NCBI GenBank assembly: GCA_034435575.1
Contig: DAOTXB010000550.1
Location: forward strand, 1-56,629
DNA: 56,629 nt
Direction: 5' to 3'
DNA from: Anaerolineae bacterium
GTDB lineage: Bacteria > Chloroflexota > Anaerolineae > Aggregatilineales > Phototrophicaceae
Position numbers and translations under genes: made by a program. Below are positions 1-56,629 of the stretch, in pieces. A model generated the notes under the pieces. It was given only the letters and a program-made list of their open reading frames with translations, was not told where the DNA came from and did not search any database. The stretch's first letter is position 1; each line of letters begins with the position of its first letter.

Positions 1-706
1 GATAACTGCCATGGTCAACATCAAGTAATGCACCCTGTGCCCCTTCGACCAACACCTGCGAACCCTGCTCAAGATGTTCATTAACAAATAGCATGGTATC
101 CGTAATATACGGTTGCAAGCGGTGTGCCGCATCAACATAGGCTTGTGTCACCGAGTTTACATGAACAGGTTCGACTCCCTGTGCCGCGACCCTTTCATTC
201 GTAGTAACCACCACATCTTGGAGTACCTGTGCAAATTCTTCAATATCGAGCATTTGTTCCGCACGGATCCCTTTGCGACCAACTTTATCTAAATATGTAG
301 GACCGATGCCACGCAAGGTAGTCCCTAAAGCGTTATCACCTCGCGCTATTTCTTTAGCCGTATCCAACAAGATATGAGCAGGTGTGATAATGTGTGCGCG
401 TGAACTCAATTTCAAGCGATCCGGCGTGATCTCTACACCCATGTCCCTAAGCATGTCGATTTCTTCTAGTAACTTAATGGGATTCACCACCATGCCGTTA
501 CCGAGAACACATACTGTGCCATCACGCAATACACCTGAAGGAATAAGATGCAATTTATAAACAATATTACCCACATTCACTGTATGTCCGGCATTATCAC
601 CACCGGCAAAACGCGCAACCACATCCGATGTGGATGCCAACCAATCGACGGCACGCCCTTTACCTTCATCACCCCACTGTGCGCCGATTACTACATTAAC
701 AGGCAT
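1..706 (-). CDS. purA: adenylosuccinate synthase, N-terminal part (gene runs off the left edge)
   Basis: Reverse reading from ATG (706..704) gives MPVNVVIGAQWGDEGKG (PurA P-loop) and later LGNGMVVNP. No stop seen before position 1. Absent from the ORF track because it is truncated. Confidence 0.85.
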   Translation of the reverse strand, partial: MPVNVVIGAQWGDEGKGRAVDWLASTSDVVARFAGGDNAGHTVNVGNIVYKLHLIPSGVLRDGTVCVLGNGMVVNPIKLLEEIDMLRDMGVEITPDRLKLSSRAHIITPAHILLDTAKEIARGDNALGTTLRGIGPTYLDKVGRKGIRAEQMLDIEEFAQVLQDVVVTTNERVAAQGVEPVHVNSVTQAYVDAAHRLQPYITDTMLFVNEHLEQGSQVLVEGAQGALLDVDHGSY

Positions 707-799
707 AACCTCTCCGCATCTTTTATTTCAAAGTAAGTGATTCGTTAGATTGTAAATACCTGATTAATGTTAGCGACTGTTAGGGTTAATTGCCACAGG

Positions 800-1459
800 T
801 TATTTAGCATCATTTTCATTCGTATGACCAAAACCAATTGTAACGTGTTTTTCACCCCAAATTTCAATCAAATTTGAAGGTCCTAACACTAAAGCAGACC
901 CAGAACCAAGTCCAACAGCGACCTTCACAGTTTTCGTCTCTAGTGCGACCCGCGCATCCTCGGAATCTGTAATTGACAGAATATCAGGAATGATGACCGC
1001 GTCTTCCACCCAGTTAAGTCCATCAATCATTCGCCCCGAATACAGGGAAACAATTTTTCCAAACACCGAAGCACTACGTGATTCAGCAAGAATAACAACA
1101 CCACGCTCAAATGCATCTTTTAGTGCATCAATCGCCGCACCTTTAAGCGCATTGATAAGTGCATCAACTGGATAATCCCCGGGAATTATAACCACAGAGC
1201 ATTCAGTCAACCGTTTATGTATAGTCTCATCATCTTCAGTCATAATGTTGACAAGATAGCCGGTAGGCGCACCAAGTTCGGACATATCTTCTAGCGCATC
1301 TTCCGCATCATCAACATCAAGACCGATATATGCGACTCCACCCATTGCTTTTGCACGGGCAAGCGTTAGAGCACGAATTTCGCTATCAAATGTCGGTGAG
1401 GCAGAAAGCACCAGCCAACCACGTCCATCAATCCATTTCAATGCGTTATCAACAGACAT
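800..1459 (-). CDS. peptidase E / cyanophycinase (S51)-like, class-I glutamine-amidotransferase-fold protein; catalytic motifs look degenerate
   Basis: 219-aa ORF with the S51-like layout (..VVIIPGDYP.. where GGNT is expected, ..ILAESRSASVFG.. where GxSAG is expected). Lies 2 nt from the upstream M20 gene. Confidence 0.35.
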   Translation of the reverse strand: MSVDNALKWIDGRGWLVLSASPTFDSEIRALTLARAKAMGGVAYIGLDVDDAEDALEDMSELGAPTGYLVNIMTEDDETIHKRLTECSVVIIPGDYPVDALINALKGAAIDALKDAFERGVVILAESRSASVFGKIVSLYSGRMIDGLNWVEDAVIIPDILSITDSEDARVALETKTVKVAVGLGSGSALVLGPSNLIEIWGEKHVTIGFGHTNENDAK

Positions 1460-1461
1460 AC

Positions 1462-2640
1462 TTACTCCGGCATGACATACTCTGCAACAGCAGATGAAAG
1501 CAGGCGCACTGCTATTGGCAATACCGCTTCGTCAAAGTCAAAACGTGGGTGATGATGCCCGGAGTCTAAGCCTTCTTCAGCATTTGCCGAGCCAACAAAG
1601 AAGTACACTCCGGGAATATCATTCATAAAATACGCAACATCTTCTGAACCCATTGTGCGCTCATTATCTAAGAGATTCTCTTCTCCAACAATCTTTGCAA
1701 AACGGGGGCGTAAACGCGCCACCACATCAGGATCATTAATGGTCGGGATTGTGCCGTGCTTCATCTTGATCTGCGCCTGACATTGCATCCCAGTGCATAT
1801 AGCATCTGCGATCTCGCGAATTCGCGCCTCAACAAAATCACGCATTTCTGTCGAAAATGTACGAAAAGTTCCACTAAGTTCTACGCGTTCAGGGATAACA
1901 TTATCTGCAACACTCGCTTTGAGCATCGTGGTAGATAGTACCGCACTTTGCATAGGATCTACATTTCGGCTGACAATCGTCTGAAACGCAAGAATTAATT
2001 GTGCGGCAGTCGTCACCGGATCAATCGTATTATGTGGTATCGCGGCATGACCACCCTTTCCCTGTATTTCAATTGAAAATACTGAACTCCCTGCCATTAC
2101 AGGTCCACTAGCCATACCCACCTGTCCTACAGGCAAGGTATTCCACAAATGTAACCCAACGGTGACATCAGGACGAGTAAAATCCAGCACACCGTCATCA
2201 ATCATTGCTTTTGCGCCTTCGACAATTTCTTCGGCTGGCTGAAACACAAATTTAATGCGTCCAGCAACCCGTTCGCGATTTTCTGCAAAAATGCGTGCGA
2301 CCCCGAGTGCAATTGCCGTATGCCCATCGTGTCCACATGCATGCATCTTTCCGGCAACAGTGGAGACATAATCAGTCTTATTTTGCTCATCAATAGGCAA
2401 TGCATCCATATCCGCCCGCACAAGCACTGTAGGACCATCACTCGCCCCATCAAGAATACCAACCACGCCGGTCTTTCCGATACCCGTTTGGACTTCCAGA
2501 CCAAGTACATTTAGTTCATCAGCGACAATACCCGCTGTACGTATTTCTTCAAACGCAAGTTCTGGATGACGATGTAGATCACGTCTACGCTCAATAAGTG
2601 CTTCGCTCATGGCTTCGGCTTGCTCTTTAAAATCAAGCAT
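1462..2640 (-). CDS. M20-family amidohydrolase (N-acyl-amino-acid amidohydrolase / hippurate hydrolase-like)
   Basis: 392 aa. Has LHRHPELAFEE, MHACGHDGHTA and GHAAIPH, typical of the M20D metal-binding pattern. Confidence 0.85.
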   Translation of the reverse strand: MLDFKEQAEAMSEALIERRRDLHRHPELAFEEIRTAGIVADELNVLGLEVQTGIGKTGVVGILDGASDGPTVLVRADMDALPIDEQNKTDYVSTVAGKMHACGHDGHTAIALGVARIFAENRERVAGRIKFVFQPAEEIVEGAKAMIDDGVLDFTRPDVTVGLHLWNTLPVGQVGMASGPVMAGSSVFSIEIQGKGGHAAIPHNTIDPVTTAAQLILAFQTIVSRNVDPMQSAVLSTTMLKASVADNVIPERVELSGTFRTFSTEMRDFVEARIREIADAICTGMQCQAQIKMKHGTIPTINDPDVVARLRPRFAKIVGEENLLDNERTMGSEDVAYFMNDIPGVYFFVGSANAEEGLDSGHHHPRFDFDEAVLPIAVRLLSSAVAEYVMPE

Positions 2641-2650
2641 TAGCTATCAT

Positions 2651-3382
2651 TTACCTCATCTTTATCACAAAAAATGATTCAATATGACGTTGTTGATCGA
2701 TAGGCGATTCCGGATCAACCGTACGTTCACGGATACGTTTTGCCATCCCTTCCATGTCGGAAATCTGGCTCTTATGCTCATAAAGCGCCGTGATCTTTGT
2801 TTCTAGGTAATCGGTAACATCAACACGAGTCGTAACTTCTTTAGGACCCGCCAAATACACATATTTAGCTTTGTGTGGTTCTAAGCCTTCGTCACGCGAC
2901 AATTCAATAAAATTAAGATGGTCACGTGCAGTTGGATAAACTGCATCGATCACCGCAGTGCCTATCGCCCGATGATCGGGATGGTTGATATATTCTTGAC
3001 CATAAACACGGGAGGGGTCACACGTCACGACAACATCGGGTTTCTTCATGCGAATCATACGGGTAACATCACGCCGCAATTGTAGATTAGGCTCAAGTTC
3101 GCCATCAGGATAACGCAAAAATATAACATCTTTTACGCCAAGTGCCTTTGCCGCATTGCGCTCTTCTTCTTCACGGATTTCAGCTAGTCGCTCATGGCTC
3201 ATCTCAAGATCGCCACTGCCTTTGTCCCCACTTGTCGCAAGCACAAAGGTGACTTCTGCGCCTTCTGCCGCCCATCGTGCAAGGGTCGCGCCGCAAAAAA
3301 ATTCAGGATCATCTGGGTGTGCAAATACTGCTAGAACACGCTGAATCTTCGTTTCTGGTTCTACGTTCTGCTCTGTCATCAA
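2651..3382 (-). CDS. PIG-L / LmbE-family N-acetylglucosaminyl deacetylase
   Basis: 243 aa. Has the AHPDDPEF zinc-binding motif near the N-terminus and a later HPDH motif. Confidence 0.8.
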   Translation of the reverse strand: MMTEQNVEPETKIQRVLAVFAHPDDPEFFCGATLARWAAEGAEVTFVLATSGDKGSGDLEMSHERLAEIREEEERNAAKALGVKDVIFLRYPDGELEPNLQLRRDVTRMIRMKKPDVVVTCDPSRVYGQEYINHPDHRAIGTAVIDAVYPTARDHLNFIELSRDEGLEPHKAKYVYLAGPKEVTTRVDVTDYLETKITALYEHKSQISDMEGMAKRIRERTVDPESPIDQQRHIESFFVIKMR

Positions 3383-3402
3383 CTATTGCCCTACTCAGTT
3401 CT

Positions 3403-4359
3403 TTATTTCTTTTTACTATTTTTGTCTTGATTACGATTACCCGGTTTTTGACCACAGGAACACGCCTCATCTTCACCGTGCTTATCACAAGGTTGTTGAG
3501 ATTTCTTCTGGAGTGCTTCCAATTCTTCCAGAGGAATCAATTCTTCACGCTGAATAAGTTTGCGTCCCTCTTCTTCAACAAATACGGTCACTGCATCCTG
3601 AAGCGGATGTACATCAATCACCTTGCCTTTACCAAATGGTGTACCAACGCGTTTATTTCGGCGCGGTAATTTCTTTCGTGCTTCAACATATTGCTCATAT
3701 TCATACACAAGACAGCAGCGCAAACGACCACACATGCCGGTAATTTCAGAGGGATTCAATGAAATACCCTGTGCTTTTGCCATTTTGATTGAAATCGGGC
3801 TGAAGTCCGTGAGGAATGTGCTACAACAACGAAGTTCGCCACAAGCACCATATCCACCCAAAATCTTAGCAACATCACGGGGTCCGATTTGCCTAGTATC
3901 AACCTTTGATGAAAAGACTCTACTTAGCTCGTTTTGTAATCGAGAAGTGTTTACTTTTTGCTCGGCACTAAATAAGAATGTCAACATGCTACCATCATAA
4001 TTATACTGTGCGGCAACAAATTTCACGTCCTTGAAACCACTCATCTGACCCGCTTTTTCACGGCAGATTTCAAGTGCCTCCGGTTGTTTAGCCTCCCACT
4101 CCTGTCGCAACACGAGATCGCGGGCTGTAGCCGGGCGCAAAATAGACTTATAGTCACGCTTTTCTGCATCAGGTGTTGTAAACCCCATTACCTGCCCCAT
4201 TTGCCGTCCACGAGCAGTCTCCACAATAACAAACTCACCTGCTTTAAGATCAGGAAAATCTCCATATTCAAAGTGATACAATTTACCCACTTTTGTAAAT
4301 CTAACACCAGCAACGGTTTGTTGGTGTTCTAAATCAATCGTCGTCATGAGAATCCTCAA
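3403..4359 (-). CDS. ricT: PSP1-domain protein (RicT/YaaT-like)
   Basis: 318 aa with a Cys-rich PSP1 core (GACGELRCCSTFL, GMCGRLRCCLVYEYEQY). Confidence 0.8.
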   Translation of the reverse strand: MRILMTTIDLEHQQTVAGVRFTKVGKLYHFEYGDFPDLKAGEFVIVETARGRQMGQVMGFTTPDAEKRDYKSILRPATARDLVLRQEWEAKQPEALEICREKAGQMSGFKDVKFVAAQYNYDGSMLTFLFSAEQKVNTSRLQNELSRVFSSKVDTRQIGPRDVAKILGGYGACGELRCCSTFLTDFSPISIKMAKAQGISLNPSEITGMCGRLRCCLVYEYEQYVEARKKLPRRNKRVGTPFGKGKVIDVHPLQDAVTVFVEEEGRKLIQREELIPLEELEALQKKSQQPCDKHGEDEACSCGQKPGNRNQDKNSKKK

Positions 4360-4530
4360 TACACAATAAAACTCATAGAGATTATTATAATAGAGGTCGA
4401 AACGAAATATTGCAAAACATTGACAAACACAGTCTGTACTGTTGGTCTATTTGCCCTACAATAGAGAAATTACACACGTTTTGTGGTAAATCAACGCAAA
4501 TGGTGGTGTTACAGAAAGCAGGGGAGTACC

Positions 4531-5937
4531 GTGCGTACATTAGTCATGAAGTTCGGCGGTACAACCGTCGGTAATACCACAGCCCTTACTCAAGTAGTGA
4601 GTATCGTCTTACAAGAGAACGAACGATGGGATCGTCTCATCATTGTTGTCTCTGCGCTAGAAGGTGTAACGGACGCACTTATTGAAGCGGCACGGCTTGC
4701 ACAATTGAGTAATCGGCGCGGTTACCGAAGAATTGCGGCGACTATCCGCATTCGTCATCTTGCCCTTGTAGAAAAATTACCACTCGGTACAAGTGAGCGT
4801 AATGCGTTACAAGCAGATATTGACCAGATGCTCTTCGATATGCTCGAAGTTTGCCAAACGATGGCTGATGCAACTTCTGAGGATTTAATCCCGACCAAAA
4901 CAGATACAATTATTGGGGTTGGCGAAAGACTATCTGCCCGAATTGTCGCCGCGTTACTGCGTCAGAATAATCTGCGTGGCGTAGCCGTTGATGCAATTGA
5001 GCTAATCATCACTGATACCACTTATGGTCATGCCAAACCCGACATGCAACTGACCCAAGCACGCATTAATGAGCATCTTGAACCAATGCTAGGCAGAATC
5101 ATACCGGTTGTTACGGGATTTATCGCTGGCACACCAAACGGTACACCAACTACACTTGGTAGAGGCGGTAGTGATTACACAGCTTCAATTTTGGGTGTGT
5201 GCGTAAATGCTACAGAAACGTGGATGTGGACAACTGTTGATGGTTTGATGTCTACCGACCCTCAATTGATCGAAAATGCCCGCGTTATCCCAGAATTATC
5301 ATACGATGAAGTCGCCGAACTAGCCTATTTTGGTGCGAAAATCTTACATTCACGCATGATCGGTCCGCTAAAGAAAAAGCAAATTCCCTTACGTGTGAAA
5401 AATGTCTTTAAGCCTCAATTACCGGGGACTTTGATCCATTTGGGAACGACAATACCGCAAGGGGAACTACGCGCAGTAACGGCTATTCAAGGTATTAGCC
5501 TGTCTGCATCATATAGCGGTACATTAGCTGAAATTTCATCATTGGTGAACGCAATCCTTCACAAAACCATTGGTAGCGATGCAGATGTCATGATTTCCGC
5601 ACAGTCATCCTCGCGCACATTTTTAACCTTTGTAATTCCAACCGCAAGCGGACCTGACGCGGTGCATAATTCACTCATTGCTTTAAATAGTAGCCTAGCA
5701 GAAGACCCGAACCATACCGGCTGGCAAGTGGATCAGGTTAGTGTAATTACTGTAATCGGAACAGATATTGACACCGCTCCGGGTACCTTAGCTAGGATTT
5801 TCGCCGCCGCGAACGATGTGCGCCTATTCGCCTTATCCCAAGGACCTTCACGTTGTAGTATTTCGCTCGTTGTTCAGCCAGAAGATACCGATTATCTGCT
5901 GAAGCAAGTTCACGATGTTATCATTAATAGCGGGTGA
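4531..5937 (+). CDS. lysC: aspartate kinase (monofunctional, C-terminal ACT-type regulatory region)
   Basis: Has MKFGGTTVG and LGRGGSDYTAS motifs. The GTG at 4531 follows GGGGAG by 4 nt. The track start at 4483 and the ATG at 4546 are alternatives. Confidence 0.88.
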   Translation: MRTLVMKFGGTTVGNTTALTQVVSIVLQENERWDRLIIVVSALEGVTDALIEAARLAQLSNRRGYRRIAATIRIRHLALVEKLPLGTSERNALQADIDQMLFDMLEVCQTMADATSEDLIPTKTDTIIGVGERLSARIVAALLRQNNLRGVAVDAIELIITDTTYGHAKPDMQLTQARINEHLEPMLGRIIPVVTGFIAGTPNGTPTTLGRGGSDYTASILGVCVNATETWMWTTVDGLMSTDPQLIENARVIPELSYDEVAELAYFGAKILHSRMIGPLKKKQIPLRVKNVFKPQLPGTLIHLGTTIPQGELRAVTAIQGISLSASYSGTLAEISSLVNAILHKTIGSDADVMISAQSSSRTFLTFVIPTASGPDAVHNSLIALNSSLAEDPNHTGWQVDQVSVITVIGTDIDTAPGTLARIFAAANDVRLFALSQGPSRCSISLVVQPEDTDYLLKQVHDVIINSG

Positions 5938-7258
5938 GATAGTGGTCAAGTTCCCACTGTGTAACCATGCGATTATAATCATCAAATTCCTGTGTTTTCG
6001 CTTCCAAGAAGCGATCACTGATATACGCACCCAATGCCGAAAGTACCACATCATCCTGCCTCAGTGCCTCTAAAGCCTCACCTAATGAATCTGGCAAAGA
6101 TTCAATCTGACGTAAACGTTGTCTGCGTTGCATCAATAGACTTTCTTCTAATGGTGTTGGTAATTCCATCTTTTGCTGAATCCCATCTAATCCAGCATGT
6201 AACATGACTGCAAATGCGAGGTAAGGATTACAACTGGGGTCTGGACATCTTAATTCAAGGCGTGTATGTGACTCTCCACCGGGAGAAATACTTGGGACAC
6301 GAATAAGCGCGGCACGATTAACGTGCGCCCAAGAAACATACACTGGTGCTTCAAAACTAGTCCCTAGCCGTTTATAGGAATTAACTAGTGGTGCAAATAT
6401 CGCTGTCATCGCCCGCGCATGGTTTAATTGACCGGCAAGAAAATACTGCGCTAATTGTGATAATCCATATTCATGGTTGGTATCTACAAAAACATTCTCA
6501 TCATTTGTGCCATCATGCAAACTTTGATGCGTATGCATTCCTGAACCAGGCATATGCGATGCTGGACGTGGCATAAAAGTACAGTGCAAATCATGCTTCT
6601 GGGCAATAGTTTTTAGTGCAACGCGTGCAGTCATCAGCTTATCTGCCGCTACTAATGCATCATCATAGGCAAAATCAATCTCATGTTGTCCATAACCAAT
6701 TTCTGAATGTGAAGACTCCGCGCAAATCCCCACAGCGTCCAAATGTAGGAGCATCTTTCGACGAAGGCTTAACGCCGTATCTTCAGACATATCAAAGTAG
6801 CCGGAATAATCTTGTAATGGAGATACAAGCGGTTGACGATCATTATCTGTCGGAAAGAGAAAGAATTCCATCTCAACGCCTGTTTTGAAGGAATATCCGT
6901 TTTTCTCCGCTTTTACGGTAGCATTTTTCAAGGCAAATCGCGGATCGCCAATGAAGGGTTCATCCTGCGGTGTATGAACATCACAAATGAACCGAGCTGT
7001 CAGCTCATCGCCCTTAGTCCAGGGCAAAATCATAAATGTGTCTAAATCAGGACGTAACAGCATATCGCTTTCAGCAACACGGGCATTTCCATCAAGCGAC
7101 GAGCCATCAATATGGTTACCGTTTTCTAACAAATGTTCAGTACGGCTAGCCGGCAGAGTAACACTTTTTATGCCCCCAAGAATATCGGTAAACCAGAGGT
7201 CAATAAAACGGATACTCTGTTCGTTGATCGTTTTAAGAATAGCCTTCTTGTCAGACAT
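5924..7258 (-). CDS. glnA: glutamine synthetase type I
   Basis: 444 aa. Has IRFIDLWFTDILG at the N-terminus and FMPRPASHMPGSGMHTHQSL. Its 3' end overlaps lysC convergently by 14 nt. Confidence 0.95.
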   Translation of the reverse strand: MSDKKAILKTINEQSIRFIDLWFTDILGGIKSVTLPASRTEHLLENGNHIDGSSLDGNARVAESDMLLRPDLDTFMILPWTKGDELTARFICDVHTPQDEPFIGDPRFALKNATVKAEKNGYSFKTGVEMEFFLFPTDNDRQPLVSPLQDYSGYFDMSEDTALSLRRKMLLHLDAVGICAESSHSEIGYGQHEIDFAYDDALVAADKLMTARVALKTIAQKHDLHCTFMPRPASHMPGSGMHTHQSLHDGTNDENVFVDTNHEYGLSQLAQYFLAGQLNHARAMTAIFAPLVNSYKRLGTSFEAPVYVSWAHVNRAALIRVPSISPGGESHTRLELRCPDPSCNPYLAFAVMLHAGLDGIQQKMELPTPLEESLLMQRRQRLRQIESLPDSLGEALEALRQDDVVLSALGAYISDRFLEAKTQEFDDYNRMVTQWELDHYLTRY

Positions 7259-7410
7259 AAGTACCTCGACATTTTAATTAATACATTCAAGGCACGAAAC
7301 TGCCTCGCCCGTAAGAGTGACACACAGTATACAATTGCTTCATCAGTTAAACTACAGAAGAGATCAACAACACATATAGCAAACAATTTGTGAAGCACCC
7401 ACAATGAAAG

Positions 7411-7869
7411 TCAATAATCGGGTTCAGGAAAAACACCGAGATAACCGAGCAACGCATCCATGCCGAGTACATAACTACGCCAACCAAACCCCACTACTTG
7501 ACCGATGCACACCGGTGCCAATAATGAGCGATGTCGAAATTCTTCGCGTGCATGGGTGTTCGATAAATGCACCTCAACAACAGGCAAATTTATCGCGCTG
7601 ATTGCATCGCGCAGAGCAACGGAGGTATGTGTATATGCCCCTGGATTGAACACAGCACCATCAGCCCAATTGCGCGAAACATGTAACATATCGATCAGTT
7701 CACCTTCATGATTCGATTGCTGAATCCGCATTTGTACGTTGTGGCGTTTCACATGATTCTTGACCACTACATTCAGATCATCCAGGGTCATCGTGCCGTA
7801 CACTTGAGGTTCACGCGTGCCGAGTAAATTAAGATTCGGACCATGTAATAATAAAATATTCTTAGCCAT
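7411..7869 (-). CDS. aroQ: type II 3-dehydroquinate dehydratase
   Basis: Has [20 protein letters not shown] and [12 protein letters not shown]. The ATG at 7869 is preferred over the TTG at 7881 used in the track. Confidence 0.92.
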
Positions 7870-7892
7870 AATTTTTCCCAAAACATCTTCGG

Positions 7893-8357
7893 TTAGGGTT
7901 GTGTGGTGAGTTCAACTTTACAGTCGGGGCATGTTTGTACAGAACTCGCATAACTAAGCTCACAATTTGAGCAGACTTTACGATCTTGCCCAATAGCCAC
8001 ATTGACCATATTTTCCGCAACATCACGGTCAAATCCCTCTAACGTAAGGTCGCTTACGATGTATTCAATTGGAAAACCACGATCAAGCTTGGTCTTTATT
8101 GTGTTGAGCACACGCGCCACGTCAGATTGTGGTTTAGAGGGTTTAAACGCCAGCACATCTAATGAATAAGTGCGTCCGCATGTCTGACACTCAATAAATT
8201 CCTTTTCATCACCAATGGGTAAAATTGGGATAAAATACAATGCAAAGTAATTCTTTGCTTGCTTATGTTCAAACTTCCGAGGTTTTCTACACTGCGGACA
8301 GTTGAAATCACCCGTTTTGAGTGTTTTATATTTCGCCCGTGTACCAAAAATTATCAT
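7893..8357 (-). CDS. zinc-ribbon protein of unknown function (two CxxC pairs at each end)
   Basis: 154 aa with CPQC..CQTC and CSNC..CPDC. Shares an ATGA stop/start overlap with aroB. Confidence 0.6.
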
Positions 8358-9400
8358 TTCATATCATCCAATATCGCAATTACGTCATCTTTACTCACAC
8401 CTTCCATGATAAGGGGGTCTCCAATGTCGCGCAATAAAACGAAGCGAGAGCGTCCTTTGTACCATTTTTTATCCGTCAACATCGCGGCATAAATTGCCTC
8501 TGAGTCGATGCCACCTGTTGTAATCGGCAAACCAACATCGACTAATGCATCACGAGCACGGTCAATTAGTGATTCTTCACATAAGCCTAAGCGATGTGAT
8601 AATTTGACAGCTGCCATTAACCCCATAGAAACACCCTGTCCATGTGGCACAGCGAACTGAGTCACCAATTCAATCGCATGCCCAAACGTATGCCCTAAAT
8701 TGAGATAAGCACGAATACCATTTTCATACGGGTCTTGCACGATAACATCAACTTTGACCTGAACGGCACGGCTCACTAACTCTACCGCCTTTGCTCGCGT
8801 ATGTAATGCGGTGTTGAACAATCCTTCATCAGCCAAAAACGCATGCTTAATAACCTCTGCCATACCATTTTTCCACTCATTTTCTGGCAATGTTTCCAGA
8901 ACGCTAGTATCTATAAGCACCAAATCAGGTTGGTTAAATGCCCCAATCAAATTTTTCCCCTCAGGGATATCCACACCAACTTTACCACCGACACTTGAAT
9001 CCACCATTGATAGCAGAGTGGTTGGCATCTGAACAAGCGTCACACCGCGCATATAAGACGCGGCGGCGAACCCTGCGGTATCTCCTACCACCCCACCACC
9101 CAATGCAATGACGAGGCTTTTTCTGTCTAAGCCATTTCGGGCAAATTGACGACAAATATCGGTGACAGTCTCCATCGTCTTGTAATCTTCGCCATCAGGT
9201 ATGGTAATGAGTGTTGCATCAGGCAACGCATTCACTAAACGTTCACCATGAAGAGGCGCTATAACTTCGTTGGTTACAACCGCCACACGCCCACCAAGCT
9301 CATACTTTCTATAGTGATGTTCAATCTCTGTGATTAAATGAGATTCAATGACGATGCCATAATTTGTATCCGGGGAATTGATATTTATTACGTGCGCCAT
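8354..9400 (-). CDS. aroB: 3-dehydroquinate synthase
   Basis: 348 aa. Has ALGGGVVGDTAGFAAASY and LNLGHTFGHAIE. Confidence 0.93.
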   Translation of the reverse strand: MAHVININSPDTNYGIVIESHLITEIEHHYRKYELGGRVAVVTNEVIAPLHGERLVNALPDATLITIPDGEDYKTMETVTDICRQFARNGLDRKSLVIALGGGVVGDTAGFAAASYMRGVTLVQMPTTLLSMVDSSVGGKVGVDIPEGKNLIGAFNQPDLVLIDTSVLETLPENEWKNGMAEVIKHAFLADEGLFNTALHTRAKAVELVSRAVQVKVDVIVQDPYENGIRAYLNLGHTFGHAIELVTQFAVPHGQGVSMGLMAAVKLSHRLGLCEESLIDRARDALVDVGLPITTGGIDSEAIYAAMLTDKKWYKGRSRFVLLRDIGDPLIMEGVSKDDVIAILDDMK

Positions 9401-9894
9401 AATGCAACAACCTTTTCTGCAACTTCTCTCGGAGATAAATTGGACGTATCAATGTGATACGGCAGTGAAGCATAAACTTCACGCCGACTTTCAAGTAATT
9501 CTCGCCAGTTCTTGACCAAAGGGCGTTCGTTAATATCGCTAAGTCGAGCTTCTAGCACTTTTTCTGAGGCATGTAAGCAAATTACCATACCAGATTTCAG
9601 CATCAAGTTACGATTATTCTCGTTCATCAAAAGACCGCCACCGGTAGAAATCACCTGCTCTGACTTTGCCGCCAATGATTGGCAAACAATTTGCTCATAA
9701 CGACGAAACCCCTCTTCGCCTTCCTTCGTAAATATTTCCTGTACGCTTAAGCCTACACGATGGATAATCTCATCATCAGTATCTGCATAATGCCAGCCAA
9801 TAAAGTCAGCGACAATTTGACCAACAGTCGTTTTGCCAACCCCCATAAATCCAGCGAGAATAATGTTTCGGGGCTTAAGTGATGCATTACTCAT
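9388..9894 (-). CDS. aroK: shikimate kinase
   Basis: 168 aa with Walker A GFMGVGKTTVG. Overlaps both aroB and aroC. Confidence 0.9.
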   Translation of the reverse strand: MSNASLKPRNIILAGFMGVGKTTVGQIVADFIGWHYADTDDEIIHRVGLSVQEIFTKEGEEGFRRYEQIVCQSLAAKSEQVISTGGGLLMNENNRNLMLKSGMVICLHASEKVLEARLSDINERPLVKNWRELLESRREVYASLPYHIDTSNLSPREVAEKVVALWRT

Positions 9895-11062
9895 AACCGA
9901 ATCGCCATGTCACATTATCCATCGGTAAATCCTGTAAACGACTCTGGCGCAAATTTTCAAAGCGTGGCTTCATTTCCTCGATGCTATCACCACCAAGTTT
10001 TTCTAACAAAGCACCTGCTAGCACCATCGCCAACATCGCCTCCCCCACCGGCACCGCACGCGGAGTTGCACAAAAGTCACTACGTTCATATGTGGTCGCT
10101 TCTGCATCACCCGTTGCCAAGTTCACAGAATCTGCCCCTCGTAACATCGTAGAAATCGGCTTCATCGCCACGCGCACTAATATAGGATCACCAGTTGTAA
10201 TACCGCCCTCCAGCCCACCAGCACGGTTGGTTCGGCGTGTCAGAAATCCATCATCATCTACATCAATCATGTCATGCACCTGGCTACCACGCTTCGTTGC
10301 ATTCTCAAATGCATGACCAATTTCTGCACCTTTCATCGCCTGAATGCTGGTCATCGCTCCGACGATTTTTGCATCTAAGCGACGATCCCAATGTACGTGA
10401 GTACCTAAGCCAGGTGGTACGTTTAACGCAAAAATTTCAAAGATACCCCCTAATGTATCCTTATCAATCTTTGCTTGACGAATTTCTTCATGCATCTGTT
10501 CTGCAATTTCTGTTACTGGACACCGTACATCACTCATTTCGCCGGCTTCATATAAAGCCAAGAAATCTGCTTGATCGTCAACTTCTATCTTAGCGGAACC
10601 GATTTGTACCACGTAGCCGCCAATTTCCATACCGAATTCGGCAAGAAATCTTTTACAAATAGCGCCTACCGCGACACGCATAGTTGTCTCGCGTGCGCTC
10701 GCACGCTCTAACGATAATCGTAGCTCACGATAACCATATTTTACCGCTCCAGTGAGGTCAGCATGTCCGGGTCGCGGTGTCGTAATTGGAACGATGTCCT
10801 TCTCTTTCCAATTTTTGAAATCTCGATTTTCAACCAAAAGTGAAATGGGTCCCCCAGTGGTCAATCCATTCATCAGCCCACTTGTAATACGAATTTTATC
10901 TTTTTCAATCTGCATACGTCCACCAGAACCATACCCCTTCTGCCGACGACGCAGTTCTTTTGTAATATCTTCATCAGTGAGTGCTAAGCCAGCAGGAAAT
11001 CCTTCAAGGATTGCCGTTAACATAGGTCCGTGGCTTTCGCCCGCAGTTAAAAATCGTAGCAT
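9887..11062 (-). CDS. aroC: chorismate synthase
   Basis: 391 aa. Has MLRFLTAGESHGP and RPGHADL. Confidence 0.95.
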   Translation of the reverse strand: MLRFLTAGESHGPMLTAILEGFPAGLALTDEDITKELRRRQKGYGSGGRMQIEKDKIRITSGLMNGLTTGGPISLLVENRDFKNWKEKDIVPITTPRPGHADLTGAVKYGYRELRLSLERASARETTMRVAVGAICKRFLAEFGMEIGGYVVQIGSAKIEVDDQADFLALYEAGEMSDVRCPVTEIAEQMHEEIRQAKIDKDTLGGIFEIFALNVPPGLGTHVHWDRRLDAKIVGAMTSIQAMKGAEIGHAFENATKRGSQVHDMIDVDDDGFLTRRTNRAGGLEGGITTGDPILVRVAMKPISTMLRGADSVNLATGDAEATTYERSDFCATPRAVPVGEAMLAMVLAGALLEKLGGDSIEEMKPRFENLRQSRLQDLPMDNVTWRFGYE

Positions 11063-11082
11063 ACAGTAAATTTTCTCCAGTC

Positions 11083-11550
11083 TTAGATGATTATTTCCAT
11101 GTTAGTGTAACGCACACTAAAGCCTAATCGCTCATAAAAACGAATCGCTGACTTATTAAATGCCCATACACCGAGTGTAATTTGTTCAATTTGTTCGGAT
11201 TTTGCATATTCAACGACATATGTCGTCAAAACTTCACCGTAACCCTTGCCACGATGTTCAGGTAAGACAGATATCTGATCAATTTCAATCCTCCGCACTG
11301 GGTGCTTAAATAGTGAATCATCACGGTGGATTACACGAGCAAGCGTATATCCAACTACCTCATCATCCATTTCACCGATAAATATCTTAACCTGTGGGGA
11401 CATAATCTGGTCAACCATAAACTGAACCATCGCCACTTCGTCAAAATGTTTAAAGATGTCAGGGCGACCCTCAATATGTACCTGCTGAACGTGCTTACAC
11501 TGTTCCATCAGCATGTGCGCGTCGTCCACAGTGGCGGTGCGAATCTTCAT
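11083..11550 (-). CDS. GNAT-family N-acetyltransferase
   Basis: 155 aa with the acetyl-CoA loop HRGKGYGEVL. Shares an ATGA overlap with aroE. Confidence 0.75.
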   Translation of the reverse strand: MKIRTATVDDAHMLMEQCKHVQQVHIEGRPDIFKHFDEVAMVQFMVDQIMSPQVKIFIGEMDDEVVGYTLARVIHRDDSLFKHPVRRIEIDQISVLPEHRGKGYGEVLTTYVVEYAKSEQIEQITLGVWAFNKSAIRFYERLGFSVRYTNMEIII

Positions 11551-12371
11551 TTGTTAAGTTCCTTTTTCAGAGCATCAAACATCACATCAAGGGGCGGATC
11601 AACACCTGCCCAAATTTTAAATGCTTCTGCTCCTTGGCGAGCCAGCATGCCCAAACCACTGATTGACCGACCACCTGCATCCTCAAACTGTTGCATCAAG
11701 CGCGTCTTTGCGGGACGATACACCATATCATAAACAACAGCATCGTTGGGAATCATGATACCCTCTGACCAAGGTGAAACATCAACTTTCGGATACATTC
11801 CCGCTGATGTGCAATTCACAACTAAATCAACGCCCGAATTCACCGCTTCGGACAGTGTTTTTAGCTCAACAGAGGTAATCCCCGCGCTGATCGTCAAACT
11901 CGTCAACATCTCTTGTGCTCGCTCGCGTGTTCGATTCACAACCGTCACATGAGCGCCTTCTACAATCAACCCATAAATCGCCGCACGTGCCGCACCACCA
12001 GCGCCCAACACAATAACATTGGCATCTTTGAGGTAGACATTATGTGCTTTCAAGTCATCGATGAAGCCAACTACGTCCGTATTTGTACCCTCATTCGTAC
12101 GCAAATCAACTGTGTTGACTGCCCCAATAGCACGTGCGCGCTCATCCATTGTGACAAATTTTGTCACAGCTTCTTTATGCGGAATCGTCACATTGATACC
12201 CACATACCCGTGACGTTGCGGTTCACGCAAGCCAAGATGAATAATATCAGATGGAATAGCCATTGTATCGTAACGCCAATCCATACCCAAAGCTTCAAAA
12301 GCCGCATTGTGCATTGGTGGACTCAAGCTATGTTCCAACGGAAAACCGATAATACCGACACGTACAGTCAT
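11547..12371 (-). CDS. aroE: shikimate 5-dehydrogenase
   Basis: 274 aa. Has SLSPPMHNAAF and VLGAGGAARA. Confidence 0.92.
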   Translation of the reverse strand: MTVRVGIIGFPLEHSLSPPMHNAAFEALGMDWRYDTMAIPSDIIHLGLREPQRHGYVGINVTIPHKEAVTKFVTMDERARAIGAVNTVDLRTNEGTNTDVVGFIDDLKAHNVYLKDANVIVLGAGGAARAAIYGLIVEGAHVTVVNRTRERAQEMLTSLTISAGITSVELKTLSEAVNSGVDLVVNCTSAGMYPKVDVSPWSEGIMIPNDAVVYDMVYRPAKTRLMQQFEDAGGRSISGLGMLARQGAEAFKIWAGVDPPLDVMFDALKKELNK

Positions 12372-12400
12372 GTTTAACCTTTATCTTGTTCATTCCACAA

Positions 12401-13717
12401 TTAATTCGTGAATGTCGCGCCATCTTCAACAATAAGCAGACCGCCTAGAGTTTCAACAGTTTGCTTAAATCCTGGAAATGAATCACCAGCACAGGTTGAA
12501 TCCGTGACTACAGTTTGTTCATCTGCTAACAACCCTGCGACGGTCAAACTCATCGCAATCCGATGATCATCATGTCCATCAACTATGGCACCATCCAATT
12601 TCTGTGGTCCGTCAATTACAAATCCATCATCATTTTCGATGATTTCTGCACCAAGTTTCCGCAATTCCCTAGTCATTACTGCGAGCCGGTCTGTCTCCTT
12701 GACTCGGAGTTCCTCCGCATCCTTAACGACTGTCTTCCCCTCCGCACACAGCGCCGCTACCATCAATATGGGAAACTCATCAATCATGCGAACCACAAGA
12801 TCACCACCAACCTCAACGCCCTTTAAAGCACTATGCCGAACGCGAATCTCACCAACTAATTCACCCGCTTCCGTACCTGTTTGTGTAACAGTAATATCCG
12901 CGCCCATTTCTAGCATCACATCAAGCAAACCAGTACGTGTTTCGTTCAGATTCACACCGCGAATTGTGATATCACTATCCGGCACAATCGATGCCGCAAC
13001 AATCAAGAAGGCGGCAGAAGAAAAATCACCGGGTACTGTCAGATTCATCGGTTTTAAGGATGCCCCGGGTGTGAGCGTAATCCGGTTTCCCTGTACAGCA
13101 AGTTCTGCGCCCATTGCGGTCAACATCCGCTCTGTATGATCTCTAGCAGGTCCCGGCTCAATAACAGTTGTTTGACCTTGTGCAAATAATCCAGCCAATA
13201 GTACAGCACTCTTAACCTGTGCACTTGCCATCGGTAGCGTATATTCAATACCTTTGAGTTTTGAAGGTCTGAATGTCATCGGTGCACGGTCATGTTCCGC
13301 GTCAATGTGTGCCCCCATCTCCCGCAAAGGCGCGGTAATTCGCCTCATCGGGCGACGTCTCAACTGATAACTACCATCTAACACACTCAAAAATTGTTGC
13401 CCAGCCATAATTCCGGCTAACAACCGAATTCCTGTACCTGCATTAACGAAATCTAATGGCTCATCTGGTTCATTTAAGGCACCACCATGAATCACCAATG
13501 TATGAGTATCAAGTCGATCTATCTTTATACCAAGTGCCCGCGCTACACCAAGCGTTGCCTCAGTATCACCCGCCGCCAGCCATCCACGAACATGCGTTTC
13601 ACCTTCTGCGAGCATACCTAGCAAAATCGAACGATGCGAAATCGATTTATCCCCTGGAACGTGTACATCGCCCGTAAGCGGGTTTCCTGGACGGATTACA
13701 AATGCTTCTCTAGACAA
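12401..13717 (-). CDS. aroA: 3-phosphoshikimate 1-carboxyvinyltransferase (EPSP synthase)
   Basis: 438 aa with PGDKSISHRS. TTG start preceded by GAGGGA. Confidence 0.93.
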   Translation of the reverse strand: MSREAFVIRPGNPLTGDVHVPGDKSISHRSILLGMLAEGETHVRGWLAAGDTEATLGVARALGIKIDRLDTHTLVIHGGALNEPDEPLDFVNAGTGIRLLAGIMAGQQFLSVLDGSYQLRRRPMRRITAPLREMGAHIDAEHDRAPMTFRPSKLKGIEYTLPMASAQVKSAVLLAGLFAQGQTTVIEPGPARDHTERMLTAMGAELAVQGNRITLTPGASLKPMNLTVPGDFSSAAFLIVAASIVPDSDITIRGVNLNETRTGLLDVMLEMGADITVTQTGTEAGELVGEIRVRHSALKGVEVGGDLVVRMIDEFPILMVAALCAEGKTVVKDAEELRVKETDRLAVMTRELRKLGAEIIENDDGFVIDGPQKLDGAIVDGHDDHRIAMSLTVAGLLADEQTVVTDSTCAGDSFPGFKQTVETLGGLLIVEDGATFTN

Positions 13718-13733
13718 TGTGATCCCTCGTTTC

Positions 13734-14618
13734 TTATTTCCGTTGATAATATTGCGCCCATTTCAAGCGTGCTTCTCGCACGGGACGCAAGGCTTCGGTC
13801 AACTGCTCTTCATCACGCCCAATCAACATCTTTTCTAACAAGGCTAATTGGACACGAAATTGCGCTAGCAATACGGCAATCGCCTGCGTGTTTGTGCTAA
13901 TGATGTCGCTCATCATACGAATGTCGCTACCGGCGAGCCGCGACATATCTCGAAACCCACCTGCGGCGAGATGCCATACGGCTTCATCCACCTGCGCCTC
14001 ACTATCCGCCGTTGCAACCATGGCTACGCTTAGTAGATACGGTAAATGACTGATTGTAGCCACAACACGATCATGGCGCGCTGATTCCATCTCAATCGGT
14101 AATGCGCCTAGCGCTTCAACCAAAGCCAATGCGCGAAGTCGGGTTGCCGGTGTGGTACGACGGGTGGCACAGAGCACAAATGGTTTATCAATATAAAGAT
14201 CAGCATCACTCACATCGATCCCGTTACTTTCTTTACCGGTCATCGGATGACCACCAATGGCATGAATACCGATAGGCAAGCGCCCCATTGCCTCACAAAT
14301 ATCGTCTTTTGTACTGCCTATATCGATTAACAAAGTGTTTGAACGCAGGTAGCTACCAATACGATTACGCAACATACTGATCAAAGCACGTACCGGCGCA
14401 CACAAAATAACCACATCTGCATCTTTCACACCATTTTTGAGATCATCAGTTGCTTCGCTAACAATGCCCTGATCTAAAGCATATTGTCGTGTGGTCTCGT
14501 CAAGATCAACCCCAACAACTTTTTCCGCATAGTCTTTAAGCGCCAGCGCCATTGAGCCACCCATTAACCCTAGACCAACAATAGTCAGCTGACGCGCATG
14601 AAATCCACCTGAGGACAT
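13734..14618 (-). CDS. tyrA: prephenate (or arogenate) dehydrogenase
   Basis: 294 aa with Rossmann motif VGLGLMGGSMALAL and GGHPMTG. Confidence 0.85.
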   Translation of the reverse strand: MSSGGFHARQLTIVGLGLMGGSMALALKDYAEKVVGVDLDETTRQYALDQGIVSEATDDLKNGVKDADVVILCAPVRALISMLRNRIGSYLRSNTLLIDIGSTKDDICEAMGRLPIGIHAIGGHPMTGKESNGIDVSDADLYIDKPFVLCATRRTTPATRLRALALVEALGALPIEMESARHDRVVATISHLPYLLSVAMVATADSEAQVDEAVWHLAAGGFRDMSRLAGSDIRMMSDIISTNTQAIAVLLAQFRVQLALLEKMLIGRDEEQLTEALRPVREARLKWAQYYQRK

Positions 14619-14619
14619 A

Positions 14620-15636
14620 TTAAGCCTTTCGCCCTACTGCCTCCGCAATGAGTTTAATACGATCCATCATGTCTTTGAATCCATCAACACTCAGGCTCTG
14701 GCGACCATCAGACATCGCTTCCTCCGGTGTAGGATGTACCTCGACAATTAGACCGTCGGCACCCGCCGCAACCGCCGCGCGCGATAGCGCCTCAACATAT
14801 TCACGTTTACCCACAGCATGACTCGGATCAGCAACAACAGGTAAATGTGTCAAATGCTTTAAAACCGGAATAGCATTCAGATCAAATGTATTACGGGTAT
14901 ATTTTTCGAATGTGCGGATACCCCGCTCACACAACATTACATTACGATTTCCATGAGAAAGCACATATTCAGCCGCCATCAATAAATCTTCCATCGTACT
15001 GCTCATTCCACGTTTCAATAAAACCGGATGCAAACTTTCACCTGCGGCATTCAGAAGTGCAAAATTTTGCATGTTTCGCGCCCCAATCTGCAATACATCA
15101 GCATATTGTGTGACCAAAGGCACCAATGCAGGGTCCATCACCTCTGTGACGATAGGTAAACCGGTAGCTTCACGCGCCTCAGCTAACCATTGCAGGCCTT
15201 TTTCGCCATGTCCTTGAAAACTATAGGGTGATGTACGTGGTTTGAAAGCCCCACCACGCAATGCAGTCGCGCCTGCTTCCTTCACTGCACATGCTGTTTC
15301 GATAATCATTGAACGGTCTTCGACAGAACATGGACCAGCAATCACCAGGACTTTTTCACCACCCATAATTGAACCGTTCAGAGGCACGTGTGTATCTTGA
15401 GGACGAAATTCACGGCTAGCGAGTTTATATGGCGTAGACACACGTACAACTTTGTACACACCACTCATGATTTCGAATGTATCTTGCTTGAGTACATTAC
15501 TGCTTTCACCAACAATCCCTATAATGGTACGTTCCTCACCCTCAGAAAGATGTGGGATATAGCCTTCATGGTCAATGCGAGAAATCACTTCTGCAACATG
15601 TTTCGCGCTTGCCTGTGGCTTCATTACAACAATCAT
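14620..15636 (-). CDS. aroF: 3-deoxy-7-phosphoheptulonate (DAHP) synthase, type I-beta with an N-terminal ferredoxin/ACT-like domain
   Basis: 338 aa with [16 protein letters not shown]. Has a roughly 70-aa N-terminal extension like the Thermotoga-type enzymes. Confidence 0.9.
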
Positions 15637-16040
15637 ATTTCTTCACTCTCTTTATTTAAAATCATTTTATTCTTTGGGTAAAAAAAATCTGGGCGTAGTT
15701 TTTCCGCTCCATTCATGTACACATGCACAATCTCATCCAGTTTTTTAGCGGTGTTCCAATGTACAAGAATACGGACGCAAAGTTCCAAACCACCGGGTAC
15801 GTCAGACTCAACAGCCCCCATCAACGCCGTATGCTCCCATCCTGCCATACGCGCCGCCTTCGCAGGAAATGCGGCAGTTAAATCAGGAGACGTGGTAAAA
15901 AAAACACTCGCGACGTGTTGCTCTTGAATATCATTCGCATCAATCATTGTTTCCAGAAGCTCCCGGGTGCCCTCAACAATTGCGTCATGGGTGTTCTCAT
16001 CAACAGTGATTGCTCCCCGTACCCCACGCACCAACATCAT
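15633..16040 (-). CDS. aroH: chorismate mutase, AroH class
   Basis: [13 protein letters not shown].. is the classic AroH N-terminus. GAGGAG lies 8 nt upstream of the ATG at 16040. The longer track ORF (to 16121) runs through a terminator hairpin. Confidence 0.88.
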
Positions 16041-16082
16041 ATGCTTGCTCCTCGTATTTCTGTAGCAGTTGCGCTTTAGACA

Positions 16083-16112
16083 AATAAAAAGCGCAGAGCG
16101 GATGCTCTGCGC
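16083..16112 (-). terminator. intrinsic terminator inside the aro leader
   Basis: Minus-strand GCGCAGAGC-AUCC-GCUCUGCGC followed by UUUUUAUUU, about 45 nt upstream of the aroH RBS. Confidence 0.75.
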
Positions 16113-16272
16113 CGACTTCACCGAGTTACTTTACGGTTAACAAATCGTGGAGATAGCACGAACCATCCAAAAACGTCCTATGTCGTTCGTAAAATAATAA
16201 AAGAAATAGGTTGTGTTCGGAACTGTGTTATCAATCACGTTTTGTGCCTTTGCTTTTCAGCGCAGAGCATAC
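16083..16272 (-). promoter_or_regulatory. candidate attenuator/riboswitch-like leader of the aro operon (unclassified, not a T-box)
   Basis: An exact extra copy of the terminator 3' arm (AUGCUCUGCGC, 16270..16260) can pair 11 bp with the terminator 5' arm (16112..16102). Nested helices occur at 16244..16236/16149..16141 and 16190..16185/16163..16158. Confidence 0.5.
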
Positions 16273-16277
16273 TACAG

Positions 16278-16306
16278 ATTATGAGAGCCTGTCAACTTCT
16301 CGTCAA
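16278..16306 (-). promoter_or_regulatory. putative sigma-70-type promoter of the aro leader
   Basis: Minus strand reads TTGACG (16306..16301), 17 nt, CATAAT (16283..16278). An overlapping alternative is TTGACA-18-TATGCT. Confidence 0.45.
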
Positions 16307-16358
16307 AATCACCGACATATCCATTGAATTTCGTACAATCTGCCTAATAGTTCTATGG

Positions 16359-17168
16359 TTAATTGTCTAAAGCAGATCGCAAAGATAAGGCTAATTCCTC
16401 AACATGATTTATACTTTGGGCACCCGCCTTTACAAGCGCACTACCCACAATAAACCCGTTGACCAGACCAGTCATCATTTGTGCATGTTCAGGTTTACTA
16501 ATGCCAAATCCCATCACAAGTGGTTGATCTGTTTCTTTGCGTAGACGCGCAATGAATTCTGCTAGATAATCTGGCAACTCGGTACGTTCACCCGTGATTC
16601 CTGTCAACGTTACGACGTAGATAAATCCACGTGCATGTTCGGCAACCAGCTTTATCCGCTTCGGGTTACTTGTCGGCGCGAGGAAGAAAACTAGCGCCAT
16701 GCCCGTTTCATCGCACGCGTCTGCAAACATATGCGCTTCTTCCGCCGGCAAATCAGGAATAATTAATCCGTCAGCGCCCGCTTCCCTAGCATCATGCACA
16801 AATTTTTCTGTACCATAGGCGACAAGAGGATTTAGATAACTAAACATCATCAATGGTTGTGTAACCCCACGTTCACGTAAGGTTTTTACCGCTTCAAGTG
16901 TTTTTGTCACCGTAATACCATTATCAAGCGCAACCTGTGTTGCCGCTTGAATTGTAGGTCCATCAGCAAGTGGATCACTAAAGGGTACGCCAATCTCAAA
17001 TCCATCTACACCAACACCCGCCATCCGTTCAATTGCGTCTAACGAAGCGTCATATGTCGGGTAACCAATCGGGTAATATGGCATAAACGCCGCCCTACCC
17101 TGTGCTTCAGTCGTTTTAAATACCTCATCAAGCGATTCAACGCCAGTTTTTTTCCGCATATTATTCAT
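16359..17168 (-). CDS. trpA: tryptophan synthase alpha chain
   Basis: 269 aa with GVPFSDPLADGPTIQ. Confidence 0.93.
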   Translation of the reverse strand: MNNMRKKTGVESLDEVFKTTEAQGRAAFMPYYPIGYPTYDASLDAIERMAGVGVDGFEIGVPFSDPLADGPTIQAATQVALDNGITVTKTLEAVKTLRERGVTQPLMMFSYLNPLVAYGTEKFVHDAREAGADGLIIPDLPAEEAHMFADACDETGMALVFFLAPTSNPKRIKLVAEHARGFIYVVTLTGITGERTELPDYLAEFIARLRKETDQPLVMGFGISKPEHAQMMTGLVNGFIVGSALVKAGAQSINHVEELALSLRSALDN

Positions 17169-17213
17169 AATCCACTATCCTCTATATGTCGCAAGAAATA
17201 CGGCACACTTCAC

Positions 17214-17990
17214 TTAGGGTAATGATTGTGTCATGGCACATAAGCCAGATACCATGATCTTATTGGCAACTGTGGTACGTAATGCCCAATTCTCTGCACT
17301 TAAATCTAATTCAACCTGTAACGCTTTTTGTTCATCATGAGTTGCGGCACGATCTTTGTATTGATCAGCGGACTCATATTCCAGACCGTCTACCTCGGTA
17401 TAGCCCCATGAAAACCCGCCACGTTTTAACAATACTGCCCACCCTGCATCCATGTTTAAAGCATCTTTACAATCTGAATGTCTTAAGATGTATTCAACAG
17501 CATTTTTACTCATCCCACGCGACCCTGCGCCAAAATCCATCGCAAGTTCAAAATACTGCGAAAAAACCGTATTGAATAATCTTTCCGTCTCGAACATCGA
17601 GCGTGGATGTGTGTTCCAAGCAAATGCAGTCCGCCCTAAAATGAGTAACTCTTGATTAGGGATTGTTGCTACAACTTGCTTTAACTCGTCAAAATGACAT
17701 TCTGACCAGCGCACAAGACGATCAAAATCCACGTAATGCACGTATTTTGCACCGGACTCTATCGCCCGTTTAACACACAAGTAACGCCCACTCCAACCCG
17801 AGAAAATTTGATATTGAACATCGTTTTCCTCGAAAAATGCTTGAATCATCTGTATTTCTGCTGACTCATCCATAATTGCGACAACAATCTTCTCATAAAT
17901 TTCACGCAATTTAGGCAATTCGCGCTTAAACCGTCCCAATTCACCGCGTGGATACCATGAACAAGCAAGCGTTACCGGATTAGTCTTCAA
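17214..17990 (-). CDS. hypothetical protein, possibly GT-A-fold (DxD-like HYVDFD)
   Basis: 258-aa ORF with a TTG start that overlaps the upstream hydrolase gene by 11 nt. No family recognised with confidence. Confidence 0.4.
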   Translation of the reverse strand: MKTNPVTLACSWYPRGELGRFKRELPKLREIYEKIVVAIMDESAEIQMIQAFFEENDVQYQIFSGWSGRYLCVKRAIESGAKYVHYVDFDRLVRWSECHFDELKQVVATIPNQELLILGRTAFAWNTHPRSMFETERLFNTVFSQYFELAMDFGAGSRGMSKNAVEYILRHSDCKDALNMDAGWAVLLKRGGFSWGYTEVDGLEYESADQYKDRAATHDEQKALQVELDLSAENWALRTTVANKIMVSGLCAMTQSLP

Positions 17991-18849
17991 CGAGTGCCTC
18001 TAGGATTTCTTGCCATTTCTGGAAAAACAAAAAATGTCCCGCACCTCGTTCAAAATGCCATCGTGTATTCGGAATATGCTCATTCAAATAATGTCCCATC
18101 GGTGGTGGAACTATACTATCTTCATCGCCATACCACAGGTCAATCTCGGTCCGTATGCCCTTGAGAGAGAAGCCCCAAGGCGACACAACAAGTTTCGCTT
18201 CTTGAACCCATCCCTTCACACCATTCCTCACTGCCTCAGACCGATACCCTCTGACCTGTTCCGCATATTCTGGTTGATACAATAAGTGCCGGTCTGCCTG
18301 TCCTGCACGTTCAAGCACCTGTTCCCATGCTTTGCCAGGGTCACGTTTTTCGCTACGCATTTGAATATTGAGCAGGAATCGTAATAACCATGCAGGTTGT
18401 TTAGCGGATCGGTAAGCAAGGCGATAGGCTTCATTAACACCTTCCAACGGATCACCACGGTCAAACGGCGCGGCACCACTGAAAATTGAGCCACGTAATA
18501 CACGATCTTGTAAAATATACGCAGTTGCCGCAACATATGGTCCACCGGCGGATACACCAAGAACATAAAACCTGTCGATCTCAAGCGCATCCACTAGTTG
18601 CTGTATATCATCTGGAAAATCCAACAGTTTTCGACCCGATTGAAAATCTGATAGTCCATATCCGGGGCGATCTGGTGTAATCATGCGAATACCGAGTGTC
18701 TCAACAATATTTTCATCAGGATGACGCATATACCTAGAACCGGGATTACCATGAATAAAAATTACAGGCTTGCCATTAGCATCACCATGTTCGGTATATG
18801 CAAGGTTGCGACTATCCTTTAGGCGAATGATTTTATCTTCACTATTCAT
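17980..18849 (-). CDS. alpha/beta-fold hydrolase (proline-iminopeptidase-like)
   Basis: Has HGNPGS (oxyanion region) and the nucleophile elbow GVSAGG. The ATG at 18849 overlaps the upstream stop (TGATG). GTG at 18852 is an alternative start. Confidence 0.75.
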   Translation of the reverse strand: MNSEDKIIRLKDSRNLAYTEHGDANGKPVIFIHGNPGSRYMRHPDENIVETLGIRMITPDRPGYGLSDFQSGRKLLDFPDDIQQLVDALEIDRFYVLGVSAGGPYVAATAYILQDRVLRGSIFSGAAPFDRGDPLEGVNEAYRLAYRSAKQPAWLLRFLLNIQMRSEKRDPGKAWEQVLERAGQADRHLLYQPEYAEQVRGYRSEAVRNGVKGWVQEAKLVVSPWGFSLKGIRTEIDLWYGDEDSIVPPPMGHYLNEHIPNTRWHFERGAGHFLFFQKWQEILEALVED

Positions 18850-19241
18850 CACAGTTCATCATCTTTCGCAATTGAATGACTATGCCACCATTCCTCAAAA
18901 AGTTCACACTGCCCGACATGGTCAAATTGGCACCGCATAATGCCATCTAAATACACCAGTTTCTCAGATTTCACACGATTAAATTGCGCGGTCCAATGTG
19001 CCATGCCAACACCATCCTCATCAACATGAAGTATGTCAAATGCAAATTGCACGTTGCCCTGATGACTGGAAATGTCACACCAATATTGAACAATCGCATC
19101 ACGATCTTGTAAATCCTCGGCGAATGGCGAAATCTTGTAGATTGCATCTTCACTGAATAACGTCGCTATCAGTTCAGGGTCATGCCTTTCCCACGCAATC
19201 TTGTAATTGCTCAACCACCATGAAAAGTTTTCAATCGTCAC
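18849..19241 (-). CDS. small NTF2/SnoaL-like-fold protein (tentative)
   Basis: 130 aa, Trp/aromatic-rich and of typical SnoaL-like size. GTG start 7 nt after the trpB stop. The call rests on general resemblance only. Confidence 0.35.
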   Translation of the reverse strand: MTIENFSWWLSNYKIAWERHDPELIATLFSEDAIYKISPFAEDLQDRDAIVQYWCDISSHQGNVQFAFDILHVDEDGVGMAHWTAQFNRVKSEKLVYLDGIMRCQFDHVGQCELFEEWWHSHSIAKDDEL

Positions 19242-19248
19242 AATTTAT

Positions 19249-20496
19249 TTAATCATCCGATGGTTCAAGCGCTTTAATAACCGTGTCAAGGTCTTTATCG
19301 CCACGTCCACTAAGGTTGACAAGAATCACACTATCTTTAGGCATAGATGGCGCACGTTTAATCACTTCTGCAACTGCATGAGCACTTTCCAGCGCAGGTA
19401 TAATACCCTCGGTTTGGCTCAATGTTTGAAATGCTTCAAGCGTTTCGTCATCAGTTGCCATCGTGTAATAAGCGCGTTCAAGCTGACGCAAATAGGCGTG
19501 TTCTGGTCCCACAGATGCATAATCCAGACCCGCGCTGATACTATGTGTGTTCAAAATTTGACCGTCTTGAGTTTGCATCACATAGGAGCGTGTACCCTGT
19601 AAAATGCCCGGACGACTGATGTTAGGATCTGCAAAACGTGCGGCATGTTCGCCTCCTTCAATACCACGTCCACCTGCTTCCACACCGATCAAATCGATAT
19701 TTTCATCTTCACGAAAAGCGTGAAATAAGCCGATCGCATTGCTACCACCACCTACGCACGCAATACATACATCTGGTAAACGTCCGGCTTCTTCAACAAT
19801 CTGCTCACGCGCTTCTGTGCCGATCACGCTTTGAAAATCACGGACTATGCGCGGATAAGGATGTGGCCCTAAAGCGGAACCAAGCAGATAAAATGTGTCA
19901 TTGACATTGGTCACCCAATCACGGATTGCCTCATTGATAGCATCCTTTAGGGTTTTACTGCCACTCTCTACTGGAATCACTTCCGAACCAAGTAATTTCA
20001 TACGAAATACATTCGGTTGTTGTCTGGCAATATCCACACTGCCCATATATACATGACAGTCCAACCCGAGTAATGCGGAGGCTGTCGCACTCGCGACTCC
20101 ATGTTGACCAGCGCCAGTTTCCGCAACAACACGGTGTTTTCCCATACGTTTCGCCAGTAACGCTTGCCCTAACGCATTATTGATCTTATGTGCACCAGTA
20201 TGAGCAAGGTCTTCGCGCTTCAGATAAATTTTCGCGCCACCGAGCTTTTCGCTCAAACGTTTGGCATATGTTACAGGCGTTGGACGACCCGTATATGTGC
20301 GTTGCAAATGTGCTAGTTCACCCTGAAATTCAGGATCAGCCATTGCTTCTTCATATGCCACAATCAGTTCATCAAGCGCGGGCATTAGCGTTTCTGGTAC
20401 AAATCGTCCGCCAAACTCACCAAAATAACCGCGAGCATCAGGCAAATTGGTCTTATTAATGTCAATATATAAGTCCGTCATTCCATTAAACCTCAT
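19249..20496 (-). CDS. trpB: tryptophan synthase beta chain
   Basis: 415 aa. Has [15 protein letters not shown] and the PLP lysine motif HTGAHKINN. Confidence 0.95.
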
Positions 20497-20514
20497 TGTT
20501 TATCTCATAATATT

Positions 20515-21153
20515 TCAAATCAACAGATGGTCTTCACCATCCAAACAACGTTTCGTAAGCACTAGGATCTTATGAAAATAGCGATCAATTGTTGGTACAA
20601 AATCATTTAAAGAGATCGAAACAGTTGATTGTCCTAGTCCAACTGTGGGCGCACTCATCTCAGATATTGTATGATCAAATAATCGCAAACCTGCATCAAC
20701 ATCCAGTGCGATCAACCCAGCAAGTTCTTCTTTCTGGTAGACATAATGCGCTAGTGGTTGATCGCAAATATAGAAAAACACGTCTGCAATTTCACGATCA
20801 ATCAAACCGTTATAGGTGTTTATGCCAACACGCCGTCCAACGGGTATCAAATCCTCGAAATTTACGACCAAGCCCAGTTCTTCTTCAATCTCTCGAATAC
20901 CATCATGCATCGTTTCGCCAGTTGCATAGTGTCCTGCCGCGCTGATGTCGAGAAATTCAGGGAAAATCTTCTTATTCGCGCTACGTTTTTGTGCAATAAC
21001 ATAATCTGTTCCGCTTTCATCACGATAGATCACCCAACAATGAAATACACAATGCCAATCGCCATCACGATGCACATCGTCACGCGCTTTGACACCTATC
21101 TTGTTTAGCGCCTCATCATAAATATCGAAATACTCAACCACGTATCGCCTCAA
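20515..21153 (-). CDS. Nudix-superfamily protein (YfcD/Idi-like), Nudix box one residue short
   Basis: GHYATGETMHDGIREIEEELGL resembles GX5EX7REUXEEXGU with 6 instead of 7 spacer residues. Start is uncertain (TTG 21153 or GTG 21141). Overlaps the trpF 3' end. Confidence 0.6.
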   Translation of the reverse strand: MRRYVVEYFDIYDEALNKIGVKARDDVHRDGDWHCVFHCWVIYRDESGTDYVIAQKRSANKKIFPEFLDISAAGHYATGETMHDGIREIEEELGLVVNFEDLIPVGRRVGINTYNGLIDREIADVFFYICDQPLAHYVYQKEELAGLIALDVDAGLRLFDHTISEMSAPTVGLGQSTVSISLNDFVPTIDRYFHKILVLTKRCLDGEDHLLI

Positions 21154-21793
21154 TAAATGCTCTGATCTTGTTGTGATTCTTCACATCCGGTTGGTCATCC
21201 TCTACACCACTAGCAACATCCACACCCCACGGTTGAATTTCCAAGACACGCCCTGCAACATTTTCAGGGTTTAATCCACCAGCCAACATCAAGCGAGGCG
21301 CCTCTGCTTTTACCGCAAGTGCGACTTCTGTACTCGTTTGCTTACCCGTTCCGCCGTATAGTAAGGGATGATAGGCATCCAGCAATATCGACGGCATACG
21401 TTCATTTGATGGAAAATGCGCCGCGAAATATTTGACATCTTCTAGCGCCATTTGTAGGTTCATTGGACGTATGCCTTTGAAGCCAATGCCTCGTAATTCA
21501 GCAATTAACTCAGCGGATTCATCGCCGCTCAGTTGCGCCGCATCTAACCCGACTTTATTGGTGATAATCGAGACATCGCTATCTGTGGGGTTCACAAACA
21601 CGCCGACTAACGCAGGACACGCATCACCAAATTCCTCTCGAAGGCGATCACAGATCATCTGAGCCTCATTAGGATCAATATAACGAGGGCTACGCTTAAA
21701 GAAATTGAATCCTAGCATATCCACACCGTTCTGAGCGCAAAAACGTGCATCATCGTAAGAGGTTAAACCACAGACCTTGACCCTAACAGTCAT
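21134..21793 (-). CDS. trpF: phosphoribosylanthranilate isomerase
   Basis: Has VKVCGLT. The ATG at 21793 is preceded by GAGGTG. The track uses the GTG at 21802. Confidence 0.9.
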   Translation of the reverse strand: MTVRVKVCGLTSYDDARFCAQNGVDMLGFNFFKRSPRYIDPNEAQMICDRLREEFGDACPALVGVFVNPTDSDVSIITNKVGLDAAQLSGDESAELIAELRGIGFKGIRPMNLQMALEDVKYFAAHFPSNERMPSILLDAYHPLLYGGTGKQTSTEVALAVKAEAPRLMLAGGLNPENVAGRVLEIQPWGVDVASGVEDDQPDVKNHNKIRAFIEAIRG

Positions 21794-21817
21794 ACATAAC
21801 ACCTCGTTTCCAACAAA

Positions 21818-22519
21818 CTAAATTCGATAATTGTCGTAATCTAGTATAGCGTGTTCGGCTTCACCCTCAATGTAGGTTTCAAGCAAGACAATCATATCAT
21901 TTAACGCGTTCTGAATATCGGTCCGGGAATTATCATGTTGCGCTTCGATTGTAATGACGACATTGTTTGTACGTGATTGCGCCGCACTTTCTGCGCTTTG
22001 TCGCCAGCACCATCGCCTTGCAACGACCAAACCTGTGTCGTCAGCAAATATCACCTCACCAACATCAGGATGATGTACTTCTTTTTCATGAAGCCCACAA
22101 TATCGTTCTGAACCATCTGCATATCGCACAGTGATTACGCCGTTTGTGGCATCTGTATCAAAAATCGCAACCGGTAACGCATAACGAATACTGATGAGAT
22201 TACCAATATCAACTAGCGAATTGATATGCGGTATGTATCCCTTCTTCCTCAATCGTCTTAGCAACGCTTCCGGCGCGCTACGATACTTCGTCGGTTCAAC
22301 ACCGAACTGTCGAAAAACCTTACGCCATGCAGTCAAAGAAGCAATTTCACTCAGCGCTTTCGTGCCAATACGTGCCATAACTGCGACTTGCTCCGCATTG
22401 TACGCGTCTTCTAATCCGTCTGGGTTTATGTCATTTTTGACATTACGAATTACGACAACCCCACTAACCAGATTAGGAAAGTCCTCAAGAATTTGCGAAG
22501 AATACTGAAAAGTCGTCAT
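21818..22519 (-). CDS. stand-alone B3/B4 domain protein (PheRS beta-subunit editing/tRNA-binding domain homologue)
   Basis: 233 aa. The pattern WRKVFRQFGVEPTKYRSAPEALLRRLRKKGYIPHINSLVDIGNLISIRYALPVAIFD matches solo B3_4 proteins as I recall them. Confidence 0.6.
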   Translation of the reverse strand: MTTFQYSSQILEDFPNLVSGVVVIRNVKNDINPDGLEDAYNAEQVAVMARIGTKALSEIASLTAWRKVFRQFGVEPTKYRSAPEALLRRLRKKGYIPHINSLVDIGNLISIRYALPVAIFDTDATNGVITVRYADGSERYCGLHEKEVHHPDVGEVIFADDTGLVVARRWCWRQSAESAAQSRTNNVVITIEAQHDNSRTDIQNALNDMIVLLETYIEGEAEHAILDYDNYRI

Positions 22520-22521
22520 GA

Positions 22522-23334
22522 TTACGCCCTACGTTGTTGGCTAAAAGCAGTAATCATCGCAGGCAAATCTTCGCCAGACTGTTGTGCTTTTACCAATGAT
22601 TCGCCCACCAACACGGCATGTGCGCCATGTTGCCCCATAAGCTGAACATCATCAGCATTACGGATGCCACTTTCTGCAATCAATGTGACGGTATGCGGGA
22701 CAAGTTTTGCTAGACGTGCAGTCGTCCCAAGATCAACATCAAAGGTTTTCAGGTCACGGTTATTAATCCCGATCAAAGAAGCCCCTAATTTAAGTGCCCG
22801 TTCCAGTTCAGTCTCATTATGCACTTCGACCAATGCGGACATATTGAGTGCCGTGATTTGAGCGAATAAATCTGACATTTGCGCGTCTTCTAGTGCCGCG
22901 ACAATCAACAAAATTGCATCTGCACCAGCCACACGCCCCTCGTTTACCTGATACGAGTCAATAATGAAATCCTTACGCAGAACAGGAATATCTACTGCTC
23001 CACGAACCTGCGACAGATAATCTAAATGCCCCTGAAAAAAGTCTACATCAGTGAGTACAGAAATCGCAGAAGCACCATTTTCTGAATATATCGTACCAAG
23101 TTGCACTGGATCGAAATTTTCGATTAGCACACCTTTACTCGGCGATGCCTTTTTGACTTCGGCAATTACGGCAACTGTTTCTTTGCTGAGTGTATTAGCG
23201 AAATTGCGGACGTTTGTAGTTGACTCTGCTTCTCGGCGTAAATCTAATGGTGTGTTGATAGCTTTACGCTCTGCAACCTCTTGCACCTTCCGAGCCAGAA
23301 TTTTGTCAAGAATGGTATTAGTTTTAACGAACAA
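22522..23334 (-). CDS. trpC: indole-3-glycerol phosphate synthase
   Basis: 270 aa with IAEVKKASPSKG. TTG start. Confidence 0.92.
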   Translation of the reverse strand: MFVKTNTILDKILARKVQEVAERKAINTPLDLRREAESTTNVRNFANTLSKETVAVIAEVKKASPSKGVLIENFDPVQLGTIYSENGASAISVLTDVDFFQGHLDYLSQVRGAVDIPVLRKDFIIDSYQVNEGRVAGADAILLIVAALEDAQMSDLFAQITALNMSALVEVHNETELERALKLGASLIGINNRDLKTFDVDLGTTARLAKLVPHTVTLIAESGIRNADDVQLMGQHGAHAVLVGESLVKAQQSGEDLPAMITAFSQQRRA

Positions 23335-23349
23335 AATCTTTTCCTCTTA

Positions 23350-24381
23350 TCACCCTGCTAGCTTCTGGCTATATTCGATGAACTTATCGAGTTTTTCTAC
23401 AGCCGCGCCATTATCGATGATTTCCCGCGCAATTTTGATGCCTTCCGTAATATCTGCAGCTTTTCCACCAACATAAATTGCCGCACCAGCGTTCAACACG
23501 ACCACATCACGCTTCGCATCTTGAATGTCACCGTTTAATACGCCGCGCAAAATACCAGCATTGGTGGGCGCGTCGCCACCCAATAAATCATGGATATTTG
23601 CTCCATCGAAACCATATTCGAGTGGGTCGAGCGTAAAACTGTTGACCGTGCCATTATTAAAGTGGCTGACCGTATTCGGTCCGGTGGTCGTCAGCTCGTC
23701 CAGCCCGCCGTAACCATTCACCACCATCGCAGAACGTGCTCCCAGCTCACCCAGTACATGCGCCAACAAATCCGTCAAATCCGGCGCAAATACGCCCATG
23801 AGTTGACGACGCGCCCCTGCGGGATTTGTCAACGGACCAAGAATATTGAAAATGGTACGAACACTCAGCTGACGACGGGGTCCAATGGCATGTTTCATGG
23901 CAGGATGCAATTTCACAGAAAAGAGAAAACCAATCCCGACTTCATCAACGCATTCACCGACCTGCTCAGGGGTTAAATCAAGATTTACACCCAATTCACC
24001 CAGCACATCTGCGCTCCCGCATTTGCTAGACGCAGCACGATTACCATGCTTGGCAACTGGAATCCCTGCACCGGCTGCAACAAAAGCAACCGTTGTGCTG
24101 ATGTTAAATGTTCCGGAACGGTCACCACCTGTACCACAGGTATCTAGCAAATTTGTACCAGCATATTTTGTAGGTACATGCACTGCATTCGCACGCATCG
24201 CCTGTGCACTCCCGACGATTTCCGCCTGAGTTTCGCCTTTCATCCGCAAACCCATCAAATAAGCACCAATTTGTGCTTCGGTTGCGTTGCCACCCATAAT
24301 ATTGTTCATTACGCCTTCAGCCTCTTCAGGGAGCAAATGCCCGAAGCGACCAATGACATCAATTGCGCGTTGTATTTCCAT
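23350..24381 (-). CDS. trpD: anthranilate phosphoribosyltransferase
   Basis: 343 aa. Has DTCGTGGDRSGTFNIST and KHGNRA. Confidence 0.95.
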   Translation of the reverse strand: MEIQRAIDVIGRFGHLLPEEAEGVMNNIMGGNATEAQIGAYLMGLRMKGETQAEIVGSAQAMRANAVHVPTKYAGTNLLDTCGTGGDRSGTFNISTTVAFVAAGAGIPVAKHGNRAASSKCGSADVLGELGVNLDLTPEQVGECVDEVGIGFLFSVKLHPAMKHAIGPRRQLSVRTIFNILGPLTNPAGARRQLMGVFAPDLTDLLAHVLGELGARSAMVVNGYGGLDELTTTGPNTVSHFNNGTVNSFTLDPLEYGFDGANIHDLLGGDAPTNAGILRGVLNGDIQDAKRDVVVLNAGAAIYVGGKAADITEGIKIAREIIDNGAAVEKLDKFIEYSQKLAG

Positions 24382-24403
24382 GTAAATCGTTATCCTTATC
24401 TTG

Positions 24404-24982
24404 CTATACTGCTAAAAATGTATTCTCGATAAAGTTCTTGAGCAAACGAGGACCATATTTTGTCAAAATGCTCTCTGGGTGGAATTGCACACCCGCCACC
24501 GGGTTTTCTCTATGACGAAACGCCATAATTTCACCATCTTCAGTAAAGGCTGTTACCATCAGACTATCTGGAATCGTGTCTTCTTCAACAATTAAACTGT
24601 GATAACGTGTTGCCTCAAAAGGACTCGGTATGCCATTGAAAAGAGGATCATGTTTGTGATAGATCATGCTGGTCTTACCATGCATCAGCCTATCAGCACG
24701 CGTGACCACACCGCCATAGGCTTGTCCAATGCATTGATGCCCCAGACAAACACCTAGAATTGGCGTAGATGCACCCATCTCACGAATAACGTCCAATGAA
24801 ACACCCCCGTCATCGGGTGTACCCGGTCCAGGTGAAACAACAATATGTGAAGGGTTGAGCTTTCTGATGTTCTCTAGCGATATTTGATCATTGCGAACAA
24901 CATGTAAGTCTGCGCCTATCTCGCCCATTTGTTGTACCAGGTTATATGTAAAGCTATCGTAGTTATCAATGACTAGGATCAT
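24404..24982 (-). CDS. trpG: anthranilate synthase component II (glutamine amidotransferase)
   Basis: 192 aa. Has GVCLGHQ and the HPES triad region. Confidence 0.93.
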   Translation of the reverse strand: MILVIDNYDSFTYNLVQQMGEIGADLHVVRNDQISLENIRKLNPSHIVVSPGPGTPDDGGVSLDVIREMGASTPILGVCLGHQCIGQAYGGVVTRADRLMHGKTSMIYHKHDPLFNGIPSPFEATRYHSLIVEEDTIPDSLMVTAFTEDGEIMAFRHRENPVAGVQFHPESILTKYGPRLLKNFIENTFLAV

Positions 24983-25644
24983 TTATCGTACTCCACTTCT
25001 GGCATATAGCGACTTTCCAAACCTTCAAGATGTGTTGTGTCGTTAGCCGCAGTTAATTTCCAAGTATTATCATCTTGACGTGTAATCGTTGTGACAGATG
25101 AATTACCAAAGGGTACTTCAGTAAGGTCACCACTTTCGATCAGTGTTTCAAGCAATACACGAATGGCAGTTGTATGTGTGATGACACCGATGTTAATAGC
25201 CGCATCCTCTTTATCCCACTCTTCTAAAATTTCATTAAAGGCTTCCGTGACACGCGCCCGGACATCATTACGTGATTCTCCGCCGCCATCAACACGGTAA
25301 TCATCTAATTTATTTAACATAGCTTCGTATTCATCAGGGTACCAGCTCCTTACCTCCGGCAAAATCATCCCTTGCCAATGCCCAATATGGCGCTCTCGCC
25401 AGCGTTCATCAAGTTTAGGCTCAAACCCCAAATTTTCCGCGAGGATTTCAGCAGTTTCTGCGGCTCGCTGTGTATCACTTGAATACAACATCCGTACGCC
25501 AAGATTTCTAATAAATCCTGAAAGGCGCTTCACTTGTTGTTGACCATGCTCATTAAGCGGTACTGCCACCCAACCTTGCCAACGTCCTAGCAAGTTCCAT
25601 TCAGTTTCGCCCGGACGAATAAACATGACTCGTTTTAATGCCAT
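24979..25644 (-). CDS. histidine-phosphatase (phosphoglycerate-mutase-like) fold protein with the RHG nucleophile His replaced by Pro
   Basis: 221 aa. FIRPGETEWN (codon CCG) stands where RHGET is expected. The other family positions (SSDTQRAAETA, ERHIGHWQG, ITHTTAIR) are present. Shares an ATGA overlap with trpG. Confidence 0.7.
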   Translation of the reverse strand: MALKRVMFIRPGETEWNLLGRWQGWVAVPLNEHGQQQVKRLSGFIRNLGVRMLYSSDTQRAAETAEILAENLGFEPKLDERWRERHIGHWQGMILPEVRSWYPDEYEAMLNKLDDYRVDGGGESRNDVRARVTEAFNEILEEWDKEDAAINIGVITHTTAIRVLLETLIESGDLTEVPFGNSSVTTITRQDDNTWKLTAANDTTHLEGLESRYMPEVEYDK

Positions 25645-25712
25645 CGTAAATCTCTCCTAATAAGGGGTATGTTGTCTATAGACATAACACCAAACGCCCT
25701 ACAATGCGAGGA

Positions 25713-27230
25713 CTACATAAGTCCATGTTCAGCATAATCAATTGCTACTGCGAGTGCCTTCGCTTTATTGATGCACTCGACATGCTCATTTGTCGGGTCG
25801 CTATCCGCAACAATACCCGCACCCGCTTGAATATAGACACGATCTTCTTTCATAATCAAGGCGCGAATAGTGATGCATGTATCCATTGATCCGTCCAAAC
25901 TAAAATAGCCTACCGCCCCGCCATAGGGACCGCGTTTTATACCTTCAAGCTCTTCGATAATCTCCATAGCCCGCACTTTTGGAGCGCCACTAAGCGTACC
26001 GGCAGGGAATGTTGCGCGGAACAAATCAAACGCATCCATACCAGCACGCACTTTTCCTTGAACCTGACTGACGATGTGCATAACATGGGAATACAGTTCA
26101 ATATTCATCATTTCCGTGACCTTCACCGTGCCATATTCACTCACACGCCCGAGGTCATTACGCCCGAGATCAACGAGCATAACATGTTCTGCCCGTTCTT
26201 TTGGATCAGCGAGTAAATCATCCGCTAATTCACGATCTTCTGCGTCATTTGCACCACGCTTACGTGTACCAGCGATTGGGCGTGTTGTGGCGATTCCATC
26301 TTCCATACGTACCATCATTTCTGGCGATGCACCCATCAACGTAAAACCTTGCCCAAAATTGAGGTAAAACATATATGGCGATGGGTTTAACGCTCGCACA
26401 GCGCGGTAAATCGCTAGTGGAGAAGCGACGGTACGACGTGTAAAGCGTTGTGATAGTACAATCTGAAAAGCATCACCTGCCGCAATGTATTCTTTGGCGG
26501 CACGCACGTTCGCTTCAAATTTTTCCTGTGGCATGTTGGAAACAAGCGATTCATTAAGAGGTTCTTTTGCAATTGGCATTGAAGGAAGCGGTTTACCTAA
26601 TGCAACAACGATTTGATCGATTCTACGGATCGCGTCTTGATACGCCGTTTGTGGATTATCCGTATCGTTGTAAGCATTTGCCATCACAATCAGTTGATGC
26701 TTAGCATGGTCAAAGATGACCAATGTATCCGGTAACATAAACGCCGCTTCCGGCAGGTCAAGATCAGAGGTGGACGTGTCCGGCAATCGTTCGAAGTAAC
26801 GCACAATGTCATAGCCAATATACCCCACTGCCCCTCCGATTAGACGGGGCAAACCATCAACATGTACTGGCTTATATCTGTCGAATTCTTGCTTGATGGC
26901 ATGTAAGGGGTCTTCGCCTTCTGTCAGCGAACGTTCTGTTGTCTCACCATCGACTAAGTGTGAAATAACATTGTTCTTGAAGGTAATTACGCCTTTGGGG
27001 TTCACGCCAATAAACGAATAACGACCAACTTGTTCGCCTCCTTCCACGCTTTCTAGCATGAAATAGGCATTGTGTGACTGAGAGAGCTTCATAAACACAG
27101 AAACGGGGGTTTCTAAATCTGCTAATAAACGACGATAAACCGGAACAAGATCACCCTGTTTGAATAATTCTTCAATTTCGTCGCGCCTTGGCTTGACATC
27201 GGTACGTTGTCTTAAGGTTGTGGTCACCAT
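25713..27230 (-). CDS. trpE: anthranilate synthase component I
   Basis: Has LSGAPKVRAMEIIEELE and GAGIVADS. The ATG at 27230 is preceded by GAGGAG. The longer track ORF (to 27359) runs through the T-box terminator. Confidence 0.93.
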   Translation of the reverse strand: MVTTTLRQRTDVKPRRDEIEELFKQGDLVPVYRRLLADLETPVSVFMKLSQSHNAYFMLESVEGGEQVGRYSFIGVNPKGVITFKNNVISHLVDGETTERSLTEGEDPLHAIKQEFDRYKPVHVDGLPRLIGGAVGYIGYDIVRYFERLPDTSTSDLDLPEAAFMLPDTLVIFDHAKHQLIVMANAYNDTDNPQTAYQDAIRRIDQIVVALGKPLPSMPIAKEPLNESLVSNMPQEKFEANVRAAKEYIAAGDAFQIVLSQRFTRRTVASPLAIYRAVRALNPSPYMFYLNFGQGFTLMGASPEMMVRMEDGIATTRPIAGTRKRGANDAEDRELADDLLADPKERAEHVMLVDLGRNDLGRVSEYGTVKVTEMMNIELYSHVMHIVSQVQGKVRAGMDAFDLFRATFPAGTLSGAPKVRAMEIIEELEGIKRGPYGGAVGYFSLDGSMDTCITIRALIMKEDRVYIQAGAGIVADSDPTNEHVECINKAKALAVAIDYAEHGLM

Positions 27231-27287
27231 ACGATCAAACTCCTCAAAATAATCAACACAAGATAGTGCGGATGAGTTGTGATGCGC

Positions 27288-27329
27288 TATAAAAACAAAA
27301 ACCCAACTCATCCACAAGGACGAGATGGG
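27288..27329 (-). terminator. T-box leader terminator
   Basis: Minus-strand CCCAUCUCGUCC..GGAUGAGUUGGG (12-bp stem with one mismatch and one G-U) followed by UUUUUGUUUUU. Confidence 0.8.
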
Positions 27330-27598
27330 AAATCTCGCGGTGCCACCTTGTTTCGGCAAAGGAACAACCTTTACCGCACTCAGTAGGGTACAGAATTATT
27401 TCGATACCCCGCGCTATGATAACGGTGCGCGTCCGTCACAGACTACTTAGAATTATCCTTTCGTCCATGCAACTCCCCAGCCCATTCTTCACCCCTGAGT
27501 GTATCGTCTTCACAGCAAGCGACGACTCTCTGAACACCATGGCGAGTAAATACTCTTCTGGATCAACGTTTTTAGCAATTATTGATTTGTCATTAACT
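27288..27598 (-). promoter_or_regulatory. T-box riboswitch, Trp specifier (UGG)
   Basis: Minus strand shows an AGAGAG bulge (27531..27526). The specifier-loop context GAAGAAUGGG has UGG at 27484..27482. The T-box sequence AAGGUGGCACCGCGAG lies at 27350..27334, immediately 5' of the terminator. Confidence 0.8.
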
Positions 27599-27605
27599 GT
27601 AAAAA

Positions 27606-27634
27606 ATCGTAACGCGAATATTCAATACTGTCAA
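27606..27634 (-). promoter_or_regulatory. putative promoter of the trp T-box leader
   Basis: Minus strand reads TTGACA (27634..27629), 17 nt, TACGAT (27611..27606). Confidence 0.5.
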
Positions 27635-27813
27635 GAGATTTCATAAAAACGATCCATAGACATGTATACGAGACGCAAAATCAAACACCGTCAAATATCT
27701 ATTTTTACAACTCACGCCACTGAATCTCAGTCGAATTCACTGATCCTTGATTTACACGAGAAGTTGCGGTTTACTAAACGAAATCGAACACATGAGCGAA
27801 ATGGACTTGTACC

Positions 27814-29574
27814 GTGAAAACTCTTACCAACCGCGAAATTGCCGATATTTTTGAAACAGTTGCTGATATGTTGCAAATTCGTGGTGACAATATTCATCGC
27901 GTATTGTCTTATCGTCGCGCATCAGAAACATTACGCGAGGTACCGCGTGATTTGCGGGTGATTGCGGATGAAAAGCGTCTAACAGATATCAATGGCATTG
28001 GCAAAACACTTGCAGAAAAAATCGAGGAAATGATCGAAACTGGCAACCTCGAATTCTACGAAAAACTCGCACAAGAAGTTCCTCCCGGTGTCGTGGATAT
28101 TATGCGGATTAATGGTGTTGGTCCTAAAAAAGCGAAACTTTTTTGGAAAGAACTCAACATTACAAGCATCGAAGCATTAGAAAAAGAGGCACGTAAGCAA
28201 GCGCTTAGGGCACTTTCGGGGATGGGTGCCAAGAGTGAGCAGAAAATCATTGATGGTATTGAGGCACTTGCACGCCAAACTGGACGCACTCGCCTTGGTG
28301 ATGCACTACCAGCGGCTCAAAAAATTCTCCGAATGTTGATGGCATTACCACAAGCTATTGACGGTGAGATTGCCGGTAGTATTCGTCGTGGTCGTCCCAC
28401 TATCGGGGATGTGGACATTCTGATTGCCACAGAATCACAATCGCATGCAGAACCCATTATGGAGGTATTCGTCAATATGGAGAATGTCGCCCGAATACTC
28501 GGTCATGGACCCACTAAAAGCTCGGTTGAATTGTTGACTGGTTTACAAGTTGATCTACGGATTTTAGAAAAGGCTCGTTGGGGCACTGCACTTAATTACT
28601 TTACAGGCAGTCAGGCACACAACGTAAGGATGCGTCAATTAGCCTTAGAAAAGGGCTTCAGTCTTAATGAACATACTTTTAGTCCAATAGGTGATGATGG
28701 CAATATTATAGAATCCGCGGAAAAAATTCTTTGCGATAACGAAGAAGCTGTCTATCAAACAGTCGGGTTAAGGTGGATTGCGCCTGAACTTCGTGAAGAT
28801 AATGGCGAAATTGAAGCCGCCAAAACGGATTCGTTGCCCGACCTGATCACACTTGATAATATACAAGCAGACCTCCACATGCATACCACATGGAGCGATG
28901 GCAAACTTTCGGTACAGCAAATGGCAGAAGAAGCCATCAAACGCGGGAGGAAATACATCGTCATTACTGATCATTCGCGAAGTTTGGGTATCGCAAATGG
29001 TTTATCCATCGAACAACTGTTAGAGCAACAGGAAGAAGTTCGCACAGTCAACGACAACTTTGGTAATGATTTCCATGTCTTTCATGGTACAGAAATGGAT
29101 ATTAACGCAGATGGTAGTCTTGATTACCCTGACGAGGTTCTGGAACAGTTAGATTTTGTCATTGCATCCTTACATGTGAGTCTTCGGCAAGATCGTACAA
29201 AAATCACCCAACGTCTCCTTAATGCTATAAAGAATCCGCACGTAGATTTAATCGGTCATCCACGCGCACAGCTAATCCCCTCGCGTGAACCCGTTGATGC
29301 TGATATGGATGCTGTTTTTGAAGCCGCAGCGGAACATAATACCGCGTTAGAAATCAATGCCAATCCACATCGATTAGATCTTGAAGCGCAATATGCCCGT
29401 CGCGCCGTTGAGATGGGTATCTACTTATCCATAAATACCGATGCCCACAGTGCAGAAGACATGGATTTGATGCACTACGGCATCACAACTGCCCGACGGG
29501 GATGGGTAGAAGCCCAGAATGTCATTAACACATGGACAGTTGAAAAGTTTATGACATGGCTAAAACAACGTTAA
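27814..29574 (+). CDS. polX: family X DNA polymerase with C-terminal PHP phosphoesterase domain
   Basis: 586 aa. Has an N-terminal Pol-beta-like HhH region, [16 protein letters not shown] and the PHP motif [14 protein letters not shown] start. Confidence 0.9.
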
Positions 29575-30380
29575 CCAAGTGCCACATCTAATCCCATCAT
29601 TACGGCGAAACCGATCATCACACCCATTGTTGCAAGATCGGCATTGCCTTCCTGGTGGGATGATGGAATTACTTCTTCGACCACAACAAATATCATAGCA
29701 CCCGCTGCAAAGCTCAATGCGTATGGTAAGATCGGGCGCGCGACTATCACCGCCGCCGCACCAATAACACCTGCCACAGGTTCCACAATGCCAGATGACT
29801 GACCGTACAAAAAACTCCGCCATCTACTCATTCCTTCACGACGGAGAGGCATTGCTACTGCAATACCTTCAGGGAAATTTTGTAAACCTATGCCTAAAGC
29901 AAGCGCTACAGCCGCCGCAAAAGAAGCCGATTCTAGACCGAGATCAGCGGCACCAAAGGCTACACCAACCGCTAATCCTTCGGGAATATTATGTAGTGTG
30001 ATCGCAGTCACCAACAAAACTGACCGTTGCCATGATGTTTTCAGTCCTTCAGCCTCTTCACGCGGTAATCCGATGTGTAAATGTGGTAGCACAGCATCAA
30101 CTAAACGCAAAAACACGCCACCAGATAAAAAACCGACTACGGCAGGAATCCAACCTGGAACCCCCTGATCTTCTGCTAATTCGATACCCGGTGCCAATAA
30201 TGACCAGAAACTTGCCGCGATCATCACTCCGCCTGCAAAACCTAGCAACCAGTCCAGCACGCGTTGATTGATTTCTCTTGTCAAGAATACCGTCATAGCA
30301 CCTAATGCAGTGACACCCCATGTAAATAATGTTGCAAGCAATGCCTGTACAATCGGTGAAAGTTGGGAAAACTGATTCAT
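29571..30380 (-). CDS. zupT: ZIP-family divalent metal (zinc) transporter
   Basis: Has [10 protein letters not shown] and [10 protein letters not shown]. The ATG at 30380 (MNQFSQLSP..) is preferred. The upstream part of the track ORF is non-membrane junk. Confidence 0.85.
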
Positions 30381-30486
30381 CAAATTGCCCCCTACGATTT
30401 CATTACGATGTAGCAATATAATTTGTAGTTTGCAAACAATACTCGTATGATTAGCGGTAAATATTCTGTATCGATGTTTATAACAA

Positions 30487-31329
30487 ATGACTGATAACAC
30501 ACAACCAATCCAAGAAAATCCCGATGACAATCGCACACAACCAATTTCTTCCAATATACCTCAATTGGATGATACCAATCCACACGAAGTCACACGGGCG
30601 GTCACACCACAATCGCGTACCCGTAATCTACCGCCTGCGCCACCGTCACGGAGGCAACATGCAGTGCGAAGACCACCTACGCAACCTGTGCCTCCGGTAA
30701 ATCAGCGACAACAACAAGCCTATCGGGGACAATCGCCTAAACACGGACGCGCCCGACAACGAAGAAAAAGTGGTTTGTATTTACCGTTATGGTCATTGGT
30801 ATTGATGCTTATTATTGTCGTTGCCTTAGCAGGTGGAATTATCGCCCTTGTGCTCAGTATGGGTGGAAATAACGATATTCCTGAAGCAGAGCCAGTTGTT
30901 ATCTTGAGTACGGCAGTTCCTTCTCAGCGCCCACAATCATTTCCTGCATCACCGGCAACCGCTACCTTTCCACCAGAAGTGGATACATTGCGTAGTCCAG
31001 TAGCGCCATTGGTTCTCGCAGGTCCAACAGTTGCGACACCTGTTATTTCTCCAACCCCACGCCCGATTACAATCGGCGAAACGGTTATTGTCAGTGATGT
31101 CGGTGTACAAGAACTCAATATTAGAGATCGTGCCGGTGTAATCGACACAAGCATCATTTTTCGCGCACCGGAGGGGTCATTGTTCACAATTATGGATGGA
31201 CCGCGCCAGAGTGATGGTTTAACCTGGTGGCTTATTGAAGATGTCTTCGACTCCACACGACGCGGATGGGCGGCATCGAATTATCTCATTCCTGAGGCTA
31301 TCGTTTCTGAAGATGGCACTGATGGATAG
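30487..31329 (+). CDS. membrane-anchored protein with Pro/Arg-rich N-terminus, one TM helix and a C-terminal bacterial SH3 domain
   Basis: 280 aa. Has the TM segment [27 protein letters not shown] and an SH3b-like tail ([25 protein letters not shown]). Confidence 0.6.
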
Positions 31330-31488
31330 ATTCCCACATTATCCAACACCATAACCCACAATTACCCACATGATGCCAGCTTTATACATCGCATTTTGCG
31401 TTATTAACTCCAAATTAGAACACTTGTCCGAATTCCGCCCGCATTGTACAATGATGTCCATAATTTCGTGGACAGAATCACACCATAA

Positions 31489-33537
<2,049 letters not shown>

Positions 33538-33539
33538 AA

Positions 33540-33588
33540 CCCACACATTTACCCACATCCCGACATCATATTGTGGGATATATGTGGG
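33540..33588. repeat. inverted CCCACA / TGTGGG repeat cluster downstream of ligA
   Basis: CCCACA at 33540 and 33552, TGTGGG at 33572 and 33583. This can form a two-segment hairpin, but no U-tract follows. Confidence 0.8.
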
Positions 33589-33702
33589 AAATCTAAATAA
33601 GTTCCGTCTTCTCTATTGCATCGCAATTCGTTACCATCCATTAATCTTGGTGTACTTCCAAAGATTACCTTTCATCTAATAAACAATCGTAAAGTTGACT
33701 CC

Positions 33703-34920
33703 ATGCCAGAGAAAAATATTATCATCAAACCACGTCGCGACAAACCGATCCTGAATCAACATCCATGGGTATTTTCTGGAGCAATACGAGCGATAGAGGG
33801 TATGCCAGAAGATGGTGACATCGTTACTGTACGTGCTCACGATCATGCTTATATCGGTAAAGGGTATTGGAACACTAAATCACAGATCAGAGTACGCATG
33901 CTGACGTGGGAAGATGAGATTGTTGATAATGTATGGTGGCGGGATATGCTGGAAAATGCAATATCTCGTTCCAACCGTTTACAATTGATCCAAACTAATC
34001 CGCTTTGTGCTATACGCCTGGTGAATGCAGAAAATGATTACATCCCCGGTCTAATTGTTGATTATTATGCAGGTTGGCTGGTGCTACAGGCACTCACACT
34101 TGGTATTGATATTTATAAAAGCGCTATTACAGAATCCCTCGTTACAATCCTTGGTAAAGATATTGTACATGGGGTCTATGAGCGAAGTGATGTCGATATA
34201 CGCGAAAAAGAGGGCTTAGAACAAGTAACCGGCGTGTTGTGGGGTGATTCACCACCATCAGTAATTCGCATTTTCAATCAAGATCGTTATCAATTTGTTG
34301 ATGTTATACACGGACATAAGACCGGACACTATCTCGATCAAATGGCAAATCATCAGATCATCAATACGCTGATTCAACGTAGCGACAGCGAAGAGGTTTC
34401 TGTGCTGAATCTATTTAGCTTTACCGGCGGCTTTGGTTTATTTGCTGAAAATGCGAAGCGCGTAGTAAATGTGGATGCATCACACGAAGCCTTACAAAAT
34501 GCAGAACGCAACGTACTTGAAAACGAATTACTTGATGTAAAAAAATATGAATACATTCAAGCCGATGTATTTGAATATTTACGTGATCTTGCGGATTTGG
34601 GCGAAGAATTCGATATTGTTGTTCTTGATCCACCCAAATTTGCCCATAATAAAAAACAGGTAGAAAACGCATCGCGCGGTTACAAAGACATCAATCTAAA
34701 CGCGTTACATCTGATTAAAACAGGTGGCTATCTAGTAACGTTTTCTTGCTCAGGGTCTATCAGCGCAGATCTATTCCAAAAAATTGTCTTTGGCGCACTT
34801 GTAGATAGCGGAAGAAAAGCACAAATTGTCCAACGATTAGGCGCAAATGATGACCATCCGATAGCATTAACGTTCCCGGAGGGTGAATATCTAAAAGGGT
34901 TGATACTCCGCGTCTATTGA
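33703..34920 (+). CDS. class I SAM-dependent rRNA methyltransferase, RlmI/YwbD-like (PUA-like N-domain)
   Basis: Has HPWVFSGAI near the N-terminus, the SAM motif VLNLFSFTGGFG and DPPKF. The ATG at 33703 is preferred over 33616. Confidence 0.75.
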   Translation: MPEKNIIIKPRRDKPILNQHPWVFSGAIRAIEGMPEDGDIVTVRAHDHAYIGKGYWNTKSQIRVRMLTWEDEIVDNVWWRDMLENAISRSNRLQLIQTNPLCAIRLVNAENDYIPGLIVDYYAGWLVLQALTLGIDIYKSAITESLVTILGKDIVHGVYERSDVDIREKEGLEQVTGVLWGDSPPSVIRIFNQDRYQFVDVIHGHKTGHYLDQMANHQIINTLIQRSDSEEVSVLNLFSFTGGFGLFAENAKRVVNVDASHEALQNAERNVLENELLDVKKYEYIQADVFEYLRDLADLGEEFDIVVLDPPKFAHNKKQVENASRGYKDINLNALHLIKTGGYLVTFSCSGSISADLFQKIVFGALVDSGRKAQIVQRLGANDDHPIALTFPEGEYLKGLILRVY

Positions 34921-35900
34921 GATTTAATGTTATCACGATCTAATTGTTCAGAGAGACGCTTAATTTTATTGCTGGTTTCATACCAGCTTACCTTGCTTAA
35001 ACCAAGTTTCTCGCGGATCGCATCTTCGCTGATATCTTGTCGATAGTCACGAACAGCGCTTGTCCAACGCATTGCTTCAAAAGAAAGTTTAAACGGAATC
35101 TCTGCTCGTTCGCCAACATCCGTCAAGATATATTCAAGGTTACGCGCAGTACAGGTGAATATTTCTTCTTTACCTGATTTAGGCGGATATTGTTGCCGAT
35201 AAAGATCATAAACCTTAAGCCAGTCGCTATCTAAACCAATCCGGCGCTCTTTATATTGATTTTTGCGCTTATGTCGTATTGTCAATATTGGCGCTTTGGG
35301 ATTACTACGGTCAATATCATCCGGTAATAAACGTGAGGCTTCGCTTTTCTTAATTCCTGTTTCTAACAATAAACGAAACAACATCTCAGGGCGATAATCT
35401 TGCTCATCGCTTTTTTTCATCATCTGAGCATGGTGAAGAGCGTCTTGAATCTGATCTTCGTTGAGTACGTTTGATAAGGGTGCAGGACCTGAGCGTTGCA
35501 ATAATGCCTTTGCAGGATCATGTGAAATCGTCCCAAGCGTGTTTAACCACTTAAAATAAACTTTCAGTGTCGTCACACGTCGTGCATATGATTTACGGCT
35601 ACAGGGTACGCCACGTCCATTTTCGAGCCATTCTAAGAAGTCATTTAGCATAGATGTTTTGAACTGTCCTACCGGTGTAGAGCTATCTAAATGCTCTCCA
35701 ACAAGGTTAAGGTCAGAGATAAAGGACGTAATCGTATTTCGTGTCTTACCCTCTTTTGCAAGATTTTCTGCAAATAGCGTTAATGTTGCCGCGAATGGGG
35801 TGTGTCGGCTGATTTCTTCCGGAGATTGTGGTGTGAGATGAAATAATGACGGTTGGCGAATATCAGACATTACTTTTACCCTAATTAAACCATTGAACAT
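34914..35900 (-). CDS. tyrosine-recombinase-fold protein (XerC/D-like) with apparently substituted catalytic residues
   Basis: 328 aa with an N-terminal SAM-like core-binding region and a C-terminal integrase-like region. See findings for the residue substitutions. Alternative start at 35870. Confidence 0.55.
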   Translation of the reverse strand: MFNGLIRVKVMSDIRQPSLFHLTPQSPEEISRHTPFAATLTLFAENLAKEGKTRNTITSFISDLNLVGEHLDSSTPVGQFKTSMLNDFLEWLENGRGVPCSRKSYARRVTTLKVYFKWLNTLGTISHDPAKALLQRSGPAPLSNVLNEDQIQDALHHAQMMKKSDEQDYRPEMLFRLLLETGIKKSEASRLLPDDIDRSNPKAPILTIRHKRKNQYKERRIGLDSDWLKVYDLYRQQYPPKSGKEEIFTCTARNLEYILTDVGERAEIPFKLSFEAMRWTSAVRDYRQDISEDAIREKLGLSKVSWYETSNKIKRLSEQLDRDNIKSQ

Positions 35901-35955
35901 TATTATACGAACATCTATTCTATCTCACAATGACTACACGAAGCAACAGGGAATT

Positions 35956-36771
35956 TTAGAGCCTGAAAATACGATCAGAATTTGCGAATTCATCTACTTC
36001 TAGTTGTTCAATAGTGGATTTAGACAGCACATCCTCAGATTTTACAACACTAAACGTCACATCAAAGGTGGTTTCAAACCCAACGCGAATGGCATATGCA
36101 ACAGCCTCCCATGTAAGTTCTTCCCCCAAAGCATCTGCCAGTGTTGTAGCTCTTTCGCGAACATGAAATTTCGCCTCTTCACGATGATATGGTGTTTTAT
36201 AGGCAAGCGCATCGCAAATACGTGCAACATCCCCGAATAAGGGTAATGTACCATGTTGCAAGACACCATTTTTCCTACGCACCTGTGCGCTTCCAACAAG
36301 TTTTCGACCATCTTGTGTAGTAATCTCATAATGTGATGGCGTTTCAAAACATACGGGACCTATTGTCTTTATATCATCTACCCGCTTATCTGCTTGAGAT
36401 TGCACACCGAGGCGATTAAGACCCGCGAGCAATGCATTGCTAATCCGGCGATAACTTTCAATAATCCCACCAGACGCGATTTCATGGTCAGCAGGAAGCG
36501 CGAGGCTGTACGTTAACTCATCGATATGTAAAATCGCCTTACCCCCTGTTGAGCGTCGCACAATATCCCATCCCCATTGCATCAAGGCATCACGGTCAAC
36601 ATCTTGAGAGCGTTGCCCATAGCCTAAAGACAAGCAGGCAGGAGACCAGCTATAAAAACGGAGTGTAGGTGGTAGTTCGCCTGCACCCACTTTTTGGAGA
36701 ATAACTTCATCAATTGCCATGTTCCGTGAACCGGAAGTAGGAGAATCGTAGATCAAGTGCCATTGACGCAT
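35956..36771 (-). CDS. lipoate-protein ligase / octanoyltransferase family (BPL/LPL catalytic domain)
   Basis: 271 aa. Has NMAIDEVIL, RRSTGGKAILH and GRKLVGSAQ. Confidence 0.75.
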   Translation of the reverse strand: MRQWHLIYDSPTSGSRNMAIDEVILQKVGAGELPPTLRFYSWSPACLSLGYGQRSQDVDRDALMQWGWDIVRRSTGGKAILHIDELTYSLALPADHEIASGGIIESYRRISNALLAGLNRLGVQSQADKRVDDIKTIGPVCFETPSHYEITTQDGRKLVGSAQVRRKNGVLQHGTLPLFGDVARICDALAYKTPYHREEAKFHVRERATTLADALGEELTWEAVAYAIRVGFETTFDVTFSVVKSEDVLSKSTIEQLEVDEFANSDRIFRL

Positions 36772-36832
36772 TTTTCAACCATGCCTATACTCATACTTAT
36801 AAGAGTGATCTCAAAAAGATTATATCAATACT

Positions 36833-38191
36833 ATGACAAAAGAATTCAACCCTGAACATGATCAGCAGAATGACGTGGAAAAAACCGTCGTCAATAGCGT
36901 TGTGCCAGAAGCACCGCGCTACGATGATTCAACGTTTGCGCGTCTGACTGTGCCGGACAAAAATAGCGCACCAACCTGGAAAAATGACAAGCCTGTACAA
37001 ATTTCATCAGAACAGTCTATTCCAACAGCAAAACCACCCGTATATACGACAAAAACGTCTCCTCCCCCATTATATCGTGAGTCAGCGGCTCGTGAACGTG
37101 TTCGTAAACGCCGGGTCAATGGTCGAAATTCTGGTGAAGAATGGGCATGGGTAATTGTCGCTGTCGCACTTTTGGGCATCGTTGTGATGGTCAGCATGAG
37201 TGTGTTCTTTCTTCTGAGGAATACGAGTACTGAACAGGAAATTATTCCAACAGCCGTTGCTAACCTGTCGATATTGCCGACACCGGCAAATTTCCGTAAC
37301 GATCAAACAGGTTCAGGTGGTGAAGAAATCGTTCTCGAAGATGGATCAAGCATTATCCTTGAACCATGGGATGGATCATCACGGTTTACGATTCTCGTTG
37401 TGGGATTAGATCGCCGTCCGGGTGAAACAGGTCTATCGTATCGAACGGACACCATGATGCTTGTCAGCATTGACCCTGCCGCACAATCATTGGGTATTTT
37501 AAGCATCCCACGTGATCTTTATGTCTCCGTACCGGGGTATAGCCAATTGCAACGCATCAATACCCCTATGCTATTAGGGGAGATTCAACAATCGGGCTAT
37601 GGTCCGCGTTTAGCGATGGAAACCGTACAATACAATCTTGGCATCCGTGTAAATGATTTCCTTGCCGTTGATTTCCAGGCATTTATTGATCTGGTTGATG
37701 CTATTGGCGGTGTCACAGTTACAACAGACTATACGATCAACGATCAGTATTATCCCAATATGTTCTACGGTTATGACCCCTTCTATCTACCCGCTGGCAC
37801 ACATCAGCTAGATGGTCAGACCGCGCTCAAATTTGCACGCACACGTCATGGAGATAGCGATTTTGAACGTGCTAATCGTCAACAACAGGTTATCTATGCG
37901 GTGCGTGATCAGATTCTCAACCTAGATATGCTACCCGGTCTAATCATTCGTGCCCCCACCCTGCTTTCTTCGTGGGAAGACAATGTGTACACCAACCTCT
38001 CACTTGATCAAATTGTTCGCCTTGCGTGGTACCTCAAAGATATTCCATCAGAAAATATCCGTACCGGCGTGATCGATTACAACTATACACAACCATTTAC
38101 CACCACTGATGGTGCCGCTGTCTTGATCCCCAATCGTAACCTGATGGGCAACTTAATGGTTGATGTGTTCGGACAAAGTTACTCACAGTAA
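36833..38191 (+). CDS. LytR-CpsA-Psr (LCP) family cell-envelope phosphotransferase
   Basis: 452 aa. Has a cytoplasmic Pro-rich N-terminus, one TM helix, and an LCP core (RTDTMMLVSID, LKFARTRH). Confidence 0.85.
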   Translation: MTKEFNPEHDQQNDVEKTVVNSVVPEAPRYDDSTFARLTVPDKNSAPTWKNDKPVQISSEQSIPTAKPPVYTTKTSPPPLYRESAARERVRKRRVNGRNSGEEWAWVIVAVALLGIVVMVSMSVFFLLRNTSTEQEIIPTAVANLSILPTPANFRNDQTGSGGEEIVLEDGSSIILEPWDGSSRFTILVVGLDRRPGETGLSYRTDTMMLVSIDPAAQSLGILSIPRDLYVSVPGYSQLQRINTPMLLGEIQQSGYGPRLAMETVQYNLGIRVNDFLAVDFQAFIDLVDAIGGVTVTTDYTINDQYYPNMFYGYDPFYLPAGTHQLDGQTALKFARTRHGDSDFERANRQQQVIYAVRDQILNLDMLPGLIIRAPTLLSSWEDNVYTNLSLDQIVRLAWYLKDIPSENIRTGVIDYNYTQPFTTTDGAAVLIPNRNLMGNLMVDVFGQSYSQ

Positions 38192-38221
38192 AATACGATA
38201 TTGCAAGTAATTCCCATAAGC

Positions 38222-38270
38222 AAACAAAAAGAGCAGACCAGAGGATTGGTCTGCTCTAAAATCTTTTCTA
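38222..38270. terminator. bidirectional intrinsic terminator
   Basis: GAGCAGACCA-6 nt-TGGTCTGCTC (38231..38256). It is flanked by an A-run upstream, which gives UUUUUGUUUG on the minus strand, and by TAAAATCTTTTC downstream. Confidence 0.75.
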
Positions 38271-38448
38271 AAAAGACCCGCCATGCCGTTTGCCGCATTG
38301 TTTTGAACCTGCTTTCGCAGGTGGGTAACCTATCAACTATATCAGTCTTGACCAGCGCAGGTCTATCACGTCCACAGCCGACCCCGGTTGCCCGTTTTTA
38401 GGGTGTTGGCTCAAAACTAGTCGCGTCATGACGCACACGGCAGGATAT
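38225..38448 (-). ncRNA. candidate unclassified structured small RNA
   Basis: Minus-strand promoter TTTACA (38482..38477), 17 nt, TATAAC (38459..38454). A 5'/3' closing helix pairs CCAU..GCCGU with ACGGCAUGG. There is a GNRA hairpin ACCUGC-GAAA-GCAGGU, and the strong terminator lies at 38256..38222. No credible ORF. Confidence 0.4.
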
Positions 38449-38618
38449 GGCTAGTTATAGCAAAGCACCCTCACCATGTAAACCCCTAGTTGCGTAAATA
38501 ATGACAAAAATAAGGGTGAAATAAGATATTGCTCCTTTTTTGAAACAATCTACTATTTTTGGCAATCACAGCATATTATCAATTGCAATAACCAAGCACA
38601 CGATTGGAGAAATAAAAA

Positions 38619-39308
38619 ATGGATAACAACTTAATCAAAGAGAGTATCGCCGAATTTGTAGGTACATTCGTACTGGTGTTTATCGGTGGATTTGCCGTTG
38701 TGGTCGCGCCATTATTCGGTGTGGTTGTGCCTGCACTCGCCCATGGTTTAATTTTAGTTGGATTAATCTACACCTACGGGCATATTTCCGGCACACAGAT
38801 CAACCCCGCAGTTACTTTAGGATTGTTAGTTGGTGGCAAAATTGATGTTATGAAAGCTGGCGTATTTATCGTTGCACAATTCATTGGTGGGATTGTTGCG
38901 GCAGTGGTGATCGTTGCTACCATGCCCGATGGTGCTCAAATTGCCCTTCTTGGCTCTGCAGAGCTTTTTAATTACGGGCAAACCACAGGCGCACTTACCG
39001 CTGATTATGTCTGGACAGCGGCAATTATCGAAGCAATTTTGACCTTTTTCCTTGTCAGCGCAGTGTACCAAACAGCGGCATTTGGTAAAGGTGGTAACAT
39101 GGCGGGTGTAGCCATTGGCTTTACACTCGCTGGTTCAATCCTCGCAGGTGGCGCACTTACCGGAGCTTCTCTCAACCCCGCACGTACCCTCGGCCCCGCA
39201 CTAATGGCAGGCGAATTAGATTATGTATTACCCTATTTCGTCGGTCTTTTTGGTGGTGGTGCGCTTGCAGGGGTTTTCCACACTTTCGTCCTCAATACAG
39301 AAAATTAG
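38619..39308 (+). CDS. MIP-family channel (aquaporin / glycerol facilitator)
   Basis: 229 aa with two NPA boxes (INPAVTLG, LNPARTLG) and six hydrophobic segments. Confidence 0.92.
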   Translation: MDNNLIKESIAEFVGTFVLVFIGGFAVVVAPLFGVVVPALAHGLILVGLIYTYGHISGTQINPAVTLGLLVGGKIDVMKAGVFIVAQFIGGIVAAVVIVATMPDGAQIALLGSAELFNYGQTTGALTADYVWTAAIIEAILTFFLVSAVYQTAAFGKGGNMAGVAIGFTLAGSILAGGALTGASLNPARTLGPALMAGELDYVLPYFVGLFGGGALAGVFHTFVLNTEN

Positions 39309-39313
39309 GTAAC

Positions 39314-39352
39314 AAAAAGGGGTGTTGCCATTACACAACACCCCACATTTTC
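39314..39352. terminator. bidirectional terminator between the MIP gene and aspS
   Basis: GGGGTGTTG-8 nt-CAACACCCC (39319..39344), flanked by AAAAA upstream and ACATTTTCC downstream. Confidence 0.7.
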
Positions 39353-39380
39353 CTCTAGTTTCAATATTTGGGATTATGCT

Positions 39381-41213
39381 TTATTCCTCATCATCTTCCG
39401 GTTCATAGGTGCTGGCAATATACAAATCCTCAAGCTGACCGGGTTCCGGTAAAGACGGTGCGTGCGCCATCGCATCTGCGCCGGTTTGTGTCTTCGGGAA
39501 GGCAATCACCTCACGGATATTGGGCGCACCAGCGTACAACATTGCAAGTCGATCAATTCCCCACGCAATCCCACCATGTGGCGGAACACCATACTCAAAT
39601 GCCTCAAGAATATGCCCAAATTGTTCCATAGCATGTTCCATCGTCTGACCAATAAGCGGAAAGATTTTTTCTTGCAACTCCCGCGAGTGGATACGTATAC
39701 TACCACCAGCTATTTCGTAACCATTGCAGACAAGATCATATTGTGATCCGCGTGCCTTACCGGGGTCACTATCCAGCAAGTGAACATCTTCTGGCAAAGG
39801 CATCGTAAACATATGCTGTGATGGGTCCCATCGCTGATTTTCTTCGTCCCAATAAAACTCCGGGAAATCAATAACCCACGCGAATGCCAACATATTCGGG
39901 TCTGCAAGATCAAGTAATCCGGCGATATGACGACGCAATTTATCGACCACGGCATAAACAACATCATCTTCATCAGTGGTAAACAATAGAACATCGCCAG
40001 GTTCGGCTTCGGTGGTTTGGAACAATTCCATCTTTTGATCTACTGTAAAGAATTTGCCAATGGGTCCTTTTACTTCGGCTTCTTCATCAAGCGGAAGCGC
40101 CATCCATGCAAGCCCTTTAGCTTTTGCCTCAGCTTTCACAAGGTCTTCAAGGCTTTTCATCAGCTTTTTGAGTTTTTCACCGCTTAATGTTTTCTCTAGT
40201 TGCTCAGGGTTACGATACAAACCCGGTGCGCGGATCACCTTAACCATTTTACCCGCTTCAACATTTTTATTGAACACGACGAAACCGCTTTTGCCTGCAA
40301 GTTCGGTCACATCAATTGCTTCCAAGCCATAGCGTAAATCTGGCTTATCAGATCCATATTTCTCCATCGCATCTTTGTATGTTAGGCGCTGGAAGGGTCG
40401 TGATAGCAATTGCTTCTCCGGTACAATTTCATCAGAAAGTGCAATCGCCAATTGTTCATTGAGTTGCATGACATCTTCGCGCTCAACAAAACTAATTTCC
40501 ATGTCAAGCTGTGTAAATTCTGGCTGACGTTCGCCCCGAAGATCCTCATCGCGGAAGCACCGCGCAATCTGGAAATATTTCTCGTACCCGGCAACCATCA
40601 ATAATTGTTTCAGTTGTTGTGGGCTTTGTGGCAACGCATAAAACTTACCCGGTTGAAGGCGACTTGGCACCAGAAAATCACGCGCGCCTTCCGGTGTCGT
40701 CTTGAAGAGAATCGGCGTTTCAATTTCTACAAAATCCTCTTTATCCAAAAAATCACGGATAAATTTAATCACTTTGTGACGTGTGATAATGTTATGTTGC
40801 ATCTGTGGACGACGCAGATCTAAATATCGATACTGCATTCGGCGATATTCATCCGTGTTTTCTTCTTTATTGATTGTAATTGCCGGTGTCTTGGATGCAT
40901 TCAAAATCTCAATCTGTGTGCCGACAACGTCAATCGCTCCTGTTGGCAAATCGTTATTCTCTGTACCTTCAGGACGATTACGTACCTCGCCAGAGATAAG
41001 CACGACATATTCATTACGAATTGAACTCGCAATTGCGTGTGCTTCAGCGGCGGTCTCCTCATCTACAACCACCTGAGTCAATCCCCAGCGGTCGCGCAAA
41101 TCAATGAAGATCAAACCACCCTGATCTCGGCGACGATTCACCCAGCCAGCTAAAGTTACAGTTTCGCCGACATGTGATGCACGTAATTCGCCGCACGTAT
41201 GGGTTTTCATCAT
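39381..41213 (-). CDS. aspS: aspartate--tRNA ligase (bacterial type)
   Basis: 610 aa. Has class II motifs FRDEDLRGERQPEFTQLD and GGSIRIH, and GIDRLAML. Confidence 0.96.
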   Translation of the reverse strand: MMKTHTCGELRASHVGETVTLAGWVNRRRDQGGLIFIDLRDRWGLTQVVVDEETAAEAHAIASSIRNEYVVLISGEVRNRPEGTENNDLPTGAIDVVGTQIEILNASKTPAITINKEENTDEYRRMQYRYLDLRRPQMQHNIITRHKVIKFIRDFLDKEDFVEIETPILFKTTPEGARDFLVPSRLQPGKFYALPQSPQQLKQLLMVAGYEKYFQIARCFRDEDLRGERQPEFTQLDMEISFVEREDVMQLNEQLAIALSDEIVPEKQLLSRPFQRLTYKDAMEKYGSDKPDLRYGLEAIDVTELAGKSGFVVFNKNVEAGKMVKVIRAPGLYRNPEQLEKTLSGEKLKKLMKSLEDLVKAEAKAKGLAWMALPLDEEAEVKGPIGKFFTVDQKMELFQTTEAEPGDVLLFTTDEDDVVYAVVDKLRRHIAGLLDLADPNMLAFAWVIDFPEFYWDEENQRWDPSQHMFTMPLPEDVHLLDSDPGKARGSQYDLVCNGYEIAGGSIRIHSRELQEKIFPLIGQTMEHAMEQFGHILEAFEYGVPPHGGIAWGIDRLAMLYAGAPNIREVIAFPKTQTGADAMAHAPSLPEPGQLEDLYIASTYEPEDDEE

Positions 41214-41340
41214 AAGGTTTTCTCCCGTTGTGATGGTGGTTGATCAATAGGTCACTAAGTAGTGATATGAGTGAAAAAGAATATCACGCTTGGGTTAAGA
41301 AATAAATGTCAACTTTGTCGCAAATTCCTTTGTTCACAAT

Positions 41341-42123
41341 TCACAAACGTGCGATCTCGTCTTCAATATATTGTTTGACAGTTTCTATTCCAACTGATGG
41401 AAACGATGATAAATGTGAAAACGATACCTGCATCAACGCTAAAAGTTGAGTACAAGCCTGCGGAACAGGTTGCAATAAAATATTATTTAGCGATGCCCCG
41501 ATTTCAGGAAATGCGCTTTCAAAACGACGATATGCGTCCAAGTTATCGAGTTTTGCACCATCATTAGGCTCAGAATAATTTGCAAACAACGGCAAAATAT
41601 CAGCCAGCGCATATTGCTTGACAAACACATGCCCACTTAAGTGTTCACCGCGCAGATAACGTCCTATGCCAACTACCAGATGGGCTAAAAACTGCCCCCA
41701 ATAATAGTCGTCAGTGCGCGGAGTTACATGACGGCTTATCTTTTCGATTTTTTCAAACGTCTCGCCAATACTCGCTTTATCTAGCAATACAGCATAGTCG
41801 TTGACGCGTGCTAGTAGCAATTCTTCGGCATCAAACACCGCAAACTCAAGCACATGCGCGTCATCATAGATGACCTTTAACCCGTGATCTGTCTCTTGAT
41901 AGGCAATTACGATACGCTCATGATGGGGTAACCATTGCAGATTTTCACGAAATGTTTGTTGCATACCTGCTTCAACAATCGCAAAAAAATCGTAATCTGA
42001 CCACCGATCTCTCCGCGAAAGATTCGCCATAGAGCCAAGAGCGACCAACCCGATCACCCGTGAGTCTCCCGTCAAATTTTGGATAAGCTGTTTGGTGAAT
42101 TTTTGATAATTGATTTCATCCAT
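41341..42123 (-). CDS. nucleotidyltransferase-fold protein (ANT(6)/aminoglycoside adenylyltransferase-like)
   Basis: 260 aa with a GS-x10-D-x-D pattern (LGSMANLSRRDRWSDYDFF) and a helical C-terminal half. Confidence 0.45.
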   Translation of the reverse strand: MDEINYQKFTKQLIQNLTGDSRVIGLVALGSMANLSRRDRWSDYDFFAIVEAGMQQTFRENLQWLPHHERIVIAYQETDHGLKVIYDDAHVLEFAVFDAEELLLARVNDYAVLLDKASIGETFEKIEKISRHVTPRTDDYYWGQFLAHLVVGIGRYLRGEHLSGHVFVKQYALADILPLFANYSEPNDGAKLDNLDAYRRFESAFPEIGASLNNILLQPVPQACTQLLALMQVSFSHLSSFPSVGIETVKQYIEDEIARL

Positions 42124-42295
42124 TTTATCCTCCGCCGGTTTACCTAATACGCAAATAGCTGATCAGTCTGTGTTAAACAGTTATACAATATCTTTGACTT
42201 TAGCATCTGTGAATGTTTATGGAATGTTTTACGCCTTTGAATAGAGATGAAATAGTAATTCATACTCACCTGTTATTCACAAGGTATATTCGAAT

Positions 42296-42529
42296 ATGAT
42301 ATACTTCCGCACCATGTTAAATAATGACTTTACATTCACAAAACGACAACTTGGCATTTTTCTGTTATTGATCGGTGTGCTTGGCTTCAGCACGATATTC
42401 GCTATCGACCTGATTGATGTCGGGCGCGAAGGTGGTATAGGTCCCGTCCAGCGAGTGGCGCTTGGGGTTATGTTGATGTCCATCGTAGTCGGTTTAAGCC
42501 TGCTCCCGCTTGGAAATGATCCGGCATAA
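42296..42529 (+). CDS. small two-TM membrane protein
   Basis: 77 aa with two hydrophobic helices. Lies 3 nt upstream of the large membrane protein gene. Confidence 0.5.
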   Translation: MIYFRTMLNNDFTFTKRQLGIFLLLIGVLGFSTIFAIDLIDVGREGGIGPVQRVALGVMLMSIVVGLSLLPLGNDPA

Positions 42530-42532
42530 CTT

Positions 42533-44221
42533 ATGAATGCAACTGCCATGACACCTACTTCAGATACACTCACGCAGAACACCCTGATTGTCAATATACA
42601 CCGCGCCTTACTTGCTATCGTAGCAGTGCTTTTGCTGTTCCAATGTGCTGTATATGTAGTCTACGCCGTCAATCTTATCAACTTCCCCTTTGACTACGAT
42701 CAGGGTGAAGGCTTTGAACTTGTTGATGTCATGATGTTCAGTGAGGGTGAATTCCCCTATGCGGATATTGAAACATACCCGTTTTATGGCAGTATCTACC
42801 CGCCACTTTATCATGTGTTGCTTGTGCCGTTTGCATGGTTGTTCGGTGCAGAATATTGGTATGGACGCTTATTCAGCTTTTTAACTACGCTTATCAGTGC
42901 TTGGGCGATAAGCACAGCAGTCTATCGAGAAGGTAAAAATCGTCCAATCGCGATAATTTCCGGTTTAGCATTCTTATCGTCAGCCATCGTGTATCACATC
43001 GGCCCATTGTTCCGTCAGCATATTTCTATGGTCATGTTTGAGATGCTAGCTGTGCTTGTACTGGCGCACACCAACGAAATTGAAGACACTAAAAAACGTC
43101 GACAACGATTAGCCCTAGGGTTTGGACTTCTTCTCGCGGCAGGCTACACTAAACAACTTGCCGCTTTCACTGCACTCGCCGCAATTGCATTTATCTTCAT
43201 TCGCAATCCACGTCGTGCAATGGTATGGGGTGCCGGTTTTACAGTAGTCGGTGCAGGAATTTTTATCGGACTAACAATAGGTACTAGTGGTCATTGGTGG
43301 ACACAAACCATTGTTGCTAATGTCAAGGATTTCTTCCCCCAACAAGCAATCGGCTTATTGCGTGTGTGGTTCGTACAACACGCATTTTTGATTATCCCCG
43401 CCTCACTTTACGTGCTCTATGAGATCTACTTCTCGCGGATTTCTATCTACAGCCTATGGTTTATCGCAGTGACGGTCTTTAGTGCAATGTCAGCAGGAAC
43501 ATGGGGCGCGGGTGATAGCTATTACGCAACATCTATTGCCGCCTTGTGCGTCTTGAGTGGCATATTCGCTTCACGGACGCTCAATCGATCGTGGACATTC
43601 AACGAGAATCCGTTATCACACCTCATCATCATCCCATTTAAGCGATTCTCACCACAGTTGGGCGTAGTTGGATTAATCGTTATACCAATGTTTTATATGG
43701 GCTATGTAGCGTCTGTGTTCCATATGCCTACACACGGCGCAGTGTTCACACAGATTGCAGATATTTTAGACATTGAAGACAATACAGGACGACAATTTTA
43801 TGATCCTGACGGCTACACAACCCTAGCTTATGCACAGATAGGTCATCTTACGACACAGGAGGATATTGACGGAGGAAATTACATTGTTGAACTTATCAAT
43901 GAAATACCAAATACTACCCCGGTTCTAAGTGAAGAAGCCGCCTTCAGCTTACTTACAGAGCGCGATGTACTTACAAATCCAGTCGTGTTAATGATTCTGT
44001 CATGGGTCAACGCGTTTGATAGTAGTGAACTTGTGGATATGGTACGCAATCAAGAATTTGGTCTAATTGTGCTACGTGCACAGTTCTACCCAACCGAAGT
44101 ATTGCTGGCAATCACCGAATTTTATGAAGAGGATGAACGCGTCGCAATGAATGGCTTCAGCTATATGATTCTAAGACCACGTCCATTACAAACTTATCAT
44201 AACAACAGCACAGCAAATTAA
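42533..44221 (+). CDS. polytopic membrane protein, GT-C-fold glycosyltransferase-like (ArnT/PMT family resemblance)
   Basis: 562 aa with more than 10 hydrophobic segments and an acidic first-loop motif FDYDQGEGFE. The family call is tentative. Confidence 0.45.
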   Translation: MNATAMTPTSDTLTQNTLIVNIHRALLAIVAVLLLFQCAVYVVYAVNLINFPFDYDQGEGFELVDVMMFSEGEFPYADIETYPFYGSIYPPLYHVLLVPFAWLFGAEYWYGRLFSFLTTLISAWAISTAVYREGKNRPIAIISGLAFLSSAIVYHIGPLFRQHISMVMFEMLAVLVLAHTNEIEDTKKRRQRLALGFGLLLAAGYTKQLAAFTALAAIAFIFIRNPRRAMVWGAGFTVVGAGIFIGLTIGTSGHWWTQTIVANVKDFFPQQAIGLLRVWFVQHAFLIIPASLYVLYEIYFSRISIYSLWFIAVTVFSAMSAGTWGAGDSYYATSIAALCVLSGIFASRTLNRSWTFNENPLSHLIIIPFKRFSPQLGVVGLIVIPMFYMGYVASVFHMPTHGAVFTQIADILDIEDNTGRQFYDPDGYTTLAYAQIGHLTTQEDIDGGNYIVELINEIPNTTPVLSEEAAFSLLTERDVLTNPVVLMILSWVNAFDSSELVDMVRNQEFGLIVLRAQFYPTEVLLAITEFYEEDERVAMNGFSYMILRPRPLQTYHNNSTAN

Positions 44222-45513
44222 TCCTCAAGTTGATTAAATCCTGCAAGCCGACGTGACGTAGAATTTAACCCCATTGGACGACGTTGCATCAGAAAGTCTT
44301 TGTCAGCTTTCATCTGAGTATTCAGGCTCGCGACTGATTTCTCTAACATCGCTAGCGTAACTTCAGTTTTATGATCGTGTGCCGCCAACATACGCGCCTG
44401 TAGCGCAACCTCACGTACAAATGCGCCGGGTTGGTGGACTAAATGGACGGCAACTGCACTATGATCGTCACGCCAATGCTCGCTCATATAATGTTTCAAC
44501 ATATCACTGGCTTGTTGTTCATCTTGAATAGTCGGGATAACAAAAATTCGATCCAATCGTCCGGGGCGTTTGACGATGCGTTCGTCAATTGCCTCAGGAT
44601 AATTTGTTGTCGACAATAACAGCGATCCTTGAGGATTATTCGGTGATTCTACACCATCTAAAACGTTCAAAATACGTGCTTTGTCATCACCACGTAGATA
44701 CGCATCCAATTCTTCAACAACTAACAAAGTCGGATATTTTGCCGCCGCCACCGCCTGAAAAGCGCGTTGAATCTTTTCAAACGACGCGCCATCACGGTCA
44801 GAACCAGATACATATACAACGATACGTTTTCGCTCTATCGCCAGTTTTGCCATCGCCGCACATAGCATAGTCTTGCCAGTACCCGGTACGCCAGCAAGTA
44901 ATAATTTCCGAAATGGCGCGAGTTTCAATTGCTTGTAAATATCTACACCCTGCTCAAAAAACGCTTCAACATCATCAAAAATCTGTTGTTTTAAGTCAAG
45001 CGGTAAAATGACATCATCCCATTCAACCGTAGGATCAAAAAAGGCATCCGTACCGCCGATAATATACACATCGCGACGACGACGAATACGCGGGCGCACC
45101 GCACGCGCACAGGCAAATTCAAACGCCGCCCACGTTTCGAGTTTGTCTTCAGGGACAAGCGCAATAGCCGTCAAATCCTGTACATCATCATCAAAATAGG
45201 AACTCGCATAAATAACTTCAAATGACTCATCATTTTCATCTGTGAACTGAAATGCATATGCGCCCGATGTTGCGGTGAGCACCATTTTGCTACCACGTGA
45301 GCCATAGTCACTGATTGGCACAATTAAGGAGCAATCGAGGATTTCTATGCCCTGATACCGGCATTTTCCGCGCAAACGACGACCCGGTTTTACCTGTCGC
45401 TGGGCAATTTTATTGCTACACTCAGCTGATGCCCAGATTGTCACAGATTTATGATCTGACCATCGTTCGTCCCAGATACTTTTCGCCCACTCTACGAGAC
45501 GTTCATACTGCAT
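44218..45513 (-). CDS. AAA+ ATPase (classic clade) with an uncharacterised roughly 190-aa N-terminal domain
   Basis: 431 aa. Has Walker A GVPGTGKT, Walker B LLVVEELD and second-region-of-homology-like KRPGRLDR. Confidence 0.8.
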   Translation of the reverse strand: MQYERLVEWAKSIWDERWSDHKSVTIWASAECSNKIAQRQVKPGRRLRGKCRYQGIEILDCSLIVPISDYGSRGSKMVLTATSGAYAFQFTDENDESFEVIYASSYFDDDVQDLTAIALVPEDKLETWAAFEFACARAVRPRIRRRRDVYIIGGTDAFFDPTVEWDDVILPLDLKQQIFDDVEAFFEQGVDIYKQLKLAPFRKLLLAGVPGTGKTMLCAAMAKLAIERKRIVVYVSGSDRDGASFEKIQRAFQAVAAAKYPTLLVVEELDAYLRGDDKARILNVLDGVESPNNPQGSLLLSTTNYPEAIDERIVKRPGRLDRIFVIPTIQDEQQASDMLKHYMSEHWRDDHSAVAVHLVHQPGAFVREVALQARMLAAHDHKTEVTLAMLEKSVASLNTQMKADKDFLMQRRPMGLNSTSRRLAGFNQLED

Positions 45514-45548
45514 AAAGATTTATTCCTCGACTTTAGCTATGCACTAAC

Positions 45549-45574
45549 ATGACATAATTGTCTGATTATGTCAT
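45549..45574. repeat. perfect inverted repeat ATGACATAAT-6 nt-ATTATGTCAT (candidate operator)
   Basis: Read directly in the AT-rich divergent region between the AAA+ gene and the HDAC gene. Confidence 0.9.
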
Positions 45575-45845
45575 TACCATAAGATATGTTTAAATTGCCG
45601 CATATTAATTGTTTTTATATGTTGACTTTAGCGTAACACACTTAAAGATATGTTACCTTTATCTATGTAGAACTTCGCACTGAAAGCACAATTATAGAGC
45701 ACAATACGCCAATACCAAATTCAATTGCTGAAAACGCGGATCATAAATAAACGTATTGTGACAGATAACAAATATCAACATGATTCAGTGAAAAATATAG
45801 CATCAACTGTTTTATCGAGTTAAACACAGAGATAAGGGGAAACGG

Positions 45846-46874
45846 ATGACAACTGTCTTAGCAACGCACGAGCGCTATGTCGAACACGACTTGCAGGGTC
45901 ATCCCGAACATGCTGGTCGTATTCGTGCCATATGGGAACGGCTAAAAGTATCTGGCTTGACAGAGCAGATGGAACAAATCACGCCACAAATGGTTACTGA
46001 TGAGCAAATCCTCGCCGTACATACACAAAGATATCTTGAAGCATTTAACCTAGTTGCTCATGAACAAGGTATGGTACGTTTCGACTCAGATACCTATGCA
46101 TTCCCTGAATCGCCAGAAATTGCACGCTTATCTGCCGGAGGGGTGGTCGCAGTTGTCGACGCAATTCTAAACGATGAAGCCAATAATGGTCTCGCGCTTG
46201 TGCGCCCTCCCGGACATCATGCAATCCCAACACGGGCGATGGGCTTCTGCTTACTCGGCAATATTGCAATTGGTGCAAAACATGCGATTAACGCGCATAA
46301 ATTGCGTCACGTAATGATCGTCGATTTTGATGTGCATCATGGCAATGGCACACAGGACATGCTTTATGGTGATGACAACGTATTATTCATTTCCTTGCAT
46401 CAATATCCATTTTATCCCGGTTCGGGTGGAATCAATGAAACAGGGAAAGGTCGGGGGCGTGGTTTTACCCTCAACATCCCTCTAAAAAACGGACATGGCG
46501 ACAACAATTATGCGAGGCTGTTTGAGGAAATAATCTGGGAACGTGCCCGTGAATTTGAGCCAGACATTATCATGGTATCAGCAGGCTTTGATGCACATTG
46601 GATCGACCCACTTGCGTCCATGAACTTAAGTCTGACAGGATATGCACACATTACCCAACAGCTCATTGATATGGCGGAAGAATTTTGTGATGGGAAAATC
46701 GCTTTTGTGCTCGAAGGTGGATATGATCTTCAAGCGCTAAGTTATGGCATCGCGAACGTCGCGCATGCACTCATCAATGATGGTAAAATAGACGACCCAC
46801 TGGGAACGAAAAACAGCTCTGAACCAGACATTGAGCCACTTATACATCAATTAAAGAAACTACATAAGCTATGA
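45846..46874 (+). CDS. histone-deacetylase-family protein (AcuC / acetylpolyamine amidohydrolase-like)
   Basis: 342 aa. Has RPPGHHA and DFDVHHGNGTQ. Confidence 0.88.
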   Translation: MTTVLATHERYVEHDLQGHPEHAGRIRAIWERLKVSGLTEQMEQITPQMVTDEQILAVHTQRYLEAFNLVAHEQGMVRFDSDTYAFPESPEIARLSAGGVVAVVDAILNDEANNGLALVRPPGHHAIPTRAMGFCLLGNIAIGAKHAINAHKLRHVMIVDFDVHHGNGTQDMLYGDDNVLFISLHQYPFYPGSGGINETGKGRGRGFTLNIPLKNGHGDNNYARLFEEIIWERAREFEPDIIMVSAGFDAHWIDPLASMNLSLTGYAHITQQLIDMAEEFCDGKIAFVLEGGYDLQALSYGIANVAHALINDGKIDDPLGTKNSSEPDIEPLIHQLKKLHKL

Positions 46875-47300
46875 TGATGATGGCTTATCTTCCAGTTTGC
46901 GTAACACTACCAAGACAACCCAAACAATTAAGGTGGTGGCAATCGCCAATAGCCATGCCCCAACGCCCACCGTCATCCCAATGGCGGCGGTTGTCCATAT
47001 ACTTGCGGCAGTGGTTAAATTCTTGACACTATCACGCTTCACAAAAATTACGCCAGCGCCTACAAAACCGATTCCCGTTACAACCTGCGCGGCAACACGG
47101 GAGGTATCCGCGGCACCGAAACCATGTATTGAGAGTAAAGTAAACAGGGTTGCACCTACGCTTACCAGCATATGTGTTCGCAACCCTGCCGTAGCGCCCT
47201 TGTTTTCCTTTTTACGCTCACGATCCAGACCGATTATTGCGCTCAATAAACAGGACAATAAAATGTTGAAGATAAAAATAACCTGCATATGTAACGACAT
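46869..47300 (-). CDS. MgtC/SapB-family membrane protein (short form, membrane domain only)
   Basis: 143 aa. Has GLDRERKKE..AGLRTHMLV and four or five TM helices. Confidence 0.8.
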   Translation of the reverse strand: MSLHMQVIFIFNILLSCLLSAIIGLDRERKKENKGATAGLRTHMLVSVGATLFTLLSIHGFGAADTSRVAAQVVTGIGFVGAGVIFVKRDSVKNLTTAASIWTTAAIGMTVGVGAWLLAIATTLIVWVVLVVLRKLEDKPSSS

Positions 47301-47313
47301 TATGACCCACTAA

Positions 47314-49098
47314 CTACACACCTTTTATACCATCACGCAGTGTTTCAATCCGACGCTTGAAGTTATCCATTTTAGTCTTTTGCTCCGCATAGCGTTTAGC
47401 GAGCACATCCAACCGACTAAAAATTGGCGTTAAAACCTGATTACCGTACTGCGACAAACGATCTCGCTCTTTTTTCGTCAAGTCATTAAGCGCAGAGTGA
47501 TACGATTCCATTAAACGATCTACACGTTGATTGAACTCCCGTTTAGTATCGTTTGTAATGCCTTGATAATAGCGTACAAGACGATACCCACCATATGCGG
47601 CAAACGGTGCCGCAAGTGCAAATGCCGGTAACGCAAGAACCGCCGCCCCTGCGCCGATCAAAGGACCGGGTGCGGCTATGGCAACTAGCATAGCAACAAG
47701 ACTGCCTATGGTCGCCACCGACCATAAACGAAAGCCGCTCGCATTAGATTCAAATACCTGCTGAATTTCGTCGACGACACGCCCGGTAGAATATGATTTA
47801 AGTTCTGCCTCCGCGATCCGAATAGCATCCTGCAATGTCTCGCGTTGTTCGGCGTATACATCGGCATCTAAACCACCGCTAAACTCCTGCTCAAGCAGTT
47901 CCTGCAATTTATTCAGCCGATCAATCACACCACGCCAATATAAACGGCTATGATCAACCACAGCATTTACATAACCGCCCGCCGCATCGTTAATGTCACG
48001 CAAAGAACGACCGATAACCACATCCTGAAACTCAGCTTGCAGTTTATCCTTGCTGATACTACTCGCCACTTTACGTATAGAGAGATTTGAATCAATAAAG
48101 TTCAAACCTCGTTGACGCATCCCGACAAATACTTTATCCACTTCCGCACGAGCGTCAGTAAGTTGTGCATCTAAGCCGAGTGATTGGCTTTGTAGTTCTT
48201 GCTGTACCTCGCGTACTTTGGTCGTATCTGAATTTACGAGATCGGCATTTTTAGTAATTGTATCCGCATATTTCTTGACCACACTTTCCGCCATATCCAA
48301 TTGCGCGAGCAATTTTTGCTTGGCGGGAGGGGTTTCTGCAAATACACCACGCAAATGGGCACGCACAGCGTCCATGCCACCTGATTTGCCCGTTCCTGCC
48401 GGATCAGACATTGCTGATTCGAGTGCTTCTTTGGCAGATACCATGAACAGCAGAGGCTGTAAATTCAGATGCTCTTTCACCTGTTGCTCGATAAAACGCC
48501 GTACCTGTGCCTGTTCCCCGGCATCAAGTAAATCAGATTGATTCACAACCAAGATCAGTTTTTTGCCGAAATCACGCGCTGTTTCCATGTAGATTCGCTC
48601 TGTTTCCGCAAAAGCACGTTTTGCTGAAAGCAGAAATATCACTAGATCACTACGATGCAAAAAGTCCTTTGCGACGGTTTCATGTTGCTTAAAGACCGAC
48701 CCGGTTCCGGGTGTATCGACAATTGCAACGCCTTCTGCACCGGTGTTCGGGTGCCCCCACTCACGCAGGCTATCACCCTTCATATTTGGTTTACGGTCTG
48801 GCGTTTCGTTATAGCGAACAAGTTCGATCACTTCTGTTGTAGGCGTGATTCCTGTAGGAAGTAATTGTTCACCGAGCAACGCATTAACAAACGTAGATTT
48901 GCCTGCATTGAACTCACCGATAATGACAACAAGAAAGAACATATCCCGCAAATCTTGTGCAACATCGGCAAGTCGCTTACGATCCTCTTCGGTAACATCG
49001 CCTGTTTCTGCCAGAGTGGTGGCAATATCGGTCAGTAAATCGACCTCCGCCTCCCGAAGCGCCGCCAATGGTCCTTGTAAAGTTGTTGAATTGACCAT
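47314..49098 (-). CDS. bacterial dynamin-like GTPase (BDLP) 1
   Basis: 594 aa. Has G1 GEFNAGKST, G3 DTPG and G4 NQSD, long helical stalk regions, and a hydrophobic paddle/hairpin (VATIGSLVAMLVAIAAPGPLIGAGAAVLALPAFALAAPF). Confidence 0.82.
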   Translation of the reverse strand: MVNSTTLQGPLAALREAEVDLLTDIATTLAETGDVTEEDRKRLADVAQDLRDMFFLVVIIGEFNAGKSTFVNALLGEQLLPTGITPTTEVIELVRYNETPDRKPNMKGDSLREWGHPNTGAEGVAIVDTPGTGSVFKQHETVAKDFLHRSDLVIFLLSAKRAFAETERIYMETARDFGKKLILVVNQSDLLDAGEQAQVRRFIEQQVKEHLNLQPLLFMVSAKEALESAMSDPAGTGKSGGMDAVRAHLRGVFAETPPAKQKLLAQLDMAESVVKKYADTITKNADLVNSDTTKVREVQQELQSQSLGLDAQLTDARAEVDKVFVGMRQRGLNFIDSNLSIRKVASSISKDKLQAEFQDVVIGRSLRDINDAAGGYVNAVVDHSRLYWRGVIDRLNKLQELLEQEFSGGLDADVYAEQRETLQDAIRIAEAELKSYSTGRVVDEIQQVFESNASGFRLWSVATIGSLVAMLVAIAAPGPLIGAGAAVLALPAFALAAPFAAYGGYRLVRYYQGITNDTKREFNQRVDRLMESYHSALNDLTKKERDRLSQYGNQVLTPIFSRLDVLAKRYAEQKTKMDNFKRRIETLRDGIKGV

Positions 49099-49109
49099 AT
49101 ATGTTTACT

Positions 49110-50957
49110 TTATCCTCGCATTCCCAATAGATTGCGCTTTCCCAATTTACTCAGGTCGCTTTCAATACCGATCATCTCTTGCTGTGCATCTTGTAATTGG
49201 TTCAGCTGATCGGTCTGAATCTTTGTCTGCGCTTCGACCAAACGCGTCAATGGGGCAACCACATCACGTCGTAATTTCATTCCATACTCGATCTGTTGAT
49301 CTGCGGCATCTGTCAAGGTATCAATATAATTGGCTTCAATCGTGTGCATCCGATTTGCATGTTGTACTTTCAAAAAATGCCCCATAACAGGCATTAACAG
49401 CATGCCGACCATCCCAAACGCAATTAATAAAATGAGGATGATCACTGTATTGCCATCAGTTACTCCACCGCCGATAAGTAACGCTAGCGTACCGGCTATC
49501 GCTAGCACTTCCCAGAGTGCCAATGCGAATAGCACATTCTTCAAACTACGGTCTAATGTTGCAGTCTCTAACTTAAGCGCATCATCTTCAATAACTTCTA
49601 GCTTTGGTCGTAAGGATTGCATAATTGATCGATCATACCGTGTGGGCGAATGAATATCGCCAATGATTTTCGTGCGAATATTCTCTGGTAATGATTTGAT
49701 CTCTGACTGAGCATATTTCACAAGATCATCAACATCATGCATGTCTTTACCTTCTAGGCGTGGCGGGAGCTTATCAACAACCTCTGGTAATTGTCGTATT
49801 GGTTCAAATACGTTGTGTTTCTCAAATGCCAAACGGGTATAAGAGTAAGAATTTCCTCGTCGGAACAACCGAGCAAGTCCGATTAACTCGGTAAAACCGC
49901 GCCACACTGAACTTAGCGCATTAGAAAGTTGGAAAATTTCATGGATTGCTTGCTCTCCACGCGTGATTGTTTCTTCAAATTGACTACGCACCGCCTCCGT
50001 AGATTCACGGACAATTTTCTCCTGCTCGCGTTTATAAGAGGCTAATTGTTGTTCAACATTCTCGGTAATGCTTTGATATTGGTCAAGCACAGACTGATTT
50101 GCTTGCACCGCCTCTAACGCAACTTGATTAACATTTTGAATAATCTGAAGTGGCGTTTGTAGTTTTTGCTTCATCCGCTCCACATCACCAAGTTGTGTCT
50201 CAATATAATGTTCAATCTTCTGCAAACCACTCTCAGCCCATAAACTTTCGTCCAACGTATCGCCTTGATGTGCCTGCAAGCCTTTTTTAGCAGACACTAG
50301 CCATACATCTGGTTGATACCCCAAACGATCTTCACTTTGATTGGTTACATAATCAACAACCGTTTGACGATCTTCTTCGCTTAACAAATCGGCTTGATTA
50401 ATCAGAATAATGACTTTCTTACCATAGCCACGCAACAATTGTATATATTCTAAATTACGTGATGTCATCGCCTGAGTTGCAAGCATGACAAGCAAGACAA
50501 CATCACTACGATGCAAAAACTTCTTCGTCGTTTCTTCATGTTTCTGGAAAATTGATTCTAGTCCCGGTGTATCAACAAAACTCACCTTTTTAAGGAGTGC
50601 CGATGGATAAAAGACGGTATCAACCTGACTGCCAGAATCCATCCGTTGCTCGCCATCTGCCCAGCGCAAGATATTGATGCGGTCTGTTGTAGGTACAGGA
50701 CCGACACGCAACAGATCTGATTTCCCGAGGATCGCGTTAATCAGGCTAGACTTACCAGAACTAAACGGACCAACAAACACCATCAAAAATGGATGATCGG
50801 CATGAAAGAGTGCATCACGCACCTGTACCACCCGCGATTGATCAAGATTGTCGATCTTCGGTAGCAGAGTCAACAAATTTGAAATAAGCTCATATTCGCG
50901 ACGGCGCAGAGCTTCATAGGTCGTTGCCAGCCGTGTATCTTGATTTTCAGTGGTCAA
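49110..50957 (-). CDS. bacterial dynamin-like GTPase (BDLP) 2
   Basis: 615 aa. Has G1 GPFSSGKSS, G3 DTPG and G4 NQAD, and a hydrophobic hairpin (LFALALWEVLAIAGTLALLIGGG..IILILLIAFGMVGMLLMPV). TTG start. Confidence 0.82.
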   Translation of the reverse strand: MTTENQDTRLATTYEALRRREYELISNLLTLLPKIDNLDQSRVVQVRDALFHADHPFLMVFVGPFSSGKSSLINAILGKSDLLRVGPVPTTDRINILRWADGEQRMDSGSQVDTVFYPSALLKKVSFVDTPGLESIFQKHEETTKKFLHRSDVVLLVMLATQAMTSRNLEYIQLLRGYGKKVIILINQADLLSEEDRQTVVDYVTNQSEDRLGYQPDVWLVSAKKGLQAHQGDTLDESLWAESGLQKIEHYIETQLGDVERMKQKLQTPLQIIQNVNQVALEAVQANQSVLDQYQSITENVEQQLASYKREQEKIVRESTEAVRSQFEETITRGEQAIHEIFQLSNALSSVWRGFTELIGLARLFRRGNSYSYTRLAFEKHNVFEPIRQLPEVVDKLPPRLEGKDMHDVDDLVKYAQSEIKSLPENIRTKIIGDIHSPTRYDRSIMQSLRPKLEVIEDDALKLETATLDRSLKNVLFALALWEVLAIAGTLALLIGGGVTDGNTVIILILLIAFGMVGMLLMPVMGHFLKVQHANRMHTIEANYIDTLTDAADQQIEYGMKLRRDVVAPLTRLVEAQTKIQTDQLNQLQDAQQEMIGIESDLSKLGKRNLLGMRG

Positions 50958-51125
50958 TTTTTACCAACCTAGTCTAAAATAAACACAAAATACAATTACA
51001 GCATATCGCGCTTGGAGCAACGATACAATACTCTAACTACAGATATGCTTTCATAAAAAACTCTATACGATTACAATAAAAAAAGCATAAACATTTACTA
51101 TATGCTAGGAAAATAGGCGGATAAT

Positions 51126-53156
51126 ATGAACGAAGTAGACCAAAAAGAACGCCAACTAAACTTAATTCTTGAACTTGATAAAGCGCGCGATGCACCAGAA
51201 GTTATGGATGACCCAACATTCATGTTTCGGAGTATTGCCAATTTACTTAGAAGAACATTTCATTCAGATGCCTGCGCTATTATGCTTGTTGATGAAGCGA
51301 GTGATGAGATTGAGAGCATCGTGGCTATTGGTGTACCAGATGATTCAGCCATCGAATTCTGTCGACAAGCAATGAGTTATAAATCGCCAAATTCCATCAG
51401 AACATCCTATTGGGCACACACCATCGGCTTGCAGGTCACATTGCAAGATGGACAGCACCCACTAGGAAGCTTCTTTCTTGGCAGTAAAGAACTACCCTTC
51501 ACTGAAGACGATATTCAACTATTAGCTATCGCTGAAAGCCAGATTGACTCTGCCATTATACAGGCGCGTCTGTTATGGAAGCTCGCCCACCGCCACATGG
51601 AACTTGAAGCGATTTATCATATTGATCGCTTGCGTGACGATAATACTGATGAAAATGAGCTTATCAATAGCTTTACATCCTTATTGATAGAACACTTTAA
51701 AGCCGATCTATGTATGTTACTCCTCTCTCATGTTGATAGTGGGGAAATGGTTGTGCGTGGCATTATGGATAAGCAAGAATTACCCGGCACAGTGCTCGAA
51801 GCCATCCATCGCCTAACTGATGATATTCGCACGCCACAGGTTATCCCCACCCCGCCCGGACTTAAAGAAAAGCTACATCTGCTTGCGGCACCATTTATTG
51901 TCTCTGGCGCACGCTTAGGCACCGCAATCGTTGGTCGCAAGGCACCGTTTACCATTGGTGAAAATCGTTTACTCTTTGCGATGGTGAGCCAGATGGATTC
52001 TGCTATTGTACACAGTCGGGTGATGCAACAACTCACGCAACGTAATAAAGAGCTTGAATCCATTTATCGGATCGATCAAATTCGCGATAGTGAAGTTGAC
52101 TTCGAGGTAATGCTCCAGCTGGTACTCACGGAATTATGCAACTCAGTTGCTAGCGAAATAGGTTACCTCATGCTCTATAACGAAGGTAACGAGGTTGCGC
52201 TTGAATTAAAGGCAACGACACAGGATGGTATGATTACCGTCCCAGGGTATATTGAAACCATCAACCAGATTTCACGCGAGGCGCTTGAATCTGCACGTCC
52301 AGTATATTCGAATAAAACAGAAGGTGATATTCGCTCAATTGTCGCGGTTCCGCTTATCCTCAATGAACGAATTATTGGTGTATTTGGCGCGGTCAATAGC
52401 GCACATGCGCGCGGCTTCACCTCAGAAGATCGACGTATGCTGACCGCCATCACAAGCCAGGTGGATACGGCAATTTTTGAACGTTTAGAAAAACGCCAAA
52501 TGCGTAAAGTGCTAAGTCGTTCGGTTGATCCAAAGGTGTTGGAACACCTCTTACAACGTGCCGATGATAATGTACTTGCCGGTGAACGTGTGATACTAAG
52601 CGTATTATTCGCTGATATTCGAGGGTCTACTGAATGGGCGGAACGCACCGATCCTGAAGAGCTAGTCAAAACCTTAAACGAATTTTTAAGTCGCATGACG
52701 GATGTTATCTTCCATCATGGTGGAACGTTGGATAAATTTGTGGGTGATGAGGTCATCGCGCTCTTCGGCAGTCCCCTTCCAATGGAAGATCATCCATATC
52801 ATGCAACATTAGCTGGTCTTGAAATGCAACGGGTGCATAAAGCTTTGCAAGAAGAAGTTAAAGCCGAAGGACGCGAACTTCCGCCCATTGGCATCGGCAT
52901 TAGTTCAGGCGAAGTCATTGCCGGAGAATTTGGTCCCCCGGTACGCACAGACTTTACAGCGATGGGACGTGTTATGAATCTCGGAGCGCGCTTATGCAGT
53001 GCCGCTGGACCCGACGAAATTTACATCAGCAAGAACACACAGGAAGAATTAGGTGACAATGTAAATGGCATGAATTTACCGCCTTTAAGCCTAAAAGGAT
53101 TGGGCACATCCGTCCCGGTGTTTAAATTGCTAAGTATGAAGGACATAACTGAATAA
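51126..53156 (+). CDS. GAF-GAF-class III adenylate/guanylate cyclase
   Basis: 676 aa with two GAF-like blocks. The cyclase catalytic domain has VLFADIRGSTEW and KFVGDEVIALFG. Confidence 0.85.
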   Translation: MNEVDQKERQLNLILELDKARDAPEVMDDPTFMFRSIANLLRRTFHSDACAIMLVDEASDEIESIVAIGVPDDSAIEFCRQAMSYKSPNSIRTSYWAHTIGLQVTLQDGQHPLGSFFLGSKELPFTEDDIQLLAIAESQIDSAIIQARLLWKLAHRHMELEAIYHIDRLRDDNTDENELINSFTSLLIEHFKADLCMLLLSHVDSGEMVVRGIMDKQELPGTVLEAIHRLTDDIRTPQVIPTPPGLKEKLHLLAAPFIVSGARLGTAIVGRKAPFTIGENRLLFAMVSQMDSAIVHSRVMQQLTQRNKELESIYRIDQIRDSEVDFEVMLQLVLTELCNSVASEIGYLMLYNEGNEVALELKATTQDGMITVPGYIETINQISREALESARPVYSNKTEGDIRSIVAVPLILNERIIGVFGAVNSAHARGFTSEDRRMLTAITSQVDTAIFERLEKRQMRKVLSRSVDPKVLEHLLQRADDNVLAGERVILSVLFADIRGSTEWAERTDPEELVKTLNEFLSRMTDVIFHHGGTLDKFVGDEVIALFGSPLPMEDHPYHATLAGLEMQRVHKALQEEVKAEGRELPPIGIGISSGEVIAGEFGPPVRTDFTAMGRVMNLGARLCSAAGPDEIYISKNTQEELGDNVNGMNLPPLSLKGLGTSVPVFKLLSMKDITE

Positions 53157-53157
53157 T

Positions 53158-54387
53158 ATGTTCAATGACCACGTGCGATACCAAAGCGGTACGTTATATT
53201 GTGAGGACATGAAGATACAACGTATCGAAGCGGAATTTGGGACACCAAGCTACGTTTATAGTCAAAACAGGATACTTGATAATTACGCACAGATAAAAAA
53301 TGCCTTTTCCAATCTTCGCGTACATATTCACTACAGTGCCAAAGCGAGCAATAATCACCACATCCTCAAGCTGTTGATTGATGCAGGTGCAGGTATTGAC
53401 GCGGTTAGTGGTGGAGAAATCTTTCTCGCGCTTAATGCCGGATGCAATCCTGAAAATATCGTATTTGCTGGTGTGGGAAAAACACCGGATGAATTACGTT
53501 ATGCGATTGATAATCGTGTTGGCTGGATTAATATTGAAAATGTTGCCGAAATTGATCTGATTGACGTAATTACAGGTGAGCTAAACTACCCACCGACGAA
53601 AATCGCGCTTCGTCTAAACCCAGAAGTTACCGCGAACACGCACCCATATATTGCCACAGGGCATGGCGGTGCAAAGTTTGGTCTTACAGCGCTAACCATT
53701 GCAGAATTGCTTGCACAACAAGAGAATTATCCTAATGTAAATTTTGCAGGGATTCATGTGCATATTGGCAGTCAATTACATGATACATCTGCAACAATTA
53801 AAGCCATAGGATCAGCAATCAACCTCATTGAGCCATATCCCCATATTCGTACTATCAATATTGGTGGTGGCTTGCCTGTCGCATATTCCCCACAAGATAA
53901 GATGCCAGCAATTGAAGAATTCGCTCACGATATTGCAAAACTTCTGATAGATTACGATGTAATACTTGAACCCGGACGCGCTATTGTTGCTGATGCAGGC
54001 TTACTAATCACTAAAGTTCTTTACGTAAAGCAACAAGCTGGTCAAACCTTCTATATTGTAGATGCCAGCATGTCAGAATTGATCCGCCCTGCCCTTTATC
54101 AAGCGCATCATGAGATTGTGTCGTTAAACGCGCATGATGAGCAGTTACTCAACCCTGCAAACGTTGTTGGTCCAGTTTGCGAAACAGCAGATGTACTGGG
54201 GCGTGATATAAACCTGCCAGAATTACAAGCTGGTGATCTCGTAGCTGTACTCACAACCGGTGCATATGGGATGGTCATGGCAAGTAACTATAATGCCCGC
54301 CCTCGCCCGCCAGAGATCATGATTAAAGGGGATCAAATGCGCCTCATCCGCCCGAGAGAAACACTTGACAGCTTGTTCGTAGGATAA
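53158..54387 (+). CDS. lysA: diaminopimelate decarboxylase
   Basis: 409 aa. Has GTPSYVY, the PLP lysine motif YSAKASNN, and GGGLPVAY. Confidence 0.88.
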   Translation: MFNDHVRYQSGTLYCEDMKIQRIEAEFGTPSYVYSQNRILDNYAQIKNAFSNLRVHIHYSAKASNNHHILKLLIDAGAGIDAVSGGEIFLALNAGCNPENIVFAGVGKTPDELRYAIDNRVGWINIENVAEIDLIDVITGELNYPPTKIALRLNPEVTANTHPYIATGHGGAKFGLTALTIAELLAQQENYPNVNFAGIHVHIGSQLHDTSATIKAIGSAINLIEPYPHIRTINIGGGLPVAYSPQDKMPAIEEFAHDIAKLLIDYDVILEPGRAIVADAGLLITKVLYVKQQAGQTFYIVDASMSELIRPALYQAHHEIVSLNAHDEQLLNPANVVGPVCETADVLGRDINLPELQAGDLVAVLTTGAYGMVMASNYNARPRPPEIMIKGDQMRLIRPRETLDSLFVG

Positions 54388-54390
54388 GCT

Positions 54391-55572
54391 ATGGATCGCG
54401 TTATTATCCACCTTGACCTTGATGCCTTTTTCTGTGCAGTTGAAAAACAACTCAATCCAGACCTGCATGGTGTTGCGTTTGCAGTTGGCGGACAGCCAGA
54501 TCAACGTGGTGTAGTGGCATCATGCTCATATGCGGCACGAGTGTACGGTGTGCGTTCTGCTATGCCAATGTCACGGGCGGTCAAACTATGCCCGGATCTG
54601 GTTATTGTTGGACAACACTTTGCCGCTTATCGTGCGGCATCACGCAAGGTCATGACCTATCTCAAGACGCTCACCCCACTGGTAGAGCAACTCTCCATCG
54701 ACGAAGCATTTTTAGATGTAACAGGTATACCCCATGCTGGAGAAGTATTAGCCAGAAATATCCAAGAAAATATCCGCTTTGAATTTGATCTCCCCTGTTC
54801 GCTAGGCGTTGCCACAAACAAACTCGTCGCTAAAATCGCCAACAACATCGGCAAAGCAAGCAAAAGTGAGCATTCACCCGAGCCACCTAATGCCATTAAT
54901 GTTATACCGAAGGGCGAAGAAGCTCTCTTCCTCGCGCAATTACCGATCAGAGAGCTATGGGGCGTGGGTCCTAAAACCGCTGAAAAAATGCATACGATGC
55001 ACATCAAAACTATCGGAGACATCACCCGCTTAAGCAGAAAAGAATTACAAAGCAGATTCGGCAAACAAGGTGTCGAACTGTACGAACGCGCACGAGGAAT
55101 CGATAACCGCCCTGTACATTCTGAGCATGAAGCGAAATCAATCAGCAAGGAAACCACTTTTGTGCACGATGTTAGTGATGAAGAGAAACTCACACATACA
55201 TTACGTCAATTATCAGACGGTGTAGGCAGGCAAGTCCGCAAACAGGGGCTTATGGGTAAAACAGTAGCGATAAAATTGCGCTGGTCAAATTTCACGACAA
55301 TCACGCGTCAGATAACGCTCGTGCAACCGATCAGCCATGACGACGATATCTATAAGCAGGCACTTAGTATTTTTAAACAGGCGTGGTCAACAGGTCGTCC
55401 CGTCCGTTTGATAGGGGTTGCGCTAAGTGGCTTCGACACACAAGTTCGCCAGCTATCCTTATGGGAAGCACCAACAAAAGAAGAAGATCATCGATTACAA
55501 TCCACGCTTGATTCCCTCAAAGATCGTTTTGGAGAAAGCACCATCAAGCGGGCTAGTGACCTTGACTCATAA
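54391..55572 (+). CDS. dinB: DNA polymerase IV (Y-family)
   Basis: 393 aa. Has HLDLDAFFCAVE and SIDEAFLDVT. Confidence 0.95.
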   Translation: MDRVIIHLDLDAFFCAVEKQLNPDLHGVAFAVGGQPDQRGVVASCSYAARVYGVRSAMPMSRAVKLCPDLVIVGQHFAAYRAASRKVMTYLKTLTPLVEQLSIDEAFLDVTGIPHAGEVLARNIQENIRFEFDLPCSLGVATNKLVAKIANNIGKASKSEHSPEPPNAINVIPKGEEALFLAQLPIRELWGVGPKTAEKMHTMHIKTIGDITRLSRKELQSRFGKQGVELYERARGIDNRPVHSEHEAKSISKETTFVHDVSDEEKLTHTLRQLSDGVGRQVRKQGLMGKTVAIKLRWSNFTTITRQITLVQPISHDDDIYKQALSIFKQAWSTGRPVRLIGVALSGFDTQVRQLSLWEAPTKEEDHRLQSTLDSLKDRFGESTIKRASDLDS

Positions 55573-56394
55573 TTGACGTATTGCCACATCAATTATCCGC
55601 GTAATATTGGCAATCAAATGGGCGCTATCCTCACGGTTATCAATCCCACGAGTCAGTATCACCAACACATAAGGTATATCAGCATAAACAATCGCGGCAT
55701 CATGATGAATACCTGTAATTTCTCCAGTTTTATTGGCAACTACGGTACCTGAACGGACACCTGCGGGGATAGCATCCACCCATTCTTGTCTCTTAAGAAT
55801 TGCGATCATTGCGTCACAGGCTGTTGGCGTGAGAAATTGATGGTTGGCTAGCGCCTCTAACTGAATTAACAAAGCCTTCGCTGTAGTCGTATTACTTAAC
55901 CCACTCTCAAAAGCCCTGGTATCTTCTAAACCACGCAACACCTGCATGCTATCAGCGCGGATTGATCGTAAGCAGGCTTGAATATTTTCCACACCTACGT
56001 GTTGTATGAGCAAATTTGTCGCCAGGTTGCTACTCACGGTAATCATGGCTTCACACAATTGCGAAATTGTCCGGGTGGACGCGCTTGCAATCTGTTGATC
56101 CTCGTCGTATTCCAATTCTAATGAATACGCACTACCATCAATCACACTCTTGAATAAGTTTCGCGTTTCAAGTCGATCGGTAAGCGCTATTTTTCCGGAT
56201 TCCACCTGAGAAAACACTTCTAGCATGACCGCAATTTTCATCGTACTTGCCGCGTGGAAGATCATATTTTCATTGTGATATAAGAAATGGGTTTCTGAGA
56301 ATGAACGTAGTGCAACGGCAACTTCTGCCCCCGCTTGCTCAATTTGTTGAATTATCTTCAGTTGAATAGCTTGTAATGAGGGTGAACTATCCAT
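55567..56394 (-). CDS. class A beta-lactamase-related serine hydrolase
   Basis: Has the SxxK motif ASTMK, an SSN (SDN-like) motif, and KTGE. The ATG at 56394 is preferred because the track ORF extends over a terminator and a tRNA gene. Confidence 0.7.
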   Translation of the reverse strand: MDSSPSLQAIQLKIIQQIEQAGAEVAVALRSFSETHFLYHNENMIFHAASTMKIAVMLEVFSQVESGKIALTDRLETRNLFKSVIDGSAYSLELEYDEDQQIASASTRTISQLCEAMITVSSNLATNLLIQHVGVENIQACLRSIRADSMQVLRGLEDTRAFESGLSNTTTAKALLIQLEALANHQFLTPTACDAMIAILKRQEWVDAIPAGVRSGTVVANKTGEITGIHHDAAIVYADIPYVLVILTRGIDNREDSAHLIANITRIIDVAIRQL

Positions 56395-56420
56395 AATAAT
56401 GAATTGTCCAGTTATATAAA

Positions 56421-56448
56421 CAAAAAAAAGACCGCAGATGGTCTTTTG
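56421..56448 (-). terminator. short intrinsic terminator after the tRNA pair
   Basis: Minus strand reads AAAAGACC-AUCUGC-GGUCUUUUUUUU. Confidence 0.55.
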
Positions 56449-56451
56449 TTG

Positions 56452-56525
56452 TGGTGATGGGTGGGCTCGAACCACCGACCTCACGATTATGAGTCGTGCG
56501 CTCTTACCAGCTGAGCTACATCACC
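56452..56525 (-). tRNA. tRNA with CAU anticodon, elongator type (Met, or Ile2 if lysidine-modified)
   Basis: The cloverleaf folds by hand: acceptor GGUGAUG/CAUCACC, D stem GCUC/GAGC (Y11:R24), anticodon stem CACGA/UCGUG with loop CUCAUAA, T stem GGUGG/CCACC. CCA is not encoded. Confidence 0.9.
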
Positions 56526-56536
56526 TCAAAAAAAAG

Positions 56537-56608
56537 TCGCGGAGGGTGGATTCGAACCACCGACCTTCAGGTTATGAGCCTGACGAGCTGCCTCTGCTCT
56601 ACTCCGCA
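56537..56608 (-). tRNA. tRNA-fMet-like initiator tRNA (CAU)
   Basis: Acceptor UGCGGAG/CUCCGCG with a weak U1-G72 pair, D stem GAGC/GCUC (A11:U24, an initiator hallmark), and anticodon stem UCAGG/CCUGA with loop CUCAUAA. Close by eye to E. coli tRNA-fMet. CCA is not encoded. Confidence 0.8.
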
Positions 56609-56629
56609 GAAAGAATAATATCAGTAACC

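Follow-up and report, generated by a model that had tools for sequence, protein, structure and literature searches.

A predicted tyrosine/phenylalanine leader-peptide attenuator upstream of aroH in Chloroflexota

Which signal is read in the gap between trpA and aroH? In the window studied here, the whole stretch of 56,629 nucleotides from an Anaerolineae bacterium, this gap contains a GC-rich hairpin with a U-tract and, further upstream, a copy of one hairpin arm, and a preliminary description had interpreted these elements as parts of an orphan riboswitch. Our analysis supports that description in placing a terminator/antiterminator leader with its own promoter before aroH and the following genes, and it points to a different sensor. 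Judged from the sequence and its relatives, the gap very probably holds a transcription attenuator of the classical leader-peptide type, in which a ribosome senses the supply of charged tRNA-Tyr and tRNA-Phe. On this evidence, the aroH leader belongs to a familiar type of switch, of which it is a previously undescribed case, and is not a new riboswitch. The coordinates of the features are given in Table 1.

The aroH gene on the minus strand encodes an AroH-type chorismate mutase (NCBIfam TIGR01796, 130.5 bits) and is followed by aroF, tyrA, aroA, aroE, a GNAT gene, aroC, and further genes; it is the predicted first gene of an operon under the control of the leader. The chorismate mutase, DAHP synthase, prephenate dehydrogenase, EPSP synthase, and shikimate dehydrogenase encoded there represent the Tyr branch and the common aromatic pathway. 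On the upstream side, the trpA stop codon is located at 16359, 246 nt 5′ of the hairpin, and a terminator scan from this stop codon to the leader found none. An Rfam scan of the whole window identified a genuine T-box (129.8 bits) with an apparent UGG specifier before trpE, 11 kb upstream of the leader. The aromatic supra-operon of Chloroflexota (Anaerolineae and Roseiflexus-type genomes) would thus be wired with a Trp T-box at the head of the trp genes and a Tyr/Phe attenuator at the head of aroH, aroF, tyrA, aroA, aroE, aroC, and others.

Table 1. Features of the aroH leader and of aroH, with positions in the window
Feature	Position	Strand	Details
Second promoter-like site TTGACG-17-CATAAT	16278..16306	-	10/12 consensus matches; this window only
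Family-conserved sigma-70-type promoter TTGACA-18-TATGCT	16266..16295	-	-35 TTGACA 16295..16290, 18-nt spacer, -10 TATGCT 16271..16266; 10/12 consensus matches
5′ copy AUGCUCUGCGCUGA	16257..16270	-	3′ half of -10 hexamer and discriminator; complementary at 13/14 positions to 16115..16102
Shine-Dalgarno-like AAAGG	16247..16251	-	8 nt 5′ of leader GTG
Region 1, 5′ strand of long imperfect leader hairpin (ACAAA-CGUG-GAUA-CAC-UCCGAA)	16215..16245	-	From MFE folds; spans GTG start and stops just 5′ of Tyr/Phe run
Leader peptide ORF	16137..16238	-	GTG 16238..16236, 33 codons, stop TAA 16139..16137
Regulatory codon run TAT TTC TTT TAT TAT TTT (Tyr Phe Phe Tyr Tyr Phe)	16191..16208	-	Proposed ribosome stalling site
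Leader hairpin 3′ strand	16140..16172	-	From MFE folds; holds region 2
Region 2, antiterminator strand GGAUGGUUCGUGC	16156..16168	-	Inside leader ORF; pairs with terminator 5′ arm and loop
Region 3, terminator 5′ arm GGCGCAGAGC and loop AUCC	16100..16113	-	Common to terminator and antiterminator
Region 4, 3′ arm GCUCUGCGCU and U-tract UUUUUAUUU	16082..16099	-	3′ arm 16099..16090, U-tract 16090..16082; from terminator scan
aroH Shine-Dalgarno GAGGAG and CDS	15633..16053	-	SD 16053..16048, ATG 16040, stop 15633; from profile match and gene calls

The leader ORF and its conservation

The GTG-initiated ORF in the gap encodes the leader peptide M-IDNTVPNTT-YFFYYF-TNDIGRFWMVRAISTIC, in which the aromatic run is followed by the residues TNDIGRFW MVRAISTIC. 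Six aromatic codons in succession occur nowhere else on either strand of the 56.6 kb, and with one TTT and one TGG codon 3′ of the run the leader ORF contains 3 Tyr, 4 Phe, and 1 Trp codons in total. Stretches with five aromatic codons out of six were found at 40068 and 53850 on the plus strand; another one at 10914..10931 was considered as a second aromatic leader and rejected, as it lies out of frame inside aroC. The preliminary description had listed two mini-ORFs as free of aromatic codons, which was misleading, as MVRAISTIC, one of the two, represents the last 9 residues of the 33-codon ORF with YFFYYF. The key ORF was missed because only ATG starts had been considered, and we note as a caution that ATG-only searches for mini-ORFs can make an ordinary attenuator look like an orphan riboswitch.

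The same leader, consisting of promoter, Tyr/Phe-containing short ORF, stop codon, and terminator, was found 5′ of aroH in at least 41 Chloroflexota loci, comprising 29 of the 46 genome loci, 5 closer metagenome relatives, and further metagenome loci; a metagenome scan with AroH yielded only 21 loci, few of which were new. An upstream in-frame start codon for the aromatic-frame ORF is present in 39 of the 41 relatives, and purine-rich sites are similarly placed before an in-frame start, such as AGGAG in the relative L048. Tyr-Tyr occurs in 35 of the 39 distinct relatives, and the Roseiflexus-type members contain Trp codons, too. Both synonymous codons are used for either residue among the relatives (TAT 99, TAC 47, TTT 63, and TTC 42). 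The stop codon of the leader is always located 5′ of the terminator stem, at a distance of 19 to 44 nt where this was measured in frame.

The run TATTATTAC could also be read in the other two frames, as Ile or Leu, and these readings were rejected on the basis of start codon, Shine-Dalgarno sequence, and gene context. When start, Shine-Dalgarno sequence (by a crude criterion), and stop were required together, the aromatic frame qualified in 23 of the 41 loci and the other two frames in 3 and 0. If the +1 frame were the regulatory one, its ATT ATT would encode Ile-Ile, translation would end at the conserved TAG of CAUAG, and the leader would be an isoleucine sensor. The conserved CATAG does provide a +1-frame TAG in most members, 55 to 66 nt before the terminator. 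However, a start codon with a Shine-Dalgarno-like site accompanies this frame in just the 3 loci mentioned, the ATG conserved in the Phototrophicaceae-type leaders sits in the Tyr frame, and the regulated genes serve aromatic amino-acid synthesis, which makes an isoleucine sensor extremely improbable. Complementarity between CAUAG and the CUAU of the Tyr codons explains why this motif is conserved at the RNA level.

In agreement with the preliminary description, which had found no T-box, no TRAP repeats, and no known riboswitch class, scans for known elements were empty at the leader. Searches against Rfam 15 with the whole window (gathering thresholds), the leader region 15900..16500 (E <= 10), and 13 homologous loci revealed no relevant family for it. 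The best matches at E <= 10 were unrelated small-RNA models on the terminator hairpin (SorY with 19.1 bits, compared to a gathering score of 111), and the curated Rfam amino-acid leaders (Trp, His, Leu, Thr, and Phe) gave no match at this threshold. The T-box model RF00230 had no match in 15900..16500, even when the cutoff was relaxed from the gathering score to E <= 10. TRAP leaders carry nine to eleven (G/U)AG triplets with a spacing of 2 to 3 nt that overlap the antiterminator; the 260 nt of the leader contained 5 scattered triplets without any series of 4 or more spaced repeats.

A literature search for a specific report of a Chloroflexi aromatic leader peptide found none, and to our knowledge leader-peptide attenuation is little documented in Chloroflexota. 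The leader family with its at least 41 examples is absent from Rfam 15 and was not found in the literature searched. For annotation, its signature consists of TTGACA-18-TAnnnT, a short ORF with YY(Y/F), the CAUAG motif, and a GC-rich terminator with complementarity between its loop and the end of the ORF.

Promoter, terminator, and antiterminator

Two overlapping promoter-like sequences precede the ORF. The one conserved in the family is TTGACA-18-TATGCT, which the preliminary description had mentioned as a caveat: in 22 of 28 aligned relatives, TTGAC(A/G)-17/18-TAnnnT is located 85 to 92 nt 5′ of the aromatic codon run. From its position we infer a transcription start at about 16259-16257. 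The site favored in that description, TTGACG-17-CATAAT, is indeed present. According to the alignment it is not kept in the closest relatives L047-L051 or in L001, and it was rejected as the family promoter because it is absent even from relatives with 78% AroH identity. Its predicted start at about 16271 would place the 5′ copy at the extreme 5′ end of the RNA.

The hairpin with its U-tract was also confirmed. On the minus strand, GGCGCAGAGC-AUCC-GCUCUGCGCU followed by UUUUUAUUU extends over 16113..16082 and forms 10 pairs with -18.8 kcal/mol, and the consensus terminator obtained with RNAalifold has 11 pairs, 6 of which show compensatory double changes. One might take this hairpin merely for the terminator of the trp operon, next to an unrelated promoter, a fortuitous short ORF, and fortuitous aromatic codons; it is the first terminator after the end of trpA, as such a reading would demand. 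Three observations make it barely credible. The promoter lies upstream of the terminator and its own transcripts must cross the hairpin, the same leader stands beside a divergent or unrelated upstream gene in L002, L003, L006, L050, and L051, and the ORF, the codon run, the position of the stop codon, and the 2:3 pairing are kept over the 41 loci.

Region 2 inside the leader ORF is complementary to the terminator 5′ arm and loop in essentially all members of the family. In this window, 11 of 13 positions can pair, or 12 pairs form if U16155-G16113 is included; with its two mismatches, the 2:3 helix reaches about -15.9 kcal/mol and is weaker than the terminator. The equivalent helix is perfect in L048 (14/14 bp, -22.2 kcal/mol) and in L012 (13/13 bp, -20.1 kcal/mol). 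Loop and region 2 co-vary among lineages, with the combinations AUCC/GGAU, AAC/GUU, AGCA/UGCU, and GAAA/UUUC. We tested this co-variation by a register-free duplex permutation; column-wise counts of 2:3 pairs on alignment A1 were dropped, as the MAFFT columns in the loop and region 2 had no common register. Region 2 pairs more strongly with its own terminator than with foreign ones (mean of -15.0 compared to -13.4 kcal/mol), and only 1 of 20000 type-level permutations gave a value as low. For this window the values were -15.8 and -11.1 kcal/mol, with 1 of 23 foreign types being equally good. Lineages with AAAC or GAAA loops have a weak 2:3 helix of about -10 to -12.5 kcal/mol, which does not exceed foreign pairing.

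In the MFE fold of the window sequence, 16245..16215 is paired with 16172..16140 in a hairpin that encloses the codon run and whose helix varies by lineage. RNAalifold detected no conserved helix 5′ of the terminator in the 28-sequence leader alignment, in which the upstream helices change their register by lineage. Based on the folds, region 1 may act as an anti-antiterminator.

Attenuators of the classical type combine a leader ORF, codons for the product of the pathway, an intrinsic terminator before the first gene, a 2:3 antiterminator, and a 1:2 anti-antiterminator. The aroH leader has the ORF, the cluster of aromatic codons, a terminator between the ORF and aroH, and an antiterminator sharing sequence with the terminator. 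In the mechanism that we propose, RNA synthesis would start at the conserved promoter near 16258, and a ribosome would load at AAAGG and the GTG at 16238 and synthesize the 33-codon leader. When Tyr or Phe is scarce, the ribosome would stall at 16208..16191 and cover or separate region 1, leaving region 2 (16168..16156) free to pair with the nascent region 3 (16113..16100). The terminator would then be unable to form, and RNA polymerase would continue into aroH, aroF, tyrA, aroA, aroE, and beyond. When Tyr and Phe are plentiful, the ribosome would pass region 2 and reach the UAA at 16139, region 2 would be occluded or re-paired with region 1, and region 3 would pair with region 4 (16099..16090), leading to termination in the U-tract (16090..16082). 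In this window the UAA is located 17 nt past region 2, and the terminating ribosome would therefore occlude region 2 only partly.

Translation of the leader ORF, stalling of ribosomes in it, and the kinetic order of folding are what we infer for this mechanism. Masking a ribosome footprint in equilibrium folds, either over the stalling position or over the stop codon, left the terminator at a probability of about 1 in almost all sequences. When RNAs were folded only up to the loop with a masked footprint, the mean pairing of region 3 rose from 0.56 to 0.60 and increased in 28 of the 41 sequences, an effect that is small and noisy. In the promoter-initiated RNA before the 3′ arm exists, and with no ribosome included, the 2:3 state is at most 1.5 kcal/mol away from the leader-hairpin state. 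As thermodynamics alone fails to reproduce the switch, we assume that its operation depends on kinetics, like that of the E. coli trp attenuator.

The 5′ copy and transcripts from upstream

The repeat of the terminator 3′ arm noticed in the preliminary description is real: the 5′ copy is an exact direct repeat of 10 nt of this arm, and with 16115..16102 it forms a 14-nt inverted repeat with 93% complementarity. The corresponding duplex with the terminator 5′ arm, P1, would comprise 13 to 14 bp with -25 to -26 kcal/mol. This pairing was at the center of the riboswitch that had been proposed, in which an aptamer at 16270..16102 is closed by P1 and a ligand stabilizes P1, sequesters the terminator 5′ arm, and causes read-through. 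In transcriptional ON riboswitches of the pbuE-adenine type, the 3′ strand of P1 overlaps the terminator 5′ arm, and the proposal followed the same logic of a long-range helix that rivals this arm. For an RNA starting at about 16272, we could reproduce the long-range folding in the MFE structure (z = -2.9; omission of the 3′ arm gave -4.8). Of the two helices nested within it, CAAAACGUG/CACGAUUUG was formed in this structure, whereas ACGAAC/GUUCGU exists in the sequence and was not used. The lack of a match to known RNA families would also suit a new riboswitch.

The comparison with relatives nevertheless makes a riboswitch very improbable. What is conserved in its interior is a reading frame, with the aromatic run and with synonymous variation in a three-base period, rather than a structured core, and RNAalifold sees no conserved helix there; in contrast to the pbuE type, no conserved aptamer core is present and the sensor proposed is a ribosome on Tyr and Phe codons. 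The antiterminator that is conserved, and that co-varies with the terminator loop, is region 2. The leader as such is conserved in the homologous upstream regions of the 41 loci, but P1 complementarity is absent from most lineages with the same leader. Furthermore, the 5′ copy overlaps the -10 hexamer and the discriminator, so that RNA initiated at TTGACA-18-TATGCT lacks it; in the architecture common to the family, this strand of the helix belongs to the promoter. The start predicted by comparative evidence lies downstream of 16260, which the preliminary description had itself named as speaking against its model, and P1 is thus not expected in the main transcript.

P1 is physically plausible only in RNA that started upstream, and the 5′ copy may be an optional extra antiterminator strand confined to such RNA. 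The complementarity between the -10/discriminator region and the terminator arm is left unexplained by the leader-peptide model. As an addition to this model, the attenuator might have two inputs: RNA from upstream carries the 5′ copy, P1 bypasses the Tyr/Phe control, and starvation for Trp also raises the enzymes of the common pathway. Such RNA would come from read-through of trpA, that is, from the trp operon controlled by the Trp T-box, or, in this window, from TTGACG-17-CATAAT. It would pre-form the helix of 13 to 14 bp with the terminator 5′ arm, and promoter-initiated RNA would stay under Tyr/Phe control.

We consider such a second input rather unlikely, with several observations in its favor. 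The stretch from the trpA stop codon to the leader is free of terminators, the T-box 5′ of trpE has its apparent UGG specifier, and the P1 duplex is strong. With 5′ ends at 16400, 16330, and 16271, P1 is the MFE state before the 3′ arm exists, and at full length it is 0.8 to 1.9 kcal/mol away from the terminator state. The -10/discriminator region is complementary to the 5′ arm without exception in this window, L001-L006, and L047-L053 (-14 to -25 kcal/mol, a strength matched by no more than 4 of 300 shuffles). A compensatory double change is seen in L005, and the complementarity is confined to the lineage of this window, being absent from other lineages. Modeled read-through RNAs were dominated by P1 in L051 and, among leaders directly preceded by trpA, in this window, L048/L049, L001, and L052.

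Other observations weigh against it. The segment in question belongs to the promoter itself, as its -10 hexamer and discriminator, and promoter function alone may conserve it. The complementarity is kept in L002, L003, and L050, where a divergent upstream gene precludes read-through, whereas the L008 lineage has trpA upstream and lacks it. P1 was not dominant in L047 and L005 despite trpA being located upstream, and with added upstream context the full-length MFE fold retained the terminator. The sequences are also mutually related and provide few independent observations, and TTGACG-17-CATAAT is unique to this window. That the attenuator of this window and its close relatives treats RNAs by their origin, with the -10 hexamer and discriminator doubling as a second antiterminator strand in upstream RNA, we regard as quite unlikely. 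If functional, the complementarity of promoter and terminator would be a new way to couple two attenuation systems in series.

Relation to known systems

In B. subtilis, the aromatic supra-operon aroFBH-trpEDCFBA-hisC-tyrA-aroE is controlled by a TRAP attenuator. As in this supra-operon, trp and aro genes are located here on one strand with an internal attenuator, and RNAs from upstream meet a second regulatory terminator. In common with T-box leaders, the trp part of this window has a genuine Trp T-box at its head. Differences are that the internal element here is a predicted leader peptide and neither TRAP nor T-box, and that the trp genes precede the aro genes, in reverse of the B. subtilis order.

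A functionally analogous aromatic attenuator is pheL of E. coli. Like pheL-pheA, pheM-pheST, trpL, and hisL of this species, the aroH leader combines a short leader with codons for the end product and an intrinsic terminator before the first structural gene, and it is predicted to share the mutually exclusive 1:2, 2:3, and 3:4 pairings that are read by the position of the ribosome. It does not resemble these leaders in sequence or by covariance models, as the Rfam search at E <= 10 gave only terminator-like noise. Unlike them, it is longer (33 codons), has a mixed Tyr/Phe run dominated by Tyr, with Trp in addition in the Roseiflexus-type members, and uses an antiterminator strand whose pairing covers both the 5′ arm and the loop of the terminator. 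It also belongs to a different phylum, Chloroflexota, and precedes an operon of aroH, aroF, tyrA, aroA, aroE, and further genes.

According to the summary in PMC11802643, the aroR leader peptide 5′ of aroF in C. glutamicum contains only Phe-Tyr-Phe and is reported to show a response to Phe and none to Tyr (Neshat et al. 2014). Like aroR, the aroH leader is predicted to be a leader-peptide attenuator with mixed Phe/Tyr codons for an operon encoding a DAHP synthase. In contrast to aroR, the leader described here has 3 Tyr, 4 Phe, and 1 Trp codons, six of the aromatic codons being consecutive; its sequence is unrelated and from another phylum, and its operon includes tyrA and the AroH-type chorismate mutase.

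In Acholeplasma, the uORFC-13-1 motif 5′ of aroF was proposed by comparative analysis alone as a candidate uORF attenuator located just before an intrinsic terminator (PMC8632094). It shares with the aroH leader the arrangement of a candidate uORF attenuator and a terminator in an aromatic operon, recognized in both cases from comparison only. The Acholeplasma motif differs in being built on conserved Phe, in its occurrence in Mollicutes, and in its consensus (PMC8632094).

The aromatic leader ORF and the genes behind it

The 318-nt gap between trpA and aroH holds a leader whose parts are listed in the table. The two promoter-like sites, the terminator and the 5′ copy of the terminator 3′ arm noted in the preliminary description were all found where it had placed them on the minus strand. 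It had also reported mini-ORFs without aromatic codons. One of these, MVRAISTIC, proved to be the tail of a GTG-initiated ORF with YFFYYF, which had been missed because only ATG-initiated mini-ORFs were considered. The predicted product reads M-IDNTVPNTT-YFFYYF-TNDIGRFW-MVRAISTIC, and its six consecutive aromatic codons are the sole such stretch in the 56.6-kb window, both strands included.

Features of the trpA-aroH leader and gene order of the surrounding supra-operon
Feature	Position	Strand	Remarks
trpA end	16359	minus	gene calls
Promoter-like TTGACG-17-CATAAT	16306..16278	minus	promoter scan
Promoter TTGACA-18-TATGCT	16295..16266	minus	promoter scan; overlaps TTGACG-17-CATAAT
5′ copy of terminator 3′ arm	16270..16257	minus	13/14 positions complementary to 16115..16102
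Leader ORF	16238..16137	minus	GTG start; UAA stop at 16139; AAAGG 8 nt upstream of GTG
Aromatic codon run	16208..16191	minus	TAT TTC TTT TAT TAT TTT; inside leader ORF
Terminator	16113..16082	minus	10-bp GC-rich stem + UUUUUAUUU; -18.8 kcal/mol
aroH start	16040	minus	ATG; gene calls
Supra-operon, trp part	27575 downwards	minus	T-box, trpE, histidine-phosphatase-family gene, trpG, trpD, trpC, B3_4-domain gene, trpF, unknown gene, trpB, SnoaL-like gene, alpha/beta hydrolase, unknown gene, trpA
Supra-operon, aro part	to 8354	minus	Tyr/Phe leader, aroH, aroF, tyrA, aroA, aroE, GNAT-like gene (by sequence), putative aroC, two ORFs (168 and 348 aa)

The leader belongs to a previously uncatalogued family of Tyr/Phe leader-peptide attenuators of Chloroflexota and is a real regulatory element, ordinary in kind. 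The preliminary description was right to see regulation here and wrong to read it as an orphan riboswitch with a P1-closed aptamer, P1 being the long-range helix between the 5′ copy and the terminator 5′ arm. The Rfam scan that it had suggested matched no family at the leader, neither with curated thresholds nor with a cutoff of E <= 10, and returned a T-box at 27313..27575 of the same window; nor did any of 13 homologous loci match, so that in Rfam neither sequence nor model similarity to curated families was found. There was no TRAP-like triplet-repeat array at the leader; the preliminary description had likewise found neither TRAP repeats nor T-box features. T-box, TRAP site and P1-closed riboswitch were all rejected, as the leader lacks the defining features of each. 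In its mode of action it is like the pheL/trpL-type attenuators of E. coli and the aromatic-pathway attenuator aroR-aroF of C. glutamicum, which has a Phe-Tyr-Phe leader (PMC11802643). It also resembles the uORFC-13-1 motif upstream of aroF in Acholeplasma (PMC8632094). The literature searched, the coverage of which was incomplete, yielded no account of an aromatic leader peptide in Chloroflexota.

The genes after the leader encode AroH-type chorismate mutase, DAHP synthase, prephenate dehydrogenase, EPSP synthase and shikimate dehydrogenase, followed by a GNAT gene, a gene whose product starts like chorismate synthase (aroC) and two further ORFs. They represent the Tyr branch and the common aromatic pathway. 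Together with the trp genes, among which several non-trp genes are interspersed, they form an aromatic supra-operon on the minus strand (8354..27575). The T-box, with an apparent UGG specifier, stands ahead of the trp genes, and a terminator scan found no terminator between trpA and the leader. Further matches in the Rfam scan, at 38271..38449 and 56452..56608 on the minus strand, were a 6S RNA (84.5 bits) and two tRNA genes; they are unrelated to the leader.

Conservation among relatives

An AroH query with one genome per species yielded 46 loci, and the same leader was present in 29 of them, all from Chloroflexota outside Dehalococcoidia or from bins resembling them, including Anaerolineae, Phototrophicaceae and a Roseiflexus. 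It was also found in closer metagenome-assembly relatives (70-78% AroH identity); several additional metagenome loci included, the total is 41. The aromatic run is preceded, at a distance of 85-92 nt, by a conserved promoter, TTGAC(A/G)-17/18-TAnnnT. A start codon upstream in the aromatic frame was found in 39 of 41 relatives, and the stop codon always precedes the terminator stem, by 19-44 nt where measured in frame. When a frame had to combine a start codon with a Shine-Dalgarno-like site and a stop ahead of the terminator, the aromatic frame qualified in 23/41 leaders and the other two frames in 3 and 0. Tyr-Tyr occurs in 35 of 39 distinct leaders, and both synonymous codons of Tyr and of Phe are in use, the pattern expected if selection acts on the encoded residues. 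The terminator is kept, and 6 of its 11 pairs show compensatory double changes.

A near-invariant motif, (A/G)CAUAG (16177..16182 in the window), lies 4-5 codons past the Tyr run at the same place in almost all relatives. Read in the Tyr frame it contains AUA, an Ile codon of a kind that is often rare, and read in the +1 frame a TAG stop. The motif can also be paired with CUAU of the Tyr codons, to which it is complementary, and a small hairpin then encloses the predicted stall site. The leader peptides of three Roseiflexus-type loci (L012, L055, L056) also hold Trp codons (AYFFWFWYF, YFWFGYFY), and judged by sequence the attenuator of these genomes may read all three aromatic amino acids. At the contig of L003/L053, labelled as a MAG of the cyanobacterium Pleurocapsa minor, a Chloroflexota-type aroH leader accompanies an AroH ~61% identical to that of the window; this may be a mis-binned Chloroflexota contig.

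Antiterminator pairing and proposed mechanism

The leader has the anatomy of a classical 1:2 / 2:3 / 3:4 attenuator. Its ORF, codon cluster, terminator and antiterminator strand are those of the leader-peptide class. In the window fold, a putative region 1 (16245..16215) takes in the start codon and stops just upstream of the Tyr/Phe run, and the 3′ strand of this long imperfect hairpin holds region 2, which doubles as the antiterminator strand. At L048, from the closest relatives, the ORF-internal GGAUGUUUUGUGCU and the terminator 5′ arm with its tetraloop, AGCGCAGAGCAUCC (region 3), form a perfect 14-bp helix (-22.2 kcal/mol); in the window GGAUGGUUCGUGC (16168..16156) pairs with GGCGCAGAGCAUCC (16113..16100) with two mismatches (-15.9 kcal/mol). 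An equivalent pairing was found family-wide and follows the otherwise unconstrained loop sequence: AUCC is matched by GGAU, AAC(A) by GUU, AGCA by UGCU and GAAA by UUUC. L012, with an AAC(A) loop and GUU, forms 13 perfect pairs although its terminator arm differs (GGCGUGGAGC).

In a register-free permutation test with 24 distinct arm-plus-loop types, own pairings were stronger than foreign ones (mean -15.0 versus -13.4 kcal/mol), a level matched by only 1 of 20000 permutations. The values of the window were -15.8 and -11.1 kcal/mol, with 1 of 23 foreign types equally good. This signal differs between lineages: where the loop is AAAC or GAAA, pairing is weak and non-specific. The analysis shows the ORF with its conservation, together with the promoter, the terminator and this co-varying helix.

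We infer where transcription starts, that the ORF is translated, that the ribosome stalls, and the kinetics of the attenuator. A ribosome stalled at the Tyr/Phe codons would separate region 1 from region 2; free region 2 would take up the newly made region 3, and transcription would continue into aroH. A ribosome running through to the UAA would traverse region 2, so that region 3 would pair with region 4 and transcription would end at 16090..16082. Equilibrium folding with ribosome masks did not reproduce the switch. In folds of the promoter-initiated RNA before the 3′ arm, the 2:3 state lay just 1.5 kcal/mol above the leader-hairpin state, and therefore melting of the hairpin would tip the balance to 2:3.

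At L019 and L027, GGUGCUGAG at the leader transcript 5′ end overlaps the Shine-Dalgarno sequence and forms 9 bp with the terminator 3′ arm; through this pairing the terminator probability in equilibrium folds falls to 0.04-0.37. In this lineage GGUGCUGAG may be a different antiterminator, sensitive to translation initiation.

Complementarity between promoter and terminator arm

In an RNA starting at 16272, P1 is part of the minimum-free-energy structure, as had been proposed. The family-conserved promoter, the overlapping one raised as a caveat in the preliminary description, supplies the 5′ strand of P1, which consists of the 3′ half of its -10 hexamer TATGCT and its discriminator. Hardly any of the bases that pair are downstream of the predicted +1, and therefore RNA from this promoter would lack that strand. 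P1 as the main antiterminator was rejected, since its 5′ strand belongs to the conserved promoter. The predicted start of TTGACG-17-CATAAT would fall exactly at the 5′ copy; this promoter-like site is not conserved in relatives, even at 78% AroH identity.

The complementarity is the only unusual residue of the leader. Every member of the window's lineage (the window itself, L001-L006 and L047-L053) has a -10/discriminator segment that can pair with the terminator 5′ arm (-14 to -25 kcal/mol; <=4/300 shuffles as good), with one double compensatory change in L005; in the other lineages this complementarity is absent. RNA arriving from upstream would carry the P1 5′ strand and might bypass the attenuator according to its origin, a function that we consider unlikely. 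Transcripts of the trp genes, led by the T-box, meet no terminator between trpA and the leader. In RNAs that begin at 16400, 16330 or 16271, P1 gives the lowest free energy as long as the 3′ arm has not been made, and in full-length RNA it is nearly isoenergetic with the terminator state. P1 dominates modelled read-through RNAs of the window, L048/L049, L001 and L052, each of which has trpA upstream, and of L051. Against a function, P1 does not dominate those of L047 and L005, the complementarity is retained in L002, L003 and L050 despite a divergent upstream gene, and the full-length fold retains the terminator when the upstream context is longer.

A 15-nt inverted repeat (16359..16373 and 16073..16087; 14/15 match) flanks the entire leader: the final trpA codons (GCUUUAGACAAUUAA) are complementary to UUAUUUGUCUAAAGC directly after the attenuator U-tract. 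Its A/U-rich core alone is retained in L047 and L048. The aroH ribosome-binding region (UACGAGGAGCAAGCA, 16042..16056) is 87% identical to early aroH codons (UACGGGGAGCAAUCA, 16007..16021), probably by chance. The window (16290..16306), L001 and L051 have a second TTGAC(G/A)-like box, 11-14 nt upstream of the conserved -35, and only the window has a plausible -10 (CATAAT) for it; this box may serve as an UP-like element or as a site where a factor binds.
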